A DNA stretch of 63,280 nt from contig WALU01000018.1 in the NCBI GenBank assembly GCA_015522685.1, positions 1 through 63,280 of the forward strand, in the 5' to 3' direction. This stretch comes from Thermoproteota archaeon. Lineage in GTDB: Archaea; Korarchaeota; Korarchaeia; Korarchaeales; Korarchaeaceae. The notes beneath the pieces are model-generated. The model saw nothing but the letters and a program-made list of their open reading frames with translations, made no database searches and was not told the DNA's origin. Both the position numbers and the translations under genes were made by a program. Below, piece by piece: positions 1 through 63,280 of the stretch (position 1 is the first letter of the stretch; every line of letters starts with the position of its first letter).

Positions 1-1355
1 CTATAGGGATAATATTATTAATTATAGGTCTACTAATTGGATACTTTGCTGCAACTCCAGGGCAAGCACGTACAACTACTGTAACCCATATGATCCAGAA
101 AACAGTTACTGTAACTAAGACTACTGCTGCAACAGCACCAGCCACTACCACAGCTCCTGCTAAGGAGCAAGTGATAAAAGTTGGCGTATTACTCCCGCTA
201 TCCGGAGGATCAGCTTTTTCAGGTCAAGAAGATCTAAAAGGAATAAAGCTTGCGGCAATGCATATAAATCAGAGCAAGTATCCTAACATAAAGTTCAAGA
301 TAGAGCTAGTTATAGCTGATACTCAGACTAAGCCTGATGTTGGGATGACTGAGCTCAGAAGGCTTGATCAAGCAGGCGTGGTTGCCGTTCTCGGATCTTT
401 CAACTCTGCTGTAACACTGCCTGTGGCAAGCGAATCCGAAAAACTTCATCTTCCATTCGTTGATCCTGAAGCAATAAGTGATGAAATAACTGCCCATGGA
501 TGGAAGTATGTATTTAGAACTTGTGCTAATGCAAGCAAGTATGCTTACGATACTCTCTGGGCTATGTCAGATATTGCGAAGGCTAACGGAGTCGATGTTA
601 AGTCTGTAGCTTTAATCTATGAGAACTCCGAATTTGGAGTTTCCACTGCTAACGGTATTAAGAAGTACCTAAAGATATTCTTCCCCAATGCTAAAGTGGT
701 TCATGACGAGGGCTACCCATCCGGGGAAATAAGTAGTATGGATGACATGGTCGCTAGACTTAAGGCGGAGAACCCCGACATAGTCTTCCACGTCGCTTAC
801 CTTAAGGACGCAGTTCTCTTCGTCCAGACAATGAAGAAGCTGGGCTGGTATCCTTCAAAGGCTTACGTGGGTGCTGGGGCTGGCGGTCAGGCCAGAATAG
901 AGTTCATTCAACAGCTTGGTACTGATGCAAATCACATACTCACTCAAACAGAGTGGCAGCCTGACTTCCTCAACTCCAAGGCTCTGGCTAAATGGACTTG
1001 GATAGATCAGGACTTCAGAAAGCTATATGGGAGAAGTATGGTAGGTAGTACAGCTCTGAACTATGTAGGTACCTATGTACTCGCTACAGCAATACAGAAA
1101 GCTCTTAATTCAGGAGCTAATCCAAGCAATCTTAAGGCATTCAGAGATGCCATAAGGGATTCTCTCGAAACCATAAAAATACCAGTAGGAGAACTCCCTC
1201 TTATGCCTTGGGGAGTTGACTTAACTATGCCCAACCACCAGAACCCTGAGGCGGCTGTGGCTATGGCTCAGATACTTAATAAGAAGTTCAGGATAGTATG
1301 GCCATTGAAGTTCGCTCCAGTTAAAGCAGTCTTCCCGACTCCAGGTTGGGGTTGA
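1..1355 (+). CDS. livK: Branched-chain amino acid-type ABC transporter substrate-binding protein (5' truncated by window edge)
   Basis: The frame is open from nt 3 (IGIILLIIGLLIGYF membrane anchor) through a Thr-rich linker into KVGVLLPLSG...ADTQTKP...GSFNS, a Peripla_BP_6-type fold. It leads the liv operon. Confidence 0.9.
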   Translation, partial: IGIILLIIGLLIGYFAATPGQARTTTVTHMIQKTVTVTKTTAATAPATTTAPAKEQVIKVGVLLPLSGGSAFSGQEDLKGIKLAAMHINQSKYPNIKFKIELVIADTQTKPDVGMTELRRLDQAGVVAVLGSFNSAVTLPVASESEKLHLPFVDPEAISDEITAHGWKYVFRTCANASKYAYDTLWAMSDIAKANGVDVKSVALIYENSEFGVSTANGIKKYLKIFFPNAKVVHDEGYPSGEISSMDDMVARLKAENPDIVFHVAYLKDAVLFVQTMKKLGWYPSKAYVGAGAGGQARIEFIQQLGTDANHILTQTEWQPDFLNSKALAKWTWIDQDFRKLYGRSMVGSTALNYVGTYVLATAIQKALNSGANPSNLKAFRDAIRDSLETIKIPVGELPLMPWGVDLTMPNHQNPEAAVAMAQILNKKFRIVWPLKFAPVKAVFPTPGWG

Positions 1356-1400
1356 TTGAATCTTTCTCATCCTCCCTTTTTCTTAGGAAAGTGATCTATA

Positions 1401-2291
1401 ATGTTTGAATTCAGTGCATATGTGCAAATTCTTACTTCTTATACAATACTTGGCGGAGTTTACGGATTAACTGCCTTGGGCCTCTCTCTCATATGGGGCG
1501 TCATGAAAGCAGTCAACTGGGCTCATGGAGATACTTTAATGGTGGGTATGTATACAGCATATTGGACTGTTACCCTTCTCGGAATAGACCCCTATATAGC
1601 CGCAATAGTGGCATTTCTCCTTCTAGGATTGGTGGGTATGGGAATTCATCTAATAGCCATAGAACCGGTAATAGAGAAACCAGGAGGGCATGAAGCTACT
1701 TTATTGACCACCTTAGGTATCTCCGTGATCTTAGAAAGTGTAGCCCTTATATTATGGTCACCTAACCCTAGATCTTTCCAGAATGTGTATAAAAGTACTT
1801 ATCTTCAATTCTTTGGTATGAGAACGAGTGTAGCGGAGGCGATAGCTTTTACTGTATCTATAGTCTCGATTATAGCTGTAGATCAGCTTCTTAAGAGAGT
1901 TAAGTTTGGGAAGGCTATAAGAGCGGTATCTCAAAATCCAATAGGAGCTAGAGTAGTTGGTATAAATGTTCCTAGAATAAGATTATTCACATTTGGATTG
2001 GGGGTAGCTCTTGCTGGAATGGCTGGCGCGCTGGTAGCTACGTTCTACCCGAATATAAGACCTTTAGCAGGATACATTTGGGATATAGCTTCATATGTAG
2101 TAGTTATATTCGCTGGGCTCGGCACGATATACGGGGTCATATTTGCTGGTATAATAATAGGGATCACGGAAGGCTTAGGTGCAATATTCCTCACAAATGC
2201 TTATAGGCACATTTTAGTATACATAGTTTTCCTCTTAGTACTGCTGCTTAGACCTCAGGGGCTTTTTGGCAAGGCACTAAGGAGGGTCTGA
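1401..2291 (+). CDS. livH: Branched-chain amino acid ABC permease
   Basis: ALGLSLIWGVMKAVNWAHG, GKAIRAVSQN and LLLRPQGLFG motifs. Confidence 0.92.
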   Translation: MFEFSAYVQILTSYTILGGVYGLTALGLSLIWGVMKAVNWAHGDTLMVGMYTAYWTVTLLGIDPYIAAIVAFLLLGLVGMGIHLIAIEPVIEKPGGHEATLLTTLGISVILESVALILWSPNPRSFQNVYKSTYLQFFGMRTSVAEAIAFTVSIVSIIAVDQLLKRVKFGKAIRAVSQNPIGARVVGINVPRIRLFTFGLGVALAGMAGALVATFYPNIRPLAGYIWDIASYVVVIFAGLGTIYGVIFAGIIIGITEGLGAIFLTNAYRHILVYIVFLLVLLLRPQGLFGKALRRV

Positions 2292-2292
2292 T

Positions 2293-3279
2293 ATGAAGAT
2301 AACCATTAAGTGGATTACAATGGCGATACTGTTAATCTTGGCTCTAATTCTGCCACTATTCGCAAATGAGTTTATAATCTCCGTATTCGTCCAAGCGTAC
2401 TTCTGGGCATTTCTGGCCCTAAGTTGGGATGTGATAGGAGGATATGGTGGTCAATTCTCACTTGGGCATGCTGCATTTGTTGGAATAGGAGCTTATACAT
2501 CCACTATACTGCTTGAGAGCTATGGTATATCGCCTTGGATGGGAATGTGGGCTGCTGGCATATTAGCAGGCATTGCTGGTGCATTTATTGGAATAACATC
2601 TCTTAGACTAAGAGGACCTTTCTTTGCCTTAGCAACAATAGCATTCGCTGAACTAGTTAGGCTATTACTTCTATACTTCAAAAATGTAACTAGAGGACCC
2701 TTAGGAATGCTCATAACGCAGACGGGCCCTCAGAATATGATATTCGAGCAGCAATCCTACTACTATTACCTAATGCTTGCATCGATGATCACTGGTGTAA
2801 TTTTCCTGAAATGGTTTGAGAACTCTAAATTCGGCATAGGGCTTGTTGCATTGAGAGAAGATGAAGAAGCGGCTGAAAGTGTTGGTATAAACGTCTATAA
2901 GACAAAGATAATAGGAGCTACAATAAGTGCTTTTCTTACAGGAATAGGGGGGACTATATATGCTCAATGGCTCCACTATGTGAGACCCGACGTCCTAGTT
3001 AAGTTGGATTATTCTACTCAAATAGCTGCAATAGACATAGTTGGAGGAGCTAGTAGCCCTTACGGAGGTGTTATAGGATCCTTAATTCTAGTACCCTTAT
3101 CTCTTTACCTCAACTCAATATTCGGAGGAATGATAGCAGGCTTGAGCCTCATACTTTACGGCGTGGTTCTCCTATTGGTGGTTGTACTACTACCTAGTGG
3201 TATTTATGAATTTCTAAGGAGGAGAATCTCTGATATCATGGCTAAGAAGATGGAGAAAGGAGGTGGCAAAACTGCCTAG
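2293..3279 (+). CDS. livM: Branched-chain amino acid ABC permease
   Basis: GYGGQFSLGHAAFVGIGAY, LRLRGPFFALAT, ALREDEEAAESVG. Confidence 0.92.
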   Translation: MKITIKWITMAILLILALILPLFANEFIISVFVQAYFWAFLALSWDVIGGYGGQFSLGHAAFVGIGAYTSTILLESYGISPWMGMWAAGILAGIAGAFIGITSLRLRGPFFALATIAFAELVRLLLLYFKNVTRGPLGMLITQTGPQNMIFEQQSYYYYLMLASMITGVIFLKWFENSKFGIGLVALREDEEAAESVGINVYKTKIIGATISAFLTGIGGTIYAQWLHYVRPDVLVKLDYSTQIAAIDIVGGASSPYGGVIGSLILVPLSLYLNSIFGGMIAGLSLILYGVVLLLVVVLLPSGIYEFLRRRISDIMAKKMEKGGGKTA

Positions 3280-4009
3280 CATCCTTAAAATAAAGGGGAT
3301 AACAAAGAAGTTCGGTGGGCTAGTAGCCCTTAATAAAGTGAGCTTGGAGGTAAGAAGGCACGAGCTCCTTGGTTTAATAGGTCCTAATGGCTCTGGCAAA
3401 ACCACGCTCTTTAATGTGATAACTGGGTATTATAAGCCAGAAGAAGGGAGGATATATTATAAAGAGCAAGATATAACTGGTCTTAGACCTCATAAAATAG
3501 TTAAAATGGGCGTAGCTAGGACATTCCAGATTCCAAAGCCCTTTGGAAGACTAACCGTATTGGAAAATGTTATGTCTGCTGCTATGTATGGCAGAGAAGC
3601 AACAGCTTCTAAAGGTAAAGCTAAATCCCTCGCAATGGAGTGGCTGAAATATGTTGGGCTTGATAAGAAAGCTGATATAGAGGCAAAGACCTTAAATATA
3701 GTTGAGAGAAAGCTAATGGAGCTAGCTAGAGCCCTCTCTACAGGACCGGATCTGCTACTGTTAGATGAGCTTGTTGCAGGGCTAAACACATCGGAGATGA
3801 TGAATGTTGTAGAGCTTGTTAGAAGGCTCGTGGATGAAAAGGGACTAACGATAATAATGGTAGAGCATGTTATGAAAGCAGTAATGAGTATATCAGATAG
3901 AGTATTTGTTCTCCATAGAGGAGAAAAGTTGGCAGAAGGGAAACCAGAAGAGATAGCTAAGGACCCTAAGGTCATAGAAGCATATTTAGGGGAACCTATC
4001 AAGGTGTAA
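3263..4009 (+). CDS. livG: Branched-chain amino acid ABC ATPase
   Basis: GPNGSGKT, ARTFQ, LLLLDE, C-terminal VIEAYLG. Confidence 0.93.
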   Translation: MAKLPSILKIKGITKKFGGLVALNKVSLEVRRHELLGLIGPNGSGKTTLFNVITGYYKPEEGRIYYKEQDITGLRPHKIVKMGVARTFQIPKPFGRLTVLENVMSAAMYGREATASKGKAKSLAMEWLKYVGLDKKADIEAKTLNIVERKLMELARALSTGPDLLLLDELVAGLNTSEMMNVVELVRRLVDEKGLTIIMVEHVMKAVMSISDRVFVLHRGEKLAEGKPEEIAKDPKVIEAYLGEPIKV

Positions 4010-4728
4010 TGGTGATACATATGCTGCTTGAACTAAAAGATATAAATGCAGGTTACGGTGATCTACATATCCTATGGGACGTAAGTTTAGGCATAGAAAG
4101 GGGTGAGATTGTCAGTCTCCTAGGTAGCAATGGAGCTGGCAAAACAACCACTCTAAGAGCAATATCAGGACTTATCAGGCCATTCAGCGGCAGTATTTAC
4201 TTTAATAGGGAGGATATAACGGGATATCCAATCCATAGAAGAGTTGAAATGGGGCTATCTCTAGTTCCAGAGGGAAGGCAGCTCTTTCCAGAGATGAATA
4301 TAGTAGAGAATCTTGAAATGGGTGCCTATACTAAGAGAGCAGAGGAAAATTTCCAGGATGCATTAGAATGGGTCTTTAATCTCTTTCCTAAACTTAAAGA
4401 GAGGAAGAAGCAGTTAGCTGGTACTATGAGCGGTGGAGAGCAGCAGATGCTTGCCATAGCCAGAGGACTGATGAATAGACCTGAGATCTTGATGATGGAT
4501 GAGCCTTCCATGGGACTGGCGCCTAAACTCGTTCTTGAAATATTCAACACGATAATGAAACTAAGGGAAGAGGGAGTAACTATCTTTCTAGTAGAACAGA
4601 ATGCTAAAGCAGCTCTTGATATTTCTGATAGGGCCTATATAATAGAAACAGGTAGAATTACTTTACATGGACCTGCAAAGGAGCTTCTTAGCATGGATGA
4701 AGTTAGAAAAGCATATTTGGGTATCTAA
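4009..4728 (+). CDS. livF: Branched-chain amino acid ABC ATPase
   Basis: GSNGAGKT, VPEGRQLF, MSGGEQQMLA, DEPSMGLAP. Confidence 0.93.
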   Translation: MVIHMLLELKDINAGYGDLHILWDVSLGIERGEIVSLLGSNGAGKTTTLRAISGLIRPFSGSIYFNREDITGYPIHRRVEMGLSLVPEGRQLFPEMNIVENLEMGAYTKRAEENFQDALEWVFNLFPKLKERKKQLAGTMSGGEQQMLAIARGLMNRPEILMMDEPSMGLAPKLVLEIFNTIMKLREEGVTIFLVEQNAKAALDISDRAYIIETGRITLHGPAKELLSMDEVRKAYLGI

Positions 4729-4763
4729 TTATCCCTTCTTTTTATTGCTACGAAGATAGAAAG

Positions 4764-5765
4764 TTAGATTAGCCTAAATAATGCATTTATGACATCATCA
4801 GTTGTGGAAGAACCCCCTAAATCTGGAGTTAATGCGATTCTCCTCTCTATAAGATCATCGACTGCCCTTCTCACTAACATACCTTTCTCTCTTAGGTCTG
4901 AATTCTTAGTTCCCAGCCACGTTAACATCAGGGAAGATGCAATAACAGCCCCTAAGGGATTAGCTATTCCTCTACCAGCTATGTCTTCAGCAGTGCCATG
5001 AATGGGCTCAAAGGCAGCAAAACTATCTCCTACTTGCGCTGATCCGCAAAGTCCTAAGCTACCTATGACCCCGGCTGCTACATCAGAGAGTATGTCTCCA
5101 TATAGATTTGGGGTAACCATTATGTCAAAGGCATTATCAACTTTAACTAGCTTGTAAGAAGCAGCATCAACTATAGCATCATCCGCAGCTATGCTAGGAT
5201 GTTTTTTGGCTACTTCATAGAAGGTTTCAAGAAAGAGCCCATCAGAGACCTTGAGTATGTTTCTCTTATGTATAGCCGTTACTCTCTCCCTTTTTTCTTC
5301 CTCAGCGAGCCCAAATGCATACTCCGATATTTTCTCTGATTTTCTCTTTGTTATAATTCTGCTGGCTATAGCCTTCTCTCCATCTGCCTCCTCAATACCG
5401 GAATAAAGGCCTTCAGTATTCTCCCTTACAATCACCGTGCTTAACTTTCTAATGGAAATTCCAGAGTAGCTCCTGAAAGGCCTTACATTGGCATACAGAT
5501 TGAACTCCCTTCTAATCCTCAGATTGATGCTCAGGTACGTTCTACCTCTAACAGGAGTGGCTATTGGCCCTTTAAGGAGGACATCGCTCTCTTTAATCTT
5601 CTGTATCCCCTTCTCCTCCATGGGAAGACCTGTTTCGTAGAAGTACTTCTTTCCTGCTTTTATGAAGACGAATTCAGCTTCAATCAGGCTTTCCAAAATA
5701 GAGATAACTCCCCTTATTATCTCAGGCCCTACACCATCTCCCTCTATGACAGCTATCTTGATCAT
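4764..5765 (-). CDS. Isocitrate/isopropylmalate dehydrogenase family protein, most likely isocitrate dehydrogenase
   Basis: GDGVGPE, RENTEGLY, PNLYGDILSD, FEPIHGTA. KGPIATP...SINLRIRREFNLYANVRP carries the IDH-type S-x-N substrate motif. Confidence 0.85.
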   Translation of the reverse strand: MIKIAVIEGDGVGPEIIRGVISILESLIEAEFVFIKAGKKYFYETGLPMEEKGIQKIKESDVLLKGPIATPVRGRTYLSINLRIRREFNLYANVRPFRSYSGISIRKLSTVIVRENTEGLYSGIEEADGEKAIASRIITKRKSEKISEYAFGLAEEEKRERVTAIHKRNILKVSDGLFLETFYEVAKKHPSIAADDAIVDAASYKLVKVDNAFDIMVTPNLYGDILSDVAAGVIGSLGLCGSAQVGDSFAAFEPIHGTAEDIAGRGIANPLGAVIASSLMLTWLGTKNSDLREKGMLVRRAVDDLIERRIALTPDLGGSSTTDDVINALFRLI

Positions 5766-5777
5766 GATGAATAACCT

Positions 5778-6272
5778 CTATTCCCATGGGAACTTTCCCC
5801 ATCTCTTATAGTAACTCTCAATTCCTCCTTCTCGGATTATTGCCATTATCAGGTCTGGATATGGAGGAAAGTTTACCTCTATCTCTCTAGTCATATTCCT
5901 AACGATTCCATTCTCAAGGTCTATTTCCACATTATCCTTATCCTCCGCTTCTATATCAGCTTCCACAGCGGGTAATCCTACGTTGATAGAGTTCCTATAG
6001 AAAATTCTAGCGAAGGACTTGGCCACTACAGCGCCTACTCCTACAAGTTTGAGGAGCCTAGCAGCATGTTCTCTGCTAGAACCATAACCGAAGTTCTTTC
6101 CAGCTATTATTACGTCACCTTTCCTTACTCTCTCACTGAATTCTGGAATCACATCGTGAAAGACGTACTTCTTCATCTCCTCTAGGGTCCTCACCTTGTA
6201 TTTAAGCCTCCCAGGTATTATATGGTCAGTTGTTATATCATCCCCTAGCTTCCAAGCCCTTCCCTTTATCAT
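5778..6272 (-). CDS. Aconitase-family hydratase small subunit (LeuD/HacB type)
   Basis: DITTDHIIPG, GKNFGYGSSREHA, AKSFARIFYRNSINVG. Confidence 0.92.
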   Translation of the reverse strand: MIKGRAWKLGDDITTDHIIPGRLKYKVRTLEEMKKYVFHDVIPEFSERVRKGDVIIAGKNFGYGSSREHAARLLKLVGVGAVVAKSFARIFYRNSINVGLPAVEADIEAEDKDNVEIDLENGIVRNMTREIEVNFPPYPDLIMAIIREGGIESYYKRWGKFPWE

Positions 6273-7525
6273 AATAAAAACCTCCCAGGATCCGTTATCT
6301 GGCCCCTAACTGCAGTTGCTGCGGCAGTTAATGGGGAAGCAAGATATACTTTGCTGGTTGGGTCTCCCATTCTCCCCACAAAGTTCCTAGTAGAGGTGGA
6401 AAGAGCGATCTCATTTGGTCCAAGAACCCCCATATGAGCTCCAATGCAAGGGCCGCATGTCGGCGGTCCTATCACACATCCAGCCTCTGCAAGATCCTTA
6501 GCTAATCCCCTTTCTAGCATCTTCATATAAACCTCCCTAGATGCTGGTGCTGCTATGCACCTCACACCTTGGCTCACCTTATTTCCTCTCAATATACGAA
6601 GAGCCTGCATGAAATCTTCCAGCCTGCCTCCTGAGCATGAACCTATGAAGACCTCATTTACCTTTGCCCCTTCAAGGTCCTCTACAGGCTTCACTCTATC
6701 AACATTGCTAGGTAGAGATAGGTTCGGTTTTATATCCTCTGCCTTAAACTCGTGAACTATCTGGTAATCTGCATTTTCATCAGGCCTCAACTCCTTCAAT
6801 GGCTTTGATGTCCTCCTTTTGAGCCAATCCAGGGTCTTCTTATCAGCAGGTACTAGACCTACCTTAGCTCCCATTTCAACGCTCATATTAGATAGAACCA
6901 TCCTCGAATCTATGCTCATTCCCTCGACAGTTGATCCTAGGAACTCCATAGCTATGTAGTTAGCTCCATCACTCTTCATATAACCTATTATCTCCAGTAT
7001 AACATCCTTGGCCATGACGCAGTCCCTAAGCCGACCATCGACCTTAATCGCTATACTTTCTGGAATTCTAAGCCAGGTCTTACCTTTAGCCATAGCTATA
7101 GCAGCATCTGTGCTTCCTACTCCAGTAGCAAATGATCCGAATGCCCCAAGAGTGACAGTATGGCTATCAGCTCCTAATATAACCATGCCTGGTTTTACAA
7201 GGCCCTTCTCAGGCAAGACCTGATGGCTTATGCCGTTACCTACATCAAATATCTCTATTCCATTAGAAGAAGCGAACTCCCTCATCTGGATATGAAGAGC
7301 TGCAGCCTCCACATGAGGTGCTGGAGCTGCATGATCTATTATAAACTTAATCCTGCTTGGATTCCTTACTCTATCTATGCCTAACTCCTTTAGGACGTCT
7401 ATTGCGAGAGGAGCTGTACCATCATGAGCATAAACTAGATCGACATCCATTGCTATGTACTCGCCTGGATGTACCTCTCTACCAACCTTTTTGGAGAGTA
7501 TCTTCTCTGTTAGGGTCATTCCCAT
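6269..7525 (-). CDS. Aconitase-family hydratase large subunit (LeuC/HacA type)
   Basis: MTLTEKIL, IIDH, GISHQV, GADSHT, FIGSC..GR, CGPCIG (three 4Fe-4S Cys), STSTRNFVGRMG, YLASP. Confidence 0.93.
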   Translation of the reverse strand: MGMTLTEKILSKKVGREVHPGEYIAMDVDLVYAHDGTAPLAIDVLKELGIDRVRNPSRIKFIIDHAAPAPHVEAAALHIQMREFASSNGIEIFDVGNGISHQVLPEKGLVKPGMVILGADSHTVTLGAFGSFATGVGSTDAAIAMAKGKTWLRIPESIAIKVDGRLRDCVMAKDVILEIIGYMKSDGANYIAMEFLGSTVEGMSIDSRMVLSNMSVEMGAKVGLVPADKKTLDWLKRRTSKPLKELRPDENADYQIVHEFKAEDIKPNLSLPSNVDRVKPVEDLEGAKVNEVFIGSCSGGRLEDFMQALRILRGNKVSQGVRCIAAPASREVYMKMLERGLAKDLAEAGCVIGPPTCGPCIGAHMGVLGPNEIALSTSTRNFVGRMGDPTSKVYLASPLTAAATAVRGQITDPGRFLL

Positions 7526-8814
7526 ACCTTAACACCCTCCATGAGCTCTGGAACGTACTTCTTGAGTATCAGAAATATCTCTTCATCGCTCAGTGGCTCA
7601 ACTCTCCCATCCTTAAAGCGATCAAGTACCTCTTTATAAGCAGCATCCAGTCTAGGATCCCTCTTCAGGCTGGACCAGTTCCTTATCCCAGCTCTCTTAA
7701 CTAACCAATATATGAGGCCGGCTCTTCCTGAATAGGGCGTAATCTCAACGGTGTATGGAATGCCTAGGACCACCTCTGGGTTAAATGGCAAGTATATAGC
7801 TGGATTCTTTAAGAGACCATCTATATGTATTCCCGCCTTAGTTCTGAAGGCGTTCTCTCCCAAGAGAGGATAGAACTCAGGTATGCGGAATCCCATCTTA
7901 GTGAAAAGAGCCTTAGCTTCCCTTAGAGCTCCAAGGTTTAATGGAGAGTTTTCCATTAATTGGGCATGAAATATTGCCATGGCCTCCAACGGACAATTTC
8001 CAGCTCTCTCTCCTATACCTAGAAGTGTACAATTGGATAGGGATGCCCCATATACCCAAGCAGCTAGATGATTGGCTACTACTAGATGAAAGTCATTATG
8101 CCCATGAAATTCCAATTGCTTACTTTTAAGACCAAGATCGTCTAGAAGAAGCCTTATCAACCTTGGTATGCTCCTCGGAAGCGGTGCCTCTATAAAAGGA
8201 AGGCCCATCCCCAAGGTATCTGAGAGCTTGAACTCTATCTCCATGCTATACTTTCTAGAAAGCTTGAGCACTCTATTGAGGAATGGAAGTAGAAAGCCGT
8301 AAACATCACTCCTAGTTACATCCTCCATTGCAATCTTGAGCCTAAGGCCCATCTTCAATCCCTCCTCTATGACTTTGAGGTACTTCTCCTGTGCAGTCTC
8401 CCTGTCCATTCCGAGCTTATGATATATATGAAAGTCTGATATGGAAGTTAGAACTACCGCGGTATCCAATTTAGCTTCCTTTACAAGCTTCAAATCACTT
8501 ACCTTAGCCCTGACCCACCCTATCGGCCTAGGATAAGAATCTCTATCTCTTATCTCGGAGATCATCCTCCTATCTTTTTGAGTATATGGAAAGAACTCTA
8601 TATCCCTTACGACTCCACTGTTATTGTCGAGCTTTACAAGTATGTCATATATCTCGAGGGCTTCTTTCACCCTGAATGGCCTGCTTCCCTGCTGGCCATC
8701 TCTCAAGGTGGTATCTGTTAATATAAGCTCGTGATCAGGAGGCTTCCTTCCGAATCTGGGCACGCCTATCTTAGGAAAGAACCAATTCTCACTGTCCTCC
8801 ATTAGTATCGCCAT
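7516..8814 (-). CDS. Re-citrate synthase-like DRE-TIM metallolyase
   Basis: DTTLRDGQQ, LDNNSG, EFFPY, SDFHIYHKL, EDVTRSD, DTLGMG..PRS, HGHNDF, GIGERAGNCPLE, AGIHIDG and YSGRAG match the clostridial Re-citrate synthase pattern as I recall it. No LeuA C-terminal regulatory domain. Confidence 0.8.
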   Translation of the reverse strand: MAILMEDSENWFFPKIGVPRFGRKPPDHELILTDTTLRDGQQGSRPFRVKEALEIYDILVKLDNNSGVVRDIEFFPYTQKDRRMISEIRDRDSYPRPIGWVRAKVSDLKLVKEAKLDTAVVLTSISDFHIYHKLGMDRETAQEKYLKVIEEGLKMGLRLKIAMEDVTRSDVYGFLLPFLNRVLKLSRKYSMEIEFKLSDTLGMGLPFIEAPLPRSIPRLIRLLLDDLGLKSKQLEFHGHNDFHLVVANHLAAWVYGASLSNCTLLGIGERAGNCPLEAMAIFHAQLMENSPLNLGALREAKALFTKMGFRIPEFYPLLGENAFRTKAGIHIDGLLKNPAIYLPFNPEVVLGIPYTVEITPYSGRAGLIYWLVKRAGIRNWSSLKRDPRLDAAYKEVLDRFKDGRVEPLSDEEIFLILKKYVPELMEGVKVWE

Positions 8815-9573
8815 TTTCGCACTTAATTTATCGGTGAACTATTTATATATTCCTTTTATCGTCATATAATATACGAAAATCGAACCTTAAAATATTAGTC
8901 CTATATCTTAAACATATCCGACAAGCTGCAAGAAAAGGGACAATGAATCTAAAAGATTTTGCTCAAGATAGACAGCTATCTCGGTCTAAAAATAGGTGAG
9001 TTACTAGTTCCTCCTTCGGACTGAGTTATAGATTCTACTGCCTGTTTATCTCCTGAAGAGCGATAATATTTCAACTATTAGGATGACAATGAATAACCGA
9101 ATATTTATGCAATTCTGCTAACGTCATAGCCTGACTTGGGAATGTTTTAGTTATAGTAACTGTTTGAAGGGCACTAATAGCCTTGTTTACCGTAATCATC
9201 TTAGGATTTTCTGCAGAAAGTACCTTATTTGAGGGCAATGTTAAGGATAAGCTAGGTGAAGAGTACCTTAAGTGCTATATCAACGTAGACGCTCTGGAAT
9301 GTTGAAGGATCCCTCTTCCTCTAATGGTCATGGTATAGACATCACATGACGCGTTAATGGATCCTTCGCCTCAATCTTAGCATATATGAGTAACGTTCAG
9401 GTCAAAATCAGCAGCACTTACTGGCATCAGGATGATAGAATAAGTAAAAATAATAGTAAAGGAGGGAATAAAAATCTCGGGTGGATCACTTTTCTTTTTT
9501 AGAGTTAGAAGGATAGCTCATAAAGTTTTGAGGACTCACTACATTCCATATTATAACATTTGATGAATTAGCC

Positions 9574-10869
9574 TTACACATAGAGATATGCTTTATACTC
9601 AGCCTTGCTGGGCCAAGAACCTACATTGGAGGCCTCCCTCCTTTTAAGGCTTAAATAAGATTCTAGAACAGTCTGATCAAATAGATCCCCCAAGTAGGAA
9701 CTATCCGACTCTAGGGCATCTAATGCCTCGTGAAGGCTTCTTGGAAGCCTCTTTACTCCAAGATTCGCTGTATAAATATTTCCATTGAATGGATCTCCTG
9801 GATTTATCTTTTTCTTTATTCCGTCTAGACCTGCAGAGAAAGCCGCAGCGAACGCGAGGTATGGATTACAACTCGAATCGGGAACCCTAAATTCTATTCT
9901 CTTAGAGCTCTTAGCACCCTTCCTATATACAGGAACCCTTACTGCAGCGCTCCTATTTGCCCTCCCCCATACAGCATATATTGGAGCTTCATATCCCGGT
10001 ACTAATCTCTTGTAACTGTTCACTGTAGGAGCAACTATTGCTGAGAGAGAGCCTATGTGATCCAAGATTCCACCTATAAAGTACCTGCCTTCCTGACTTA
10101 ACTCGGCGTAGCTATCACTATCATCGTAGAACAGATTCTCCTCAGAGTTCCAAAGGCTCATGTGAATGTGCATTCCGTTTCCATTATCTCCAGGTACTGG
10201 TTTAGGCATGAAAGTAGCTATGAGATCCTGCTCACTAGCTACAATCTTAACAGTCTTCTTAAGCCTCATAACATTATCAGCTTCCTTCAATATGGATAGT
10301 GCTCTTATCGATACCTCAGACTGCCCAACACCTACCTCGTGATGAGTAACCTCTGGTTCCAATCCCAGCTCTGTGAGGACATCTAAGATTCTCAGCTTCA
10401 ACTCATATAGAGGATCGGAAGGGGGAGAAAAGTGATAATTTATCTTTGGCATGCTTCCAAGCGTTGAAACAGGCTTCAATTCCTTGGTGAGTATGGTGAA
10501 TTCCATCTCCGGACCAACAAGGCCTCTCAAACCTTTCTTATTCAACACCTCCTCCATCTTAGATGCTATGTACCTTGAATCCTTCAATGATCTCTTACCA
10601 CCGAACGGCTCCCATATATCGCATAGGAGCATAAGAGTATCATCTTTGATTATTGCAGTGCTTGGATCGGGAACAAGTAGAGCATCACTCCACTGTATCT
10701 CAGAGAGTCCAACGCTGCTTGCATCAAAAGCACCACTTCTTCTCGATTTGAACGCTTCGAATGAGAGGATCTCGCTCCTCAAAGTACCGAAAAGGTCGAT
10801 ATACTCTAGTTCTACGAATCTAACTCCTTTAGACTCAGCTTTCCTTAAGACATCATCTATCGATGGCAT
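9574..10869 (-). CDS. glnA: Glutamine synthetase type I
   Basis: FDASS, GPEMEF, HHEV..GQSE, TFMPKP..GDNGNGMHIH, NSYKRLVPGYEAP, NRSAAVRVP, IEFRVPD. Confidence 0.95.
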   Translation of the reverse strand: MPSIDDVLRKAESKGVRFVELEYIDLFGTLRSEILSFEAFKSRRSGAFDASSVGLSEIQWSDALLVPDPSTAIIKDDTLMLLCDIWEPFGGKRSLKDSRYIASKMEEVLNKKGLRGLVGPEMEFTILTKELKPVSTLGSMPKINYHFSPPSDPLYELKLRILDVLTELGLEPEVTHHEVGVGQSEVSIRALSILKEADNVMRLKKTVKIVASEQDLIATFMPKPVPGDNGNGMHIHMSLWNSEENLFYDDSDSYAELSQEGRYFIGGILDHIGSLSAIVAPTVNSYKRLVPGYEAPIYAVWGRANRSAAVRVPVYRKGAKSSKRIEFRVPDSSCNPYLAFAAAFSAGLDGIKKKINPGDPFNGNIYTANLGVKRLPRSLHEALDALESDSSYLGDLFDQTVLESYLSLKRREASNVGSWPSKAEYKAYLYV

Positions 10870-11126
10870 AGGTAATGGAAATCCATTGATATAAATCCCT
10901 TATTGAAGAAAACAATGAAAAGAAAGTAAAAAGAAGTTAGATAGCTCATTAAAAGAAAAAAGCCCAGCTCATCCCCCAGAATTGCATGACTAAATAGAAT
11001 TTAACATACAGGTCGATATTACCTTGATTTCAATGATTTCAGATCAAAAACGTACACCAATGAAAAATCAAATTTGTATCTGAGCAGGTGCAAAATTTAT
11101 CTCCCTCACCTTATCTAAATTCTTAG

Positions 11127-12149
11127 ATGAGGAGAGTAGGAGAAGCATATCTTCCTCTTCATAGAGGAAAAGCTCCACCATGGCTCTTCAGCAGGATGAA
11201 AGAGATAGCTAAGCCTGTATTATCTGCCATAGCCTCTGAATATGAGAGGAGAGGGATCCTAGAAAGACTAGCGAATCCTTACTGGTTTCAAGCCTTGGGC
11301 TGTGCCTTAGGATATGACTGGCACTCCTCTGGATTAACTACTGTCCTAACTGCCGCCTTGAAGGAGGCTCTTAATGAAATAGATTTAGGTGTAATGGTAG
11401 CTGGAGGAAAGGGGAGGTCTGCTCTTAAAACCCCAGATGAGATCCTGAAAATAGCCAAAAAATATAACTTGGACTCGAGTCCCTTCGTTAAAGCCAGTAG
11501 ACTATCAGCTAAAGTAGATAATGCAGCTCTTCAAGATGGCTTTAGTCTATACCACCACTCATTCATAATCACGGAAGATAGAGAATGGGCCGTAATTCAA
11601 CAAGGTATGAATGCTCAGCAGAGGATGGCTAGAAGATACCACTGGCTAGGTAGTAAGATGGATAGCTTCATAGTTGAACCTCATTATGGAATAGTCAGCG
11701 AATCAAAACCTAGAATTGTGCTTAACCTAGTGGCTAAGGAGAGCGAAGGTGTCAGGAGAGCCTCAACTGACCTAATTAAAGAAGGGCCAAAAAGACTGAA
11801 GCGGCTAGTGGAAGATTACAAGATACTGAGGATGCCGAGGAAGCTTAATTGGAATGCTATTGAAAAAGCCTATCAACTCGATCCTTCCAACTACGAGGAG
11901 CTGGTCGAGGTTAGAGGACTAGGTAAGGCAGCATTAAGGGCTCTGGCATTGCTAAGTGATCTTGTCTACGGAGAGAAGGCTAGTGTAAGAGACCCAGCTA
12001 AATATTCATTTGCATTCGGTGGGAAGGACGGAGTCCCATTTCCCGTGGACTTGAAGCTCATGGATGAGGTTATATCATATCTCAGAGGCAGAAATCTCCC
12101 CAAGATAGGAAAATTAAGGCTGAAGAATCTAGAAGAATATTTACATTAA
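11127..12149 (+). CDS. DUF763 family protein
   Basis: LPLHRGKAPPWLF, GYDWHSSG, AKVDN, QQGMN, ARRYHW, DPAKYSFAFGGKDGVP; HhH-like VRGLG. Confidence 0.88.
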   Translation: MRRVGEAYLPLHRGKAPPWLFSRMKEIAKPVLSAIASEYERRGILERLANPYWFQALGCALGYDWHSSGLTTVLTAALKEALNEIDLGVMVAGGKGRSALKTPDEILKIAKKYNLDSSPFVKASRLSAKVDNAALQDGFSLYHHSFIITEDREWAVIQQGMNAQQRMARRYHWLGSKMDSFIVEPHYGIVSESKPRIVLNLVAKESEGVRRASTDLIKEGPKRLKRLVEDYKILRMPRKLNWNAIEKAYQLDPSNYEELVEVRGLGKAALRALALLSDLVYGEKASVRDPAKYSFAFGGKDGVPFPVDLKLMDEVISYLRGRNLPKIGKLRLKNLEEYLH

Positions 12150-12632
12150 TGAAAACAATTTATAAAAATAAAAAGGAATTTCGATTTAGTGAATCTATCC
12201 ATTGCTGTAGTACTTCTTCTTGTATCTAGAAGCTTTTCCTGAGATGGACTACTCGAGCTTCTCTATATCAAAGAACTCAGCATCCGAGTTTATATCGTAA
12301 GGTATCCCATATCTTTGAAGTTTTTGCCCGCAAACTTCGCGAACTCTGCTGTCTCTTTTAGGGTCAATCAAGATAATACTGTTATTTAACGAGATTCTCT
12401 AATGAATAATATCTGAGATCTTCTACCCTAGAGCAAGATTTATCATAGCTTACGAGCGAACTTTCATTTATTATATTATAACAGCCGTTGCATATAAACT
12501 GTCGAAGTATGAGAGACTGCATGTTTGCCTTATAGTCTCAGCTTTAGCGAAATGGGAAAATCGCTTTTGAGGCTTAACTGACTGTAAATTACTAAGTTAT
12601 GCAGGTTATAGGCCAAGCGGTCTTAGGCAGCT

Positions 12633-13238
12633 TTAGAACCACTCCTCTAAACTACTTTTTCTTCTCTTATCACCAAGCAAGATTTCTTCTAGCATCTTAA
12701 AGTCGCTCTCCAGTAAAGGCCTTAACCTCGGATTGTATAGGACTGCTGCTGGATGTAATGTGGGTATGAGCTTCCTCCTCCTTCCAAATAACTCTACCTC
12801 GAATACCTTACCTCTCACCTTCATTATAGATCTCTCCTCCTTACCCGCAAGCCTAAGCAAAGTTAGGGCGCTATGCCTCCCTAAGGCTACTATTATATCC
12901 GGATCTATTATCTCTAACTGCTTCTTTAGAAATGGAAGGCAAGCGCTTATCTCCTCCGGCTTTGGATCTCTATTATTGGGAGGCCTACATTTCACCACAT
13001 TTGTTATGAAGATATCTTTCCTAGTAAGGCCTATCTCTCCTAAAAGCTCTGTTAACAACTTACCTGCAGCTCCCACGAAGGGCCTTCCTTGGAGATCTTC
13101 ATTTCTGCCGGGGGCTTCGCCAACAAAAACTATTCTAGCTTTCGGATTACCTTCCCCTGGAACAGCATTTATTCTAGTTAGATGAAGGGAGCAGCGCATA
13201 CATTCCCTTATCCTCCTCGCTATCTCCTCAAGGCTCAA
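12633..13238 (-). CDS. udg: Uracil-DNA glycosylase family 4
   Basis: CxxC, GEAPG, PFVGAAG, NVVKCRPPNNR, HPAA; C-terminal SLEEWF resembles a PIP box. Confidence 0.93.
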   Translation of the reverse strand: MSLEEIARRIRECMRCSLHLTRINAVPGEGNPKARIVFVGEAPGRNEDLQGRPFVGAAGKLLTELLGEIGLTRKDIFITNVVKCRPPNNRDPKPEEISACLPFLKKQLEIIDPDIIVALGRHSALTLLRLAGKEERSIMKVRGKVFEVELFGRRRKLIPTLHPAAVLYNPRLRPLLESDFKMLEEILLGDKRRKSSLEEWF

Positions 13239-14029
13239 ATTCTGACCCTCGCCACAGGAGGCATGGCCCTCTTATGAGCACTCTTAGAATGAAGCTCTAA
13301 TATCTTATCAACATCCTTGCCGAAAAGCGCCTTTACTTCTTGGGCTTCCATCCTAAGGTCGAATAGGGCATGAAGTATCAAGTCTACCTTATTGTAAGAG
13401 ATACCTATCTCCTCCTCAGCCTTATGACCCTTCCATAACTGGGGGCTACTTGGCTTCTTGACTATGTGCTCAGGAACACCTAACCATCTTCCTAACCATC
13501 TAACTTGAGTTTTATAGAGATCCCCTATGGGTAGGAAATCAACACCGCCATCGCCATATTTTGTGAAGTAACCTATAAGAATCTCGCTCCTGTCTCCGGT
13601 TCCTATAACAAGTAGATTTCTACTATTGGCCATATAGTAGAGGAGGGACATTCTTATCCTAGCTCTAAGGTTCCCTATAGCCACCTTATCTTGGACAAAG
13701 AAATTAGATTCAGACTTTTCATAAACCTCGACTATATCTGAGATATCTCTATACCAGTACTTTATCCTCAAGTTTGTTGCTATATCCTCTACGTCTTTCA
13801 CATCCTCCTCTGGCGTTACACTAGAGTCTGGCATAATGAGCCCGTAAACAGAATCTTTACCCAGTGCCCTCGCAGATAGGTATGCCACTACTGTTGAATC
13901 TATTCCACCACTAAGTCCTACAGCAACTCCTTTAGCACCAGAGCCAGCTACCATTCCTTTTATAAAACCAGTAATGACTTCTGTAACATTCTTCCAGTCT
14001 AGCTTTAGATGATCTTCTAGGGAAAGCAT
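13235..14029 (-). CDS. nadE: NH3-dependent NAD+ synthetase
   Basis: GLSGGIDS, NLRARIRM, GYFTKYGDG, LYKTQV. Likely start is the ATG at 14029 rather than the ORF-track start at 14077. Confidence 0.95.
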   Translation of the reverse strand: MLSLEDHLKLDWKNVTEVITGFIKGMVAGSGAKGVAVGLSGGIDSTVVAYLSARALGKDSVYGLIMPDSSVTPEEDVKDVEDIATNLRIKYWYRDISDIVEVYEKSESNFFVQDKVAIGNLRARIRMSLLYYMANSRNLLVIGTGDRSEILIGYFTKYGDGGVDFLPIGDLYKTQVRWLGRWLGVPEHIVKKPSSPQLWKGHKAEEEIGISYNKVDLILHALFDLRMEAQEVKALFGKDVDKILELHSKSAHKRAMPPVARVRI

Positions 14030-14077
14030 AAAGAATCTAACAGACTTATCTTTTTTACGTTTTCCTACTCCTCTCAA

Positions 14078-14689
14078 ATGGTGCTTAAATTGAACTGGCT
14101 AGGGGCTATATCACTTGTGCTTTTGCTCTTTGTATTTTTCACTCCTTGGTGGTGGATTGAGGGTTATCTACCTGGCATGGGGTACTTCAAATATGAGGGA
14201 AATCCTCTAACATTCATCTGGTCTTCAGGAAACAGATCCTCACTAGGATTTGCTTTAAAGACATTTTCTCGTCTTTCAGAGGAGGGTAGGATTCCTCCAG
14301 GAGCTAAGTATAGATCCGGGCTTACCAAATTCCTCCTGATGCTGAGCACCCTCATGCTTATTTTCGGAGGACTTTCGGCTGCATATGCCCTAGTTAGGGA
14401 ATTGACAAATCCATACTTCTGGGCTGCTCTTCTAGTTCTTCTAGCTATAATTTTCTATGAGTTAGGTTTTTTGGTGACTGAGGCTCCAAGATCCATTTCT
14501 CTCACTTGGAATATGAGCAATGAGAGAGCATGGGTCAAGTGGGGTGAAGGAATAGGAAAGTACTTGGATATTGGCCTGATAATACTACTTATCGCTGCTG
14601 GCATAGTCAATAAGATGTTCTTTGAGTACGAGCCTAGGCCTCTTAGAAGATCTCCTAGGAGAGGAAAGACCGGGAGGTATTGGTGGTAA
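14078..14689 (+). CDS. Hypothetical membrane protein (about 4 TM)
   Basis: Intact 203-aa ORF with hydrophobic segments, a PWW motif and a basic tail. Confidence 0.7.
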   Translation: MVLKLNWLGAISLVLLLFVFFTPWWWIEGYLPGMGYFKYEGNPLTFIWSSGNRSSLGFALKTFSRLSEEGRIPPGAKYRSGLTKFLLMLSTLMLIFGGLSAAYALVRELTNPYFWAALLVLLAIIFYELGFLVTEAPRSISLTWNMSNERAWVKWGEGIGKYLDIGLIILLIAAGIVNKMFFEYEPRPLRRSPRRGKTGRYWW

Positions 14690-14789
14690 ATATTAAAGAC
14701 TTGGAGAACAGGCTAGAAGAAGCAAAGCTTTACCTCAGGAAGGATCCAGATAGATAATTGAATCTTTTTCCGCGACATGGTTGATCGGA

Positions 14790-15176
14790 CAGAAGGAATT
14801 TAGCTTAGAGATTTGCGAGATAGGCAAATGAACCTACCTAATATTCTAGGAGTTCTCTCCTCAACAGCTTTTCTCTTGGAGATATTGAGGAGAACGGAAT
14901 CTAGATGAACTTCACAATTTCTTTTTCTCCTATTATTGCATAGATCTCGACGAACTTATCGAAATTTGTTCTCCCAATTTTCTTCATCAGAATTTCCTAT
15001 ATCTGAAAGGTTCCACTTGGATCCTTCATGCGAATCTCTATCCTTAAGGGTTTTTCTTTTCCTTTAAGGAGATCTACCTTCTCTACAGCTAATGCTGAGT
15101 ACTTATATCAAGCTTTCTAGGGTTCCCGTGAGGGCACTAAGAGGATCTCGCCTTTTAAACTGTGCTTCAACTCCAT
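14790..15176 (-). pseudogene. Probable decayed gene of unknown family
   Basis: ATG 9 nt after the upstream stop; protein-like frame (MELKHSLKGEILLVP...KPLRIEIRMKDPSG...) interrupted by several in-frame stops. Confidence 0.4.
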
Positions 15177-15184
15177 AAGTTATC

Positions 15185-15529
15185 TCAGATAATCCCTAAC
15201 CTCTTCAGAGCATCCTTTATCATTTCCTTTGGAGGATAATCATGAAACTTACCTTCCCATCTATATATCCTACTACATGTGGACCTATAAACTCCTTCAT
15301 CCTTGAAGTTTGGGTCAACGTCGATGCCCTGAATCCTAACAGTTGGAACTCCTAAGACTTTGTGCTTCTCAGCCTCCTCATCATTCACAAGGACTATCTC
15401 CTCTAAATCATAATTCTTAACCCCAGCCTCTGAGAAAGTAGCTCTTATCTCCTCTACTACGATATTGGCAGGACACTCAGGAGTGTAATAAACTTTTATC
15501 TTTATTAATCTCTTATTCCCTCCAACCAT
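15185..15529 (-). CDS. Thioredoxin-fold protein (DUF2703-like)
   Basis: YYTPECP, LGVPTVRIQG (cis-Pro loop), CSRIY...PP. Confidence 0.7.
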   Translation of the reverse strand: MVGGNKRLIKIKVYYTPECPANIVVEEIRATFSEAGVKNYDLEEIVLVNDEEAEKHKVLGVPTVRIQGIDVDPNFKDEGVYRSTCSRIYRWEGKFHDYPPKEMIKDALKRLGII

Positions 15530-15565
15530 TATACATCAGTACTCTCCTAAATTTTTATCTTTCTC

Positions 15566-17047
15566 ATGATTGAAATGAGAGGAAACATAGATGCTAGCGA
15601 AAGAGGTGTCAATTTGATAGGCATAAAGCCAGCTAAATTATCTGCGAGGGTAGGGGCTCATCTAATAGATCTAGCCATTTTGCTGGCTATATACTCACCA
15701 CTCCTACTTTTTACGCATTCAATAAATCAGCTAGGCATTCTCGGATTTTCGTTCCTCTTATCATTTATGTTGATGGCACTCATTCTTTACTTCACATTCC
15801 TAGAGGGATACTACTCCACAACACCAGGAAAGAAATTGTTTGGGTTATTTATAATCTCCCTTGATAATATGAGGGGGATAAGCTATACAGAGGCTTTCAT
15901 AAGGAACTTGATGAGGCTATCTGACATAGCTACAATCTACCTAGCTTCTCTAATCAATAAGGAAAACAGGAGAATAGGGGATATAGTGGCTAATACTCTA
16001 ATTGTCTCAAAGGGTATACTAAGGCTCGAGGTTCCTCTAGGTTCATTTGAGATAGCCAAGGATGTAAGGAGGGGGATAATAGACGCCTTGATAGAGAAGT
16101 TAGGTAGAATGGACATTTCATCACTGAACTCAATTAAAAGCAGATCAACCCTCTATACAAAGCTACTCAATGAAATTGGAGAAGCTGCTGGAGAGGTTAA
16201 TCATGCCGCAGCGCTGCTTCTTTCAAACCCCAAAATATCTTCTGAATTCTTCTCACCTAATGATGTGATAGAGATTTATGATAAAGCATCTCAGCTCTGC
16301 TACTATGTAGAGAGCAGGAGTATCCTAAAACAGAGATCCAAGCTAATGAAAGCTGTTTTGTCGGTAAAGAAGAATTCTTTGAAGCTTAGCAATTTTTCTC
16401 AAACATTCTCGCAAGCTCCTATGGAATTCAGGGAAATATTGCCCTATTTCGGCACCTCCCTCACCCTGTTCTTCGCATCCTTAGCTGGTGCCTATCTATG
16501 GAGGCCCAAGTGGCTGGAAATCTTGCTGAGGGAGCTATTCGGGAAGAGAATCATACCCCCATCCATAAGCCCATGGATCTTATCTACTGTTATATTCATG
16601 AATAATTTCAGAGTTATACTAGCTACTGTCGGAACGGCGCCTCTCCTATTCATGCCTTTCCTTGTGCTTGTTGCGAACGGAGCTCTCGTGGGCCTAGTCA
16701 TCTCCATATCTAAGATGGGAAGCTACAAGGCTCTAGGCTTCATACTTCCCCATGGGGTTCCAGAGCTTACGGCAATATTCATCGCCTCCTCTATAGCTCT
16801 AATGCTTATTAAAGAGCTGATAAGCCCCTCTCAACCAGATAGAGCCTCTTCCATTGGGAAGGCTTTAAAAGAGAAGATAAATCTCATGATATTCTCCACC
16901 ATATTGCTCATCTATGCTGCCCTGATAGAAGGTTTTATTACGGAAGGACTCGGAAGCAGCACGTTAAATGCTATTCTCTTCTCTCTGATAGAGGTAATTG
17001 TCTTATATCTCTACTTGCTGTTAGGGTTTCATCGTTATAAGAGCTAA
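15566..17047 (+). CDS. RDD domain / SpoIIM (DUF95) domain fusion membrane protein
   Basis: N-terminal RVGAHLID...TPGKKLFGL...IRN...RRIGDIVANT (RDD); C-terminal FMNN...NG...LPHGVPEL...AALIEG (DUF95). Confidence 0.85.
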   Translation: MIEMRGNIDASERGVNLIGIKPAKLSARVGAHLIDLAILLAIYSPLLLFTHSINQLGILGFSFLLSFMLMALILYFTFLEGYYSTTPGKKLFGLFIISLDNMRGISYTEAFIRNLMRLSDIATIYLASLINKENRRIGDIVANTLIVSKGILRLEVPLGSFEIAKDVRRGIIDALIEKLGRMDISSLNSIKSRSTLYTKLLNEIGEAAGEVNHAAALLLSNPKISSEFFSPNDVIEIYDKASQLCYYVESRSILKQRSKLMKAVLSVKKNSLKLSNFSQTFSQAPMEFREILPYFGTSLTLFFASLAGAYLWRPKWLEILLRELFGKRIIPPSISPWILSTVIFMNNFRVILATVGTAPLLFMPFLVLVANGALVGLVISISKMGSYKALGFILPHGVPELTAIFIASSIALMLIKELISPSQPDRASSIGKALKEKINLMIFSTILLIYAALIEGFITEGLGSSTLNAILFSLIEVIVLYLYLLLGFHRYKS

Positions 17048-17355
17048 TTGCTAAGATTTAGCTAGACTAAACTAGACAAAGCAAGGTAAGAACATGGCAC
17101 GAAGAGAGTAAGTTCTATAATACATACATAAATCCTCGGTAAAAGTAGGCGAGTATAGAAGCAGTTAGATTATCTCCTACTTAAAATTACTAATCTTTAT
17201 AAAATTGAAGATAGTGGCCGCTTATCTTCTACATATATCCCACATAATAAGGTCTAAGTGGCTAAATTATGCCTAATTAGGAGAACCTTGTTAAAAAGAG
17301 AAAAATAGATAAAGATATCCGGATTATTTATTAATCTAGAAATATCATCTACTTT

Positions 17356-19287
17356 ATGGAAATACCTCCTGTAATAATCTTGGCAGCTGGAAAAGCAACG
17401 AGAATGAAACCCTACTCATCAGAGGTGCCTAAGGCTCTCTTTGAGCTTGTACCTAATCTGACAGTTCTCGATCTTACCATTAGGTGGTTAAAAGAGGAGG
17501 GAATTAAAGATATAATCGTGGTCACTAGGCCCAGTCTATTAAGGTTTTTCGTAGAGAGATATGAGAAAAATGTGAGAGTAATCGCTACAGATAAGGAGGA
17601 AGGATTTGGTAATTTGTATTCCATGCTCGCAGGAATAAGAGAAGTAGACTCATCAGAATACCTAGTTCTAATGTCAGATCATATTTTCGAGCTAGAGATA
17701 CTCAGGAGAATACTCAAGAGGGGAGGAAGGAAAGCATTTACCCTATCTCTAGATAGAAACCCTCCTTGGGATAAACTAGAAGAGGGGCTGAAGGTAGTTC
17801 TAGAGGGGAATGAGATAAAGGAAGTTGGGAAGGGTGCCATACCGCAATATGGCATAGACACAGGTATATTCTACTGCTTCGATAAGGCTCAAAATATAGT
17901 AGAGGAAACCTTAAGAGAGCTAGGTCCAACGGCGACAATAGAGGATGCTCTCAGAAGGGCAATATCTCGGCAAGAAATTTCCTATGTTGATGTGACTGGT
18001 CTCCTCTGGATGGATGTGGATACTCCGGAGGAGCTGGAAGAAGCTAGGAGAATACTACCCTCAATTCTTAAGAGGAGCTTGGTGAAGCCAGGTGATGGGC
18101 CCATCTCTAGGTATGCGAATAGACCTATATCGACTAGAATCTCGGTATATATGTTCATGAGAGGCATATATGTGAGCCCTAACCTGATTTCAGCAATATC
18201 TTTCCTCCTAATGGTCGCATCAGGCCTCCTGATGTATTGGAATCTTCTGATACCAGCGGCCATCCTAATTCAGCTATCATCCATAGTAGATGGCATGGAT
18301 GGAGAGATGGCTAGGTTATTCCAGGCAACCAATAAGTTTGGTGGGCTACTAGATTCATTCCTAGATAGATATTCAGATCTCATTGTAATAGGAGCCATGG
18401 GGACAGCATTAAGCTTCAGTACAGCTTGGCAGGTAATGATTTATACCATAGCAGCAGGCAACGTTTTCATCACGAGCTACGTATCTCATCTAGCCGGATG
18501 GAGATCGGAAAAGGTACTCAGAGCTAGAGAATGGAGCCCGGCTAGTAGGGACGCTAGATTACTTACTGCTGCTATTCTTACGCCATTTGGCTTATTCTGG
18601 CCCTTTATATGGTATATGGCTATCATCCCTCTCACATTCTCACTTTACATGCTGATGGAAGCTAAGTCTCCAAGGAAACCTCTGAAGCTCAAAAGGAGGA
18701 AGCCTTATCCGGAGGTCAAGGTTAGAAGGATAAAGAGGAAGGTTACTCCTTTAGAGGCAAATATAAAGATTCTTCTCTCTTCATCGGTAAAGCTCCTTCT
18801 ATGGATACTTATATTGAGACTTGTTTATCGCATATTTGCAGATATGGGTCCTGTGGAGCTGCTAGAATTCTCAATAGAACCATCTTACATTTTCTATCTG
18901 GCTGAGCTCATTGGAGTGATATACTTCGGTTATAGGATACTCTTATCCACGAAATTCCTCCTAGATTCTCTCTCAAAGTGGCTATCAAGGGAGATGTATT
19001 TAGTAACAGAGGTAGCTGTTAGAAGGGCCCTAGCTGATATATTCTACTTGGCTCTCCTCTCTCTCCTTATATGGTTCGTTCCTAGCTATTTAGAGGCTCT
19101 TCCTCTAGGAGGTATACTCTCGAAGACAATACTCGCAGCTCTTCTATTTCTATTCCTAATATTCTTCTACGACCTAGCTAAACTATTTTACAGAAGCTTC
19201 AAGGGATTCTTCGATAGGCAGATAGCAAGAATTGCCGAGAAAATCTCGGCTATGGCAGAGGAATCCGAGGAAATGAACGATAATTGA
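17356..19287 (+). CDS. Bifunctional CTP:inositol-1-phosphate cytidylyltransferase / di-myo-inositol phosphate phosphate synthase with extra C-terminal membrane domain
   Basis: ILAAG..TR...PK, MSDH, DTG, WMDVDT; KPGDGPISR..NRPIS; CDP-alcohol motif DGMDGEMAR...GGLLDSFLDRYSD. Confidence 0.85.
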   Translation: MEIPPVIILAAGKATRMKPYSSEVPKALFELVPNLTVLDLTIRWLKEEGIKDIIVVTRPSLLRFFVERYEKNVRVIATDKEEGFGNLYSMLAGIREVDSSEYLVLMSDHIFELEILRRILKRGGRKAFTLSLDRNPPWDKLEEGLKVVLEGNEIKEVGKGAIPQYGIDTGIFYCFDKAQNIVEETLRELGPTATIEDALRRAISRQEISYVDVTGLLWMDVDTPEELEEARRILPSILKRSLVKPGDGPISRYANRPISTRISVYMFMRGIYVSPNLISAISFLLMVASGLLMYWNLLIPAAILIQLSSIVDGMDGEMARLFQATNKFGGLLDSFLDRYSDLIVIGAMGTALSFSTAWQVMIYTIAAGNVFITSYVSHLAGWRSEKVLRAREWSPASRDARLLTAAILTPFGLFWPFIWYMAIIPLTFSLYMLMEAKSPRKPLKLKRRKPYPEVKVRRIKRKVTPLEANIKILLSSSVKLLLWILILRLVYRIFADMGPVELLEFSIEPSYIFYLAELIGVIYFGYRILLSTKFLLDSLSKWLSREMYLVTEVAVRRALADIFYLALLSLLIWFVPSYLEALPLGGILSKTILAALLFLFLIFFYDLAKLFYRSFKGFFDRQIARIAEKISAMAEESEEMNDN

Positions 19288-19326
19288 GTGTCACCATAGC
19301 GTTGAGGTTATATTTTCCTCCATCAA
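19188..19326. repeat. Direct repeat copy 1 (IPCT 3' end plus downstream intergenic DNA)
   Basis: 19188-19238 matches 22910-22960 at 50/51 nt; 19296-19326 is identical to 22985-23015. Confidence 0.95.
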
Positions 19327-19338
19327 TTATTATGAGGA

Positions 19339-19653
19339 ATGCTTACCTTAAGGGCCCACAATCCTACAATGACGAAGTCGCTCGTTAGTTTCGCTCTTAA
19401 GATACAGAATACCTTTGGCGATAGACTTGTAGCCCTCTATATTATAGCTAGGCATCCTTCCATCGAGATAGATGGCTACAACGCGTGTGACAATGCATTG
19501 ATAATGCTCAAAGAAGTCAAACCAGAGGATCAGAGAAGGGCAATAAATCTGACACTCGACTCTTGTAAGGACCTAAATCCAGAAGAGCAAATAGCTCCTC
19601 TCGTAGTGGGAGAAGGTGAAGTTGAGGGCGAGATCTCCCTTGGAGCTTCATAA
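19339..19653 (+). CDS. Small protein, possibly a degenerate minimal nucleotidyltransferase (MNT)
   Basis: FALKIQNTFGDRLVALY resembles an MNT N-terminus, but the GS/DxD motif is not clear. Confidence 0.45.
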   Translation: MLTLRAHNPTMTKSLVSFALKIQNTFGDRLVALYIIARHPSIEIDGYNACDNALIMLKEVKPEDQRRAINLTLDSCKDLNPEEQIAPLVVGEGEVEGEISLGAS

Positions 19654-19936
19654 GGAATAAACTTCTCCTTCATCAGGTTAAAGTGGATCTCTCTCAAGGA
19701 TGCAATGAGAAATCCGCAAGCGTCTTCTATTTTCGCTGTAAAGAGTGTAATCAATACTCTGTCCTTAAAGAGGCAGGGAAACATTCTAAGAGGTTACAGA
19801 AGCAGGCTTGCTCTCGTAGGTATGTGGTTCCCTGAGGATATATTACAATTTGATGAAATGCATAGAGTGAGCTCAAAAATAAATCTTAATTGGGTTAGGC
19901 ACAGAGTCCCTCTAACTAGAAAAGTTAAATTAATTC

Positions 19937-20992
19937 CTAACTTGAAATGATTCTCACGGCTGCTGCCTTCACTGATAATGTAAATTTCTTTCCCTTAGCT
20001 ATCGAGAGTTCTTCTAAAGCTTGCTTAGTCACAACCGATCTTAGAAGAACTCCCTTTACATTAAAAGTGACTAAATATGCTGAATTTCTGTATTCTATCT
20101 CTTCGACAATCCCCCTAAATATATTTTGGGCACTCATGCTACCCATCTTACCATGTACGTATACATCCTCGGGTCTTATCATCACTAACGTCTCATCTCT
20201 TCCATTATATATGGAAAAAAGTTCTAATTCACCTATCTTAACCCTCGTAAGGCCGCCCTTAGTGCCTATAATCTTCCCATGGTAAATATTCTCCCCACCA
20301 ACGAAGCGAGCCACTCTCCTATCTCTTGGATACGTGATTATATCATCCAAGGTACCAGCTCTCACTATCTTCCCATCATACATAATCGCCATCCTATCAG
20401 CCAGATAACTCGCTTCTAAGAAATCATGAGTAACATGGATAGCCGTAAATCCTATCTTTGAATGAATTTTCTTCAGGAATCGCTGTAACTCGGATTTGAT
20501 AACCTTATCTAAGGCAGAAAGAGGTTCATCCAATAGCAAAGCTCTAGGCTCCACTACTAAAGCCCTTGCCAGCGCAACTCTCTGTTGCTCTCCTCCGCTC
20601 AATTTACTTGGTTTTCTTTGGAGCAGATATTTTATCCCCATGATCTCTGAGACCTCCCTAACATTTGAGAATATTTCAAGATCTTTGTAGCCCCTAATTC
20701 TCAATCCAAAGGCTATATTATCGTAAACCGTCATGTGGGGAAATAAAGCATAGTTCTGAGGGACATAACTGAGATTCCTTTTTTCAGGAGGTAATTCCGT
20801 AGCATTCCTTCCATCTATAATTACTCTACCTTTTCTCGGCTTAACTATCCCCAGAATGGTCTGTAAAAGAAGAGTCTTACCAGCTCCTGATGGACCCATA
20901 ATAACAATGTATTCTCCCTTCTTAACCGAGAGATTTATTTCATCAAGTTTAAACTCCCCCAGGTCTACGCAGAGGTCCCTTAGCTCTATCAA
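19937..20992 (-). CDS. wtpC: Tungstate/molybdate ABC ATPase with TOBE domains
   Basis: GPSGAGKT, LSGGEQQRVALARAL, HVTHD, SAQNIF TOBE; in operon with wtpA. Confidence 0.88.
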   Translation of the reverse strand: MIELRDLCVDLGEFKLDEINLSVKKGEYIVIMGPSGAGKTLLLQTILGIVKPRKGRVIIDGRNATELPPEKRNLSYVPQNYALFPHMTVYDNIAFGLRIRGYKDLEIFSNVREVSEIMGIKYLLQRKPSKLSGGEQQRVALARALVVEPRALLLDEPLSALDKVIKSELQRFLKKIHSKIGFTAIHVTHDFLEASYLADRMAIMYDGKIVRAGTLDDIITYPRDRRVARFVGGENIYHGKIIGTKGGLTRVKIGELELFSIYNGRDETLVMIRPEDVYVHGKMGSMSAQNIFRGIVEEIEYRNSAYLVTFNVKGVLLRSVVTKQALEELSIAKGKKFTLSVKAAAVRIISS

Positions 20993-20993
20993 T

Positions 20994-21764
20994 TTATCTC
21001 CTCCCAGAAAACCTCCTTATAAGAACGAACGTTGTCAAACTTATTACAAGAAGAGGAATTGCTGTCGCCTTCGCTACTTGAAGTCCATAGGTCCAAAATC
21101 TCTCCATTATAAGTACGTTTATCGATTTAGGATAGTAGGCGACTATAAGCAAGGCACCAACCTCGCTCATTCCCCTAGCCCATGAGAGGAGCGATCCTGT
21201 CACCAGAGATCTGGAAGCCAGTGGGAGAGTTATTCTCCAAAATGTTTCAGATTCTGAAGCACCTAGACCCCTAGCGACATGCTCTAGATCAGTATCTACA
21301 CCTGAGAATCCATCTATAAGGGCATCTACCATTAAGGGAACTGAAACGAAAGCCATGACAGACACTATACCCCAAAATGAGTCCTCAAGCTTCATGCCCA
21401 AGTTTGAGAGTATAAAGCCAAGTGGAGTTCTTGAGTTAAAGGCAACTAGCAATGCTATACCAGCCACTCCATGAGGAATGACAAAAGGAAGGTCGACTAG
21501 GGCCTTTATCAAATCCCTCCCCTTAAAATCCCTCCTAGTTAGGAGATATGCCAGAGGAACTCCTGATATAATAAGAAGTACAGTTGCTATTATTGAAGCT
21601 GAAATCCCTATATAAAGCGCATAAAGAGCTTCACTATCGAGCCCATATTTAACTATCTCCTGAGAGGATGTACCTAATAGGAGTGAGGCGAGTGGAACTA
21701 CTATAAAAGATATTAAGAGGAGGGCCAGGGCAGCAAAACCCTGAATCATCCTTAAACTAGGCAA
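20994..21764 (-). CDS. wtpB: Tungstate/molybdate ABC permease
   Basis: DLPFVIPHGVAGIAL, ARGLGAS (EAA loop), WARGMSEVGA, AYYP. Confidence 0.88.
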   Translation of the reverse strand: MPSLRMIQGFAALALLLISFIVVPLASLLLGTSSQEIVKYGLDSEALYALYIGISASIIATVLLIISGVPLAYLLTRRDFKGRDLIKALVDLPFVIPHGVAGIALLVAFNSRTPLGFILSNLGMKLEDSFWGIVSVMAFVSVPLMVDALIDGFSGVDTDLEHVARGLGASESETFWRITLPLASRSLVTGSLLSWARGMSEVGALLIVAYYPKSINVLIMERFWTYGLQVAKATAIPLLVISLTTFVLIRRFSGRR

Positions 21765-21765
21765 A

Positions 21766-22758
21766 TTAGGGATTCACCTTTACTACATCCTTTATCTCGC
21801 TTGGGATATTGCCATATGCCAAAGGAGGCCTCACAGGTGGTTGCCCTGTCTCCTTAAATACATCAAGTCCCTTCGTAAGTAAGAACCTGATGAACTTTAA
21901 GGCTTGTTCTCTATTCTCAGCTACTTTAGTGACCGTAAGTCCATAGGCTATGGGGGCTCCTGTAAGCACTTTCTCCTTTTCAGATCCAGAGAATATATGA
22001 ACCTTAACTTTAGAGTAAACTTTAGCTAGGGCAGGAGATCCCATATTTATTTCAGGAGGTAGCTGCATATATTTCAGCCTATGCTGAACAGCAACGCTCT
22101 TGTATTCGAAAGCATAATCGAGGACACCAGCTTCCAGTAAAGAGAGGAGTTCAACGCTCTTAGGTCTTATGACTATACCCTTTCCCTTAATCTCTATGGG
22201 ATCCGGAACCCATGCTTCCATTCCCTTCACTTTGATATTAGTCTCGTTCATTAATAATTGATCCAAAGGCTTATTATAATATTTAGATGATAGTAAGAGG
22301 GTTATTACACTTCTATATCCACAAGGATCCTTATTTGGATCAGAGAAACCTAACTTCACATCTCCCTTCATTATGATGTCTGGCCAATTCTTCTCATTTA
22401 TTTCGCTAGCGTACTTACTTTTATTCGTGTAAGTGAGAACTATCTCATTGGTAGCGAAGATCACGTACCAATCCGCATATTTTGGATACATCATCTTTGG
22501 AATCAGCCTATAGTCCGCTGATGCTAGTATATCTGCTCTCTTTCCCAGCTCGGTTATCTTTCTAACTGCCTCTACACTGCCGCTTCCCTCAAGCCTTATT
22601 TCAACTGCTTTATCTGGATACATACTTATTATCTTTTGTAAGGGCACTGTTAGGGATCCAGCATGGAAGACTGTAATTGCACTTGGTTTGCTCTTAATTA
22701 GGAATGGCAGTGCAGCTAATATAACAATCACTATTAAAACCAATATAATCTTCTTCAT
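21766..22758 (-). CDS. wtpA: Tungstate/molybdate-binding protein WtpA
   Basis: FHAGSL, GSVEAVRK, ASADY, SDPNKDPCGYRS, RPKSVEL, YAFEYKSVA. True start MKKII at 22758 after SD GAGGTGA. Confidence 0.9.
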   Translation of the reverse strand: MKKIILVLIVIVILAALPFLIKSKPSAITVFHAGSLTVPLQKIISMYPDKAVEIRLEGSGSVEAVRKITELGKRADILASADYRLIPKMMYPKYADWYVIFATNEIVLTYTNKSKYASEINEKNWPDIIMKGDVKLGFSDPNKDPCGYRSVITLLLSSKYYNKPLDQLLMNETNIKVKGMEAWVPDPIEIKGKGIVIRPKSVELLSLLEAGVLDYAFEYKSVAVQHRLKYMQLPPEINMGSPALAKVYSKVKVHIFSGSEKEKVLTGAPIAYGLTVTKVAENREQALKFIRFLLTKGLDVFKETGQPPVRPPLAYGNIPSEIKDVVKVNP

Positions 22759-22781
22759 AGAGATCACTAGCTCACCTCGCT

Positions 22782-22803
22782 GGTTATCCGATATCGGATA
22801 ACC
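22782..22803. promoter_or_regulatory. Perfect 22-bp palindromic operator upstream of wtpA
   Basis: GGTTATCCGATATCGGATAACC lies between a TTTAAAAA TATA-like box (about 22826-22833, minus strand) and the SD. Confidence 0.8.
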
Positions 22804-22909
22804 GATCATGCATTCCCTATATTATTTTTAAAATTTGCGGTAGCGCCACGCATCTAGACTAAGAATCATTATGGCATAATGAAATTTATATCTTCAATAT
22901 CGCACGCGA

Positions 22910-23085
22910 TTACAGAGGCTTCAAGGGATTCTTCGATAGGCAGATAGCAAGAATTGCCGAAAAATCGCGCGCTACAGCAATTCTATAGCGTTGAGGTTAT
23001 ATTTTCCTCCATCAACTTATGATAAATGCTCATCTTAAGGATCTGCAATTATATAGTCAGGTAACTCTCTATTGAGATAGATGAT
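22910..23085. repeat. Direct repeat copy 2 (IPCT 3' fragment plus deleted remnant of ORF 19339)
   Basis: Matches copy 1; ATTGAGATAGATG near 23071 also echoes ATCGAGATAGATG near 19462. Confidence 0.9.
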
Positions 23086-23214
23086 TGATCAGTCCTCCAA
23101 GCTCCTTATCTCCAAGTAAGTATAAGGATCAAATGATCTGATTTGTTATATTATTGACATGAATTGAAGTTTTCGTAATCTCTTCAGTATAATTCCCATG
23201 ACTATTTTGAAAAC

Positions 23215-23415
23215 AAGAATACCCTCCCTCTCATATTATACATGATCAATCCCCTGATTGCTGCTAGCTCTGAAACTAAAGAAGAAAATGCTTTTAATAT
23301 TCTTTCTTAGATCTTCAGGATCTCCGGCCCCTATGAACAGTAAAATAGGGCCTATGTCATGCGACCTCGGATATTCAATGGCCAAAGCCCTAAGTAAAGA
23401 TTTTACAGCCATTCA
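23215..23415 (-). pseudogene. HEPN-domain gene remnant
   Basis: Minus strand reads MAVKSLLRALAIEYPRSHDIGP and, after a frameshift, LVSELAAIRG..MY, both typical archaeal HEPN segments. Confidence 0.65.
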
Positions 23416-23654
23416 AGATTATCTAAAGAGGATTTAACCTTATCTAAGCACGATAGGGAGCTTTAAGATAAGTTGCATATATCTCCAAGTTAATCAAATT
23501 TCTGTCACATCCCTCAGCTTGACATTCGGCTTAAGGATTCAATACCATCTTTCCTTCACCTTCCCCTCTCTCCACTCCAATGCTCAAGAGAGCCAGTAGC
23601 GCTGGTCGAAACAAAGCAGGAGTAGTGGTAGTGGAAACGGAAGCAATTGAGGAG

Positions 23655-24452
23655 CTACATCCGTTCGATCTTTGTCGTCAAATTAAGGGGCTTAGCGTAG
23701 TAAGGTGAGCTTGTGATGATAATATCCGCGAGCTGAGCATAATCTCCTATGTTCGTCTCATTTATGTCTCCAGCAACTGCTATCCTCACCTTTGGATTGA
23801 TCTTCCTCAGCTTAGGCACGAGTCCTCTAAGCTCTTCTGGTGCAGAGTGATCGAGCAGAAGAAGATCTGCCTTTAGAGCGAGGCTTAATGATCCTTCTGC
23901 ACTTGATGGCTCGATTTCAATACTCCTCAATGTTTCGAACTCTGGGGGTTCACCGGAAACTCTCAAGTGATTCTGAGTTATCAGAATTGAATCACTCAAT
24001 GAATTCCTGTGAAATGTCCCTCCACCAGCTCTTACAGCTTTAAGTTCGAAGTAACGCATCCCTGGATGGGTCTTCCGCGTTGTTGCGATTATTACATTCG
24101 GGTTGACCCTTCTTGCAATCCTGACTAACTTCTCCGTCGCTGTTGCTATCCCAGAGGTTATCGAGAGGAGAGTCTGACTTACACGCCAGACTTTGAAAAG
24201 TGTTCTAAGGATCCCGCGGGCGACTATGATTGCATCTCCTGGCCCGAACTGTATACCACTCGGTAAAAACTCTACGCTAAGGCCTTTGAGTTTCAGCCAC
24301 TCCACAAGCTCCTCAGTGCAAGCAGAAACTCCATCCTCACGAGTAAGGATTTTCATGGTACCTTCTCCTTGAATCCTAAGAAGTTCAGCTGTCTCATCAA
24401 AGTAGGGACAATCCTCATCAAGATAAAGATCAAGGAGATGAAGTGGATTCAT
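23655..24452 (-). CDS. modD: ModD protein (NadC/QPRTase-like)
   Basis: EDCPYFDET, SGIATAT, ATTRKTHPG, HRNSLSDSILITQNH; last gene of a modABC operon. Confidence 0.85.
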   Translation of the reverse strand: MNPLHLLDLYLDEDCPYFDETAELLRIQGEGTMKILTREDGVSACTEELVEWLKLKGLSVEFLPSGIQFGPGDAIIVARGILRTLFKVWRVSQTLLSITSGIATATEKLVRIARRVNPNVIIATTRKTHPGMRYFELKAVRAGGGTFHRNSLSDSILITQNHLRVSGEPPEFETLRSIEIEPSSAEGSLSLALKADLLLLDHSAPEELRGLVPKLRKINPKVRIAVAGDINETNIGDYAQLADIIITSSPYYAKPLNLTTKIERM

Positions 24453-24453
24453 C

Positions 24454-25512
24454 TTATCCTATCACCCTCACGCTTGATGCCTTGAACATAATATAGAGCT
24501 TCACTCCTTCCTTAATTCCAAGGAGTTCGGCAGCGTTCAGTGTTATCACAGCTCTCAATGTTAATCCTTCAACATCAAGAGTTAGCCAAAGAACATGACC
24601 GCGTTTTTTAACTTTTACTACCCTCGCAGGGAGAACATTTCGAGCGGAGTACATCCCTAATTCACGGGTGAGAATTATAGCCTCTGGACGTACAGAGAGT
24701 GTTACTTCCGCTCCTGGTTCTGCGACTTCTGTAGTGTAAATCGCAATATTACCAATACTGATAGTGGTAATATTACTACTCTCAAGAACTCTTCCATGGA
24801 AGAAGTTCGTGCCAACAAAGTCGGCAACAAAATCACTCGTTGGTTTGCAAAAAATCTCCTCAGGTGTTCCTTCTTGGACGATTCTCCCATCCTTCATTAC
24901 TGCAACTCTATTCGCGAGGGAGAAGACATCCTCAAAATCATGAGTGACATGGATAACTGTCGTGCTGTAGTCCTTCACAGCTTTTTTCACCATTGAACGG
25001 AGTTTCTCTCTTGTCTTCTCATCTAAGGCAGAGAATGGCTCATCCATCAGTAGCATTTTCGGTCTTATCACAAGAGCTCTTGCTATTGCTACCCGCTGCT
25101 GCTCACCGCCACTCAATGTTTTCGGCTTTCTATGGAGGAGTTGATCGATGCGGAGTTCCCTCGATATAGTCCTGACTTCTCTCTCGATTTCAGCTCTTGA
25201 CAGAGCTTTTTTTCTTAAGCCGAAGGCGATGTTGTCAAAGACGTTAAGGTGAGGGAAAAGCATGAAGTCTTGGTAAACTATACTCATGCCGCGATTCTCC
25301 GGCGGTAATGCCGTAATGTTTCGTCCAGCGAGAGTTATCTTCCCAGATTTGATGGGGTAAAAACCTGCTATTACCTCAAGGAGAACTGACTTACCGGCTC
25401 CTGTCGGCCCGATTATTGTGAGGTAATTATTCTTCTCTACGGTCAGAGAGACATCACGGAGGTGAAACTCACCAAGGTTTATGTTTAGATCTTTAACCTC
25501 TAACAGAGACAT
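24454..25512 (-). CDS. modC: Molybdate ABC ATPase with TOBE domains
   Basis: GPTGAGKS, LSGGEQQRVAIARAL, SARN, FKASSV. Confidence 0.88.
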   Translation of the reverse strand: MSLLEVKDLNINLGEFHLRDVSLTVEKNNYLTIIGPTGAGKSVLLEVIAGFYPIKSGKITLAGRNITALPPENRGMSIVYQDFMLFPHLNVFDNIAFGLRKKALSRAEIEREVRTISRELRIDQLLHRKPKTLSGGEQQRVAIARALVIRPKMLLMDEPFSALDEKTREKLRSMVKKAVKDYSTTVIHVTHDFEDVFSLANRVAVMKDGRIVQEGTPEEIFCKPTSDFVADFVGTNFFHGRVLESSNITTISIGNIAIYTTEVAEPGAEVTLSVRPEAIILTRELGMYSARNVLPARVVKVKKRGHVLWLTLDVEGLTLRAVITLNAAELLGIKEGVKLYIMFKASSVRVIG

Positions 25513-26290
25513 TTTTACTACCTTCTAACCTCTCAAAGATGAGTATTGCTGTGAAAGACACAATAATAAGCATTATACCACTCGTTATTGCCATTCCTAT
25601 ATTACCATAGGAGATGTTTAAGTAGAGAGTCACTGGCAGGATTTCGGTGTTCATATAACTTCCACCAGCAAGGATTAGAACTGATCCGAATGTGCCCACC
25701 GAACGAGCGAAGGCGATTATTGTCGAGGCAAAGAGGCCACTTCTAGCCATTGGGAGCGTTACTTTCCGGAAAGTCTCGAACTCGCCATAGCCAAGGCTTC
25801 GCGCGACGAGCTCGTAGCGCTTGCTAATACTCTCGAAGGCAGTATAAATGACCCTAGCGGTGTAGGGAAGAGCCGTAAAGAACTGAGCGACAATTATTCC
25901 GAGCTTTGTGAAGACGACATTGATTCCGAGGCTGTTCAGGGCTCCGCCAAAGGTAGTTCTTCCGAATAGAAGAAGCAGCGCTAAGCCGAGCACAAGCTCT
26001 GGGAAAGCCATGGGTAAATCAAGAATTGACTTGACAGCGCTTTTTCCATAGAAATCGAAGCGTGAGAGAGCATAGCCTATCGGAATCCCAAAAAGCATGA
26101 CTAAAAGTGTTGATATCGAGGCCGTTACGAGAGAGAGCTTGAGAGAGTAAGCCATCTCCTCAGATTTTATTGATTCTATTATCTCATTAGGTTTTGGAAT
26201 GAGGAAAAGCGTTGTTATAGCAGCGAAAAGGAAGAGCGCAAATAGAAGCGCGATAAAAATTGTAAAGAGACGGAAGCTCAGCCTTTCCAT
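25493..26290 (-). CDS. modB: Molybdate ABC permease
   Basis: DLPMAFPELVLG, AQFF, ARSLG, FARSVGTFG. Likely start MERLSF at 26290. Confidence 0.88.
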   Translation of the reverse strand: MERLSFRLFTIFIALLFALFLFAAITTLFLIPKPNEIIESIKSEEMAYSLKLSLVTASISTLLVMLFGIPIGYALSRFDFYGKSAVKSILDLPMAFPELVLGLALLLLFGRTTFGGALNSLGINVVFTKLGIIVAQFFTALPYTARVIYTAFESISKRYELVARSLGYGEFETFRKVTLPMARSGLFASTIIAFARSVGTFGSVLILAGGSYMNTEILPVTLYLNISYGNIGMAITSGIMLIIVSFTAILIFERLEGSKNVSVRG

Positions 26291-27114
26291 GGCTGGAACC
26301 CCCACTTCTTCCATATCTCAGTGTGATTGGCGATAAAGCTGTTGAATTCTTTGGCTGCTTTAATATGATCGTTATTCTTCGCACAAGATGTTACAGCCGT
26401 CGGAATGGTTTTTATGAGGTTCTGCTCTGGAGGAATCCGAATCACCTCAATTTTACCTTTTGACTGAGCCCATGTTGTCATGTCCTCCCAGATTATAGTG
26501 GCATCGGCCTGCCCAGTCACGATGTAAATAAGGAGTTGATTAACAGTTGGAGTAAATGTAACAACATTTTTGCTCACATTTTTCCAGAGGTCCTTCTTTT
26601 CAAGGATTTTCTTATCCACTTTACCAATAGCACAAGCCTTTGGATCACCGAGGACAACCCTAACGCTAGACTTCGCAAGATCCTGTAGAGAGCGTATATT
26701 CCCCGGGTTACTAGCTGGAACAGCTATTACTGGTATATGTTTGGTTACGTTAATTACAGTGCCTTTGAGAATATAACCCTTCTTCATTGCCTGCTGAGTA
26801 TAGTACCATGCGCCAGGGATGAAGACATCGCAGCCACAGGTCGTCTGGAGGACTCCAAAGATTTCACTGCTTCCACCATAATGTACCTCTATTCTCACTC
26901 CTGTCTTATTCTCGAAGAGCGAAATTAGATCATTCATCGGCTTCATCAGGCCAGCGCCAGAGCAGACGACAATTGATTGTTCAGTGGATGATCTCGAAGT
27001 TAAAGTTCCAGTGCTGATTGGTTTTTCCACACTTCTATGTCCTACTACGAATATTATACCAAGAAAAAAAGCAATTACTACTAAAACCAGCAGAAGCTTC
27101 CTTATAGAGAGCAT
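26278..27114 (-). CDS. modA: Molybdate-binding protein ModA
   Basis: GAGLMKPM, YGGS, DVFIPG, GDPKACAIG, PTVNQL. True start MLSIR at 27114 after SD GGAGGTG. Confidence 0.85.
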   Translation of the reverse strand: MLSIRKLLLVLVVIAFFLGIIFVVGHRSVEKPISTGTLTSRSSTEQSIVVCSGAGLMKPMNDLISLFENKTGVRIEVHYGGSSEIFGVLQTTCGCDVFIPGAWYYTQQAMKKGYILKGTVINVTKHIPVIAVPASNPGNIRSLQDLAKSSVRVVLGDPKACAIGKVDKKILEKKDLWKNVSKNVVTFTPTVNQLLIYIVTGQADATIIWEDMTTWAQSKGKIEVIRIPPEQNLIKTIPTAVTSCAKNNDHIKAAKEFNSFIANHTEIWKKWGFQPWKG

Positions 27115-27128
27115 TAGACCACCTCCTC

Positions 27129-27149
27129 GGTTATCCGATATCGGATAAC
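27129..27149. promoter_or_regulatory. Second copy of the palindromic operator, upstream of modA
   Basis: GGTTATCCGATATCGGATAAC (20-bp perfect core), in the same position relative to TATA and SD as the wtpA copy. Confidence 0.8.
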
Positions 27150-27262
27150 TAATCATGCCCATTCCTATTATTTTAAAAACTTATGGTAATATCATCCATC
27201 CAAGTCAAGTAATGGTTCGAAATGCGATGAAATTTATATCTCTGATATTCCCTGAAGCTTGA

Positions 27263-28297
27263 ATGGATAATCACGAAGAACTGAGAGTAGAGATCGATAT
27301 AAAGCTCCTCAAGGGTAGTATGATAATACTGGATAAACAATCAGCCCACCTTCTTAGGGCAATATCAAGAACAGGTTCACTTCTTGCTGCATCTAAACTT
27401 CTAGGGATGCCCTATTCTAAAGTTTGGAGGATTGTAATGAATATTGAGAGGAAATTTGGTCATAAGATAATAGCCCCTAGGAGAGGAGGCAAGTTAGGAG
27501 GAGGGACAAAGTTAACTGAATCGGGGAAAAAACTTCTTAGCATATACTCAAGGCTGGAGGAAACATATGGGATAAGTAGAGGACCCCTAGGTGATGTAAC
27601 GAAGATAATAAGGCCTGATCTCGTTATAATGGGCAGTCATGACCTCCTAATTGAGAAGCTTGTATATCTTGTCAGGAAAAAGGAGGAGAGAGAGGTAGAA
27701 GTTCATTGGATAGGATCCTATGGTGGTCTGCTATCTCTCTCGCTGGGAGAGGCCGATATATCTGGAATCCATCTCATGGATCCTAAGACCTCCCAGTATA
27801 ATGTTCCAATAGTGAAGAACATGTTTCCCAAGGGAGTAGCCCTCTTCAGAGGATTTGATAGGGAGGTAGGGTGGGTTTCCAGGGGAAATTTTTCCCCAGA
27901 GCGTTTACTTGAAGGAAAGGCTAGATTGGCCAACAGAAATAAGGGATCTGGAACTAGAATACTCATAGATAAGATCTTGGCGGAGCTATCTGAAGGGAAA
28001 GAATTTAGGGAGATGATCAGAGGATATGATGTAGAATACTTTACACATACAGCCACATGCAAGGCTATTGCTGAGGGAAAAGCAGATGTAACAATATCTA
28101 TAAGGCCTGTAGCTGAGATATTTAATCTCAAGTTCAAGAGGATACTCTGGGAGAGCTATGATCTAGCTGCAAGAGAAGATATCATAAGCAAAGAAGCTGC
28201 TAGGCTTTTTCTGAGGATGTTATCTAGTGATAATCTCATAAAAATAGCTAGGAGGGGTTATAGAATACCTAAAAATGCTGGGGAACGTATAATATAA
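27263..28297 (+). CDS. ModE-like wHTH plus periplasmic-binding-like (PBP) domain transcriptional regulator
   Basis: LLRAISRTGSLLAASKLLGMPYSKVW...RGGKLGGGTKLT (ModE N-terminus); GSHD, GSYGGL, GIHL, NRNKGSGTR (MoeA-associated PBP domain). Confidence 0.88.
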   Translation: MDNHEELRVEIDIKLLKGSMIILDKQSAHLLRAISRTGSLLAASKLLGMPYSKVWRIVMNIERKFGHKIIAPRRGGKLGGGTKLTESGKKLLSIYSRLEETYGISRGPLGDVTKIIRPDLVIMGSHDLLIEKLVYLVRKKEEREVEVHWIGSYGGLLSLSLGEADISGIHLMDPKTSQYNVPIVKNMFPKGVALFRGFDREVGWVSRGNFSPERLLEGKARLANRNKGSGTRILIDKILAELSEGKEFREMIRGYDVEYFTHTATCKAIAEGKADVTISIRPVAEIFNLKFKRILWESYDLAAREDIISKEAARLFLRMLSSDNLIKIARRGYRIPKNAGERII

Positions 28298-28478
28298 TTA
28301 GTGAGGGGGAGGAAAGGAAAATAGCATATTTTGTTAGTCAAGAGCCTCTATATTAATCTAAAATGAGTAGATAAGAGAGAAAAACATCTAATATACATAC
28401 TAGGCAAAGGAATGAAAGAAGACTGAACAACCAAAAAGAAAAAAGAGAAGAAGAGAAAAGGATGTAGAGCAGTTCAGT

Positions 28479-30080
28479 TTACATTGGTGGTACTTCCTCG
28501 TAGATTGTACGAGGATCTATTCCCTTGCTCTTATTGTATGCCCAGTATCCTACGAATATTAGTATCCCTATTGCCCACCAGACTGCATATGTTGCTGCTG
28601 TCAGCGGATCCATTGTTGATACAGCGTACCAGAATATGTAGCCCCACCATGCGAAAGCTATTATGCCTATTATCGTCAGTGCAGGAACAGAGCCCCACTT
28701 CCAGCGTAGTCCCTTCTCCCATATATCTGGACGCTTATACGGGAGTATAGCAGCAGTTAGACCGTCGAACAGGTACCTAAATATCGCGAAGATTGTCGTA
28801 CCAACTAGGGCTAAGAACCAGTTGTAAGCATTGGCGAAGACACCAATTAATCCTATGATCCATGTTACGAATAGGGCCCAGTGCGGTGAGTGGAACTTAT
28901 CGTTAACATCAGCTAGGAACTCTGGGAAGAATCTATCGAAGCTCCAAGCGAATATCTGCCTACTAGTGACCATTAGGAATGCAGGTATATCATTCATCAA
29001 CCAGAAAGCTCCAGTTACAGCGATTAAGACCATTATAGCCGTGTTAGGATAAGCTAAGATGGCGGCGAAGAACGGCAGGACAGGCGTTGGTGGAGAAGAT
29101 GTTCCCAAAGCTGCAGCAAGGGCGCTTGGTGCCTTATCTGCTGCGAATACATAGGCAGATACAAAGCTACCGTAGGAGTACCACACTCCAGCTGCATAAG
29201 CCCAGTAGTAGAACATTATGAATATTGGACCGAATATCATGGCTATCTTGAAGCTCCTAGATGGCTCCTTTATCTCGCCTCCGAAGAACGCAGGGGCAGT
29301 GAAACCTATGTATGCCCAAGTTGCAGGTATTGTATAGAGAATAGTACTGTTCATGTTAGAAGCGAATGCATACTTAGCTTTATCATAACCTGCGTTCAGA
29401 GCTACATTCCAGACCTTATTCCACGCTCCTGCTCCAAATATCTTTCCAAACTGAGCCATAGCTAAGCCAGGTGTAAGAGCTCCCCAAGCAAGGTATCCTA
29501 TTGTTATGAATCCAGTAATCAGCGGTATAATCACTATAACGTCCATGGTTATTGCCAAAGCCTTAGTTCCAAATAGCGCTATGATGATGAAGATCGTGAC
29601 TAGTATCATACCTATGATAACCTGTCCCCAGAAGGATTGCATCCATAATCCAAAGCTCATTGCACCTGCATCGCCGGCCATCACTCCGTAGATCCATAAG
29701 CTCATCCCCCAAAAGATGCTATCGAAGGCGCCTATTATACCAAAGGATATTGCTTCGGTGAACCAGAAGGACCATGAAGCTAAGAATCCCAGTAGAGGAT
29801 CCATAGCTCTAGTTATGTAGATGTAATCTCCACCTGCTCTAGGCATCATGATGGACATGAGAGCAAGAGATATGGCGAGGAGGACTGTAGGTATTCCAGC
29901 TATGAGAAATGCTGTTGGTATATCTGCTCCTGGGAACTTCACGGCATCCATGGTGCTGTGGAAGTTGATCCCACCACCTATGACGTGGCCTAAAACGAAG
30001 AACAGTGCAGCAGTAGGACCTATCTCCCTTACTAGACCGGATGCCCTTCTAACGAAGACTATCCCTCCTCCCTCAGACAT
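28479..30080 (-). CDS. APC-family amino acid permease
   Basis: FVRRASGLVRE, MPRAGGDYIY, GEIKEP, SRQIFAWSFDR..P. Likely start MSEGG at 30080. Confidence 0.9.
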   Translation of the reverse strand: MSEGGGIVFVRRASGLVREIGPTAALFFVLGHVIGGGINFHSTMDAVKFPGADIPTAFLIAGIPTVLLAISLALMSIMMPRAGGDYIYITRAMDPLLGFLASWSFWFTEAISFGIIGAFDSIFWGMSLWIYGVMAGDAGAMSFGLWMQSFWGQVIIGMILVTIFIIIALFGTKALAITMDVIVIIPLITGFITIGYLAWGALTPGLAMAQFGKIFGAGAWNKVWNVALNAGYDKAKYAFASNMNSTILYTIPATWAYIGFTAPAFFGGEIKEPSRSFKIAMIFGPIFIMFYYWAYAAGVWYSYGSFVSAYVFAADKAPSALAAALGTSSPPTPVLPFFAAILAYPNTAIMVLIAVTGAFWLMNDIPAFLMVTSRQIFAWSFDRFFPEFLADVNDKFHSPHWALFVTWIIGLIGVFANAYNWFLALVGTTIFAIFRYLFDGLTAAILPYKRPDIWEKGLRWKWGSVPALTIIGIIAFAWWGYIFWYAVSTMDPLTAATYAVWWAIGILIFVGYWAYNKSKGIDPRTIYEEVPPM

Positions 30081-30251
30081 GAGGATCACTTCCGGGATTA
30101 CTGAAATCCCTTTTCCCTCCCTCTTCGGGAACAATATAAGCTTTACTTGACAAGCATCAAAGAATGTTACTAAGAGAGAGTACATCCTCATGCATTGATA
30201 CTATCAGTACAATTTTTTATATAACATGCATCAAAAAGCTCAGGAGATATC

Positions 30252-31220
30252 ATGGTTAGGATATTCTTCTCAGCGGATGTCCATGGGAGCGAACTTGTCT
30301 GGAGGAAGTGGCTGAATACAACAGTCCAGCACAAGGCAGAGATACTACTCTTCTGTGGCGACCTAACAGGTAAACAGGTCATACCACTGGTAAAGAAGGG
30401 AGATAGCTTATGGATAGCGCACGTAGTTGGAAGGGATTGGGAGCTGCACAATGAAGAGGAGAAGAAGGACATGGCGAGGAGGATTAGAGAAATGGGTTAC
30501 TACCCAGTTGAAATGACACTAGAGGAAGTAAAGAAATATCAAGGAGATCCTAAGAAACTTGAAGGCCTGTTTAGGGAAGTAATGACTGCTAGGATAAGAG
30601 AATGGCTGAACATGGCCGTCGAGAAGCTACCTAAAGATGTAGAAATAGTTGTAATGCCCGGAAATGATGATGAGCTGTACATAGATCCAGTAATCCAGGA
30701 ATTTGCTAAGGAATATGAAAATATAACTTATCCTCTGGGCAAGGCTGTCGAATTTCGACATCTACCCGGTTTCCAGATGATAAGCATGGAATATGTGAAC
30801 CCAACACCATGGGACACACCTAGGGAAGATAGCGAGAAAGGATTGTGGAAGAGATTGGAGAAGTTGAGAGATCAAGTAATAGTCAGCTGGGGCCATGTAA
30901 TTTTGAACACACATGTTCCTCCCTACAATACTAGACTAGACTTGGCACCTAAACTTGACAAGAACCTGAGGCCCGTTACAGCAATGGGATCTCCTGTAAT
31001 GGTTCATGTTGGTTCGAAATCTGTGAGAAAATTCATCGAGAAGTACCAGCCTATGATAGGGCTGCATGGTCATATTCATGAGAGCTATGCCTCTGATAAG
31101 ATTAAGAATACGCCTGTCGTTAATCCAGGAAGTGAGTACATGTCTGGAGTCCTCAGAGGGTTTATAATAGATGTATCTCTAGATAAAGGACTGGAGCGCT
31201 TCTGGAAGATAGAGGGATGA
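30252..31220 (+). CDS. Calcineurin-like metallophosphoesterase
   Basis: DVHG, GDLTG, PGNDD, HVPP, HGHIHE, NPGS. Confidence 0.9.
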   Translation: MVRIFFSADVHGSELVWRKWLNTTVQHKAEILLFCGDLTGKQVIPLVKKGDSLWIAHVVGRDWELHNEEEKKDMARRIREMGYYPVEMTLEEVKKYQGDPKKLEGLFREVMTARIREWLNMAVEKLPKDVEIVVMPGNDDELYIDPVIQEFAKEYENITYPLGKAVEFRHLPGFQMISMEYVNPTPWDTPREDSEKGLWKRLEKLRDQVIVSWGHVILNTHVPPYNTRLDLAPKLDKNLRPVTAMGSPVMVHVGSKSVRKFIEKYQPMIGLHGHIHESYASDKIKNTPVVNPGSEYMSGVLRGFIIDVSLDKGLERFWKIEG

Positions 31221-31270
31221 GAATAAGAGGTTAATCGGATCATTTAGAGGCCTTATGGAGGCTAGAAGCC

Positions 31271-31597
31271 TTGACAGATATTGATGAAGGTAGATCCAGG
31301 GATGCCTTTGAATACTTCGAAGCCCGCTTAAGCGCCTTCAAGGATAGAATCGATGTTAGATATTTGGGAGAAAAAAAAGGAAAGCTTTACGTAGAGGTAA
31401 CCTATCCATTTGATCTTGAAACTATAATCAGAGGCATAACAGGCTATGCCGTGTACGATGCGTTAAGCCTATTCAAAGTAGTGATAAAGCCTATATTTAG
31501 GGTCAAGGATCGAGATGAAGAGGAGCTTCAAGAGATCATCCCTAATGGTATAGCTGGATGGGTAATCAAAAAAGTCAGGAAGAAAAAGAAGGATTAG
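31271..31597 (+). CDS. Hypothetical protein
   Basis: 108-aa ORF with TTG start after GGAGG, co-directional with the phosphoesterase. Confidence 0.65.
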   Translation: MTDIDEGRSRDAFEYFEARLSAFKDRIDVRYLGEKKGKLYVEVTYPFDLETIIRGITGYAVYDALSLFKVVIKPIFRVKDRDEEELQEIIPNGIAGWVIKKVRKKKKD

Positions 31598-31641
31598 CCT
31601 TAGATCAAAATGCAATTTGATTCAATTTCATAACAATGAGA

Positions 31642-32277
31642 TCATATCTCTGCCGGGATCACCTCATAAGTACTTCTCATAAATCCCGGTTTCTTCCTAA
31701 CTTCTATATACTTATAATCGCTATGAAAGAAGCTCATCCCTAGTTTTTTCCTTTTAACTCCTCTCTTCTTAACCTCTGTAGCGAGAACTCCAAGCAGATC
31801 GTCAATAACTCGCTTTAATTTGACTTTATCCTCTATCCCCATAGTTAGCATACTCTCTTTTATGCGTGATCTGGTGAAGTAATCAATTACTAGGAAGGTG
31901 ATTGGTATTATCGTAACCATGGTCCATATGACTATCCTGTTTGAAGCTAAGCTTATCAGAAACGGATCCTGATTCATTACTGCTGCCACGGCAATGACAC
32001 CATAACCTAACACAGAAAGAATAGCCCCGCTTCTGAGGTAAGCTCCTAACAGAGTATATTTCCTCACCTCTCTAGATCTAGCTAGCTTTGTGGATAATTG
32101 AAATATCTCCTTTCTAATCTTCTTCCACATTTTCTTCGTCTCTGATATGCCAGATCTTTCTATCTCTTGATCAATCTTCTCTGGAGTCACGAAGATTCCG
32201 TTCCTTATCTCATCTAAATATACTATTGCTCTAACTAAAGGGAGTAATTTCTTGGCCTCTGATCTCCTGCCTAGCAA
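31642..32277 (-). CDS. Hypothetical 2-TM membrane protein
   Basis: Intact 211-aa ORF with two hydrophobic helices flanked by basic soluble regions. Confidence 0.7.
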   Translation of the reverse strand: MLGRRSEAKKLLPLVRAIVYLDEIRNGIFVTPEKIDQEIERSGISETKKMWKKIRKEIFQLSTKLARSREVRKYTLLGAYLRSGAILSVLGYGVIAVAAVMNQDPFLISLASNRIVIWTMVTIIPITFLVIDYFTRSRIKESMLTMGIEDKVKLKRVIDDLLGVLATEVKKRGVKRKKLGMSFFHSDYKYIEVRKKPGFMRSTYEVIPAEI

Positions 32278-32504
32278 TGTATGTTACACCTAAGGTACTA
32301 ACTCAAAGTAAGACTTAAAGAATATAGAAATTCACATGGTTTATACTTACATGCAACCTAGGATAGAGTTAATGTTTTTGGCTAGATATTACTGCTGAAT
32401 CTTATATTTAATTAAAGAAATATCCCTTATTTTTCGATCACTAACATATCGCTATATTTTTAAAGTATCTTCTAGACAAAGAGTAATTAACCTCAGAGGC
32501 GTTA

Positions 32505-33347
32505 ATGATGGGTTCTGGAGAGGGTATTCACTTTGTTGAAATGAATCCTGCCGAATTCGTTAAAGAGTGTATAGATATAGTGAAGGAGGCTCAAGAAAAA
32601 GGCATAATGATGAGAATTTTAGGAGCTATGGCCGTATATATATATACTGAGGGATGCGAAAGATGCAGGGAGATCCACAAGACTAGGTTCGGTGAAGGAA
32701 CGCCAATGTTCACCGATTTAGATGTAATGGCATACAAAAAGCAGAGTAAAGATCTAAAAAAGTTCTTCGAGAATAATCTAAAATTTATAGCAGATAGAAG
32801 AGTTAATGCATTCTTCGGGGGCAAGAGACTAATATACTATCATCCTCAAGGTAAATATCACGTGGACGTCTTCTTTGATAAGCTGGAGTTCAGTCATGAT
32901 GTACCATTCGGGAAAAAGCCTGGAGAAGGAAGACTTGAGCTCAGCTTTCCAGCCATATCTCCAACTGATGTCGTTTTAGAGAAGCTCCAGATACATGAGA
33001 TAAACCCAAAGGATCTGGTTGACCTTATAGTCTTATCCATAAGCCATGAGCTGACTGATGAGGAAGGCGAGGGGAAAATAAATGCTAAATATATAGCTAA
33101 GCTATTAGCCGATGATTGGGGCTTCTGGTATGATGCAGTGAGCAATTTAAATAAGGTGAAGAGCTACGCAGATCAAATGGTGAAGGAAGGCAGACTTACG
33201 AAAGAAGAAAGGGATAAAGTATATCAGCAGGTTGATGAGCTCCTTAAGGTCATAGAGAAAGAACCTAAAATGAAGAATTGGCAGAAAAGGGCTAAAAAGG
33301 GGACGAAGAAACCATGGTGGAGAGGAGTGGAGGAAGTAGTAAGGTAG
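32505..33347 (+). CDS. Pol-beta-superfamily nucleotidyltransferase-like protein
   Basis: ILGAMAV...TDLDV...VDVF (G-x/DxD/D triad) and K...KDLVD C-terminal helix, as in AbiEii/DUF6036-type NTases. Confidence 0.7.
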   Translation: MMGSGEGIHFVEMNPAEFVKECIDIVKEAQEKGIMMRILGAMAVYIYTEGCERCREIHKTRFGEGTPMFTDLDVMAYKKQSKDLKKFFENNLKFIADRRVNAFFGGKRLIYYHPQGKYHVDVFFDKLEFSHDVPFGKKPGEGRLELSFPAISPTDVVLEKLQIHEINPKDLVDLIVLSISHELTDEEGEGKINAKYIAKLLADDWGFWYDAVSNLNKVKSYADQMVKEGRLTKEERDKVYQQVDELLKVIEKEPKMKNWQKRAKKGTKKPWWRGVEEVVR

Positions 33348-33371
33348 AGGGGATGAGAAGATCTTAGTCAT

Positions 33372-33420
33372 TTCCTAGCATATGCTAGGAATCTCTAAGT
33401 AAGCATGCATGCTTACTTAG
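33372..33420. promoter_or_regulatory. Two adjacent perfect palindromes upstream of the psr operon
   Basis: TTCCTAGCATATGCTAGGAA (33372-33391) and CTAAGTAAGCATGCATGCTTACTTAG (33395-33420). Confidence 0.6.
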
Positions 33421-33630
33421 TAAAGTTTTTTAATTGTCACTGTTATAACCATTATTGATGAGTTAGCATAACTTTTTATCAAGAATATAATAATAAAAGA
33501 TCTAGTGGATAATATCAGTTACTGATAAATACCAATATATTACCTTGGTTTACAGTAAGCTTTTTATCTTAACATCCCAGCTTAAAAAGGGAATAAGGAG
33601 ATTCCCTTACATATGAACAGATAAAAGGGT

Positions 33631-36147
33631 GTGAATATGATAAAAATGACTAGGAGAGAGTTTGTAAAATTAGCAGCTGTAACTGGGGCTTTAACTTTAA
33701 TGTTAGGAGAATCTGAACATACATTTAAGACATTAACAGCTGCCCAGAGCAAAACGCAAGTCAAATACATCCCTAACCTCTGCACTATGTGTGCTAACAG
33801 ATGTGGCATAACAGCTAAGGTGGTAAATGGAAAAGTAGTCAAGCTGGATGGAATTCCTCATCATCCGGCCAATAACGGGAAGATATGCGCTAGAGGCCAA
33901 TCAGGTATTGCCAGGCTCTACAATCCAGATAGAATAAAGGCCCCAATGATAAGGAGAGATAAGAGTAAACGTGGCACTTGGGAGGGATTCGAAGAAGTAA
34001 ATTGGAATACTGCGCTTGATGAAGCAGCTAAAAAGATAAAGAGGTACATGGATGAAGGGCACCCTGAGAAGATAGCCGTCATAAGCGGGTGGTGGGGCTG
34101 CGCAGTATATAAGCCCTACGTAGCAGCATTCATGCAAGCTATAGGCACCCCCAACTCTGCTGGAGCTACTATAAACAGTTGCATGTTCCCCGGAGCCTTT
34201 GGATGGCTTGCTACCCTAGGAGGTGCTAACCACGCTCACATAATCTCAGATCTAGAAGATGCTAAGTACATAATAGCTCTAAGGAGGAACTTGGCTGGAG
34301 TAGGAGGGGTCCCACATTCATGGAGGTTCGCGGAGGCCAAGAGAAGGGGAGCCAAGGTTGTGGCTCTAGATCCGAGGATGAGTGAGACTGCAGCCTTAGC
34401 TGATGTATGGATTCCGATAAAGCCTGGTACAGATCTAGCATTCTTATTGGCGATGGGTCACGTTCTTGTGAATGAGAAGTTATATGATGAGGCATTTCTG
34501 AAGAAGTATACTACAGTTCCTCTACTCCTCAACTCTGAGACAGGGGTACCTGTGAAGGTATGGGATGACAAGGCAACTGGATTGAAGAAGTACTTGGTGT
34601 ATGATCTATTACAGAAAAAAGCGGTATCTCATGATGAGGCATTAAATCCAGCTCTACTTGGGGAATATACTGTGAAGCTTGAAGATGGGACGACTGTAAA
34701 GGCTAAACCAGCTTTCCAGGTATTAGTTGATGATTTGCAGCAGTACACTCCGGAATGGGCATCCAAGATATGCGATGTGTCTTCAGATCTCATAGTTAAA
34801 ACAGCTAATGAGTTCGGCAGGACAAAGCCAGCAGTTATAGACCCAGGCTGGCATGATCCCCGCTATGAGAACTCGCTTCAGACTCATAGAATGATGGCAA
34901 TCCTTAATGCTATGATAGGGAATATAGATAGATATGGAGGTGTATCATTTAACGTTCCTGGAAGGGAAGTCAACCTTCCACCACCACCTCAGAACAGATA
35001 TGATGTGGTATGGGGCAAGAAGCATGGAATGCTTCCGCTACCACTTCCTAACTATGTGCCTCTCTACTATGCAATGACTAAGGGAGATCCATATCCAATA
35101 GAAATGGCTATAGTTATAGCTGGTAACCCGATTAGAACATGGAGCGGAGATAAGGAATGGAAGGAAGCATTCAAGAAGCTGAATGATGTTCTGGTGATCG
35201 ACGTCTTACCACAGGACACGACAATGTATGCTGATATACTGCTTCCTGACTCTGTCTATCTTGAGAAGGACTTCCCAATAAGCCATGCTGAGATGTCCTT
35301 GTATGGAGCCTTTGAAACTGCGATCGCTGCAATAAACCCGGTCTTTAACACAAAGCCTGAAATAATGATATTCGCCGAATTATCAAAGAGATTGGGTGTT
35401 TACGATAAGTTCATCAATAGCTTGGCTAAGATGCTCAAGGTAGATGCTGGTAAGCTAAGAAGATACTTTGACAGTGAGGGAATAAGAGGAATAAGGAGAG
35501 CCCAGGCTGAAGCCTATGGTATATCTCTAGATGAGATAGAGAAGAAAGGTTATGTGATGTTCGAGACCAAAGAGGAACTGATGGACACAATGCCATATAA
35601 GAAGCCACTGCATACTCCATCTGGTAAGGTAGAAGTTTATAGCCTTATGCTTGCCAAAATAACATCTATGGTAGGGGAAGATCCAATGTGGTCTCCTCTG
35701 CCTAAGTGGTTACCTCCAAAGGTAATGAGTGAGTATGAGAAGAACAAGGCGCCGAATGTCTTCTATTTTATTTACGGAAAGAGCCCTCTGAACAGCTACA
35801 CTCATACTACAGACAACGAGATGCTCGACTCCCTGCTTAGGCCAGATTACATAGGGGTGTGGATAAATACGAAGAGGGCTAAGCAGCTGGGCATAAAAGA
35901 TGGAGATAAAGTTAAGGTAACTAATCTGAAGACAGGAGAGGGTGGTGTAACTACAGCTTTCGTTACAGAGGCTATAAGAAAAGACACAGTATTTCTCAAC
36001 ACTCAATGGGGTATTGAAAGTAAAAAACTGAAGATAGCCTATAAGAGGGGAGGAGTTGCGCTAAACAAGCTATGGCCCTTTCAGTATGCGAGATTGATAC
36101 CTGGGATGTTGACCAATGAACTTCTTGTCAAGATAGAGAAAGTATAG
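33631..36147 (+). CDS. Tat-exported Mo/W-bisPGD oxidoreductase catalytic subunit (PsrA/PhsA/ArrA clade)
   Basis: TRREFVK twin-Arg signal, CTMCANRC...C FS0 cluster, CARG, DPR.SETA..AD.W.PIKPGTD, putative Cys ligand in NSCMF. Confidence 0.9.
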   Translation: MNMIKMTRREFVKLAAVTGALTLMLGESEHTFKTLTAAQSKTQVKYIPNLCTMCANRCGITAKVVNGKVVKLDGIPHHPANNGKICARGQSGIARLYNPDRIKAPMIRRDKSKRGTWEGFEEVNWNTALDEAAKKIKRYMDEGHPEKIAVISGWWGCAVYKPYVAAFMQAIGTPNSAGATINSCMFPGAFGWLATLGGANHAHIISDLEDAKYIIALRRNLAGVGGVPHSWRFAEAKRRGAKVVALDPRMSETAALADVWIPIKPGTDLAFLLAMGHVLVNEKLYDEAFLKKYTTVPLLLNSETGVPVKVWDDKATGLKKYLVYDLLQKKAVSHDEALNPALLGEYTVKLEDGTTVKAKPAFQVLVDDLQQYTPEWASKICDVSSDLIVKTANEFGRTKPAVIDPGWHDPRYENSLQTHRMMAILNAMIGNIDRYGGVSFNVPGREVNLPPPPQNRYDVVWGKKHGMLPLPLPNYVPLYYAMTKGDPYPIEMAIVIAGNPIRTWSGDKEWKEAFKKLNDVLVIDVLPQDTTMYADILLPDSVYLEKDFPISHAEMSLYGAFETAIAAINPVFNTKPEIMIFAELSKRLGVYDKFINSLAKMLKVDAGKLRRYFDSEGIRGIRRAQAEAYGISLDEIEKKGYVMFETKEELMDTMPYKKPLHTPSGKVEVYSLMLAKITSMVGEDPMWSPLPKWLPPKVMSEYEKNKAPNVFYFIYGKSPLNSYTHTTDNEMLDSLLRPDYIGVWINTKRAKQLGIKDGDKVKVTNLKTGEGGVTTAFVTEAIRKDTVFLNTQWGIESKKLKIAYKRGGVALNKLWPFQYARLIPGMLTNELLVKIEKV

Positions 36148-36159
36148 AAGGTGATTTAA

Positions 36160-36732
36160 ATGACCAAATATGGAATGGTTATAGATCTTGGTAGCTGCTT
36201 GGGTTGTGGAGCATGTATAGCTGCCTGTGATTTCGAGAATCAAACTCCATGGGAAGAAGGGAAGCGTAGAACTCACGTACCTGAGTTCATCTTTGGCGAA
36301 TATCCTAATGTAGAGAGGTTATTTGTACCAAGGCTTTGCATGCACTGCGAAGATCCGCCCTGCGTTGCAGTTTGTCCAACAGGAGCTAGTTATAAAAATG
36401 AGGACGGAGTCGTACTTGTGCGCTATGATATGTGCATAGGGTGTAAGTACTGTGTGGTTGCTTGCCCCTATAACGCTAGATATGTCGATGAGAGGAAACA
36501 CGCAATAGATAAGTGCACCTTCTGCTACAATAATAGAGTCTCTCAGGGGAGAGAACCAGCCTGCGTTGAGTCATGCGTGGGAGGAGCTAGAATATTCGGA
36601 GATTTGGAGGATCCCAACAGCGAAGTATATAAATTGATTCATTCGGGCGAAGCTGTTCCTCTGAGAGCAGACCTAGGAACTCACCCAAAGGTGAGATATA
36701 TATTCAGGCGCAAGAAGAGGGAGGGTGACTAA
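36160..36732 (+). CDS. 4x[4Fe-4S] electron-transfer subunit (PsrB/NrfC type)
   Basis: CLGCGACIAAC, CMHCEDPPCVAVCP, CIGCKYCVVACP, KCTFC...PACVESC. Confidence 0.95.
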   Translation: MTKYGMVIDLGSCLGCGACIAACDFENQTPWEEGKRRTHVPEFIFGEYPNVERLFVPRLCMHCEDPPCVAVCPTGASYKNEDGVVLVRYDMCIGCKYCVVACPYNARYVDERKHAIDKCTFCYNNRVSQGREPACVESCVGGARIFGDLEDPNSEVYKLIHSGEAVPLRADLGTHPKVRYIFRRKKREGD

Positions 36733-36734
36733 AG

Positions 36735-37697
36735 ATGATGAATCTGTTAATTCAGCATATTTGGGGGGTATATATAGCAATCTACCTATTCTTAGGAGGA
36801 ATGGGTGGAGGAGGAATGGTAGTAAGCTACTACTTCTGCTGCAGGAGAAATGATAACAAGCTTGCTGTGATCTCAGCGATCACTTCCCTCATAATAGTCA
36901 TAATAGGTGTACTCTTCCTGATGCTTGATCTGGAGAAGCCAGAAAAGTTCTACCTAGTCTTTGTGAGTCCCCATCTTAATCCTCATTCCATGATATTTAT
37001 AGGATCTTCTATACTAACGAGCTTCATAACATTCGGTCTCCTGTTTGTTACGGCAATAGAGTTTAAATGGCCGAGCTTCCTTGGGAAGATCATATCGCTC
37101 CTTCCATGGTATGGAAATAGGAGCTTTACATCTGCTATGGGCATTCTGGCATCAATAGCAGGGTTCCTAACGGCTTTCTATACGGGTGTACTCATAGGTG
37201 TGCTCAAATCTGCCCCATTCTGGCATACCCCTGCTTTACCCTTGTTGTTCGTGGCTTCGGCTTTCTCTACAGGGGTCGTAGGCGTTCTCCTAGTAAATGA
37301 GACAATAGGGATTATGGCTCCGAAAAGCGAGAGACATAAATACCAAGAATACTGCTCTATCTTAGGAGAGTGGGATGCGATCTTAATATCCATAGAGCTA
37401 TTAATCATATTCACATATATATTCCTGTTTACCTATGGACCAGAAGAGGCAGAGGCATCAGTTTATCTGCTGACTACCGGATCTCTCGCCCCATGGTTCA
37501 TGGGGGGGGTAGTTACAATGGGGCTTGCTATACCCTTCCTACTGGAATACTGGCATATATTCAGTGAAAGTAGAGGAGGAAAGCCCTCCTGCGCTTTACC
37601 AATAATAGCAGCGATTCTGGTTATTATAGGAGGATTAATCCTAAGGTATGTAGTACTATCAAGCGGTGTAATGACAATATTTCTTCCTCCCTCTTGA
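36735..37697 (+). CDS. NrfD/PsrC membrane anchor subunit
   Basis: WGVYIAIYLFLGG, DLEKP, YTGVL, PFW..P.LP.LF.ASA, GGLILRY. Confidence 0.92.
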   Translation: MMNLLIQHIWGVYIAIYLFLGGMGGGGMVVSYYFCCRRNDNKLAVISAITSLIIVIIGVLFLMLDLEKPEKFYLVFVSPHLNPHSMIFIGSSILTSFITFGLLFVTAIEFKWPSFLGKIISLLPWYGNRSFTSAMGILASIAGFLTAFYTGVLIGVLKSAPFWHTPALPLLFVASAFSTGVVGVLLVNETIGIMAPKSERHKYQEYCSILGEWDAILISIELLIIFTYIFLFTYGPEEAEASVYLLTTGSLAPWFMGGVVTMGLAIPFLLEYWHIFSESRGGKPSCALPIIAAILVIIGGLILRYVVLSSGVMTIFLPPS

Positions 37698-37742
37698 ACT
37701 TTCCCTCCCACTACTTCTTTTCTTTTCATTTCTTCCCTTGTT
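37698..37742 (+). terminator. Pyrimidine/T-tract terminator after the psr operon
   Basis: CTTCTTTTCTTTTCATTTCTT directly after the stop codon. Confidence 0.55.
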
Positions 37743-38264
37743 ATCTACTAGGCTATACAAAGTTCCCTAAAATCATGCGCACTATAAGTCGGTCTCTTTT
37801 CAATGTCATTACTATGGGCTGATCTACTCCGCTCTCAGATAAGAATACTAAAGCTCTAAGATCAGTAACCAAAGCCAGTAGTGCTAGTTATCTCTGAATC
37901 TCTCAAGCGTGGCGCACTAGTGCTTGTAAAAAGGTTTATGATGTAATGAGTTATAAATCCACTTATCGAGTCGAAACTTGAAGTATATAAGATAATAAAT
38001 TGCCCTTGGCAATAGTAACAATACCTAAAGCGATCTTCGATTAAAGAAATTAATTTACTTTGTCAGGATTAGGAGAGGCTTTAGAAAAATTTTTGGCAGT
38101 AAAGTAACTAACAGAACCTGCTGTAATCAATGCCAAAGCCATCCGTAATTAGGAATTAGTAATGCTAGCTATGCTACTATCTCAACTATTCAGGGAGTAG
38201 AGTTAACTTTGAAATTTAGTAAGTAGGATCGCTGCCACCTCTAACCTCTATTATAAAAGATCGT

Positions 38265-39086
38265 TCATTCAGTATGCATTCTAAAGTAGTAAAGTAGAAC
38301 TGCTGCAAGAGATGGTATTGATAATAGTGCATAAAGGGCAATGAATATATGTATAGGCAATAATGTACCCATATGATATAAAAGACTGAGGATTATCAGG
38401 GCTGAGTATGCAGAGACTGTTGGAATCATAATATAAGGACTCTTAAGAACTTCCACATAATCATCTTCTACTTTGCGACCAAATTTCCTTAAAAGATAGA
38501 ATTCTACTGCTATGGATATTAGAGGCATAGATAAGAATACCAGTAGATATGGATCATATCTAGTTCTAAAGATTTCCACTTGAAGGTTCATTTTTTCTCT
38601 CTTCTTATCGTTAAATGCTTTAATCAAAGGTTCTAGCTTCTGTAAATTATATTCGATAAAGGGGGCGATTCTCTTGTCCCAATTTCCCTTCAATTCATAC
38701 TCAAAGGCATGGTCAGAGGTCATCACGATGATCTTGTCATCCTTATGAGTCAAAAGTACTGATCCAAAGTACCTTATATTATACGCCATATTGAGATCCT
38801 CTGGGGCGCCTTTCCATACAACTTTGCCCTCATAGAGAACTTCAATTCCTTGAGAGAAATTTCTAATACTGAATGTCTTCAGTATAACAGGTTCAACTAT
38901 CAGCCTAAGCTGCTCTATTTTATTATTCAGGTAGAAGGTTTCCCTTTCTAAAATATCCAACATTTTAGCAGTCCTGTGTAACTTATTCATGGATATCAAG
39001 TGAAGGCCTCCTACTCCAAAGAGTAGAGGGATTGGAAGCAAGAGAATTATTAGAATAACCGCCCTATATCCATTCAATTTTTCCAC
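38265..39086 (-). CDS. Hypothetical membrane protein
   Basis: 273 aa; N-terminal TM, coiled soluble region, three C-terminal TMs. Confidence 0.7.
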   Translation of the reverse strand: MEKLNGYRAVILIILLLPIPLLFGVGGLHLISMNKLHRTAKMLDILERETFYLNNKIEQLRLIVEPVILKTFSIRNFSQGIEVLYEGKVVWKGAPEDLNMAYNIRYFGSVLLTHKDDKIIVMTSDHAFEYELKGNWDKRIAPFIEYNLQKLEPLIKAFNDKKREKMNLQVEIFRTRYDPYLLVFLSMPLISIAVEFYLLRKFGRKVEDDYVEVLKSPYIMIPTVSAYSALIILSLLYHMGTLLPIHIFIALYALLSIPSLAAVLLYYFRMHTE

Positions 39087-39532
39087 CTTTAAATAATACT
39101 ATAAAGAAATTATAACATTGCTGCCGGGCCTACTCCACTAGTTCCCTAATATTCCTAACCTGAGTAAAACATTTTTTAAATTATTATTCCATTTATAAAT
39201 AAGCTCCTACATTCTAATATATCTTTAATGTGCTAAAAGTAGCCTGTATTTATAATATTCGCTTTATAGCATTCAATTAAGCGTTGAAATTTCAGAGATA
39301 CTCTAATTTACTAAATACTTTAATGTATGAATGAATTACAAATTACCTTTACCAATTAGTATGTAGCCACTAAGCATGATGCAGAAGAGCTAAGAAAATA
39401 AGTAGGTAATCTGAAGGGTGATGTAAATTATCTAAGGAGAAACTTCCTCAGCTTTAGCCTGTCTCAAGTGCTGCGAAGAATATTGAACCTTTCTCTCAAG
39501 CATTAAAAGGCTAAGTTGCTTAATGAACGGGA

Positions 39533-41734
39533 ATGATTCTTATGAAGAGTATAACTATTGCATTAATTATTTTGTTCCTGTCCTTAGTTATTGTAGTGGC
39601 ATGCTGGGAAGCAAATTCTCTCAGGCCCCATACAAAGTCTATAAACTCTACAACCACCGGTTGGATGGTGAGTATGTGGAAGCTTGGAGAAATAGCTTAT
39701 CCTAAGGGATTTCCTTCATCTAAACTGGTCAATTACACAGAAGTTTTATCTGCTCCTCCCGAATACTTCCCTCTTAACAGGAGTGAACTACTCAATTCCG
39801 AAGTTTTGGACGAATTAAAGTTGAATAAAAGTCAAGAGAGCTACCTGATGAGTAAGGGGTTCATTATCTTAAAATGGGATAAGCATAAGGACTTCTCCGA
39901 TGCTTACTTAGAGCTGAAGCATTTTCCGATATATGTGACAGTGGACAGCTTTCTTCATGCCTATCACATTCAATTCGATTCTTTGCTTGCCAATATAGAG
40001 GAAAAATATCTTTACAACGATCTCTGCAATCTAACGAAGAGAATGATAGAACTTAGTAGCAACGATATACTCAAGGTAGGCGAACCAGCCGAAAGAAACC
40101 TTGCCTATTTCTCAGTAGCCATGAAACTGCTAGATCCAAAGTTCAAACCATCAGATGAAGTTAGAGATGTTGTTAATGCTGAGCTTAAGAGGATAAATAG
40201 TAAGGTAATAGCTAAGAGCCCTCTTTTTGGATATAAGGAGGACTATAGCCAGTATAGACCTAGAGGGCATTATACGAGATCTGAAAAGCTTCAGAGATAT
40301 TTTAGGGCCATGATGTGGTATGGAAGAATGGCCTTCCTCCTTAGAGAAGGACTAGTCAGTGAAAATAAATCCAGAGAACTGACCGTTCAAGCTGCCCTCA
40401 TATCTACAGATCTTTCAAGCGATAAGAATGCTTCAAGCTACTGGGGAAGGATTTACACAGCTACCTCCTTCTTTGTGGGTTTTGCTGATGATTATACACC
40501 CTATGACTACCTAGAAGCTATGAAGTCATTATTTGACGGCTCAATTAGGCTAAAAGATCTCTATTCCTTGAGGAACTCTGATGAGACAATAGGCATGTTC
40601 AGAGCCGAGCTTATGAAGAGAGGAAAGCCTAAGATATATGGAGGTACAGGATCTTGTAATGTTAGTCCTCCAATAACGAAGGAAAAGCTGGATGAATGCC
40701 TAGAGAAAACAGCCGGAATGAGGCTTATGGGACAAAGGTACGTACCTGACTCCTACGTCTTCCAGATGCTAGTAGCACCATCAGTCGGTCTTTATATAGG
40801 TACTAAAAAGCCTTTTACAATGGTAGAAACGCAGCTGGGACCTGCTAGGGGATTCCCAAGGGGACTCGACTGGTTTGCAGTTACTGGATCTGGCAGGGCC
40901 CTCGAGATCCTGAAGGAAGAGGGTGATGTAAGCTATGAAGAATATGATAAGACGATGAAGGATCTCAGGAATGAGTTCTCTAAAGCTGATTGGTCTAAGA
41001 ACCTTTACTGGTCATGGCTTGATGTCCTCCGCTACTTGGTGAAGGCGAGAGGCAGAGGATATCCAGCTTATATGATAAGTCCTGACTGGCTTGACAGGCA
41101 GCTTCAAGCTGGACTTGCATCTTGGACTGAGTTAAGGCATGATACGATACTCTACGTGAAGCAGAGCTACACACCTAAGCTCACAGCCATGCCTCCTCCT
41201 GATAAACTGGGAGCTGTGGAGCCATTACCCAATGTTTACCTCAGGTTAGAAGCTCTCGTGAACCAGACTAGAGATGGGCTTAAGGAGATGAGGTACCTAA
41301 GCGAAAAGGAAGAGGCAAGACTGAATAATCTGGCTAATGCTTTGAGAAGAGCTAGGGAGATCTCACTGAAGGAGCTGGCTGGAGAACCTTTGAATAGAAG
41401 TGATCTCTACTTCATTGGGAACTTCGATGAGGTCTTAGATTCAATAATGTCGGGACTAGATAAGAGATCTAAGAGCACAGTACTTGTGGCTGATGCACAT
41501 ACAGATCTGAACAGTGGTCAGGTTCTAGAGGAAGCTATGGGAAAAATAAATATGATATTAGTTGCATTCCCGACACCAAACGGCACAGTCTTAATGGTAG
41601 GGCCTGTCTTTACATACTATGAGTTCAAGCATCCATTGAAGGATAGACTCACAGATGAGAAATGGCTCAATCTCCTAAAGGCTGGAGAACCTAAGATGTT
41701 TCCATGGCAGGAGAGGCTCTACGGAAAATCCTGA
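39533..41734 (+). CDS. DUF3160 domain secreted protein
   Basis: Signal peptide; VTVDSFLHAYH, EDYSQYRPRGHYT, YFRAMMWYGR, GQRYVPDS, SWTELRHDTILY.KQ, RLTDEKW. Confidence 0.9.
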   Translation: MILMKSITIALIILFLSLVIVVACWEANSLRPHTKSINSTTTGWMVSMWKLGEIAYPKGFPSSKLVNYTEVLSAPPEYFPLNRSELLNSEVLDELKLNKSQESYLMSKGFIILKWDKHKDFSDAYLELKHFPIYVTVDSFLHAYHIQFDSLLANIEEKYLYNDLCNLTKRMIELSSNDILKVGEPAERNLAYFSVAMKLLDPKFKPSDEVRDVVNAELKRINSKVIAKSPLFGYKEDYSQYRPRGHYTRSEKLQRYFRAMMWYGRMAFLLREGLVSENKSRELTVQAALISTDLSSDKNASSYWGRIYTATSFFVGFADDYTPYDYLEAMKSLFDGSIRLKDLYSLRNSDETIGMFRAELMKRGKPKIYGGTGSCNVSPPITKEKLDECLEKTAGMRLMGQRYVPDSYVFQMLVAPSVGLYIGTKKPFTMVETQLGPARGFPRGLDWFAVTGSGRALEILKEEGDVSYEEYDKTMKDLRNEFSKADWSKNLYWSWLDVLRYLVKARGRGYPAYMISPDWLDRQLQAGLASWTELRHDTILYVKQSYTPKLTAMPPPDKLGAVEPLPNVYLRLEALVNQTRDGLKEMRYLSEKEEARLNNLANALRRAREISLKELAGEPLNRSDLYFIGNFDEVLDSIMSGLDKRSKSTVLVADAHTDLNSGQVLEEAMGKINMILVAFPTPNGTVLMVGPVFTYYEFKHPLKDRLTDEKWLNLLKAGEPKMFPWQERLYGKS

Positions 41735-42121
41735 GCTACATAATCTAATGAAATGAGTGGGATAGATAGCCAGAAGTTCTACTTTATCCTTTAGATCTTC
41801 TATTACTATTTAATCTCACCTATCGTCACTCTCTCAGGTAATCGATGAGGCCCTCAAATCCACTAAGGCCCTCCCATTAGCTCCTCACTTTTTCATCGCA
41901 TTCAAGTTTCTTAATCTTACCATACATCATTATCCTCCCTAGAGGCGCAAGATAGATTCGTAAGGTGAGTAGGATAACTTTGAGAAGGATAATATGAACA
42001 GTTAGGTTAGATAGATACGCAGGCTTTTAGCATTCCAGCTTGGTCATGGTTCTCATCCTTTACGCCATGCTGGAGCTACCTAGGGTAAGGCAAGATAAAG
42101 ATAGTGGGAGGTATAGCCTGA

Positions 42122-42420
42122 ATGCCTGAGCTGCCTGAGCAGAGGAGATATAAGGGATCCAATGGACTAACTACTATCTTTCTAAGAGGAAGAGGGAACC
42201 TGAGAGTACAATTTAGGACAAAATCTCTGGTTGCGAATCATAATATCCATGCTCATCTAATGCTCTCTATTAGCATTATCCTATGGGCAAAGAAGTGCCT
42301 CAGTATCAAGTCAATATAAACTTATAGTACCTCTTCTATAATATAGGTTCCCATATGGCTATAATAAGCCTAGCGGTCCATTGTACCAGAGGAGTTCGCT
42401 TAGGAGTATCATCCAGAAAT
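42122..42420 (+). pseudogene. Possible Fpg/Nei DNA glycosylase remnant
   Basis: SD GGAGGT, then MPELPE (Fpg catalytic N-terminus), RGRGN and HAHLMLS resembling RRGK and HLGMSG; stops at 65 aa. Confidence 0.45.
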
Positions 42421-42449
42421 GGCATGAGAGAATAATGAAGAAGGTTGGT

Positions 42450-43643
42450 TTAACATTCCCTTCTCTTTAAATCTAGCTGTTCTCTAGATTTATATATACT
42501 AATGTAGCTTACTGCTATGGCTAGCAAGGGTACTATTGAGAGGTAAAAGTAACTAGTTGCATAGCCGCTGATGGATACTATTAGGCCAAAGATTATGGGT
42601 CCAGCGAAGCACCCAATATCTCCGCCCATTGAGTAGAGAGCTATGGCCCTATTCTTAACAGGAATAGGCACGGATTCCAGCGTTATGTATTGCTGTGGAG
42701 GTATGGTCAATCCCATGCCAAATCCATAGACAACAGCGACTATAAAACTTTCAGGAGCTATATACATTACTTCTAGCCCTAAGGTTGATAGAAGCATGAA
42801 TAGATAGCCTATTACCATTATCTTCATTGGATCTCTCTTAACAGATAACCTCCCAGCTAGATATCTAGAGAATATGCCGCTTATTGATGAGAACATCGCG
42901 AAGTAGCCATATATAATAGCTCCATAGCCTAGATCTCTATACTGAGATTGGAGTAGGCCACCGATCGTCATGAATACGACGCCCGATAAGGCTGATAGAA
43001 GCACCATTAAGATGACAGTCCTGTTGACGGCGTCTCTCCATCCAACTTTCACCTCCTCCTTATCTATCCTTCTATGTTTTGCCTCTGGTATGTTCAAGGA
43101 AAATATGAGCAGCCCAAGGAGAAATGCCAGCAGGAATACGGGTGGATATCCCTGATTATCGACGATTATTCCGGCAAGAGGAGGAGCAACTATGCCTCCA
43201 AGAGATATGAGCATGGATCTCATACCTATAGCCACACTCGCTAAGTCACCAGCAGCCACTGCAACTGCTGCGACTGATGGACTTATGAAGAAGGCATTTC
43301 CAAATCCCTGAATTACCCTCCCTAAGAGGAGGTGAGAGAAATCGCCGGCAATCAAATAAAAAGCGGAGGAAAGAGCTATGAATATACCACCTATAGCCAT
43401 TGAATAGTGACTACTGGTTTTATCAGCTAGGTGTCCCGCTACGGGCCTCAATACAAAGGAGACTAGAGATATTGATGACCATATAAAGCTCGTTTCTGCT
43501 ATCCCAATCCCAAGATCCCTCGAATATCTAGCGAGTATTGATGCTATGAGCCATAGAGCTAGGAAATAAGCGAGTACTGAGGCCATACTAATTACTAATT
43601 CTCTCTTGGCTTTCATGCTTTCATCGAAGCGACCATACCTCAA
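42450..43643 (-). CDS. MFS transporter
   Basis: RPVAGHLADK, GRVIQGFG, about 12 TM. Confidence 0.9.
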   Translation of the reverse strand: MRYGRFDESMKAKRELVISMASVLAYFLALWLIASILARYSRDLGIGIAETSFIWSSISLVSFVLRPVAGHLADKTSSHYSMAIGGIFIALSSAFYLIAGDFSHLLLGRVIQGFGNAFFISPSVAAVAVAAGDLASVAIGMRSMLISLGGIVAPPLAGIIVDNQGYPPVFLLAFLLGLLIFSLNIPEAKHRRIDKEEVKVGWRDAVNRTVILMVLLSALSGVVFMTIGGLLQSQYRDLGYGAIIYGYFAMFSSISGIFSRYLAGRLSVKRDPMKIMVIGYLFMLLSTLGLEVMYIAPESFIVAVVYGFGMGLTIPPQQYITLESVPIPVKNRAIALYSMGGDIGCFAGPIIFGLIVSISGYATSYFYLSIVPLLAIAVSYISIYKSREQLDLKRREC

Positions 43644-43694
43644 GGGATAAAATATTAAGTGAAAGCAGGGAGAAGATCTACCTAGCTCTCATTA

Positions 43695-44435
43695 CTACAG
43701 TCTACGGAGCATGGTCTTTCTATTTAGCCATATTGAGGCGTAGAGAAATACTAAAGCGAATGCAGTTAGTACGACTATATCAAGAGCTAGAGGAAGGAAT
43801 GACCTTCCATAGTAAGATAGACTAACTATATCCACGAAGTAAGTTAGGGGAGACAATAACGCAACTCCTAGAAGATAGCTTGATAGGCTGCTTAGAGGTA
43901 TAAATATGCCGCTAATGAAGATTATGGGTAATCTCACGGCACTTGCAAGCATCACTGCATCTGCAGGAACATCAGAAGGAATTGAGGAGAATATGAGGCC
44001 TAAGAAGGAGTAGCAGAAGGAAGCTAGCACGAGGGCTGGTATTAAGATAAGGATGTTAGCTTCTATTCCAAGCAAGAACCCTACGCCTACTAGTACGAGG
44101 GAGATTAGAATGCCTAAAAGAGAGGAAGCTATAGAATCTCCTATTACAATCATCCCCATTGTTACTGGTCCGGTTAGGAGCATTTCAAGGGATCTCTGCC
44201 TAGTCTCCCATGGAATCACAATAGGGGTTACAGCTGATGCTGTAAAGAATATAGTGATAGATATTAAAGGGGGGATACTACTAACTGTAATTCTGTTTCC
44301 AATTACAAAGGCAAGCCACAGGAAAAATGGCATCAATAAACCTAGTATTATTACAGGTCCTTTAAGGAAGTATATTCTAGCATCTTTCATGGATAAAGCT
44401 AGGATGCTCTCCATATAAGACCTCAAAGAATCCAT
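43695..44435 (-). CDS. ABC-2 type exporter permease
   Basis: E..QRSLEMLLTGP, PIIFISGIFIP, SPLTY. Confidence 0.88.
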   Translation of the reverse strand: MDSLRSYMESILALSMKDARIYFLKGPVIILGLLMPFFLWLAFVIGNRITVSSIPPLISITIFFTASAVTPIVIPWETRQRSLEMLLTGPVTMGMIVIGDSIASSLLGILISLVLVGVGFLLGIEANILILIPALVLASFCYSFLGLIFSSIPSDVPADAVMLASAVRLPIIFISGIFIPLSSLSSYLLGVALLSPLTYFVDIVSLSYYGRSFLPLALDIVVLTAFALVFLYASIWLNRKTMLRRL

Positions 44436-44441
44436 ATTTCC

Positions 44442-45389
44442 TTACCTTTCCTTACCTCTTATTAATTTCATGAATATTTCCTCAAAACTTGGACCTGTTG
44501 TCTGAACCTCCTCTACTCGCGCCCCCAAATCTTCAGCTAGCTTCATAGTTCTACGTAAGACTTCATCAACTTCATCTCGCCTACATGTGATGAATATCTT
44601 CCTTCCTTGAATTAGCACATCAAAGCTCCCTAAAGCTTCCTCTATTCCCTTCAAGTCCCTATCTAAGATTATTTTAACGCTTCTGAATTCCTCAAAATTT
44701 ATCCTCAGATCCTCTGGGCTCCCTTCCGCTACTATCCTCCCCTTATTAATCACTGCTATCCTATCACATAGTATACCTGCTTCTTCTATGTTATGTGTGG
44801 TAAGAAAGATCGATTTGCCCTCCCTCCTGAGATCGGTGATGAGGGATCTAACCATCCTAGTGCTTATAATATCCAGCCCTGATGTAGGTTCATCTAATAT
44901 GAGTATACCAGGATCACTTATGAGCGCCATAGCCAATAGAAGCCTCTGTCTCATTCCCTTAGAGAATCCCTTAACTTTTCTACTCATAGCCTCGCTCAAA
45001 TTCAACATTTTCAGCAAATCCTTAGCTCTGGCCCTCCTCATATGATCTTCAACGTGATAGATCCTCCCAGCTAGCATCAGGTTATCCCAAGCACTTAAAT
45101 CTACATAAGGAGCCGATATCTCAGGAACTACTCCTACATGACTCTTTGCCTTTAAAGGATCTTTTAGGACATCATACCCCATAATATAAACTCTTCCTCT
45201 ATCAGGAGAGATGATACCTGTTATCATCCTAATTGTTGTGGTTTTCCCAGCACCATTAGGTCCGAGGAGACCGAATATCTCCCCTCTATCCACATGCAGG
45301 CTTACACCTCTTACGGCTCTTACCTGACCAAAGCTCTTTTCCAAGTTATGCGCTTCTACTGGTTTCACAGGGCTCCCTATCCCATACAA
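44442..45389 (-). CDS. ABC-2 exporter ATPase
   Basis: GPNGAGKT, FSKGMRQR, DEPTSGLD, PSFEEIF. Confidence 0.92.
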   Translation of the reverse strand: MYGIGSPVKPVEAHNLEKSFGQVRAVRGVSLHVDRGEIFGLLGPNGAGKTTTIRMITGIISPDRGRVYIMGYDVLKDPLKAKSHVGVVPEISAPYVDLSAWDNLMLAGRIYHVEDHMRRARAKDLLKMLNLSEAMSRKVKGFSKGMRQRLLLAMALISDPGILILDEPTSGLDIISTRMVRSLITDLRREGKSIFLTTHNIEEAGILCDRIAVINKGRIVAEGSPEDLRINFEEFRSVKIILDRDLKGIEEALGSFDVLIQGRKIFITCRRDEVDEVLRRTMKLAEDLGARVEEVQTTGPSFEEIFMKLIRGKER

Positions 45390-45942
45390 AGCTTATAGTC
45401 TCACTTAGGTATTCCTTATTGCTCATTCTACTCAATGGCCTTAGGACATAGCAGAGGAGCGCGCCAAAGAACCCCCTTATCCTTATCATAGATTCCTGCG
45501 ATTCATCTCCAAATGCTCTTCTTGCAGCTTTCCTTAGGAGGTTCTCACATAGCTCCCTTATATCCTTCCTGATCTCAGGGTATAGCGCTTCAACTGCTAT
45601 TGTATGTATAAGCAGATGTCTCATCTCGCCCCTCTCATACTTATCGAGGTATCTTCTACCGATGCATTCTAGGAGCTTTCTTCCCTCAATTTCATCCTTT
45701 AAACACCTCCTAATTATATCCAATGGGAGACTTCTCTTAGCCACCTCTAAAATCAACTCATCCTTAGACGAGAAGTACCAGAAGATCAGGCCCTTAGAAA
45801 CTCCTGACTTTACGGCTATTAAATGAACAGGAGTTTTGAAGAAACCCTGCTGAGAGAAGACCTTCATAGCCCCTCTTATTATCCTCTCTCGTGTATCATG
45901 AGGGAGCTTCACCTTCCTCACATCCTTTCCCTTCACATTCAT
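45346..45942 (-). CDS. TetR/AcrR family regulator
   Basis: TRERIIRGAMKVFSQQGF...IAVKSGVSKGLIFWYFSSKDEL. Confidence 0.93.
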   Translation of the reverse strand: MNVKGKDVRKVKLPHDTRERIIRGAMKVFSQQGFFKTPVHLIAVKSGVSKGLIFWYFSSKDELILEVAKRSLPLDIIRRCLKDEIEGRKLLECIGRRYLDKYERGEMRHLLIHTIAVEALYPEIRKDIRELCENLLRKAARRAFGDESQESMIRIRGFFGALLCYVLRPLSRMSNKEYLSETISFVWDREPCETSRSA

Positions 45943-46381
45943 GATCTCCCTTCCACCTTTCCCTAGGCTTATATTCTACAGAAGCTAGACGACCCGATAA
46001 GTATAGCTCTAGCACATTTCTAACTCTTCCATAGGCACCCCTTACTACCACTATGCCATACTGCTGGAAATAATCCACAGCTCTCCTTCCCATGCCCCTA
46101 CATATCAGGACATTGACTCCAGCATTGGCAAGCAATGATGGAATGACGCCAGGCCCATGCTCTTCCCGGTAGGAATTATCCAACATCTTTACTTTTAAAA
46201 TAGATCTATCTGGAGAAATATCTACTAACAAATATGCTGGGGCATGGCCAAAGTGTTCGAATATAATATCATCTAACGCCATATGATCTTGGACAGGAAA
46301 AGCAATTCTTTCTACAGTACCCTCACTCGTGCTTGCACCCTGACTCCTCAAGATGCTTTGTCCTCTATCTATTTGGCTCAT
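45896..46381 (-). CDS. NifB/NifX-family (dinitrogenase FeMo-co domain) protein
   Basis: IAFPV, HFGHAP, GVNVLICRGMG. Confidence 0.88.
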   Translation of the reverse strand: MSQIDRGQSILRSQGASTSEGTVERIAFPVQDHMALDDIIFEHFGHAPAYLLVDISPDRSILKVKMLDNSYREEHGPGVIPSLLANAGVNVLICRGMGRRAVDYFQQYGIVVVRGAYGRVRNVLELYLSGRLASVEYKPRERWKGDHECEGKGCEEGEAPS

Positions 46382-46404
46382 GAGGCATTCCCTACTTTCT
46401 ATTG

Positions 46405-46422
46405 ATTGACCAAATGGTTAAT
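46405..46422. promoter_or_regulatory. Candidate TetR operator
   Basis: ATTGACCAAATGGTTAAT, an imperfect inverted repeat 24 bp upstream of the nifX-tetR-ABC operon. Confidence 0.5.
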
Positions 46423-46764
46423 AAGTTAAAAACATTGCTATAGAACTCTCGGCATGCATTCGTATACAAAGTTAGAATTTTGTGCAAAATGCTGAAGTAA
46501 TATGAGCATAATGGTTTTAGAATGCATTAACTGATATTCATAAACATTGGGCTTATAACAGGTCCTCCCTCAACTATCTGCCATGAATACTCCAATAACA
46601 CCGATTCTCAAACTGGATTTTCACAGATTACCTACAATTATCTTTCTAAAAGAGCTATCCTGAAGGAAAGCTATTGTTATCTTTCAATCTTCCCTCCAAT
46701 TAACGTTTATCCTTGACATAATATCTCGGACAACCACTAGGTTTTTAGGTTCTCCTTAACTCTC

Positions 46765-49700
46765 ATGGATGGTGGTAAAATGAAGGAGGCAGTTGGAGAG
46801 ATACCTAATGGTGAGAAAGAGTTTGCTCAATCTGCAAAGCACGCCCGAGAGTTGATAAAATACCCAGAACTTACTGAGGAGGAGCTTGGAGAGAGACTCA
46901 GAAATGTTCATTATGGTTATAGCTCCGGCCTTCCTTACAAGACCTTCTCTCTATGCCCAGAGAGTAGGAGGTTGGTTCAAGCACTAGTTTGGGAAGAAGA
47001 CAACAAAATATGGATAGCAAAGAAATGTCCAGAGGGGTTAATAACAGAGGTTTACTACGAGGATTCCTATCTATTCAAAAAGTTCATGAAATGGGCTTAC
47101 GATTGGAAGCTTTCTAGTTATAATGTTGAGAATACAGGAATAAATTGTCCATTTGATTGTGGCCTCTGCCATAGGCATCGCTCTCATACAAGCCTGCTTA
47201 ATATAGTCCTGACAAATAGATGTAATCTCTCATGCTGGTACTGCTTCCCCGGGAACGAAGAAGCATTATTTAGATTTGGTAGTGAAGTACGTCTAGCAAA
47301 GTTTGAAGATGTTGCTAAGACATTCTCCTTTGAGCATAAGGTCGAGATAGATGGGTTTAAGGGAGAGTACTCAATACCTAATGATCTTTACGTTCTTACC
47401 TTTAAGGAAGGAAAGGCGGAGTGGACAAGGGTTAGCAAGTTCCTTAGGAGAAAACATAAAGGAAAGATCCTTAGAATAATCACTCATACAGGGAGATTCA
47501 TTAGAACAACCCCGGAGCATAAGTTTTTCGTATATATAGATGGAGAACTTAGGAAAAGGAGAGCCGATGAACTCAGGCCCGGTGATGAGCTGATCATACT
47601 CTGGAACTTCGATCATGGAGAGACATTAACTCATATAGATCTTATAGAGGTCTTTAAGAAGCTCCCATATAAGGAAAAGGAGAAAACATACGTCAGAGGA
47701 ATCTCAAAGCTTAATCTCTTAAAGCTAAAGGAAAAGTACGGAGAGAAAGTGTACTCTTGGAGGAATAAGGATTCCATACCGCTTAGTGCTTTCTATGAAC
47801 TCGGCGGAAATGTTGACGCTGATAATCTACGCTTTGGGAGGGATGGAACTGCCTACGAGATACCTACTAGACTGGAGATAACCCCGACTTTAGCCAAGCT
47901 TATCGGCTACTTCATTGCGGATGGGAGTTATACCGACAAAGATCTCCGCATAACGGTCTCCCATAAGGATGTTGAGGAAGAGATAGTCAAGATCCTTGAA
48001 GAACTCAAACTTCCATATAGCTTCCTTCAGTGGAATGGAAAGGCTAAGCAGATAGTCATTGGGAGCAGACTTATGCGCTTGGTTTTCAAATACGCCCTTG
48101 GAGTACCTGAAAAAGCTGAGAATGAGAGGTTGCCCAAGGATTTCTTCAACTTTCCGCATGAGGCTAAACTATCTCTCCTTAGTGGACTCTTCAATGAGGA
48201 TGGCCATGTTGTCAGGGACAGAAGATATCTCAACATGGGATATACCAGCGTTTCAAGAGGTCTGATAAGAGATATGCTTTATCTTCTAGCATCACTTGGC
48301 ATCTTCACAAGAGTATATGCAGTGCCCAAGGAGAAAATGAAGGGTTCCAATTATGACCTTTACAAGCTATATATAGCAGGTACAGACCTAGTTAGGTTGG
48401 CAGATCTTCTTGATCTCAGGAGAGATCGCAAAGAGAGATTAGGAGAAATTGGAGACAGAAAGCCAGCCAAGATAACTCGCGTTGCAGATTTCTACATTGA
48501 CACGATTGAAGGAGTGACAGAGGAAAATTATGACGGTTACGTCTATGATCTTGAAGTTGAGAGCAATGGACATTCGTTTGTCGCCGCAGATGGCATCCTT
48601 GTGAGCAACTGCTTCTTCTATGCTAAGGAGGGGCAGCCAATATATGAGCCTACCTTAGATCAGGTAAGAATGATGCTCAGGAATGCTAAGGAGGAGCAGA
48701 CAATAGGAGCAAATGCAATACAGTTCACTGGTGGAGAGCCGACGTTGAGGGATGACCTTATAGAGATATTAAAGATAGCGAAGGAAGAAGGATACAGTCA
48801 CGTACAGCTCAACACAGATGGAATAAAACTGGCCTTCGATCCTGAGCTTGTGAGAAAAATAAAGGAGGTTGGAGTGAATACTTTCTATCTAAGCTACGAT
48901 GGCATGACTCCCCAAACTAACTGGAAGAATCATTGGGAGATCCCACTAATATTCGATAATGTCAGGAAGGTAGGTGGCCCGGGTATAGTCCTCGTTCCTA
49001 CAACAATAAGGAACGTGAATGATCATGAGCTGGGGGCGGTAATAAACTTCGGATTGAATCACTTGGACATAGTCAGGAGCATTAACATACAACCAATCTC
49101 CATGATAGGTAGAGTCCCCAAGAAGAATAGACAGATGTTCAGGATAACTATCCCTGGAGCTATTAAGAAGATAGAAGAGCAGACAAATGGAGCAGTAACG
49201 AAGGATGATTGGTACCCAGTTCCAATAGCTGGGCATATTGCTAGATTCTTCGAGGCATTTACTGGTAAGAAATACTATATGACTTCACATTTCGCATGCG
49301 GTGCTGCCACTTATATATTCCTCGATGGCGGTAAGGTCATTCCAATAACTAGATTTATAGATGTTGATGGATTTGTCGAATTTCTAGCCAAGAAAGCTGA
49401 GGAACTGGAGAATTGGAAGCGCTTAGGAAAGTTAAGCAAGCTTAAGGTTGGGGGAGAAATATTCCTCAAGTTTAGAAGTTTTTACGACTCTAAATATGCT
49501 CCTAAGAGTATAAGCGTCCTTAAGCTCGTAGAAAATGCTTTTGCCAAGGGAACTTATGAAGCTCTAGGCCAGTTCCATAAGAAGACTCTCTTCATAGGTA
49601 TGATGCACTTCCAAGACGAGTACAACTACGATGTTCAGAGGGTTGAGAGATGCGTTATTCACTACGCAATGCCAGATGGAAGGATAGTTCCATTCTGCGC

Positions 49701-49905
49701 ATTCAACGTCATCCCTGAGCTGTATAGAGATAAGGTACAAGCTCAATTCAGCTACTCTTGGGACGAGTGGAAGGAATTGCACCCTGATTGGGATTACAAG
49801 AAGGATAAGTACTTCAGAACAAAGGAATTTGTCGAGAAAATGAGGAAGAGTGAGCTCTACAGGAAAACCTACTTAGAGCTAAAGAATTATTTTGGGAGTA
49901 GCTAA
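46765..49905 (+). CDS. tes: Tetraether lipid synthase Tes (GDGT-MAS) radical SAM precursor containing an intein
   Basis: SLCP...KCPE, CPFDCGLC..H, TNRCNLSCWY|CF, QFTGGEPT, QP.S..GR, HFACG, MMHFQD.YN.D..RV.RC.IHY..PDGR.VPFC..N. Confidence 0.9.
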   Translation: MDGGKMKEAVGEIPNGEKEFAQSAKHARELIKYPELTEEELGERLRNVHYGYSSGLPYKTFSLCPESRRLVQALVWEEDNKIWIAKKCPEGLITEVYYEDSYLFKKFMKWAYDWKLSSYNVENTGINCPFDCGLCHRHRSHTSLLNIVLTNRCNLSCWYCFPGNEEALFRFGSEVRLAKFEDVAKTFSFEHKVEIDGFKGEYSIPNDLYVLTFKEGKAEWTRVSKFLRRKHKGKILRIITHTGRFIRTTPEHKFFVYIDGELRKRRADELRPGDELIILWNFDHGETLTHIDLIEVFKKLPYKEKEKTYVRGISKLNLLKLKEKYGEKVYSWRNKDSIPLSAFYELGGNVDADNLRFGRDGTAYEIPTRLEITPTLAKLIGYFIADGSYTDKDLRITVSHKDVEEEIVKILEELKLPYSFLQWNGKAKQIVIGSRLMRLVFKYALGVPEKAENERLPKDFFNFPHEAKLSLLSGLFNEDGHVVRDRRYLNMGYTSVSRGLIRDMLYLLASLGIFTRVYAVPKEKMKGSNYDLYKLYIAGTDLVRLADLLDLRRDRKERLGEIGDRKPAKITRVADFYIDTIEGVTEENYDGYVYDLEVESNGHSFVAADGILVSNCFFYAKEGQPIYEPTLDQVRMMLRNAKEEQTIGANAIQFTGGEPTLRDDLIEILKIAKEEGYSHVQLNTDGIKLAFDPELVRKIKEVGVNTFYLSYDGMTPQTNWKNHWEIPLIFDNVRKVGGPGIVLVPTTIRNVNDHELGAVINFGLNHLDIVRSINIQPISMIGRVPKKNRQMFRITIPGAIKKIEEQTNGAVTKDDWYPVPIAGHIARFFEAFTGKKYYMTSHFACGAATYIFLDGGKVIPITRFIDVDGFVEFLAKKAEELENWKRLGKLSKLKVGGEIFLKFRSFYDSKYAPKSISVLKLVENAFAKGTYEALGQFHKKTLFIGMMHFQDEYNYDVQRVERCVIHYAMPDGRIVPFCAFNVIPELYRDKVQAQFSYSWDEWKELHPDWDYKKDKYFRTKEFVEKMRKSELYRKTYLELKNYFGSS
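47242..48609 (+). mobile_element. Intein (456 aa) with LAGLIDADG homing endonuclease domain
   Basis: Starts CFPG; block B TTPEHKF; LIGYFIADG and LSGLFNEDG; block F/G VYDLEV...HSFVA.DGILVSN followed by extein Cys. Confidence 0.97.
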
Positions 49906-49929
49906 TGGAAGGAAGGGGAAGGAATAGAT

Positions 49930-50208
49930 ATGAAGAATAAAGAGCTTGTAAGATTGGAGCTTAAAGTTCCGGATATAACTCCTGAGAAGGGAACTGAGCT
50001 GCAACATGATTTAGCTGAGAATCTTGCCGTTTACAGGGTTTTCGTCAATGGTTTTACTAAGAGAATAAAGATAATATTTGATGAAAAGAAGATGAGTAAG
50101 GAAGAACTCTTGGGTGCCTTAGAAGAGTACATGCCTGAGGTAATCAAGGAAGAAAGGGTAACTTTGAGTGAGGTCATAGAGAGCAGTATGAGCTGGAAAG
50201 CATCATAA
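49930..50208 (+). CDS. DUF3213-like small ferredoxin/HMA-fold protein
   Basis: VYRVFVNGF...IFDE...IESSMSW matches the Thermococcales family as I recall it; co-transcribed with tes. Confidence 0.7.
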   Translation: MKNKELVRLELKVPDITPEKGTELQHDLAENLAVYRVFVNGFTKRIKIIFDEKKMSKEELLGALEEYMPEVIKEERVTLSEVIESSMSWKAS

Positions 50209-50460
50209 AGAGACAAGCATAATCTAGTTATTCATTTTCTAGTTTTAAAGCAGGTGTATTACTCAAATGCTGCTAGGAACTTAGAGTAAGCTCTAATTAC
50301 ATATGCTTAGGCATCAGTGTTGTTCCTTTCCTTCTCTCTTTTTTATTAGTTAATTCCCTCTTTAGCAAGCTTCCTTACCTACATACCTCTTTTACTGGGC
50401 TCTTCTCAGTATTGCATTAGGCTGGTAAGCTTAAACAATCCCATGAACTTAGTTACTAAT

Positions 50461-51570
50461 TCAGGTAAGCTTTAGCTTACCTACTGCATATCTAACTACG
50501 GGATCTGCTATCCTATATTTACCATTCTCTTTAGTGAGGTAGCCGTACTTTACTAGGTTCTTGAGGAGTTCTGTAAATCTCTTATCCGTAATATATCCCG
50601 TCTTAGCTACTGTATAAGCTTTAATATCACTCCAAGAATCTATGTCATGAGCAATGGCTTTCAATATAGTGCTGTAACGTCTCCTTGAGGGAGCTATAAC
50701 CTTTTCAAATTCCTCTAGGATTAGCTTGGAACCTTCCTCAAAAACCTCGGCTACAGCTCTTTCATGAGAGAATTCTCTTACAGCACGGTAGTATCCGTAG
50801 TGCGTTAACCAGCCCACTAATCCGTCAAAGATCCCCACTACTTCCTCTAGCTCACTCATATCTGGCTCTAGGCCAAGTTCTCTGAAGCCTCGAGCTAAGA
50901 AATCTATGCTCTCATCCCTAGTAAACCTACCTACGTAGATCTCTCTTCTATACCTGCCGAATAATGGTGCCTTAGGATCTTCCAACCTGAGGAATTCTCT
51001 CAGAACCCCTACCTCGCTGCCCGTGAGTATGAAGGTCACGTGGCTTAGATTGTCCACGGCCCATGCTAGCAGCCCATCATACCTCACATTGGAGAACCTG
51101 AGATATTGCGCCTCATCGAGCACTAAGATGAACCTCATATCGTGCCTGCTACACCAAGAATTTATCTCGGAGAGTAGGGTTGTGAGAGATATTCTGGCTG
51201 CAGGTTCTATCTCTATCTCATACTCCTTCACTCTTATCCTCTTAATCCTCTTCAACGCCTCCTCTAGATCAAATCCCAGCTTCTCGTACCACTTCATGCG
51301 CTCTCTAAAGCCTTTCACTAGATACCTCACAAGATGAGCTGCTGTAACCATGTTCTCATTATAATAAAGCTCCCTTAGATCGACGAGGACATAGGGCATG
51401 CTAGATTCCCTTAAAGATACCCTCACTAGACTCGACTTTCCTATTCTACGAATTCCGTAGATCACTAGCAACCTCTCACCAAGTTCTAAGGCTTTAAGAA
51501 TCTCTCCTAGCTCTGTCTCTCTGTCATAGAGATCCTCCTTACGCTCTTTAGGATTAATATCAAAGAACAA
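50461..51570 (-). CDS. Archaeal AAA+ ATPase (COG1672-type) with C-terminal wHTH
   Basis: FD..PK...DLYDRE, GIRRIGKSS, LDEAQYL, LTGSEVG, DGLVGWL, IADP. Confidence 0.92.
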   Translation of the reverse strand: MFFDINPKERKEDLYDRETELGEILKALELGERLLVIYGIRRIGKSSLVRVSLRESSMPYVLVDLRELYYNENMVTAAHLVRYLVKGFRERMKWYEKLGFDLEEALKRIKRIRVKEYEIEIEPAARISLTTLLSEINSWCSRHDMRFILVLDEAQYLRFSNVRYDGLLAWAVDNLSHVTFILTGSEVGVLREFLRLEDPKAPLFGRYRREIYVGRFTRDESIDFLARGFRELGLEPDMSELEEVVGIFDGLVGWLTHYGYYRAVREFSHERAVAEVFEEGSKLILEEFEKVIAPSRRRYSTILKAIAHDIDSWSDIKAYTVAKTGYITDKRFTELLKNLVKYGYLTKENGKYRIADPVVRYAVGKLKLT

Positions 51571-51608
51571 CTATCCCCCCTCGATATTAACTATCCCCCC
51601 TCGATATT
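51569..51608. repeat. Perfect 20-bp tandem repeat abutting the ATPase start codon
   Basis: AACTATCCCCCCTCGATATT x2. Confidence 0.95.
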
Positions 51609-51636
51609 ATAAAGGTAGGGTAGAGTAGTATCGTGC

Positions 51637-52332
51637 ATGTTAGATTTTAAAAGGCAAGGCAAACCCTTTCCGCAGGATGAGAGCAGAATACTGATTCACT
51701 TCACCATAATAGAAGTCCTTTACATCATCGAGGTTCTCCTCTTCTCCCATTTCTCAACTCCCAGCCTCTTAGGATCCTTGGATTACATAAAGCATACTAA
51801 TCCCCTGATGGCTGTTATGCATATCTGGCTCAACAATGCTGCAGCTGCCTTACTGCTTTCCTCGCTGAGTTCTGTTCATCCCCTAATAGCTTACCTTAGG
51901 ATGATTCCGGTGGCCGCATCCAAGGGACATGTTTTATCCTCATGGCTCGCTGGCTATCTGCCGTACGCTCACCTCATCTACTCCCTTATGGAGGATCAGG
52001 CCTATATAGCTTCTTCTATCTGCTGTCGAAGTGTGGGAGGTGCGGGTAGCATGAAGAAGCTCAGGAGCCTGGTAATATCCTTCAACCAGGGTCTCTACTT
52101 CCTATACAGACATCCTTTCTACCCTTCGCTAATGGGCGTTCAGGTGGACACTTTCTTTTACATGGACAGCTTTCTCGGGCTAGCGATGTTCCTCTTCACA
52201 GTTCCTCTGTAGTATCTCCTGATTATTATAGAGGAGAAGGAACTTCTCTCCTACTGGGGAGAAGAGTACGAGGAGTACATGAGGATAGTCCCCATGCTCC
52301 TACCAAAGATAAAGAAGATTGCAGCCTCATAG
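51637..52332 (+). pseudogene. Chimeric or decayed gene: SpoIIM-like N-terminal part joined to an ICMT/PEMT-like methyltransferase C-terminal part, with an internal TAG
   Basis: IWLNN segment; then G.Y..RHP.Y; after TAG (52210-52212) the same frame continues EEKELL..WGEEYEEYM..VP..LP to a stop at 52332. Confidence 0.65.
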
Positions 52333-52393
52333 TTTCAGCGTGAATGTCAAGAGCAGTCCTTCATAATATTACCTAATTCCACTATTAGGTCTG

Positions 52394-53344
52394 CTATCCA
52401 CCTACATCACGATTTGCCCTCTTAATGAATTCTATCCTCTTTTCTAAGCTTGGATGAGTTGGAAGGAAGGAGGGTGCTCCTTCACTAGCCTTATACAACT
52501 TAATTAAGGCGTTTATCAGATCCTCAGGGTTAGTGTAGGTTGCGGCGATCAGATCTGCCCTTACCTCCTTCCTCCTTATCAAGATTAAGAAAGCCGAGAG
52601 GGTACCTAGAAATAGGATTATGAATAACAGCAAGACCGTTACAGATCCGCTCTGAGGGGAAAGCCCTGCTGAGGATACGATGAACTTGAATAGGGGAGTC
52701 AATACTGCATAGATGAGGAGAGTGTAGCCCATATATCGAATGAGATCCCCTCCCTTGTAGTGGGCGAGCTCGTGAGCTATCACGCTTCTAAGCTCGTCCT
52801 CGGATAGCATGCTAAGAAGATCCTCGTTTATGAAGACCGTAGGTCGAATGAGACCTCCCAATAAGGCGGTCTTCATCAAAGAAGATTCGAATATTCTGAG
52901 CCTAACATTTCCTTTAATGTCCATCTTAGCCTTCATATCCTCGAAGATACGCCTTAGGTATTGGGGTGGGTCCTTCCCTCCGCTGGAGGCATCAAGCATC
53001 AGGGGAAATAGGTTTACTATTACGAATAGAAGTACAAACATCGCGGAAAGATCTGTGAAGAAGTTATGAGGAAGATAGGAGGATACAGCAGCAAAGATGA
53101 ATATTAGATAAAACTCAAAGTAGCTAAAGGTGAAATCCTTAAATGACTTTAGGGCTTCAGATCTAGACCTTTTTCTCAGAGCAGAATCGACTAGAGAGAG
53201 AAGCAATGTAACAGCGATGAAGAAAATCAAGCCAGTTACTGCGGGATTGAATTTGTACCTAATTTCAATTAACACGAATAGAGCCATCAGAATGGCGGCA
53301 AGAGAATATATAACCAAGTTGTAAAGAAGTGAGGAGTTTTCCAA
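52394..53344 (-). CDS. M48-family membrane zinc metalloprotease
   Basis: VIAHELAH, EVRAD..A, THPSLEKRI; 4 N-terminal TMs. Confidence 0.88.
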   Translation of the reverse strand: MENSSLLYNLVIYSLAAILMALFVLIEIRYKFNPAVTGLIFFIAVTLLLSLVDSALRKRSRSEALKSFKDFTFSYFEFYLIFIFAAVSSYLPHNFFTDLSAMFVLLFVIVNLFPLMLDASSGGKDPPQYLRRIFEDMKAKMDIKGNVRLRIFESSLMKTALLGGLIRPTVFINEDLLSMLSEDELRSVIAHELAHYKGGDLIRYMGYTLLIYAVLTPLFKFIVSSAGLSPQSGSVTVLLLFIILFLGTLSAFLILIRRKEVRADLIAATYTNPEDLINALIKLYKASEGAPSFLPTHPSLEKRIEFIKRANRDVGG

Positions 53345-53510
53345 TACACCCTCGCAACCACATCACAGTGATACATATATATTTTTTGCTAACAAGAGAT
53401 TAACAGGAGATTTATTTCGTATTATCACTGGGTTCTTCTTAGGGCTAATCCCAGCTATAAACAACTGTACTGTATTGGAGCCTTCATCAAATATTAAAAA
53501 TAAAAATTAA

Positions 53511-54092
53511 TTAACCAGCATGCTGTCTTAAAATATCTTCCGCTATTCTCAAGGTAACGTTAGCTTCTATGCAAGCTGCTATCATTATGAAGATTAAGGA
53601 AAGTAGGGCAGCCCTATAGTAGAATCTTAGGTCATCTGGTCCAACAGGTTGTTCTCTTTTCCTTAAGAGATATAGGATTATACTCGCTGGAATTCTTATT
53701 CCCGCTGAACCAGCCAATATGAACCCTAGGATCTCGAATGATCCATGAGGCGCTACTAACATAATTACCTCTTCTGAGGAGAATCCCGAAGCCAAAGCTC
53801 CCCTTACAGAGTACCCGAGTTCTAAGCCGTTAGCGAACAGATTGGTGACTGTTGTCGACCCCATTGAAAATGCTCCTAAGAGCAGCAGAATCGTGGAAAC
53901 CATGTTGTTATATGGGAAGAAGGTGCAGTCCTTGTAGAGGCGTTCTTTCCACATGACTTTCCTGAATCGGGAAGAATGGTCAGTCCCCACCACTAATTTC
54001 AGACCTAAGAAAAATCCTACCGAAAAAATAATTATTGAAATCAATAAAGGCGAAAGGTTATAGGTTAACTTTCTCATTTTCACTGATTTCAT
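53511..54092 (-). CDS. SpoIIM/DUF95 family membrane protein
   Basis: NN, ANG..LG, PHGSFEI, AACIEA. Start at 54092 through an ATGA overlap. Confidence 0.85.
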   Translation of the reverse strand: MKSVKMRKLTYNLSPLLISIIIFSVGFFLGLKLVVGTDHSSRFRKVMWKERLYKDCTFFPYNNMVSTILLLLGAFSMGSTTVTNLFANGLELGYSVRGALASGFSSEEVIMLVAPHGSFEILGFILAGSAGIRIPASIILYLLRKREQPVGPDDLRFYYRAALLSLIFIMIAACIEANVTLRIAEDILRQHAG

Positions 54093-54409
54093 ATTAAACC
54101 AAATACATGCATGAACGTCAGGAGAAATACCCAGCCGAAAACTTCTAGGAAAACTACTAATGCTATGATTTCTTTTTTCCATGATTTATCGTATTCTGCA
54201 GTCCCGCATGCTCCGATTTTCTCTCTTTCTTTCTTGCTCAGTCTGATATTCAAGATAAGCGGTACTGATAATAATGCTGTAAGCAGATCCATGGCCCATT
54301 GACCCATGTTTCCTAAAGGAAATATGAATTCATCGATAATCGTTATCAGTGCCATTGCTACCCCTATGAAGATAACCATGTAAAAGAGATGAATTACGGT
54401 CAACTTCAT
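54089..54409 (-). CDS. Small 3-TM membrane protein, paralog A2
   Basis: MKLTVIH...PLG...REKI...KE...GLI, similar to the 54709-55026 protein; ATGA overlaps on both sides. Confidence 0.75.
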   Translation of the reverse strand: MKLTVIHLFYMVIFIGVAMALITIIDEFIFPLGNMGQWAMDLLTALLSVPLILNIRLSKKEREKIGACGTAEYDKSWKKEIIALVVFLEVFGWVFLLTFMHVFGLI

Positions 54410-54699
54410 GGAGGGCACCTCATAAAGCAAGACCTATAGCTAGCCAACCTGGTGGACAAGATGCCGCCGCAAGCGATAGTAAAGCCAGATGCGATCCAAA
54501 TATATACGCGCGAGGCGATAGAACTCATATTGTTTAGGAAGAGGTCATAACTTTTGTGGATAGATTCTCCCCATATAGCTTCCTTAAGTTTAGAAATATA
54601 GTTAAATTCTGCTAATAAATTCAGGCTGAAGATAAATCCTAGAGATGCAGCTATTGAGATTAAGAAAAGCGTAAAATAGGTTAAAACACTTGCTTTCAT
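54406..54699 (-). pseudogene. Truncated SpoIIM-like protein
   Basis: N-terminal TM then LFLNNM (DUF95 NN motif); lacks the PHG..E half. Confidence 0.45.
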
Positions 54700-54708
54700 T
54701 TTTACTCA

Positions 54709-55026
54709 TCATATTAGACCTAACATTTGCATCATCATCAGGAGAAATGCAAAAGCGAGAGTATCTAAGAAAATTATCATCACCGCTATTGTTTCCTTAC
54801 TCAATCTCCATCCAGCAATTTTATCTGCTTCACCACTCATTCTAATCTTCTCTCTTCTCTGCTTGATCAGCTTAATCCCGTATAGCAGGACTATTATTAG
54901 CGATATCTGGAGGAAATGCATAATCATCTCATGCATACTTCCTAGAGGAACCAGAAAGGTTGCTAACATCATCATCAATCCAATGAGAATAGCCATGTAT
55001 AAGCAATGATTTATGGTTAGCTTCAT
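54709..55026 (-). CDS. Small 3-TM membrane protein, paralog A1
   Basis: MKLTINH...PLG...REKI...KE...GLI. Confidence 0.75.
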   Translation of the reverse strand: MKLTINHCLYMAILIGLMMMLATFLVPLGSMHEMIMHFLQISLIIVLLYGIKLIKQRREKIRMSGEADKIAGWRLSKETIAVMIIFLDTLAFAFLLMMMQMLGLI

Positions 55027-55296
55027 AATATATCTTTCATGAGTTTGCAATATAAATATAGCTCATTTATTGTTAATCCCTTCTTCTTTTAAATTATTCA
55101 TCTGATTGACTATTATAATTTTAATGAGCATCTTTAGAATCAGTGCTCCTGCGTAGCATTCTTATTTCTTTTTTGAGGATTAACTAGCGACCAGACAGGC
55201 GAATTAGACATCTATCATTATCTATCTTTACATAACTTACCACTAAATGCAAGATAATCCTTAAATATCTTCCCTCAGGGATAGAAACAAGAGGAA

Positions 55297-56208
55297 GTGG
55301 GTGGCGCGCTTATGGGCCTCAAAGAATTGTCAGAAATAATTAGGCTGAACTTCCTCCTATTAACACCGATAACCATATTCGTTGGAATGGCAGCGGCCAT
55401 ATACGACGGATATAGCTTCAAGCTGATAGATACTCTAATAGCACTATCTGGAGCTCTGCTGGCCCACATCTCAGTGAACTCCCTGAACAACTACTTCGAT
55501 TATAGATCGGGCATAGACGCTAAAACACCAAAGACCCCCTTCAGCGGTGGAATAAGAGCCCTCGTTGAAGGGAGAGCGGAACCGCACACAGCTCTATTCG
55601 TGGGTTCTATGGCATCCGCTCTAACTCTGCTGATTGCTATATACTTCCTTATAGAGATACCTCTAGTTTTCTTCATAGGATTGGTTGGCCTAGCCCTTAT
55701 CATCCTCTATACACCCCTCCTATCAAAAGTTCCATTCACATCCGAGCCTTCTGCAGGCATAGGCTTTGGACTGATGGTCTTAGGGATGTATGCAGTTGAA
55801 GCTGGTACCATCACTGGATCTGCTTGGCCCTCTTTCATAATAGTATCCATCTTGGTAGGTTTGCTTCTCTTCATAAACGAATTTCCCGATGCGGATATCG
55901 ATAAAGAAGCTGGGAGAAGGCACACAGTTATGATGCTAGGAAAGGAATCAGCCTCTAAGGTCTATGCGGCATCTGTCGTAATCAACTACGCTCTGATAGG
56001 ACTATTCTCCCTAACAGATCTGCTTCCTAAGGCATGCTTAATCTCCCTAATATCCTTACCGTTTGGCTATAGAGCTACCAAGGAAGCATTGAAATCTAAG
56101 AGTGAAGTTCCCAATATAATACCTGCAATGGCGAATAACCTTCTTATGGTGCTAACCACGATAACTGCTCTTGGAGTTGGTCTCTTAACAGGGATATTCT
56201 TAAAGTGA
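55297..56208 (+). CDS. UbiA-family prenyltransferase (MenA-like)
   Basis: NNYFDYRSGID, TPFSGG, NEFPD.DID..AGR. Confidence 0.88.
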   Translation: MGGALMGLKELSEIIRLNFLLLTPITIFVGMAAAIYDGYSFKLIDTLIALSGALLAHISVNSLNNYFDYRSGIDAKTPKTPFSGGIRALVEGRAEPHTALFVGSMASALTLLIAIYFLIEIPLVFFIGLVGLALIILYTPLLSKVPFTSEPSAGIGFGLMVLGMYAVEAGTITGSAWPSFIIVSILVGLLLFINEFPDADIDKEAGRRHTVMMLGKESASKVYAASVVINYALIGLFSLTDLLPKACLISLISLPFGYRATKEALKSKSEVPNIIPAMANNLLMVLTTITALGVGLLTGIFLK

Positions 56209-56710
56209 GCGTGTATCTATCCTCTATTTTCTCTTCTCATTTTATTTCCTTTTTCAGGGAGTAGTATCCATATTGGCTAGATTAAAATGGCAATAAGTAA
56301 TGGTTAATGTTATTCATAGAATCAAGGCTTAGTGTACCCAAGAGGAAATAATCCTACCAGCAGCGGCCAAAAGAAGAATGAGTGACCCTTTAGCTTAAAG
56401 ATATATAATATATCGAATCTATTTTGGAAATGTTCTAAGGACCAAGAATCTAGTGTATCCTTATAAGAATTAGCCCTGTTAACTGCCTAGAGATCCTGAT
56501 GAGAATTAGAAGAGAGTAAACCATCCCAATATTCTAGACTCTCAAATCTAAGGGTTATCATATGAAATCTGTGAAAGTTAGGAAAGGAGAGTCCTAATCT
56601 CCTATAATAAGAGTAGATATAAGCAATAGCTGCTCCTATTCTTGGTAGTTTAATTCAGGATTCACACATATACTAAAATTTTTCTTCTTCTTCTTAGTGA
56701 AGGTGATAGG

Positions 56711-58036
56711 ATGAGGGCAGTTATTATAGGTGCTGGGCCTGCTGGTATGGCCGCAGCAAGTAGGATAAGAAAACATCTACCTGAAAGCGAGATAACCGTA
56801 ATAGAACGTACAAAGTATGTTAGCTTCGCTCTATGCGGTATCCCTTATTATGTAGGAGGGATTGTCAAGTCGCTGAATGATCTAATGTACTATCCTCCCA
56901 AATTCTTCGTGGAAAAGAGGAAAATAAACTTGGAACTTCAAGCTACTGCGGAGAGGATAGATCCAAGGGAAAGAATTGTGGTTTACAGGAAAGGAGATGA
57001 AGTTAAAGAACTGAACTATGACGTCCTTATAGTTGCTACAGGCGCTAAATCCAAACTGCTCCCAATACCAGGGATCGATGAGGATGGAGTTCTAACGGTT
57101 CATCATTTAGATGATGGTGAAGAGATTAGGAAGAGGTTATTCAAAGCTAAAAGCGCAGCAGTGATAGGAGCAGGGCTTAATGGCCTAGAATTCACTGAAA
57201 ACTTGGCAAGGCTGGGCAAGGAAGTGCACGTCTTTGAATACTTCAAATGGCCCCTTCCAAGGAGTTTGGATGAGGACATGGGCCTCATATTGAAGGATCT
57301 TCTTGTAAAGGACGTGAAGTTCCACTTCGGCTCTCCTGTAGAAAGCATAAGGAGAGCTGGCGATGTTCTGAGGATATCATCAGGAGATCTTTCCGTTGAG
57401 GTTGATCTGGTTCTAATCTTCACTGGGATAGAGCCATCTGTCGATCTGCTGAAGGATGCTGGCGCCAAGATAGGCGAAACTGGTGGAGTGAAAATCAACT
57501 CTAGGATGCAGACTGGTCTAGATTCTATATATGCATCAGGAGATAATGCTGAGATTATAAACAGAGTTACCGAAAAGCCTGATTGGATGCCCTTCGCTCA
57601 GATTGCCAATAAAATGGGATTAGTAGCAGGAGCTAATGCTGCCGGGAAGTATGTAGAATTCCCAGGCGCCGTTAAGACATGGACCGCTAAAGTCTTCGGC
57701 GTGGAGGTAGCAGGAACAGGCTTGACTGAGGCCGAAGCTAGGAAGATGAAATATGAAGCTAGGAGTGAGGTGATAAGGGGAAAGAATAAAGCTCATTATA
57801 TGCCAGAGCCAAAAGACATCTGGATAAAGGCAGTGATAAATAGTGATGGAACGGTCTTGGGAGTTCAGGCTATAGGTGAAGGGGCGCTAACTAGAGTAAA
57901 CGTAGCAGCTGCCCTTCTTCCATATAAGCCCAAAAGTATGGATCTAGTGTTTGCCGATATGGGATATGCACCGCCTCTGGCTCCTGTATGGGATCCCTTA
58001 GTTGTAATCGGCAGGAGGATTGATCCCATACTATAA
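56711..58036 (+). CDS. CoA-disulfide reductase / NAD(P)H:sulfur oxidoreductase-like flavoprotein
   Basis: GAGPAG, SFALCGIPY (single redox Cys), GAGLNGLE, YAPP..PVWDP. Confidence 0.88.
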   Translation: MRAVIIGAGPAGMAAASRIRKHLPESEITVIERTKYVSFALCGIPYYVGGIVKSLNDLMYYPPKFFVEKRKINLELQATAERIDPRERIVVYRKGDEVKELNYDVLIVATGAKSKLLPIPGIDEDGVLTVHHLDDGEEIRKRLFKAKSAAVIGAGLNGLEFTENLARLGKEVHVFEYFKWPLPRSLDEDMGLILKDLLVKDVKFHFGSPVESIRRAGDVLRISSGDLSVEVDLVLIFTGIEPSVDLLKDAGAKIGETGGVKINSRMQTGLDSIYASGDNAEIINRVTEKPDWMPFAQIANKMGLVAGANAAGKYVEFPGAVKTWTAKVFGVEVAGTGLTEAEARKMKYEARSEVIRGKNKAHYMPEPKDIWIKAVINSDGTVLGVQAIGEGALTRVNVAAALLPYKPKSMDLVFADMGYAPPLAPVWDPLVVIGRRIDPIL

Positions 58037-58061
58037 GAATAAATTATATCCCTCTCCATCT

Positions 58062-58403
58062 TTACTCTCTGTAAATTCCTGAGAGGTATGCATTCAACAC
58101 TTCTCTGACAGTTTTACCTATTGCAAAGATGGGCTTTATTCCCCAAGAGGTCAAACTCTTCAGAACATCCTCAGGGAGGGATATAGAAACTAGAACGCTG
58201 ACCTCCATGTGCTTGAGCCAAGATGCCAAGCTGGGTCCCCTATAAGAAAGGAGCCCAGAAGCAGGATTCCTTATTACATCAACTTTTTTTACTTCTGAAT
58301 CCTCTACTGTAATTATCACGAAGAAAGGAGCATATGAAGGTTGGCCAAAGGCTATAGCATCCAAACCCTCGGATCCTTTGGAAGGTATGGCTATCTTTTC
58401 CAA
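58062..58403 (-). CDS. NifB/NifX-family protein (divergent)
   Basis: KIAIPS, APFF, RNP...RGP, GKTVREVL. Confidence 0.75.
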   Translation of the reverse strand: MEKIAIPSKGSEGLDAIAFGQPSYAPFFVIITVEDSEVKKVDVIRNPASGLLSYRGPSLASWLKHMEVSVLVSISLPEDVLKSLTSWGIKPIFAIGKTVREVLNAYLSGIYRE

Positions 58404-58527
58404 CAGAAAGGCACCCTCTAATAATATCCTATCAAAAATAAAAATGATAAATTGGACTACACAATGATAATATCCTGCTTATCTCTCAGACTGGCTCTTT
58501 ATGTTCTCGCTTCTTAAGTTGATCTAC

Positions 58528-59487
58528 CTACTTACTCTGCTTCTTGAACTTCTCTAGCTTCCTAAGTCTCTCCTCTATTCTTGGATGAGTGGAGAGGAGA
58601 CTCATTATCCTCTCGGAGAAGGATACTTCTCTCTTCATTATGGATCTTATGTTCTCCTCGGCAATCTCCTTACGGGTTGGGTCAGCGATCATCAGAGCTT
58701 TGGCGCTAGCCAGCTTAGCTCCCTGTTTGGGATTAGTATTCTCAACTATCTTAACAAGAGCCCTCTGAAGTTTCTCGGCTCCTCCCTCAACGGTAGTGGC
58801 TGAGTGGGCATCTGCGTAAAACTCCCTTAACCTGCTTAGGTGTAAGGCCAATAGATAGAGAAACCATCCTATAACTACAAGAGAAATTCCTATCATATAA
58901 GTATAACCAGATTCGTCCCTATCTCTCGAGCCGTAGCCAAGCATAGATCCCCAAATGAGCCATCTTCCTATATATAAGAAGATGGCTGGAAGGGATGTGG
59001 CGATCATCATCACATGCATATCCCCATGTTTTATATGGCCAACTTCATGGCCCAGAACAGCTTCTATCTCATCCTTATTTAGAGTATGAAGCAGTCCCTC
59101 AGTTACCGCAACTCCATATCCGAAGAGAGGACTTCCGAATGCGAAAGCATTAGGCACTTGGGTTGGAGTTATGTAAACTCTAGGCATCTTCTTAAGTCCG
59201 CTTTTCATGGCGAGCATTTCGATCGTGGAATAAAGCCAAGGTAAATCTCTTCTATCCACAGGCTTTAGCTTGTATATTGTAGTCAGAAGGTATGGTGAAA
59301 CCAACCACATGAGAAAGTTGAAAGCGAGAGCTACAGCTAAGCCACCTATTAATCCGATGCTAGATCCGAGCAAGAGCACAAAAACGAATCCAGAAACGGC
59401 AATTATGAAGGAAAGAGTAAGCATCATATCAACCCTGAGGCCCAGCAGTGAGAGACCTCTTCTCTTGCTCATTTTAATCCCTCTCAA
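58528..59487 (-). CDS. htpX: Zinc metalloprotease HtpX
   Basis: PNAFAFG, VTEGLL, AVLGHEVGH, SRLREFYAD, STHP..EER. Confidence 0.92.
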   Translation of the reverse strand: MRGIKMSKRRGLSLLGLRVDMMLTLSFIIAVSGFVFVLLLGSSIGLIGGLAVALAFNFLMWLVSPYLLTTIYKLKPVDRRDLPWLYSTIEMLAMKSGLKKMPRVYITPTQVPNAFAFGSPLFGYGVAVTEGLLHTLNKDEIEAVLGHEVGHIKHGDMHVMMIATSLPAIFLYIGRWLIWGSMLGYGSRDRDESGYTYMIGISLVVIGWFLYLLALHLSRLREFYADAHSATTVEGGAEKLQRALVKIVENTNPKQGAKLASAKALMIADPTRKEIAEENIRSIMKREVSFSERIMSLLSTHPRIEERLRKLEKFKKQSK

Positions 59488-59636
59488 TTACAGAATGGAC
59501 AATAAACATATAAACGATACTAGTATAAAAGCTTTCATAATAGTCAATTTCTTTCCTTCTTTTATCCACTATCCACTAATATATGCCCACGCACTATTGT
59601 ACTTACCATACTTAATTAAAATTATTTAGCAAGTTT

Positions 59637-59924
59637 TCATCTCCATCCGAGTATGCTGAAGTCCTCAAACTCTCCTTTGTATTTATCCCATTTGACCTTT
59701 ACATTATCCACCCTAGCCAAAGGAGGACCTCCATGTGCCCATTCTATAATTTTCTCTAAAGCTCGCTTTTCTCCCTCCATAGCCGCTTCTACGCTCCCAT
59801 CCTTTACATTCCTTATCCATCCAGTTACTCCTTCCTTTCTGGCGATCTCTCTCATACTGGATCTAAAGAATACACCCTGTACTCTACCATATATCCTAAG
59901 ATATACCCTGGCCCTTTCTTCCAT
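59637..59924 (-). CDS. acyP: Acylphosphatase
   Basis: [26 protein letters not shown]. Start MEERAR at 59924. Confidence 0.95.
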
Positions 59925-59952
59925 GAGTGCCTCCCTTCCCTCCGATCTCCAC

Positions 59953-60327
59953 TTATATACCATTAGGTTGTTCATATAAATTAAGTATCCTCTCTATTAG
60001 TGATTTTAAGACCCTCAGCTCATTTATCCTTGAGACCAAGGTCTGTAATCCCAAAGGAGTGAGTTTGTATATCTTTTTCCTCCTAGGATCTCCTGGAAGA
60101 GGAGAGGACACTACCAGACCATATGATTCTAGTCTATCCAAAGTTACATATATAAACCCAGCAGGCATTGGCATACCTGTTAAGCTCTCTATCCTCCTCT
60201 TTATTTCATAGCCATGAAAAGTGCCCTTATGTATCATTAAGAGCACTAGCAGGGGATAAAGGCCAGATACACCCAAACTTGGGCCTTCGCCTGCACCTCT
60301 CCTCCATCTTTTCCTCATTTCTATCAT
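59953..60327 (-). CDS. PadR family transcriptional regulator
   Basis: HGYEI...[14 protein letters not shown]...[11 protein letters not shown]. Confidence 0.92.
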
Positions 60328-60330
60328 ATT

Positions 60331-60346
60331 ATGTAGAAAGTTACAT
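60331..60346. promoter_or_regulatory. Candidate PadR operator ATGT-N8-ACAT
   Basis: ATGTAGAAAGTTACAT between the divergent padR and DUF5320 genes. Confidence 0.6.
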
Positions 60347-60384
60347 TTTTATAGGTTACCATGATATCTATCTTGGTGATATAT

Positions 60385-60810
60385 GTGAGTTGGTGGTTTG
60401 GTGGATGGGGTAGAGGCTGGAGAGGTGGATGGAGAAGAGGCTGGGGCTTTGGCGGTGGATGGGGTAGAGGATGGGCTTGGTGGATCGGTCCCCAATACAT
60501 TTCTAATGCAGCAGCACGTGGCTATACGTATATAGGTCCTTGTAGGAGTGGTGTAGGTCCTTGGGCATTCTATATGTCCCCCAGCGGACAGGTAGTCCAC
60601 GCTTGGCAGGTCTTTGGCTCCAACATGCCATCATGGCCTTGGAGCTCGCCATGGGCAGCTTGGCCTTGGACTGGGAGTACTTCGCCAGTAGCTCCCTCCA
60701 TCCCAACATCAAGTGAGAAGAATATGCTGGAGAGCGAGAAGGAGTATCTGAAGAGGGAATTACAAGAAATAGAAAGAAGACTTAGCGAACTGGAAGGGAA
60801 GAAGTCATGA
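60385..60810 (+). CDS. Gly/Trp/Arg-rich protein with C-terminal coiled coil (DUF5320-like)
   Basis: GGWGRGWRGGW..., YIGPCRSGVGP, EKEYLKRELQEIERRLSELE. Likely GTG start at 60385 after GGTGA. Confidence 0.8.
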   Translation: MSWWFGGWGRGWRGGWRRGWGFGGGWGRGWAWWIGPQYISNAAARGYTYIGPCRSGVGPWAFYMSPSGQVVHAWQVFGSNMPSWPWSSPWAAWPWTGSTSPVAPSIPTSSEKNMLESEKEYLKRELQEIERRLSELEGKKS

Positions 60811-61280
60811 GAGTAGCTATCCCCTTAGATACTTCAGAAGGACCTAATTCAAAGGTATCTTATCTCTTTGGCCGCGCTCCGTTCATAGCTATCGTCGAAG
60901 TTCAGGACCAGAAGTTGATTGATTTGAGAGTGGAGAGCAGTCCCTATGCCCAAATTCCAGGAGGGGCCGGTCCTTCACTGGTTCAGTATTTGAGGAGCAT
61001 GGGAGTTCAGGCGGTGCTTGCCAGTGACATAGGTCCAAATGCTGCATCGATTTTATCGGCGTCAGGTATGATGTGGATACCAGTTCCAGCAGGAATAACT
61101 GCGCAGGAAGCGATTGAGACCTACATGAAAACTCCTCTACCACAGGCATTACCTCTTCCAGTGGCAGCGTCTCCATATCCTCTCACTAAAGAGGAAGAAA
61201 TAAAGTGGCTGAAAGAAAGGGAAGACTGGATTAAAAAGAGACTAGAAGAAATAGATAAGAGATTGGAGGAGATATCTTAG
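60807..61280 (+). CDS. NifB/NifX-family protein with Pro-rich linker and coiled-coil tail (IssA/SipA-like)
   Basis: RVAIP, FGRAP, GGAGP, IGPNA; tail EEEIKWLKE...RLEEI. Confidence 0.88.
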   Translation: MRVAIPLDTSEGPNSKVSYLFGRAPFIAIVEVQDQKLIDLRVESSPYAQIPGGAGPSLVQYLRSMGVQAVLASDIGPNAASILSASGMMWIPVPAGITAQEAIETYMKTPLPQALPLPVAASPYPLTKEEEIKWLKEREDWIKKRLEEIDKRLEEIS

Positions 61281-61349
61281 GTATAACCCTCTCTACTATC
61301 TACTTTTCTTTTTTCTTTTTCTTCGTCCTAATAGTTATCTTCTGGTTCT

Positions 61350-62129
61350 CTATGATGTTTCAAGACTTCCTAAGCTTCTTCCTGCGCAAGAGTATATCAT
61401 TATCAGGGATATTATAGAAAGTATGAATCCTGCTATAGCTATGTATGGAATTAGAGATAGTATTACGCTTATTATATATATTATACCTGCAGTTTTGAAC
61501 CCTGGTTCTACATTCTTTATCTCTCCGAGCCTCATTATCATTATCCCGAAGAATATCGAGCCTACCAAAGCCAAGATACCTACTATCATCATTAGCAAGA
61601 GTAGAGAGGCTGCTGCTCCAATCAAACCTCTCATATGAGCAGGACCTATGAAAGGAAATGGACCAGTAGGGACAAAGGTGCTGGTACTGAAAGAAGTTAC
61701 CGCAAAGAATCCAATAGCTGATACCCCAGCAATTATAATGAGGATTATGGCCATTATCATGAGAAGGATGCCAGTCTTCCCTATACCTAACCTGCTCCTG
61801 TCATACTCCTTTAGATAGCTCGCAGCCTTATATAACTTATAGAAGGAAAATATTGTCAAAATGATCGCTATCAAAGCAGCTCCGAATATGAGAAGTACCT
61901 GAGTTATCATAAGACCTGCTAAGGGCATTATCTTAGGACCCATTGGACCAGATAATGCCATTGGGCGGAGTAAAGATGTTATTGCAAATAGGGGGGCGAA
62001 GGCTATAGTGAGAGCTATAATCGAAATTATCTCAAATAGAGCTCCCGACTTTAAGTCCCTTAAACCACTAATTAGAGAATCTAGCTCACCTCCGCCATAA
62101 AAAGTCATGTCGATATCACCTCCTATCAT
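61350..62129 (-). CDS. DUF973-like membrane protein
   Basis: GLRDLKSG, multiple TMs, FKTAGII, typical of the archaeal DUF973/DUF996 families. Confidence 0.7.
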   Translation of the reverse strand: MIGGDIDMTFYGGGELDSLISGLRDLKSGALFEIISIIALTIAFAPLFAITSLLRPMALSGPMGPKIMPLAGLMITQVLLIFGAALIAIILTIFSFYKLYKAASYLKEYDRSRLGIGKTGILLMIMAIILIIIAGVSAIGFFAVTSFSTSTFVPTGPFPFIGPAHMRGLIGAAASLLLLMMIVGILALVGSIFFGIMIMRLGEIKNVEPGFKTAGIIYIISVILSLIPYIAIAGFILSIISLIMIYSCAGRSLGSLETS

Positions 62130-62304
62130 ATCTTCATGAGTTCTAATTTGCCTAGAGATTATATATACCTCTAATTTAAAGATTTATAAAAAGCAGCAAA
62201 TCTTAGGTAAGCTTAAAGAAAATAGGAAGTAGTAAGAGAAGATATACAGCTAAAATCCGTGATAAGTAAAATCTGAGATGACATCTTAGATAACATTGAG
62301 ATTT

Positions 62305-63078
62305 CTAATAAACGAATACACTGTTAATTTTCCTTTCCCTCAAATACTCTCTAAGAGACTTTTTTATCTTTTCGTAATATGTATCCAAGCTGACTGACCA
62401 ACTAGTTAGTCCCATCTCTGAGAAAGTTCGATCAATCCTGCTGAAAATACCTGGCTTGAAATTCAACTTGTCAAAGTAAATCACGTCAGTGTAATCCTTC
62501 ACTTCTTCTACGATACTAATTAGCTCTCTCGCACTCATTCTCGGAAGTATGGGACCAATGAAGGTGAAAGTTCTTATACCATTTTCCTTGAGTTTCATTA
62601 GAGCATTTATCCTATCTGAGACTGGAGGAGCATGAGGCTCGAATATTTTCCTTATATCCTCATCTAGTGTGATTATTGTGAAACCTATGCTTGCTTCCAT
62701 ATCACTTATGATATCAATGTCCCTCAAAACTAAGGGAGACTTAGTCTGAATTATCGCAGGCCAACCATTTCTCATTAATATATTTAAGATCTTCCTTGTT
62801 AATTCATATCTGGACTCTATATACTGGTAAGGGTCCGTTAAGGATGATAGATACACAACACCTTTCTTTTTCTTAGTTATCTCCTTTGAAAGGATATTGG
62901 GGGCATTCACCTTGACATAAACGTAGCTCCCCCAAGGCTCCAAATATCCCCTAAGCTTGGTGTAGTAATGAGCGTAGCAGTAAATACAAGCATGCATACA
63001 TCCTATATATGGATTTATGCAATAATCGCCTATAGAACTCCTGTTTAATATACTTCTAGCTCTTATCTCCCCAATCAC
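62305..63078 (-). CDS. Radical SAM protein, SplB-like (DNA-repair associated)
   Basis: INPYIGCMHACIYCYA, TDPYQ..E, IQTKS.LVLRD, FEPHAPP. Confidence 0.88.
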   Translation of the reverse strand: MIGEIRARSILNRSSIGDYCINPYIGCMHACIYCYAHYYTKLRGYLEPWGSYVYVKVNAPNILSKEITKKKKGVVYLSSLTDPYQYIESRYELTRKILNILMRNGWPAIIQTKSPLVLRDIDIISDMEASIGFTIITLDEDIRKIFEPHAPPVSDRINALMKLKENGIRTFTFIGPILPRMSARELISIVEEVKDYTDVIYFDKLNFKPGIFSRIDRTFSEMGLTSWSVSLDTYYEKIKKSLREYLRERKINSVFVY

Positions 63079-63113
63079 ACTAATTTATATGAAGGTTTAT
63101 CCTAAAAATATGA

Positions 63114-63280
63114 ATGAAGAAACTCAGGCTCTTGGCCGAGAACTATAGAGTTAAGAAGCTAGAGAAGGTAGAGATAAAATCTATACTTAGATTCGCTCCT
63201 AAGATCGAGAGCAGAAGTATGACTGGTTCATCCCCTCCGGAGATATTTGTCGGCAGATTCGGTTATCCTAAGGTATATAT
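63114..63280 (+). CDS. nre: Nre family DNA repair protein (3' truncated by window edge)
   Basis: Not in the ORF track: MKKLRLL...GSSPPEIFVGRFGYPKVY, the Nre signature. Confidence 0.85.
   Translation, partial: MKKLRLLAENYRVKKLEKVEIKSILRFAPKIESRSMTGSSPPEIFVGRFGYPKVY

Follow-up and report, generated by a model that had tools for sequence, protein, structure and literature searches.

The window, a stretch of 63,280 nucleotides from a korarchaeal contig (WALU01000018.1), carried four tightly packed genes at positions 4764-8814, all on the minus strand, and the open reading frames and their translations bore out this part of an earlier, sequence-only reading. The synthase gene (7516-8814; 432 aa) overlaps the LeuC-like gene (6269-7525; 418 aa) by 10 nt, the latter overlaps the LeuD-like gene (5778-6272; 164 aa) by 4 nt, and a gap of 12 nt separates the LeuD-like gene from that of an Iso_dh-type dehydrogenase (4764-5765; 333 aa). 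A TATA-like box read from the sequence (ATATATAAAT on the coding strand; 8841..8850, minus strand) stands 27-36 nt upstream of the ATG that opens the synthase gene, follows a purine-rich AAAGGA, and is a putative promoter of the operon's own. The gene glnA (9574-10869; GlnA model, 435 > 429) had been described as directly upstream. It does lie upstream on the same strand, but across a 760-bp spacer that is the remnant of a gene of ~540-560 aa, which three sister genomes have retained, so that the adjacency results from a deletion. In addition, glnA neighboured the synthase in none of the first 80 related loci, the linkage being confined to the genus.

As the large subunit of the hydro-lyase, a [4Fe-4S] enzyme of LeuC type, the LeuC-like protein (Pfam Aconitase, 328 bits) exceeded the cut-offs of NF001614 (566 > 385), TIGR02086 (563 > 410) and TIGR01343, the hacA family (549 > 386). 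The LeuD-like protein, the small subunit of this enzyme, passed TIGR02087 (182 > 109) and stayed below HacB2_Meth (186 < 230); its substrate loop is GRLKYKVRT, versus GRYLKHGAD in the leucine-operon paralogue. The dehydrogenase (Pfam Iso_dh, 276 bits) remained under all NCBIfam cut-offs (LEU3_arch 341 < 410; AksF2 336 < 540; IDH PRK08997 309 < 510), and among solved structures it came closest to an NAD-isocitrate dehydrogenase (6lky, 258 bits), followed by the homoisocitrate dehydrogenase of Thermus (3asj, 240 bits). The isocitrate dehydrogenase motif KGP..TP...S-x-N previously attributed to it is indeed present (KGPIATP...S79-I-N81...R85), is absent from the LeuB paralogue of the same genome, and differs from the corresponding loops of Thermus homoisocitrate dehydrogenase (GAATSP..GAIR) and Sulfolobus isopropylmalate dehydrogenase (KGPVGETAADVVV). 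The S-x-N loop was found in all 21 synthase-linked dehydrogenases compared, genuine NADP-isocitrate dehydrogenases among them. With this loop kept, the enzyme may accept isocitrate too.

The synthase (hereafter P0001) consisted of the Pfam domains HMGL-like (132 bits) and HCS_D2, and the LeuA regulatory domain (LeuA_dimer) was absent from the Pfam scan, as had been noted. Its scores fell far below the cut-off of every NCBIfam model (nifV 169 vs 462.9; LysS 128 vs 413.55). All the motifs that had been listed as marks of Re-citrate synthase occur in the translation (KLDNNSG, EFFPYTQKDR, SDFHIYHKL, EDVTRSD and LPRS), but they differ in diagnostic value: the signatures LDNNSG/SG.IR..EFFxY..DR, RDGQQ and a 7-residue LPRS insertion are family-specific, whereas looser versions of the other two (SD.HI..KL and ED.TR.D) are common to LeuA, HCS and NifV. 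In a 70-row tree, P0001 grouped with the family of Clostridium, Syntrophus and Desulfovibrio members on a long branch (SH-aLRT 100, branch 0.65), and not with LeuA, CimA, LysS-type or NifV-type enzymes. The phylogeny thus placed it inside the Re-citrate synthase family, although both this and a more careful 35-row tree set it in a separate archaeal sub-clade. It must be noted that the bacterial clade was anchored by an uncultured Syntrophus sp., by MAGs of Clostridium sp. and by a single JGI annotation ('citrate (Re)-synthase', the name of one family member) rather than by the characterised C. kluyveri or S. aciditrophicus sequences. In the 35-row tree P0001 belonged to a 24-row group (support 99/98) whose first branch is a member from a lysine cluster of Vulcanisaeta (L057), lysine-cluster members recurring in two more sub-clades.

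The Re-citrate synthase of the C. kluyveri/Syntrophus aciditrophicus type is EC 2.3.3.3 (KO K05942). P0001 shares with this type RDGQQ, SG.IR..EFFxY..DR, GWIRA, the LPRS insertion, E[FW]HGHND and the lack of a regulatory domain; it is 38-43% identical to the bacterial family members and has 43 of 81 signature columns in common with them. It differs in Ser-Asp-Thr and EFHGH versus Cys-Asp-Thr and EWHGH, and in having Ala where the bacterial clade invariably has His, two positions ahead of the catalytic Glu. The usual public name of such genes is '2-isopropylmalate synthase', so the expectation that they would be easily mis-annotated was correct.

We propose, with a probability of roughly 0.6, that the four genes constitute the initial part of the lysine route through alpha-aminoadipate (AAA), encoding a homocitrate synthase, a homoaconitase and a homoisocitrate dehydrogenase. 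What was observed is the order of the genes, the family placement, the synteny, the patterns of residues and the inventories of genes; substrates and products are inferred from these. The synthase would condense acetyl-CoA and 2-oxoglutarate to homocitrate, which the LeuC/LeuD-type iron-sulfur hydro-lyase would convert through cis-homoaconitate to homoisocitrate; the dehydrogenase would then yield 2-oxoadipate by oxidative decarboxylation. After transamination, the resulting aminoadipate would enter the LysW carrier-protein pathway encoded elsewhere in the genome (G000:C49). The known AAA front ends of Thermus, Pyrococcus/Thermococcus and Sulfolobus (the homocitrate synthase LysS, the homoaconitase LysT/LysU and homoisocitrate dehydrogenase) comprise the activity types proposed here, in the same order, and likewise use a LeuCD-type hydro-lyase of two subunits and a dehydrogenase of the Iso_dh family. 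Passages of PMC3189178 give AAA as the lysine route of T. tenax, T. neutrophilus, P. aerophilum and I. hospitalis, and parts of PMC1963480 and PMC10433800 describe the LysS-LysTU-HICDH plus LysW layout. The unusual element is the synthase, an archaeal branch of the Re-citrate synthase family outside the LysS/NifV clades of the usual homocitrate synthases. Its distance from the curated homocitrate synthase models, with bacterial Re-citrate-synthase-type proteins as nearest functional anchors, argues against the homocitrate reading, as do the isocitrate-type loop of the dehydrogenase and its best solved relative; the bracketing of its tree group by lysine-cluster members argues for it.

The pocket residues of P0001 likewise point to homocitrate. 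Its catalytic-type Glu164 is preceded by K160 four residues before and A162 two before, and homocitrate synthases defined by context or model (Nitrososphaerota lysine-cluster synthases, and P0256, above the TIGR02146 cut-off) have similarly a basic residue, Arg, at the first position and a small one, Thr, at the second. The meaning of these two positions is presumably that in the structures of the homocitrate synthases from S. pombe and Thermus, and was checked here by context only. The residue two before Glu was His in 24/24 bacterial-clade rows and 120/120 Clostridia proteins. Ser, Ala or Thr, and never His, occupied this position in all 159 archaeal homologues (of 161) that fitted the motif, which speaks against citrate as product; Arg or Lys stood four before Glu in 152 of the 161. 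Synthases of leucine clusters have Glu or Leu there, and both other DRE-TIM synthases of the window's genome (G000) have Glu, P0001 alone among its synthases being basic at that site.

For this reason, among others, a set for elongation of the leucine, isoleucine or coenzyme B type, with P0001 as an isopropylmalate, citramalate or AksA-type synthase, is very improbable. Weak NCBIfam matches to LeuA, LEU1_arch, AksF and HacB and the public annotation would agree with it, but the fully supported long branch divides P0001 from those clades, no LeuA regulatory domain is present, and the genome already has a complete canonical leuA-leuC-leuD-leuB operon at C29 and a second synthase, with regulatory domain, at C26.

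The neighbourhoods of relatives favoured lysine biosynthesis. The synthase lay inside clusters of LysW/X/Y/Z/J/K in 5 of the 16 archaeal loci from beyond the genus, so that blocks orthologous to the operon are physically joined to these genes as in known AAA systems. A Desulfurococcales MAG (L027, 57% identical) has the order SYN-LeuC-LeuD-DH-LysY-LysZ-LysW-LysX; L030 and L109 (genome G037) have LysK<LysJ<LysX<LysW< >LysY>LysZ>SYN>LeuC>LeuD>DH, and L057 and a metagenome contig (L127) are arranged similarly. In none of the 144 bacterial loci did two or more Lys genes adjoin the synthase; 32 of them had instead an NADP-isocitrate dehydrogenase or aconitase as neighbour, including genuine NADP-isocitrate dehydrogenases (L038, 644 > 567; L070, 509 > 490; L072, 492 > 490) and an aconitase (L058, PRK07229, 913 > 612). 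On the other side, operon and LysW cluster lie apart within the genus (joined in 0/4 loci), and a Nitrososphaeria genome (G048) has a regular-type synthase in its Lys cluster and a P0001-type synthase with LeuCD elsewhere (L033); both facts weaken the homocitrate reading. The LysW cluster also turns glutamate into ornithine, so linkage to it is not uniquely a sign of lysine.

The sequence-only reading had combined a Re-citrate synthase, a LeuCD-type aconitase and an isocitrate dehydrogenase into a route to 2-oxoglutarate for glutamate and glutamine, for which GDH and GlnA are available as potential users. The family placement and shared signatures, the S-x-N loop and the icd and aconitase neighbours of the bacterial members stand in its favour. 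A LeuCD-type enzyme in the aconitase slot does exist, albeit in bacteria, in Syntrophorhabdus-type loci. In addition, five Korarchaeum genomes (G014, G015, G017, G031 and G033; 96-99% complete) carry the operon but lack Si-type citrate synthase, AcnA-type aconitase and a third Iso_dh, and P. delaneyi, reported in a part of PMC5556600 as being without citrate synthase, carries the family member P0422. We nevertheless consider this route unlikely, given the archaeal linkage to Lys rather than TCA genes, the lost His and the unconserved glnA linkage, together with the inventories that follow.

Of the two absences named as a check for the window's genome, that of AcnA was confirmed, but a Si-type citrate synthase was present (TIGR01800, 498 > 421). 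The sister G025 (synthase 85% identical) has the operon along with Si-type synthase, AcnA (1380 > 945) and NADP-isocitrate dehydrogenase (584 > 567), and Vulcanisaeta G053 has the Si-type enzyme and a long Iso_dh (418-aa frame, judged by its length). A citrate route would therefore be redundant in these three genomes, which supports homocitrate as the product; the lack of the sisters' AcnA and NADP-isocitrate dehydrogenase in the window's genome counts against it, as does the fact that 8 of the 11 archaeal genomes in which this type of synthase occurs, and the five Korarchaeum genomes, are without Si-type citrate synthase. At C49, the window's genome encodes a LysW cluster of the Sulfolobus type, comprising LysX, LysZ, LysY, LysJ and LysK and including two ligases (LysX, 331 > 275.6, and an ArgX-like paralogue, 258). 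In this genome dapB was not found and a dapA-like gene was under cut-off (188 < 206), so that a citrate-forming P0001 would leave a genome with LysX without dapB and without a homocitrate-synthase-like pocket. Decay of the operon also coincides with loss of lysine genes: in a single MAG, G017, a LeuC frameshift and a deletion of LeuC residues 361-414 and LeuD residues 1-78 accompany the loss of LysX, missing only there among genus genomes at least 90% complete, and of LysY, missing only there among five genomes checked. The sisters G030 and G033 kept LysX and an intact operon. Such decay supports the homocitrate reading and would be unexpected for a general supply of 2-oxoglutarate.

Finally, one promiscuous set might perform dual or iterative elongation, from oxaloacetate to 2-oxoglutarate and on to 2-oxoadipate, feeding glutamate (for ornithine) and aminoadipate (for lysine) into a bifunctional LysW machinery. 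Thermus homocitrate synthase takes oxaloacetate as a side substrate, and both Pyrococcus horikoshii and T. kodakarensis (TK0280) possess bifunctional isocitrate/homoisocitrate dehydrogenases, a subject with which Miyazaki is said to have dealt in 2005. The dehydrogenases within Lys clusters (L027, L030, G037) retain the isocitrate-type S-x-N loop, and G037 combines a Lys cluster with a single DRE-TIM synthase and a single Iso_dh but lacks Si-type citrate synthase, an enzyme whose absence from most genomes with the archaeal type would also fit. Parts of PMC10433800 describe the LysW back end of Sulfolobus and Thermococcus as bifunctional. This reading is nonetheless doubtful: half of the genus's species have a separate Si-type citrate synthase and would not need it, and the G017 decay suggests that the operon is useless once LysW genes are lost. 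G043 likewise has a single Iso_dh and no Si-type citrate synthase, but its two paralogues of the archaeal synthase type suggest a division of labour. The Thermococcales enzymes (NF040855, 5hn3), which we take to be bifunctional in the same sense, resemble the operon's dehydrogenase as archaeal Iso_dh proteins in or near a lysine cluster with an isocitrate-compatible loop. The operon's enzyme belongs to a different subfamily, with 248 bits versus the NF040855 cut-off of 680, and scored 207 bits to the T. kodakarensis structure 5hn3 versus 258 to NAD-isocitrate dehydrogenase.

The four minus-strand genes at 4764-8814 of the window have ends that overlap or almost touch, and they encode a DRE-TIM synthase (P0001, 432 aa, 7516-8814), a LeuC-type large subunit (P0002, 418 aa, 6269-7525), a LeuD-type small subunit (P0003, 164 aa, 5778-6272) and an Iso_dh dehydrogenase (333 aa, 4764-5765). 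The four genes probably form the front end of the alpha-aminoadipate (AAA) lysine pathway, namely homocitrate synthase, homoaconitase and homoisocitrate dehydrogenase (HICDH), as judged by synteny, by residue patterns, by the inventories of genes and by a single instance of co-decay; we assign this reading a probability of about 0.6. Front ends of this kind are already known; what is new is the synthase, which is an archaeal offshoot of the Re-citrate-synthase family. The sequence-only reading had proposed a Re-citrate synthase route to 2-oxoglutarate, and every motif that it quoted is present in the operon translations.

P0001 contains the Pfam domains HMGL-like (residues 30-302) and HCS_D2, while LeuA_dimer, the LeuA regulatory domain, was absent from the Pfam result, as the sequence-only reading had held. 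In NCBIfam it scored far under every cut-off, standing outside the curated LysS (TIGR02146, 128.1 vs. 413.55) and NifV (TIGR02660, 169 vs. 462.9) models, and the LeuA models scored lower still. Neither the synthase nor the dehydrogenase receives an NCBIfam name, because all models remained under their cut-offs. When 1.84 billion representatives were scanned exhaustively with HMMER, 4291 matched at E<=1e-3, 91 of them at E<=1e-30, with a step in score between a close family (about 190 bits up) and ordinary NifV/LysS/LeuA proteins. The 22 upper representatives scanned had no NCBIfam family at 1e-90, and the lower ones that were scanned were for the most part of NifV, LysS or LeuA types. A PDB sequence search returned distant homocitrate synthase, isopropylmalate synthase and citramalate synthase matches only, and the ESM Atlas generic bacterial HMGL/IPMS clusters only.

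In a 70-row tree, with an uncultured Syntrophus sp., Clostridium sp. MAGs and one JGI-annotated protein as anchors for the Re-citrate synthases, the family (57 rows) was separated from 10 LeuA/LysS/NifV/CimA rows by a branch of length 0.65 with an SH-aLRT of 100. P0001 thus grouped neither with LeuA nor with homocitrate synthase, either of which would have refuted the earlier reading, and fell in a distinct archaeal clade with a support of 98 in this tree and of 100/99 in a careful 35-row tree. The members named include Oceanidesulfovibrio, Holophaga, Desulfovibrio, Mailhella, Bilophila, an uncultured Syntrophus sp., Syntrophorhabdus, Clostridium sp. and Eubacteriaceae; one Clostridia member bears the JGI name "citrate (Re)-synthase," the Clostridia matches being MAG proteins only. 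The Re-citrate synthases known for this type of sequence are those of Syntrophus and C. kluyveri (PMC12016533), and the KO for Re-citrate synthase is K05942 (PMC11964587). P0001 and the bacterial members carry RDGQQ where the outgroups have RDGEQ, and they have in common a 3-residue insertion with SG.IR..EFFxY..DR, the GWIRA segment, a 7-residue LPRS insertion and E[FW]HGHND, all missing from the outgroups. Taken together, the motifs, these signatures and the tree indicate that the core sequence observation of the earlier reading was right, and this kinship with bacterial members of Re-citrate-synthase type speaks for a citrate route. Most members from Thermodesulfobacteriota (L038-L056 and others) reach a length of about 600 aa and carry some 170 additional aa at the C-terminus, which the archaeal and Clostridia proteins do not have. 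The best 120 matches to the Stetteria protein did not include Ignicoccus, the only archaeon known to show Re-type labelling.

The gene neighbourhoods of the family were compared in the best 80 of at least 600 stretches from genome contigs and the best 80 of at least 596 from metagenomes. In bacteria, the synthase adjoins a PRK07229 aconitate hydratase (913 > 612) and an NAD-isocitrate dehydrogenase (IDH)-like gene at locus L058, and a genuine NADP-IDH at L038 (644 > 567), L070 (509 > 490) and L072 (492 > 490), the last also with a PRK11413 aconitase-family hydratase. An aconitase-family or Iso_dh neighbour was found in 32 of 144 bacterial loci from the best 80 per scan, and two or more Lys genes beside the synthase in none of these 144. 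By their gene neighbours, the bacterial family members behave as citrate synthases, and the archaeal ones behave differently. At the Syntrophorhabdus-type loci L070, L076, L077 and L082 a LeuC/LeuD pair lies between the synthase and NADP-IDH, so that in these bacterial Re-citrate-synthase operons the place of an aconitase is filled by a LeuCD-type enzyme. The order synthase-LeuC-LeuD-NADP-IDH occupies L070:2672-7414, with the IDH over the PRK07006 cut-off, and is alike in the other three. The earlier proposal of a LeuCD-type aconitase finds its counterpart in these bacteria, while some of the archaeal orthologues are linked to Lys genes. In the operon itself, the neighbours of the synthase are the LeuCD-type pair and an Iso_dh under every IDH cut-off.

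With the proteins of the LysW cluster of the window's own genome (G000) as probes, an orthologous synthase was found within a LysW lysine cluster in five of the 16 archaeal loci that the matches listed include from outside the genus. L129, counted as archaeal in the neighbourhood survey, grouped with bacteria in the 35-row tree and has no Lys genes. Inside the genus, LysW linkage was seen at none of four loci, the LysW cluster of G000 being on another contig. The closest locus outside Korarchaeum among the matches listed, L027 (Desulfurococcales), reads SYN-LeuC-LeuD-DH-LysY-LysZ-LysW-LysX, where SYN is the synthase and DH the dehydrogenase. Another Desulfurococcales locus (L030) and L109, from genome G037 of another Korarchaeota genus, have the arrangement LysK<LysJ<LysX<LysW< >LysY>LysZ>SYN>LeuC>LeuD>DH. 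In Vulcanisaeta (L057) the order is LysZ-LysW-LysX-LysK-SYN, with LysJ, ArgX and LysY alongside, and the metagenomic locus L127 repeats its left half and stops at the synthase. The 35-row tree places these Lys-cluster members at the first branch (L057) and within two further sub-clades of a 24-row group (99/98) that also holds the Korarchaeum clade; four Nitrososphaerota genes without Lys neighbours branch off ahead of this group. G048 and G051, both from Nitrososphaerota, instead have a regular-type synthase at the synthase position of their Lys clusters, scoring 363 and 369 against the LysS model (under 413.55). The ten-gene Lys cluster of G037 (L109:381-9635, contig C3) groups with L030 (100/99) and not with Korarchaeum, which suggests that the cluster was transferred as a whole.

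Lysine is made by the AAA route in T. tenax, T. neutrophilus, P. aerophilum and I. hospitalis (PMC3189178), and the AAA/LysW layout with its bifunctional back end is described in PMC1963480 and PMC10433800. The gene may already stand in supplementary tables (e.g., Table S3 of PMC3189178) as a homocitrate synthase. In Korarchaeota, Desulfurococcales, Thermofilaceae and Thermoproteales these genes carry the name "2-isopropylmalate synthase," the kind of leucine annotation that the sequence-only reading had anticipated. The available text of a Pyrodictium reconstruction, in which P. delaneyi and most Desulfurococcales are without citrate synthase, leaves this gene unconsidered (PMC5556600). A term search of the main text of PMC12787533 found no citrate synthase, TCA, aconitase, isocitrate, lysine or isopropylmalate, and no description of the archaeal branch was found in the papers searched on Re-citrate synthase in archaea, Korarchaeota, Crenarchaeota, Thermoproteota or Ignicoccus. 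A right assignment of this branch alters the lysine, glutamate and TCA reconstructions of many uncultured hyperthermophiles.

Two positions of the substrate pocket were compared, which precede the catalytic-type Glu of the E-D-x-T-R motif by four (-4) and two (-2) residues. We take these to be Arg163 and Ser165 of the S. pombe homocitrate synthase, which hold the distal carboxylate of 2-oxoglutarate; this mapping is based on the S. pombe and Thermus structures and was checked here by gene context. The bacterial clade has Arg at -4 and an invariant His at -2 (24/24 rows and 120/120 Clostridia proteins among the matches listed). Among 161 archaeal homologues of at least 380 aa, 159 fitted the motif; -4 is Arg or Lys in 152 of the 161, -2 is Ser, Ala or Thr, and His was found at -2 in none of the 159. 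P0001, with Lys160 and Ala162, lacks the pocket His of the bacterial Re-citrate-synthase clade and resembles the AAA homocitrate synthases, which have a basic residue at -4 and a small or hydroxyl residue at -2. Arg at -4 and Thr at -2 occur in P0256, a LysS representative over cut-off, and in the synthases from the Lys clusters of G048 and G051, while Leu-cluster synthases and those of G000 on contigs C29 and C26 have Glu or Leu at -4 and Ser at -2. Given a basic -4 and a small -2 residue, the archaeal clade seems to use dicarboxylates, in a pocket resembling that of homocitrate synthases. The family offers a clean natural experiment in the switch of a DRE-TIM synthase between a C4 and a C5 dicarboxylic 2-oxoacid, with two sister clades of unlike gene context that are one candidate pocket residue apart and amenable to mutagenesis.

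The IDH motif KGP..TP...S-x-N attributed to the dehydrogenase was confirmed: its loop KGPIATP...S79-I-N81...R85 fits IDHs, and we take S79, N81 and R85 as the equivalents of E. coli S113, N115 and R119. The S-x-N loop occurs in 21 of 21 synthase-linked dehydrogenases, genuine NADP-IDHs included. The top solved relative was NAD-IDH 6lky (258 bits), followed by the Thermus HICDH (240 bits), whose loop is GAATSP..GAIR; the loops of the G000 LeuB and of Sulfolobus isopropylmalate dehydrogenases are also unlike that of the operon enzyme. Although it has the S-x-N...R loop in common with IDHs, the operon dehydrogenase did not reach the cut-offs of the curated IDH models (PRK08997, 309 < 510; PRK09222, 307 < 509; TIGR00175, 285 < 432), nor those of the HICDH models (AksF, 320 < 500; AksF2, 336 < 540; iso_homocit_dh, 248 < 680). 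The Lys-cluster dehydrogenases of L027, L030 and G037 have the same loop and, therefore, it cannot tell isocitrate from homoisocitrate use in this lineage; from its context we propose that the enzyme is an HICDH. As for the hydro-lyase, P0002 (NF001614, 566 > 385; TIGR02086, 563 > 410; TIGR01343, 549 > 386) and P0003 (TIGR02087, 182 > 109) passed several cut-offs, and neither reached that of the equivalog models LEU2, HacA_Meth and aconitate hydratase. The LeuD substrate loop failed as a discriminator between aconitase and homoaconitase, as its type varies among the archaeal operons (KYKVRT, KFKTQN, KYSSGS), and the "LRS" type is likewise non-diagnostic, being found in a pair on contig C35 of G000 and in bacterial pairs beside NADP-IDH.

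The genome to which the window belongs, 92% complete with 1.48 Mb in 63 contigs, encodes a canonical leuA-leuC-leuD-leuB operon on C29, a second regulatory-domain synthase on C26 and a third LeuC/LeuD pair on C35. It also has a Sulfolobus-type LysW cluster with ArgX-like, LysY, LysZ, LysW, LysX (331 > 275.6), LysJ and LysK, as well as lysA (375 > 298); dapB was not found at this completeness, and a dapA-like gene was under cut-off (188 < 206). If lysine is made via LysX, a homocitrate synthase is needed, and P0001 is the sole synthase of G000 with the pocket predicted for it. The three synthases would neatly fit isopropylmalate, citramalate and homocitrate synthesis, and it is very improbable that the operon is instead a leucine, isoleucine or coenzyme-B-type set. 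The sequence-only reading asked whether the genome lacks Si-type citrate synthase (Si-CS) and AcnA; no AcnA and only two Iso_dh genes were found in the 92% complete assembly, but Si-CS is present (TIGR01800, 498 > 421).

In a comparison set of 43 genomes at the phylum level, the synthase was found in G000, in 18 of the 20 other genus genomes (the remaining two have a completeness of about 70%) and, beyond the genus, in G037 and none of the other 22. The four genes are syntenic in G014, G019, G025 and G037. LysX was over cut-off in 19 of 20 genomes with the synthase and in 5 of 23 without it, an association confounded by phylogeny. Si-CS occurs in 9 of the 20 genus genomes, the closer relatives of G000; seven of these have a long AcnA-type aconitase and all nine a third Iso_dh (in G025, AcnA 1380 > 945 and NADP-IDH 584 > 567). 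In species that already have Si-CS, AcnA and NADP-IDH, a second citrate route of Re type would be redundant. Its main remaining support comes from G014, G015, G017, G031 and G033 (96-99% complete), in which no Si-CS, AcnA or third Iso_dh was found, and overall we consider the Re-citrate route to 2-oxoglutarate unlikely.

A natural knock-out is consistent with the lysine reading. In G017 (99% complete) neither LysX (at 1e-40) nor LysY/ArgC was found, and the LeuC of the operon has a frame change at residue ~297, followed by a deletion that removed LeuC residues 361-414 and LeuD residues 1-78, while the synthase and dehydrogenase genes are whole. The broken pair, with its frameshift and ~400-nt deletion, lies at L208:2435-3762 (contig C21) in the sole genus member of at least 90% completeness without LysX, which is also the only one of five genomes checked that is without LysY. 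The sisters G030 and G033, 92-95% identical to G014 in the operon proteins, kept LysX and four intact genes. We considered G017 as evidence against the lysine reading, as an operon without LysX, and rejected it, the operon there being broken. Loss of LysW genes together with decay of the operon isomerase is what a lysine function predicts, and is not predicted by a general route to 2-oxoglutarate, although this is one MAG and an assembly error is possible.

A further alternative is that a single trio performs both elongations, from oxaloacetate to 2-oxoglutarate and on to 2-oxoadipate. The isocitrate-type loop kept in Lys-cluster dehydrogenases makes this plausible, and in G037 a single synthase is combined with a single Iso_dh, Si-CS being absent. 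The Desulfurococcales MAG G043 also points this way, with two archaeal-type synthase paralogues, a single Iso_dh and no Si-CS. We regard the dual function as improbable, slightly more so than the citrate route, and equally so the wider proposal of a large unrecognised archaeal branch, homocitrate synthase now or dual, whose trio would elongate both acids and feed both LysW arms. On this proposal, chain length would be set by the -2 position of the pocket alone, as His or as Ser/Thr/Ala. If true, Thermoproteota without Si-CS (e.g., Ignicoccus) would achieve Re-type citrate and AAA lysine synthesis from very few genes. The G043 paralogues lie within a Lys cluster (L027:5959-7320, contig C18) and standing alone (L119:7472-8827, contig C3), in a genome without a regular LeuA-type synthase, and may represent a split into citrate and homocitrate functions.

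The third LeuC/LeuD pair of G000 (L015:4748-6548, C35:17747-19547) lies between hisS and a TrpB-like gene, and a complete pair of this type was found in no other genus genome. Its LeuC groups (SH-aLRT 99) with the bacterial LeuC located between Re-citrate-synthase-type synthase and NADP-IDH, in a group that also takes in fused PRK07229 aconitases, and its LeuD loop is YLRS. Given that AcnA and NADP-IDH, which the sister genomes have, are missing from G000, this pair may be a two-subunit aconitase replacing AcnA; alternatively, both genes may lie in gaps of the assembly.

With respect to the surroundings of the operon, a TATA-like sequence, ATATATAAAT, 27-36 nt 5' of the synthase ATG suggests a putative promoter of its own. 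The glnA gene lies upstream on the same strand beyond a 760-bp spacer (8815-9573), in which no ORF of at least 60 aa was found. This spacer matches both ends of a gene of ~540-560 aa at that place in G025, and more weakly in G019, while G014 has a gene of like size without detectable match. The spacer is a deletion relic from which ~1.1 kb was lost and, therefore, glnA is directly upstream, as the earlier reading had it, in G000 only; in G025, G019 and G014 the gene still intervenes, and glnA was near the synthase in none of the best 80 related loci of other organisms. Just downstream of the operon, two adjacent plus-strand genes (3263-4009 and 4009-4728) are mutual paralogues with ~33% identity, as seen from tblastn cross-hits.

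Follow-up and report, generated by a model that had tools for sequence, protein, structure and literature searches.

The palindrome cGTTATCC-N6-GGATAACg, which stands in front of two transporter operons in the window (the whole analysed stretch of 63,280 nucleotides from an archaeon of the Korarchaeaceae), is likely to be the operator of the regulator encoded at 27263-28297, probably a W/Mo-loaded repressor of wtpABC and modABC-modD, with the second copy having come from the duplication of a regulatory cassette. The adjacent regulator had already been proposed as the reader of this candidate operator in the first-pass annotation, and every computational test that was run supports the pairing. 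The features are collected in Table 1.

Table 1. Coordinates of the operons, promoter elements, candidate operators and regulator gene in the window
Feature	Position	Strand	Remarks
wtpABC operon	19937..22767	-	wtpA 21766-22767, wtpB 20994-21764, wtpC 19937-20992 (with TOBE domain)
Regulatory cassette, copy 1	22725..22893	-	orphan divergent TATA, TATA, operator, Shine-Dalgarno, start, about 14 signal-anchor codons; from alignment
Shine-Dalgarno GAGGTGA, wtpA	22772..22778	-	4 nt before GTG start 22767
Operator candidate 1	22782..22803	.	perfect 22-bp palindrome before wtpA; exact match, 0/100 shuffles
TATA-like box, wtpA promoter	22818..22833	-	centre about 25 nt upstream of palindrome edge; read from sequence
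modABC-modD-like operon	23655..27114	-	modA 26278-27114, modB 25493-26314, modC 24454-25512, modD-like 23655-24452
Regulatory cassette, copy 2, now driving modA	27072..27241	-	from alignment
Shine-Dalgarno GGAGGTG, modA	27120..27126	-	5 nt before ATG start 27114
Operator candidate 2	27129..27150	.	21/22 copy, its 20-bp core exact at 27130-27149; modA on one side, divergent regulator gene on the other
TATA-like box, modA promoter	27166..27179	-	read from sequence; aligns with wtpA TATA
TATA-like block, divergent regulator promoter	27227..27241	+	centre about 25 nt before ATG 27263
Regulator	27263..28297	+	ModE-type winged helix (approximately residues 23-101) and PBP_like PF12727 (138-320)

Palindromes and promoters of the transporter operons

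The 22-mer GGTTATCCGATATCGGATAACC was located exactly at 22782-22803 by the pattern search of the window, together with a copy at 27129-27150 that carries one mismatch (the last base, T), the 20-bp core GTTATCCGATATCGGATAAC being exact in both; none of the 100 shuffled sequences gave a match. The palindrome does lie, as had been noticed earlier, between the TATA-like element and the Shine-Dalgarno sequence of both wtpA and modA (22/22 and 21/22 positions): a TATA-like run on the minus strand precedes each copy by about 17 nt, and each is directly followed by a GAGGTG Shine-Dalgarno sequence and the start codon (GTG 22767; ATG 27114). The wtpA TATA-like box is kept in the duplicate copy and in the relatives G019 and G013. 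Since the palindrome edge follows the centre of this box at a distance of about 25 nt, wtpA transcription should start at that edge, given the usual archaeal TATA spacing; the longer open reading frames were not taken as real, because their starts at 22809 and 27162 would precede the point where the transcript is expected to begin, and the frames cross the palindrome. By the same spacing from its ATG, the divergent regulator transcript is probably leaderless, and its TATA-like block is identical in 15 of 15 positions to the orphan copy at 22879-22893. The window sequence was found in a single DNA run, which comes from the metagenome of a hydrothermal vent, and in no RNA run.

The genome-wide motif scan that had been suggested in the first-pass annotation covered the assembly of 1,477,694 bases (1.48 Mb; 63 contigs, 92% complete) and returned, at up to 3 mismatches, only the two known sites, with no match of the reversed control pattern anywhere in the assembly. 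The degenerate-motif matches C20:18369 and C3:7416, both within long open reading frames, were set aside as chance. The regulon in this genome would consist of only two transporter operons, wtpABC and modABC-modD. WtpA was recognized by NF003196 (416 bits, cutoff 355) and ModA by TIGR01256 (84 bits, cutoff 62.5); the operons contain ABC ATPases with TOBE domains, two in all, and a ModD-like protein was also identified.

Duplication of the regulatory cassette

The stretches 22725-22893 and 27072-27241 represent one duplication of about 170 bp, with 131 of 176 aligned columns identical (74%) and, outside the palindrome, 110 of 154 columns (71%, read by hand from the cassette alignment). The exactness of the palindrome amid diverged flanks had been taken as an indication of selection; the exact core stands, but the argument is weak, because both sites lie in one recent duplication whose flanks are themselves 74% identical. 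The alignment contains an identical run of 21 columns, again read by hand, for which about 0.04-0.08 occurrences are expected under uniform substitution by our own calculation, so that conservation within this one genome speaks only marginally for selection.

A homologue of the modABC-modD operon was not found in 35 genomes of the same family, the closest named ModA homologues are from Thermococcus (69-76% identity), and the N-terminal 45 residues of ModA are not Thermococcus-like. The Thermococcus-like operon was probably acquired horizontally, and modABCD looks to have been joined to a copy of the native wtpA cassette of promoter, operator and signal anchor. Such a joining would have created the second operator copy and subjected the foreign transporter to the W/Mo regulation already present in the host.

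Domain architecture of the regulator

The adjacent divergent gene had been described as a ModE-type winged helix with a PBP-like sensor in place of the molbindin domains, and the profile searches bear this out. The Pfam scan yielded PF12727 (157 bits, E 4.2e-46, residues 138-320) and HTH_1 (29.4 bits, cutoff 26.6) as the only domains, with no Mop/TOBE, no HTH_17 and no match to LysR_substrate (PF03466) at E up to 0.001; TOBE occurs in this genome only in the two ABC ATPases. The ModE_repress domain model TIGR00637 matched with E 1.8e-18 and 66.4 bits, below its curated cutoff of 98.5, and the N-domain chains of ModE in the PDB matched as well (2ijl, E 2.3e-10; 1b9m, E 4.9e-07; 1o7l, E 9e-07).

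The structure model of the regulator (pLDDT 88.6) has as its top Foldseek matches the full-length LysR-type regulators 8sbf, CcmR (5y2v), BenM and OxyR, with probability 1.0 and TM-scores of 0.35-0.50, and the overall fold of the model is LysR-like. The homodimer prediction scored 0.50 against 0.00 for the best control; of the proteins whose structures were solved as pairs, 20 of 30 attain this mark, and of those solved as single chains, 1 of 23. At least 74% of contacts were shared between runs, with a partner pLDDT of at least 83. The regulator is thus predicted to dimerize through its DNA-binding domain, where all the interface residues (6-18, 22, 94, 98 and 102) are placed, and as ModE dimers have already been solved, the favorable score may reflect the likeness to them.

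Only two genes with a ModE-type HTH were found in this genome, both fused to PBP_like. The second one, C49:60395-61456, is 36-38% identical to the window regulator (36% by tblastn) and adjoins a palindrome of its own, the different GTTATTATAATTGTGATAAC, as well as a molybdopterin oxidoreductase operon. The seemingly ORF-poor stretch beside this paralogue contains a gene of 1212 amino acids, and the Rfam scan of the stretch gave no match.

Site and regulator in related archaea

Across species, the palindrome takes the form cGTTAT(C/T)C-N6-G(G/A)ATAACg and precedes three unrelated classes of binding-protein genes, the same or a variant palindrome being found 25-88 nt before the starts of wtpA, tupA-like and modA genes in the relatives; the tupA-like genes contain PBP_like_2 and reach about 165 bits with the TupA model, below its cutoff of 400. 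The half-sites CGTTAT...ATAACG are kept around a freely varying centre, which at some sites, such as the Thermoproteaceae locus, is non-complementary. In the wtpA-type promoters of the relatives the site is downstream of the TATA, over the expected start, and in the tupA-type promoters it abuts the upstream side of the conserved TATA-like GAATATAAGTAAC.

Of 61 genomes sampled for co-occurrence, 42 have a readable upstream region of the binding-protein gene, and 27 of these carry the regulator, full-length in 24 and cut or interrupted in 3. Absence of the motif upstream of transporters despite the presence of the regulator had been named beforehand as counting against the pairing; the site, at up to 2 mismatches, was present in 24 of the 27 regulator-bearing genomes (21 with the N6 spacer, 3 with N7) and in 0 of the 15 lacking the regulator, where the best match has 3 mismatches, a contrast that overstates independence, as the genomes are kin, with most positives in three genera, and the motif was counted in the very genomes that had served to define it. 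As background, 4 of 920 other upstream windows of the own genome reach 2 mismatches. When every 5-mer dyad with a spacer of 0-14 nt was counted, without bias, in the 27 upstream regions, GTTAT-N10-ATAAC ranked first (8/27), followed by nested registers of the same palindrome; none of these dyads occurs in the 15 regulator-lacking regions, and of 3000 background windows no more than 1 contains any one of them.

The regulator adjoins wtpA in G019, G013 and G014-G017, and its homologues, sought with a 9-sequence alignment, adjoin wtpA, with palindromes of the GTTAT..ATAAC type, in MAGs labelled Pyrodictiaceae and Thermoproteaceae. G001 contains a frameshifted and internally deleted regulator pseudogene, with the palindrome partly deleted at the same locus; G012 has an in-frame TAG in the regulator and an intact site; G036 has only a 3-mismatch site; and G003 has a perfect site, but its regulators are only 40%-identical paralogues. 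No such palindrome was found in G030 and G033, where a 35%-identical regulator is divergent to a tupA-like gene. Farther afield, nine loci were scored in which a regulator homologue neighbours a tupA-like gene, and in 8 of the 9 (records labelled Methanomethylicus, Methanomethylicia, Methanomethylicota, Nitrosopumilales, Nitrososphaerales, Nitrososphaerota, Thermoproteota and Bathyarchaeota) no match was better than 4-5 mismatches. Two of 13 loci from the scan of relatives (L003 and L013) were treated as chance. As read from these genomes, the related archaea tend to have both the site and the regulator or to have lost both, and the interspecies comparison, unlike the within-genome argument, is real support for the candidate operator.

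Comparison with known systems

The resemblance to ModE boxes that had been noted for the GTTAT...ATAAC layout holds for the half-site CGTTAT, but not for the spacing: the arms are 10 nt apart here and 12 nt apart in the E. coli ModE consensus ATCGNTATATA-N6-TATATANCGAT (PMC545781) and in the sequence RTTATGT-N8-RCATAAY bound by Methanosarcina acetivorans ModE in gel shifts (PMC12327845). Common to ModE and the window regulator are the homologous N-terminal winged-helix domain, the predicted dimerization through it, and a palindrome with CGTTAT-type half-sites before Mo/W transporter genes (PMC545781; PMC12327845), whereas the regulator has PF12727 as its sensor instead of the Mop/TOBE molbindin, and its overall modelled fold resembles full-length LysR-type regulators. 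The tungstate-responsive TaoR/TupR of sulfate reducers (Rajeev et al. 2019), as described in PMC11980592, PMC10102598 and PMC12327845, also join a PF12727 sensor to a DNA-binding domain and control tungstate/molybdate transport genes, a role suggested here by genomic context and co-occurrence; they are different in that TaoR is bacterial and bears HTH_17 (PMC11980592), while the window regulator is archaeal and bears a ModE/LysR-type HTH_1. The same PF12727 domain is present in the archaeal MoeA1-PBP fusion (the C-terminal part of PRK14498), where its partner is a cofactor-insertion enzyme in place of a DNA-binding domain and it is proposed to capture tungstate or molybdate (PMC11733289). Residues 114-343 of the regulator also have matches in frames of about 660 amino acids. 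With the LysR-type regulators, the window regulator shares the HTH_1 winged helix, the linker helix and the type-2 binding-protein fold, but its effector domain is PF12727 and not LysR_substrate, its HTH scores better as the ModE type, and its candidate operator is a compact 22-bp perfect dyad. The molybdate-binding domain of VnfR1 and VnfR2 from Anabaena variabilis we take to be ModA/PBP-like. These Mo-dependent repressors have an N-terminal HTH and a molybdate-binding domain said to be unlike that of ModE (PMC12327845; PMC4284476), and differ from the window regulator in being cyanobacterial and regulating V-nitrogenase genes.

Proposed mechanism and alternative explanations

The mechanism that we infer, from physical binding and dimerization to the ligand and to repression rather than activation, would be as follows. 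A symmetric dimer, held by the N-terminal domains, would bind the two CGTTAT half-sites with its ModE-type winged helices, each joined to a cytoplasmic periplasmic-binding-protein-like PF12727 sensor. For both wtpABC and modABC-modD, the site closely follows the TATA and lies over the point where transcription is expected to begin, so that its occupation would block RNA polymerase recruitment. Most likely the logic would be ModE-like: tungstate or molybdate would fill the sensor, the regulator would bind, and uptake would be switched off. Such ligand logic is not to be assumed, since the metal had no effect on the in-vitro DNA binding of M. acetivorans ModE and TaoR (PMC12327845).

The regulator could bind the same site as an activator, either in the apo form at W/Mo scarcity or with another ligand, such as a pterin cofactor intermediate, which we consider unlikely. 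The position of the palindrome immediately upstream of the TATA-like GAATATAAGTAAC in the tupA-type promoters favors activation, as does the Pyrodictiaceae locus, where it also precedes a TATA-like run. Archaeal activators are often positioned immediately upstream of the TATA. However, a site that abuts the TATA would extend over the BRE as well and thereby obstruct TFB, the site over the expected start in the window and in all the wtpA-type promoters is in the classic repressor position, and ModE itself represses modABC (PMC545781; PMC12327845); another ligand would be in agreement with the fusion of PF12727 to MoeA, a molybdopterin-handling protein (PMC11733289). That the operator is real and has another reader, the C49 paralogue or an unrelated factor, is a decidedly improbable explanation: the genome does encode this second ModE-HTH/PBP_like protein, and in G003 a perfect site persists although all its regulators are of the paralogue type, but the C49 gene has its own palindrome and oxidoreductase operon beside it, the window regulator is divergently adjacent to the site and adjoins wtpA in relatives and distant MAGs, and in G001 the regulator and the site have decayed together.

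It is very improbable that the palindrome functions at the RNA level, folding at the 5' end of the wtpA and modA mRNAs into a hairpin that affects stability or translation and to which the regulator is unrelated. Most of the palindrome would indeed be transcribed in this genome, the expected start being at its edge, and would form a stem of 8-9 bp (-14.9 and -19.2 kcal/mol over 53-nt stretches, z-scores -1.7 and -3.3). Yet the predicted hairpin leaves the Shine-Dalgarno sequence free, the tupA-type element, upstream of its TATA-like box, should stay untranscribed, and the element tracks the regulator gene, with kept half-sites around a variable and sometimes non-complementary centre, the pattern of a protein site and not of a stem. 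Scarcely credible is a functionless palindrome whose second copy is a mere by-product of the recent duplication; the location of both sites in one 74%-identical cassette and a within-genome conservation only marginally beyond chance would fit it, but the palindrome is kept in several genera although the genes behind it are not orthologous and its place in the promoter differs, and the flanks of the cross-species sites do not suggest copies of one mobile sequence. The preferred reading remains a repressor site of the adjacent regulator.

Significance for tungsten and molybdenum sensing

Little is known of W/Mo sensing in archaea outside the methanogens. In the literature searched, beyond which a paper could exist, no description of a ModE-HTH/PBP_like regulator or of its operator was found, the comparative Mo genomics paper PMC6147048 contained nothing on regulators, and the only tested archaeal case was the M. 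acetivorans ModE of 2025 (PMC12327845). A regulator/site pair is thus proposed for a widespread but unstudied protein architecture, and the motif could be used for predicting W/Mo regulons in uncultured hydrothermal Thermoproteota. The locus would also illustrate how a transporter gained by horizontal transfer can come under host regulation when a promoter/operator/signal-peptide cassette is duplicated, and the PF12727 sensor, common to MoeA1 and TaoR, is a candidate for explaining the discrimination between tungstate and molybdate.

More tentatively, and with considerable doubt, the regulators may constitute an undescribed class of W/Mo sensors in Thermoproteota and scattered other archaea, with a ModE winged helix, a cytoplasmic binding-protein domain and an operator that falls 2 bp short of the ModE box. 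Paralogues within the class would prefer different half-sites: GTTATCC-N6-GGATAAC would gate oxyanion uptake through wtp/tup/mod, and GTTATTA-N6-TGATAAC would control a Tat-exported molybdopterin oxidoreductase. If this is true, the operator is portable, the foreign modABCD having gained control by the copying of one 170-bp cassette, and the two paralogue classes could let these organisms tell the supply of tungsten from that of molybdenum.

The palindromes and their genes

The palindrome lies before two transporter operons of the window in nearly identical copies, matches to GGTTATCCGATATCGGATAACC being found in none of 100 shuffled sequences, and the genome-wide motif scan proposed in the first-pass annotation returned, at up to three mismatches, these two sites alone in the whole assembly (1.48 Mb, 63 contigs, 92% complete). 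On the minus strand both sites have a common order: a TATA-like run (TTTTAAAAATAATA-type), about 17 nt, the palindrome, a GAGGTG Shine-Dalgarno directly 3' of it and, 4-5 nt further on, a start codon opening a hydrophobic signal anchor; the placement between TATA and Shine-Dalgarno before wtpA and modA was thus correctly described in that annotation. The palindrome edge is ~25 nt downstream of the TATA centre, so that by the usual archaeal promoter geometry the transcript should begin in the first bases of the palindrome. Site 1 is followed by wtpA (416 bits against the 355-bit cutoff of the WtpA equivalog model), a permease and a TOBE-domain ATPase, and site 2 by modA (84 bits on TIGR01256, cutoff 62.5), a permease, a TOBE-carrying ATPase and a ModD-like protein. 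Three AOR-family tungstoenzymes are encoded in the same genome, which therefore has a use for tungsten.

Coordinates of the features discussed (window unless contig C49 of the same genome is named; L124 is the corresponding locus)
Feature	Coordinates	Description
Site 1, before wtpABC	22782-22803	perfect 22-bp palindrome GGTTATCCGATATCGGATAACC
Site 2, before modABC-modD	27129-27150	copy of GGTTATCCGATATCGGATAACC; last base alone differs
Regulator gene	27263-28297 (+)	divergent to modA; 344 residues
Duplicated segment	22725-22893 and 27072-27241	15/15 identical TATA block, TATA box, palindrome, Shine-Dalgarno, start codon, ~14 signal-anchor codons
CDP-alcohol phosphatidyltransferase (DIPPS-like) gene, intact	17839-19260	
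Paralogue of the regulator	C49:60395-61456 (L124 3896-4957)	353 aa, HTH_1/PBP_like
Related palindrome GTTATTATAATTGTGATAAC	C49:59987-60006 (L124 3488-3507)	114 nt before oxidoreductase start

The regulator and its paralogue

The divergent gene was confirmed to encode a ModE-type winged helix with a PBP-like domain in place of molbindin domains: the N-terminal domain matches TIGR00637 (E 1.8e-18, below the model cutoff), Pfam HTH_1 (29.4 bits) and, by sequence, the N-domains in the ModE structures 2ijl (E 2e-10) and 1b9m (E. coli ModE, E 5e-07), PBP_like PF12727 scores 157 bits, and in the own genome no Mop/TOBE domain was found beyond the two transporter ATPases. The closest folds to the AlphaFold model (mean pLDDT 88.6) are the full-length LysR-type regulators 8sbf, CcmR 5y2v, BenM and OxyR (probability 1.0, TM-scores 0.35-0.50), from which the modelled protein is a winged helix, a linker helix and a type-2 binding-protein fold. 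The homodimer prediction scored 0.50 against 0.00 for the best control, a level that 20 of 30 proteins with a solved pair structure attain, against 1 of 23 whose solved structure is a single chain; at least 74% of contacts are shared between runs, with partner pLDDT of at least 83, and the symmetric interface (residues 6-18, 22, 94, 98, 102) is entirely in the DNA-binding domain. The predicted dimer fits a twofold-symmetric site, while the pass may reflect only likeness to solved ModE dimers. The invariant motifs GSHD and NRNKGSGTR of the sensor domain are candidate ligand contacts.

Exactly one further gene of this architecture is present in the genome, on contig C49, with 38% identity to the regulator (36% by tblastn), and is divergent to an operon whose products are a Tat-signal molybdopterin oxidoreductase of 1212 aa, a 4Fe-4S subunit and a cytochrome b-like one. 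Sites similar to its palindrome occur at the same place in the related genomes G019 and G003. Between the oxidoreductase promoter and the paralogue, a conserved small ORF of ~45 aa (L124 3616-3753) has counterparts in L166 (G019) and L164 (G003); its product, with an acidic N-terminus and a basic C-terminus (..PEDEFALEELMFPERSKCRKKG..), has no Pfam match.

Conservation of the palindrome and its association with the regulator

The 20-mer scan of 61 relatives gave variants in 11 genomes, including the window's own, at 13 loci: the two window sites, nine loci just upstream of binding-protein genes in relatives, and two inside long ORFs, which look like chance and were set aside. The gene downstream is wtpA in G008, G013 and G019, and in G005, G009, G020 and genus g3 a tupA-like gene (PBP_like_2; top NCBIfam match TupA, ~165 bits, under cutoff). 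G015, G016, G017, G012 and G014 each have a regulator orthologue (~55% identity) divergent to wtpA, and there the outer arms and length of the palindrome are kept and the inside CC..GG is replaced symmetrically by TC..GA, e.g., GTTATTCAAAAATGAATAAC. At greater distance, homologues at 35-45% identity adjoin wtpA with related palindromes: GATATCCGGTACCGGATAAC in a Pyrodictiaceae-labelled MAG, GTTATCGGATAGCTGATAAC in a Thermoproteaceae-labelled one and, at three other loci, a GTTATCCGATAAC-like core with a poorer fit to the 20-bp frame. When 5-mer dyads were enumerated without bias in 27 upstream regions, at all spacers from 0 to 14 nt, GTTAT-N10-ATAAC ranked first (8/27 exact), ahead of registers nested in that 22-bp palindrome; the top dyads, with the exception of TTATT-N8-AATAA, were found in 0/15 regulator-lacking upstream regions and at most 1/3000 background windows.

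For the association with the regulator, the regulator, wtpA, modA and tupA-like genes were located in 61 genomes and the upstream regions scored against GTTATYC-N6/N7-GRATAAC, 42 genomes having at least one readable region (27 with the regulator, 24 of them full-length and three either interrupted or truncated at the end of a contig; 15 without). Against the possibility, raised in the first-pass annotation, that the motif is absent where the regulator is present, the site was found with up to two mismatches in 24 of the 27 (21 with N6; three with N7, all of genus g2) and in 0/15 genomes lacking the regulator, whose best match has three mismatches; the motif was defined on these same, kin genomes, and the comparison is no formal test. 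The misses were G036 (three mismatches) and G030 and G033, with regulators only 35% identical; 4 of 920 other upstream windows of the own genome reach two mismatches. The G001 locus is telling: beside wtpA, the regulator has decayed to a stub of its N-terminus that runs into frameshifted C-terminal pieces, and the adjoining palindrome has lost its centre. There are also counter-examples, namely G012 (in-frame TAG in the regulator, site intact) and G003 (perfect site, only paralogue-type regulators), and the motif is unrecognisable in eight of nine distant loci with a tupA-like gene beside a regulator homologue (labelled Methanomethylicus, Methanomethylicia, Methanomethylicota, Nitrosopumilales, Nitrososphaerales, Nitrososphaerota, Thermoproteota, Bathyarchaeota).

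In genus g2 (L147-L149; G031, G021, G025) the palindrome upstream of the tupA-like gene has a centre of 7 nt rather than 6 (GTTATCTC.....GAATAAC, 21 bp), so that the spacing varies across the family. In genus g3 (L031, L034; G022, G026) the palindrome ATTATCCGGTATCGGATTAT, or a one-base variant, is just before the regulator's own start, which suggests autoregulation there, unlike in the window. Outgroups without the regulator (L137 G042, L138 G040, L151 G049, L153 G044, L155 G055) have a CGATATG...CATATCG-kind dyad, nearer to the classical ModE box, upstream of wtpA or tupA-like genes, and in some a short ModE-like HTH gene adjoins the transporter.

Duplication, probable transfer and the nature of the site

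The exactness of the palindrome amid diverged flanks had been taken to indicate selection, an argument that is weak alone, because both sites are in one duplication (131/176 columns identical in local alignment; 71% without the palindrome, 110/154 columns counted by hand), where a 21-column identical run is expected ~0.04-0.08 times by our own calculation. The 15/15 identical block serves at site 2 as the TATA box of the divergent regulator; its site 1 counterpart is an orphan. For the window ModA, no homologue was found at E 1e-15 in 35 same-family genomes; the nearest named relatives are Thermococcus ModA (69-76% identity), the likeness starting near residue 46, while residues 1-45, in which the lipobox of Thermococcus is missing, are similar to the native WtpA anchor. 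In G019 and G013, the two closest regulator-bearing relatives (74% identity), regulator and wtpA are immediate divergent neighbours, separated by a region with the exact 20-mer. The simplest history would be that a foreign, Thermococcus-like modABCD was inserted between regulator and wtpA and then fused to a copied promoter/operator/signal cassette of the host.

The region near site 1 is a patchwork left by rearrangement. The interval 22810-23655 (845 bp) has no ORF of at least 60 aa, and 22911-22995 (+), adjoining site 1, is a near-identical partial copy of 19190-19290 (+), with the last 18 codons and downstream sequence of the CDP-alcohol phosphatidyltransferase gene, which is directly before the regulator in G020, G009, G011 and G002.

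The palindrome, if transcribed, would form an RNA hairpin with an 8-9 bp stem, but such a stem keeps the ribosome-binding site free, and in the tupA-type promoters, where sequence farther upstream is not conserved, the palindrome directly adjoins the conserved GAATATAAGTAAC TATA-like box on its upstream side and should be outside the transcript. Moreover, it is the sequence of the arms that is kept, the centre is variable and in some sites non-complementary, and the palindrome is tied to the regulator gene across genomes. This position, the conserved arms, the variable centre and the tie to the regulator favour a protein-binding site over a hairpin.

Comparison with known regulators

The E. 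coli ModE site is given as ATCGNTATATA-N6-TATATANCGAT in PMC545781. [quoted passage not shown] The suggested resemblance of the GTTAT...ATAAC layout to ModE boxes is kept for the half-site and lost in the geometry, the arms being 10 nt apart in the window versus 12 nt in both ModE sites; this non-ModE spacing fits the differing C-terminal domain. The bacterial TaoR/TupR family, as presented in PMC11980592, PMC10102598 and PMC12327845, has the metal-sensing PF12727 in common with the window regulator, but with HTH_17 as the DNA-binding domain, and PF12727 is also carried by an archaeal MoeA1-PBP fusion, for which a role in handling tungstate has been proposed (PMC11733289). Annotators have noticed the architecture, as is shown by its database names, 'molybdate transport repressor ModE-like protein' among them, and in the literature searched, of partial coverage, no study of the ModE-HTH/PBP_like architecture or its operator was found.

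Proposed mechanism and significance

Conservation and co-occurrence support the proposed pairing of palindrome and adjacent regulator, and the palindrome is probably the operator of this protein. Given that reading, we lean, by analogy, towards repression with an oxyanion as co-repressor. The regulator dimer would bind the 22-bp dyad, cover the wtpABC and modABCD transcript starts and block polymerase recruitment; as with ModE, the oxyanion-loaded form would be the binding one, turning uptake off when tungsten or molybdenum is sufficient. The regulon predicted in the own genome is the two transporter operons alone, and the regulator's promoter, ~85 bp from the site, is therefore probably not occluded. 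As a form of metal-responsive control the feature belongs with ModE and TaoR, of which it is a variant, and the principle is not new in itself; what it mainly offers is a regulator and candidate operator pair, open to test, for uncultured Thermoproteota, together with a tidy example of what would be a transferred operon capturing an operator.

Follow-up and report, generated by a model that had tools for sequence, protein, structure and literature searches.

The only tetraether lipid synthase gene (tes) found in the genome of the window organism is interrupted by a full-length class-1 LAGLIDADG intein, the window being the whole stretch of 63,280 nucleotides that was analysed. This intein is very probably a selfish mobile element in the first place, and any redox sensitivity of its splicing would be a by-product of the site in which it landed. 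The presence of an intein in tes is confirmed by profile matches far above chance: E = 0 for NF045703, 8.8e-20 for Pfam Intein_splicing and 2.7e-16 for Pfam LAGLIDADG_3, the last in two stretches of the intein. The object itself is ordinary: intein allele and enzyme family are both catalogued already, and automatic annotation would give it the right name.

Organization of the tes precursor

The precursor is encoded by a single open frame on the forward strand, for which the database gene call (P0001, 100% identity) starts at Met6 (Table 1). The match to the NCBIfam model intein_Nterm begins precisely at residue 160 (40.1 bits, cut-off 24.5), and that to intein_Cterm spans residues 592-616 (32.4 bits, cut-off 15.6). 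The intein is also matched by PI-PkoII (2CW7) with E 6.5e-18. The layout CNLSCWY/intein/CFF described in the earlier note is confirmed in the open frame by Cys1, TxxH, two LAGLIDADG motifs, the Ser-Asn ending and Cys+1, with the VSN/CFF junction beginning at nucleotide 48601. The range given there, 47221..48612, does contain the intein on the forward strand but takes in seven N-extein residues and the codon of Cys+1 as well; the intein proper is 47242-48609. It was also read correctly that the +1 nucleophile coincides with the third cysteine of the radical-SAM motif and that the precursor presents a C-W-Y-C1 motif (C157-W-Y-C160). The spliced product is predicted to have 590 amino acids from Met1, the length proposed earlier, or 585 from Met6, and intein-less homologues have 577-606.

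Table 1. Features of the intein-containing tes gene in the window.
Feature	Positions	Strand	Description
tes precursor ORF with stop	46765..49905	+	1046 aa from Met1 or 1041 aa from Met6 (46780)
N-extein	46780..47241	+	rubredoxin-like zinc-ribbon domain, N-terminal [4Fe-4S] motif, radical-SAM cysteines 1 and 2
CPFDCGLC..H, N-terminal [4Fe-4S] motif	47146-47169 and following	+	within the N-extein
CNLSCWY (aa 153-159)	47221..47241	+	Cys-7 and Cys-3 relative to the intein are radical-SAM CX3CX2C cysteines 1 and 2
Intein C160-N615, 456 aa	47242..48609	+	class-1 type, Cys1, LAGLIDADG homing-endonuclease domain
Block B TTPEH (TxxH; T249, H252; aa 248-252)	47506..47520	+	T and H invariant in 37 aligned intein-bearing homologues
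LAGLIDADG motif 1, LIGYFIADG	47899..47925	+	acidic residue kept; Asp column at least 90% conserved
LAGLIDADG motif 2, LSGLFNEDG	48178..48204	+	acidic residue kept; Asp column at least 90% conserved
Block F region VYDLEV ... GHSF	48541..48579	+	Asp and His invariant
Block G LVSN	48598..48609	+	terminal Asn615; Ser614 in place of His
Cys+1 (C616)	48610..48612	+	putative splicing nucleophile; radical-SAM third cysteine once spliced
C-extein	48610..49902	+	remaining radical-SAM core and C-terminal cluster domain
GGE motif FTGGEPT	48724-48744	+	within the C-extein radical-SAM core

Cys1 is invariant in 37 of 37 aligned intein-bearing homologues, as are the Thr and His of block B, the Asp and His of block F, the terminal Asn and Cys+1. 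The penultimate His is absent and the intein ends in Ser-Asn (S614-N615), just as had been noticed earlier. This residue is missing from a minority of active inteins. Among the 56 site-a inteins parsed from 62 long homologues the Ser-Asn ending occurs in 55, the remaining one having Gly-Asn. We do not treat the missing His as disqualifying, because the Pyrococcus abyssi orthologue, which is active according to reviews, also ends in Ser-Asn.

Identity of the host protein

The earlier note had recognized motifs of Tes/GDGT-MAS, not of MoaA, in the host, and the profile searches agree. The window protein scores 1930.7 bits with NF045703 ("tetraether lipid synthase Tes, intein-containing"; cut-off 1700), its residues 6-1043 aligning with model positions 1-1040 of 1040, and 664.8 bits with NF045702 (Tes; cut-off 450), with model positions 102-484 covered by the C-extein. 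The Methanocaldococcus jannaschii GDGT-MAS (7TOL) matches the exteins with E 4.9e-127. The alignment falls into two stretches that meet the borders of the intein exactly, the N-extein lying on residues 19-128 and the C-extein on residues 125-516. By the NCBIfam models the exteins are Tes and do not group outside this family. MoaA was rejected as the host: MoaA models give only 62.0-63.7 bits on the window protein against cut-offs of 231-325, and a true MoaA is encoded elsewhere in the genome (G000:C63:27751-28641, 368.3 bits against 325.25).

The columns of the candidate cluster ligands are invariant. In P0001 numbering they are C123, C127, C130 and H133; C148, C152 and C611 (Cys+1); and C840, C958, C973 and M942. 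Candidate ligands of the radical-SAM, the N-terminal (3 Cys + His) and the C-terminal (3 Cys + Met) [4Fe-4S] sites are all aligned to 7TOL, and Tes holds three [4Fe-4S] clusters with ligand types as described for 7TOL, according to a review. The assignment of individual residues to each cluster is putative. Pfam Zn_ribbon_HMPTM is found at N-extein residues 58-98. Of the rubredoxin-like mononuclear iron site (3 Cys + His) the segment CPES...CPEG keeps 2 of 4 positions, a form present in 85 of the 115 homologues listed, with or without an intein.

Only one Tes scores over the cut-off in this genome, which is 92% complete, and no second, intein-free tes was found in it; the other nine matches are all weaker, reaching at most 73 bits, apart from the N-extein portion of this tes itself. 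By these comparisons the product is a predicted radical-SAM tetraether lipid synthase of the GDGT-MAS type, an enzyme that forms membrane-spanning lipids, and is encoded by the single tes of the genome.

Insertion site and empty alleles

A motif of the CNLSCWY type is present in 116 of the 120 homologues listed, the other 4 being N-truncated records. Cys-3, the second cysteine of CX3CX2C, is invariant in all 116 homologues that include the motif, intein or not, and the Trp and Tyr residues are likewise identical in intein-less Tes. The site-a intein is found in 57 of the 62 long homologues listed (the 56 parsed and P0049), and the intein-less homologues number 58. When the window protein is compared with intein-less P0029 by BLAST, the alignment breaks at reference residues 160/161. 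Among loci drawn from a scan of named genomes, the DNA flanks adjoin directly in 6 intein-less loci and lie 1359-1365 nt apart in 3 intein-bearing ones. Intein-less Tes of Micrarchaeota predominate among the matches listed in that scan. Shortened site-a inteins of 235 aa (P0039) and 382 aa (P0021) fit endonuclease decay.

The invariant Cys1, the Ser-Asn ending of nearly all these inteins and the keeping of one site across very distant hosts may possibly reflect selection for a regulatory role.

Distribution and phylogeny

Of 38 genomes of the order that were searched, 35 have a Tes match, and the intein-split form occurs in 2 of these 35, namely in G000, the window organism, and G020. The phylum is small, with about 42 species genomes, of which only these 2 carry the intein; among its genomes at least 80% complete the count is 2 of 32. 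Many of the genomes behind these counts are incomplete MAGs. The Tes with the closest exteins, 92% identical to those of the window (P0029-P0034, L017), are free of the intein, and at the DNA level the two flanks adjoin. A conserved upstream regulator was considered and rejected: of the 94 loci compared, the window's alone has genes for a TetR and a NifX-like protein upstream of tes, and they are absent from the congener locus L094.

The relationships of the intein and of the exteins are in conflict. The window intein shares 76% identity with the P0003 intein and 72% with the P. abyssi one but only 68% with that of the congener P0002, whereas its exteins are 84/89% identical to those of P0002 and 61/78% to those of P0003. 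The intein tree pairs the window with P0003 as sisters (SH-aLRT 99), a pairing that the extein data reject (lnL difference 270.7, p-AU 9.6e-66). A clade of the window and two congeners, chosen after the tree had been viewed, gives p = 0.051 in the AU test on the intein alignment and is not rejected at 0.05, so that descent of the intein by vertical inheritance within the genus keeps some probability. The inteins of P0036-P0040 are 58-60% identical to that of the window and their exteins 36-49%, the inteins being the more conserved part. Horizontal transfer of the intein into the window lineage is likely on these alignments, and we do not grade it more firmly because of the AU result on the intein data. 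The patchy spread, the absence from the closest relatives and the tree conflict agree more with a selfish mobile element than with a switch that is conserved.

Possible redox control of splicing

In the precursor the radical-SAM cluster loop is interrupted between cysteines 2 and 3. With no contiguous loop, the precursor should be inactive. Splicing would proceed by an N-S acyl shift at Cys1, transesterification to Cys+1, cyclisation of Asn615 and an S-N shift, and would join CNLSCWY to CFF with formation of a Tes of 585-590 aa. Insertion inside the CxxC unavoidably puts Cys-3 beside Cys1 (and Cys+1) in the precursor, so oxidation can be expected to keep the precursor unspliced, in line with what reviews report on the P. 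abyssi orthologue. Since Cys-3 is invariant in Tes with or without the intein, any such trap would follow from the insertion site, with no detectable adaptation. The intein itself would persist mainly as a selfish mobile element at a highly conserved target. From the sequence we infer that the window copy splices, that its splicing is sensitive to redox state and that this sensitivity is incidental.

It is unlikely, in our estimation, that the intein is instead an adaptive redox gate. In such a gate a Cys-3/Cys1 or Cys1/Cys+1 disulfide would block the first splicing step, Tes would mature only in a reduced cell, GDGT synthesis would be redox-conditional and the intein would be retained for this benefit. 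The geometry of a redox trap is indeed present, with one Cys at -3 in the extein and another as the first residue of the intein, and both the C-W-Y-C1 context and the site are shared with the P. abyssi intein (71% identical), which is reported to form a Cys-3/Cys1 disulfide, to be controlled by it and to splice under reducing conditions (PMC3922620, PMC10663303). A Cys1/Cys+1 disulfide has a precedent in the Pab PolII intein (PMC3922620). Tes, with its three clusters, would be an oxygen-labile enzyme, the genome offers no other tes, and members of the allele keep both Cys1 and the Ser-Asn ending. Adaptation of the extein is not visible, however, as Cys-3 and W-Y are the same in intein-less Tes. 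Of the 35 genomes of the order with a Tes, 33 lack the intein, as do the nearest relatives; the endonuclease motifs of the intein are intact, and the conflict of the intein tree with the extein tree speaks for mobility. Furthermore, judging by gene content, the organisms are presumably anaerobes of reducing habitats. Open-access literature searches returned no experiment on a Tes-context precursor under the Tes name. The redox-gated GDGT synthesis put forward in the earlier note stays a conjecture, which these findings do not support in that form.

A broader version, in which the 'MoaA' redox-trap intein acts as a membrane-lipid switch, appears slightly more doubtful still. The sole Tes precursor would here be held by a disulfide or by metal or cluster binding at C153, C157, Cys1 and Cys+1, and the change from an archaeol bilayer to a GDGT monolayer would be tied to redox or Fe-S status.

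Control by metal or cluster supply alone seems very improbable. In the precursor C153, C157 and Cys1 form a full CX3CX2C motif with Cys+1 adjoining Cys1 in the intein active site, and binding of Zn or an Fe-S cluster there would block Cys1 and couple splicing to that supply. The motif is kept both in the precursor (CNLSCWYC-FP) and in the product (CNLSCWYC-FF), and in both forms in 57 of 57 site-a homologues; Zn inhibits several inteins by binding junction residues. Against this, Cys1 is common in archaeal inteins whatever the context, and the proposal is a speculation drawn purely from sequence. That the insertion is a degenerate, non-splicing one and tes a pseudogene is hardly credible, as apart from the replacement of the penultimate His by Ser the 1046-codon frame is open, the remaining catalytic residues are all intact and invariant, the same ending is usual among the relatives including the experimentally studied P. 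abyssi intein, the identity of the exteins to Tes that lack an intein reaches 92% and the genome has no other tes.

Consequences for the 'MoaA' intein

The current RefSeq name of the P. abyssi protein (CAB49617.1, WP_010867823.1, Q9V0T6; P0121 in our set) is Tes, intein-containing. By public annotation and by the tests made here, the standard natural example of redox-controlled splicing in the intein field thus has a tetraether lipid synthase as its host, and 'MoaA' is a misnomer for this protein. A review of 2023, as far as its treatment of this example goes, still places the natural redox-controlled intein in an "oxidoreductase MoaA" (PMC10663303). No link of inteins with Tes or GDGT synthesis, including one from the redox trap to GDGT, was found in the open-access literature searches made here. 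The correction shifts any adaptive story from the molybdenum cofactor to membrane architecture. Deletion of tes in Thermococcus kodakarensis led to loss of all GDGTs and to lowered survival at high temperature, according to a review, and because this deletion exists the idea of gating becomes testable. The distribution data argue that gating, if there is any, is a side-effect of the landing site of a mobile element.

Comparison with known systems

The close resemblance to the P. abyssi 'MoaA' intein, stated in the earlier note, holds upon alignment: 325 of 457 positions (71%) are identical, the insertion site is the same and both inteins end in VSN/CFFYA. The two proteins are 74% identical over their whole length, share the site CNL[NS]CWY/CFP ... 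VSN/CFFYA and both have Cys-3, Cys1, Cys+1, the Ser-Asn ending and two LAGLIDADG motifs. The window allele is, on this alignment, the one long catalogued under the P. abyssi name. It differs in having diverged by 29% and in residing in another host lineage.

The identity of the host as Tes is not new, since RefSeq and NCBIfam already name the family. The window protein matches NF045703 end to end and no family-defining feature differs. Named members are those of Pyrococcus sp. NA2, Thermococcus celer, T. camini, T. zilligii, T. litoralis and Archaeoglobus profundus, and the highest identity of the window protein to another member among the matches listed is 79%. The T. kodakarensis enzyme comes from a genus, Thermococcus, whose named Tes proteins among those listed are ~76-81% identical to the window exteins.

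The M. jannaschii GDGT-MAS/Tes (7TOL, 7TOM) shares with the window protein the N-terminal CX3CX2C..H, the radical-SAM CX3CX2C and the C-terminal Cys/Met positions. In contrast to the window protein it has no intein, and it has CPIC...CPEHG in place of CPES...CPEG, so that the window protein lacks two of the four ligands of a rubredoxin-like iron site.

As to the trap itself, the inteins of Ssp DnaE and Pab PolII are alike, by the account in PMC3922620, in that the catalytic cysteine can be tied up in a disulfide with a Cys at -3 (CxxC) or with Cys+1. The Cys-3/Cys1 trap of Ssp DnaE was however engineered, and the Pab PolII intein resides in a DNA polymerase, whereas the partner cysteines in the window are predicted to be native Fe-S ligands of the host enzyme.

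Host protein and its assignment

The protein interrupted by the intein was read in the earlier note as tetraether lipid synthase (Tes, GDGT-MAS) and not as MoaA, and this is borne out by profiles, structure matches and genome content. It scores 1930.7 bits with NF045703 ("tetraether lipid synthase Tes, intein-containing", cut-off 1700) and 664.8 bits with NF045702 (Tes, cut-off 450). Among solved structures M. jannaschii GDGT-MAS (7TOL, E 4.9e-127) matches best, in two stretches (query 49-158 with chain 19-128, query 611-1002 with chain 125-516) whose junction coincides exactly with the intein. MoaA is rejected as the host, since the protein reaches only 62-64 bits with three MoaA models (cut-offs 231-325). 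The archaeal MoaA proper lies on a different contig of the genome (368.3 bits, cut-off 325.25), and the molybdopterin and tungstate genes of the window (see table) fit with its presence. No second Tes above the cut-off was found in the genome (63 contigs totalling 1.48 Mb, 92% complete).

An excerpt of a 2026 review ascribes to Tes a radical-SAM cluster, an N-terminal cluster bound by three Cys and a His, a C-terminal cluster bound by three Cys and a Met, and a rubredoxin-like iron. Across 37 aligned homologues that carry the intein, the columns able to supply the three cluster sites do not vary. The rubredoxin-like iron site of M. jannaschii Tes reads CPIC...CPEHG, whereas the window has CPES...CPEG with two of the four ligand positions missing; only two positions are likewise found in 85 of 115 homologues among those listed, with or without intein.

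Anatomy of the intein

The gene call for the identical database protein (P0001) starts at Met6 (46780; 1041 aa), and the alignment to the curated NCBIfam Tes model likewise begins at residue 6. The junctions read TNRCNLSCWY/CFPGNEE...ILVSN/CFFYAKEG (numbering as in the 1046-aa ORF), so that the proposed CNLSCWY/intein/CFF split of the radical-SAM motif, with the third cluster Cys as the +1 residue and C-W-Y-C1 in the precursor, is confirmed. The NCBIfam intein N-terminal model begins at residue 160 and the C-terminal one ends at 616, both above cut-off. Pfam places Intein_splicing (8.8e-20) and LAGLIDADG_3 (2.7e-16, two stretches) between the N-terminal zinc-ribbon and Radical_SAM domains. Catalytic columns of the intein are invariant among the 37 homologues.

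Coordinates of the features discussed (G000, genome containing the window; L, compared loci)
Feature	Position	Strand	Remarks
tes precursor ORF, 1046 aa	46765-49905	+	single open frame
Rubredoxin-like site, CPES...CPEG	46954-46965, 47026-47037		
CNLSCWY, intein and Cys+1 codon	47221-48612		
Intein proper, C160-N615, 456 aa	47242-48609	+	
Block B, TTPEH	47506-47520	+	
LAGLIDADG motif 1	47899-47925	+	acidic residue present
LAGLIDADG motif 2	48178-48204	+	acidic residue present
Block F, VYDLEV...GHSF	in intein	+	intact
Intein C-terminus, Ser-Asn			in place, without penultimate His
DUF3213 (PF11491) gene, 92 aa	49930-50208	+	25 nt downstream of tes
UbiA-family prenyltransferase	55297-56205	+	
CoA-disulfide-reductase-like flavoprotein	56711-58033	+	TIGR03385 390 bits, below cut-off 579
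643-aa protein like Thermococcales bifunctional di-myo-inositol-phosphate synthesis enzyme	17356-19284	+	NF041135 234 bits, below cut-off 580
Two tungstate ABC transporter sets (WtpA, WtpC-like)	19940-25512	-	
Molybdopterin biosynthesis gene	27263-28294	+	
Psr/Nrf-type molybdopterin oxidoreductase operon	33631-37694	+	catalytic subunit, 4Fe-4S subunit, NrfD
Intein-bearing B12-dependent ribonucleotide reductase, 1288 aa	G000:C28 (L095:1622-5485)	-	
Intein-bearing HerA-like ATPase, 852 aa	G000:C26 (L096:1652-4207)	-	
Intein-containing RtcB-family protein, 955 aa	G000:C38 (L097:1633-4497)	-	NF038162 1397.7 bits, cut-off 1150

Distribution and history

A search of a large protein collection returned 684 relatives (E <= 0.001), and the following counts refer to the best 120. 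Fifty-eight are intein-less (577-606 aa) and 62 exceed 800 aa, and four records are N-terminally truncated; of the 62, 56 were parsed and carry the intein exactly between the second and third Cys of CX3CX2C (site a), as does P0049 in addition. The ending without the penultimate His, correctly described in the earlier note, is shared: Ser-Asn closes 55 of the 56 and Gly-Asn one. Named carriers among the matches listed are Pyrococcus sp. NA2, several Thermococcus species and Archaeoglobus profundus, along with MAGs labelled Thermoproteota. Tes has a second intein site just upstream of the SAM-binding GGE motif (NAVQL/S...VHN/TGGEPT), with Ser1, Thr+1 and the canonical His-Asn ending; P0017, P0024, P0026, P0039 and P0112 are occupied at both sites and P0114 at the second only. 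No intein is present at the equivalent position of the window (about 48724-48744).

The intein is rare in the window's own lineage. Split Tes occurs in this genome and one congener only, both within the order (2 of 35 genomes with a Tes match, 38 searched) and within the class (40 genomes), and the intein in 2 of the 32 genomes of the phylum that are at least 80% complete. The nearest exteins among the matches listed (92% identity; P0029-P0034, locus L017) are intein-less. Two 30-nt DNA flanks abut directly in six intein-less loci and lie 1359-1365 nt apart in three intein-bearing ones, against 1368 nt in the window.

Histories of intein and host disagree. The window exteins are closest to those of the congener P0002 (N-extein 84%, C-extein 89% identity), whereas the intein is 76% identical to that of P0003, 72% to that of P. 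abyssi and only 68% to that of P0002. The window and P0003 form a sister pair in the intein tree (SH-aLRT 99); in the extein tree the window joins intein-less P0029/P0032 (97), then P0002/P0164 (100), and P0003 groups with Thermococcus atlanticus (99). Extein data reject the pairing with P0003 (lnL difference 270.7, p-AU 9.6e-66), whereas a clade of window and congeners, a group chosen after the tree was viewed, is not rejected by intein data at 0.05 (p = 0.051). Distant hosts (P0036-P0040) have inteins 58-60% identical to that of the window and exteins 36-49% identical. The site-a inteins of P0039 (235 aa) and P0021 (382 aa) are shortened, and LAGLIDADG is absent from the precomputed Pfam lists of both proteins, which suggests that the endonuclease domain was lost. 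Taken together, rarity, empty sites, tree conflict, intein similarity exceeding that of exteins and shortened inteins fit the usual life cycle of a homing intein, in which a conserved site is invaded, the element passes from lineage to lineage, its endonuclease decays and it is lost.

Genomic neighbourhood

A DUF3213 homologue directly follows tes in ten other loci of the 94 compared (L017, the congener's L094, L019-L023, L025-L027), all with Thermococcus-type Tes, and its product could act as a small partner protein for Tes. The phylum is small (about 42 species genomes), the closest relatives being MAGs labelled "Candidatus Korarchaeota archaeon" or "Thermoproteota archaeon" (L017, P0032, P0043 compared). 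Window Tes shares about 78-79% identity with its Thermococcus counterparts and stands beside that of Palaeococcus ferrophilus in the extein tree; that such a Tes and the gene pair shared with Thermococcus-type loci occur in a host of this phylum may point to a tes region exchanged among lineages of hyperthermophiles. The flavoprotein and UbiA-family genes lie 5-7 kb downstream of tes, with no link to it seen. Di-myo-inositol-phosphate, to which the 643-aa protein points, is a compatible solute of hyperthermophiles. At least three further ORFs of the genome bear inteins.

Proposed splicing route and possible redox trap

The precursor would be unable to form the contiguous radical-SAM cluster loop and therefore should be inactive. 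By established intein chemistry, splicing of the window copy would most likely begin with an N-S shift at Cys160, followed by attack of Cys616, cyclisation of Asn615 and an S-N shift joining CNLSCWY to CFF; the product would be a 585-590-aa Tes with the former +1 nucleophile as third cluster ligand. Since Cys157 (Cys-3) and Cys160 form a CxxC arrangement, the expectation is that oxidation would trap the precursor, in line with what is reported on the P. abyssi orthologue. Cys-3, Trp-2 and Tyr-1 are identical in every Tes with the motif (116 of the best 120 relatives), and thus the trap would be a consequence of the insertion site; nothing in the sequences of this set points to an adaptation to it. 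The precursor itself holds a complete CX3CX2C with Cys1 as the third Cys (CNLSCWYC-FP before splicing, CNLSCWYC-FF after), and Cys+1 must adjoin Cys1, so that four cysteines cluster at the junction. Binding of a metal or cluster by them is conceivable.

Comparison with the P. abyssi intein

The resemblance to the P. abyssi "MoaA" intein, stated in the earlier note, proved correct: the inteins are 71% identical (325/457) and share the insertion site and the VSN/CFFYA junction, while over the entire precursors identity is 74%. The P. abyssi precursor (CAB49617.1 / WP_010867823.1 / Q9V0T6, found by cluster look-up) is "Molybdenum cofactor biosynthesis MoaA" in UniRef and now "tetraether lipid synthase Tes, intein-containing" in RefSeq. 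Excerpts of two reviews (PMC3922620, PMC10663303) state that a native Cys-3/Cys1 disulfide controls its activity, and the 2023 one (PMC10663303) still names the host "oxidoreductase MoaA". Thus the intein allele and its redox trap (as MoaA) and the host as Tes (NCBIfam, RefSeq) are already on record; no paper that joins them, or connects inteins to Tes or GDGT synthesis, was found in the open-access literature searched. Of the earlier reading, the anatomy, the Tes host and the P. abyssi identity stand; redox-conditional GDGT synthesis may occur, but an evolved gate is improbable, Cys-3 being common to intein-less Tes. As a hypothesis, redox regulation of Tes maturation is a reasonable re-labelling of the one existing for the P. 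abyssi intein.
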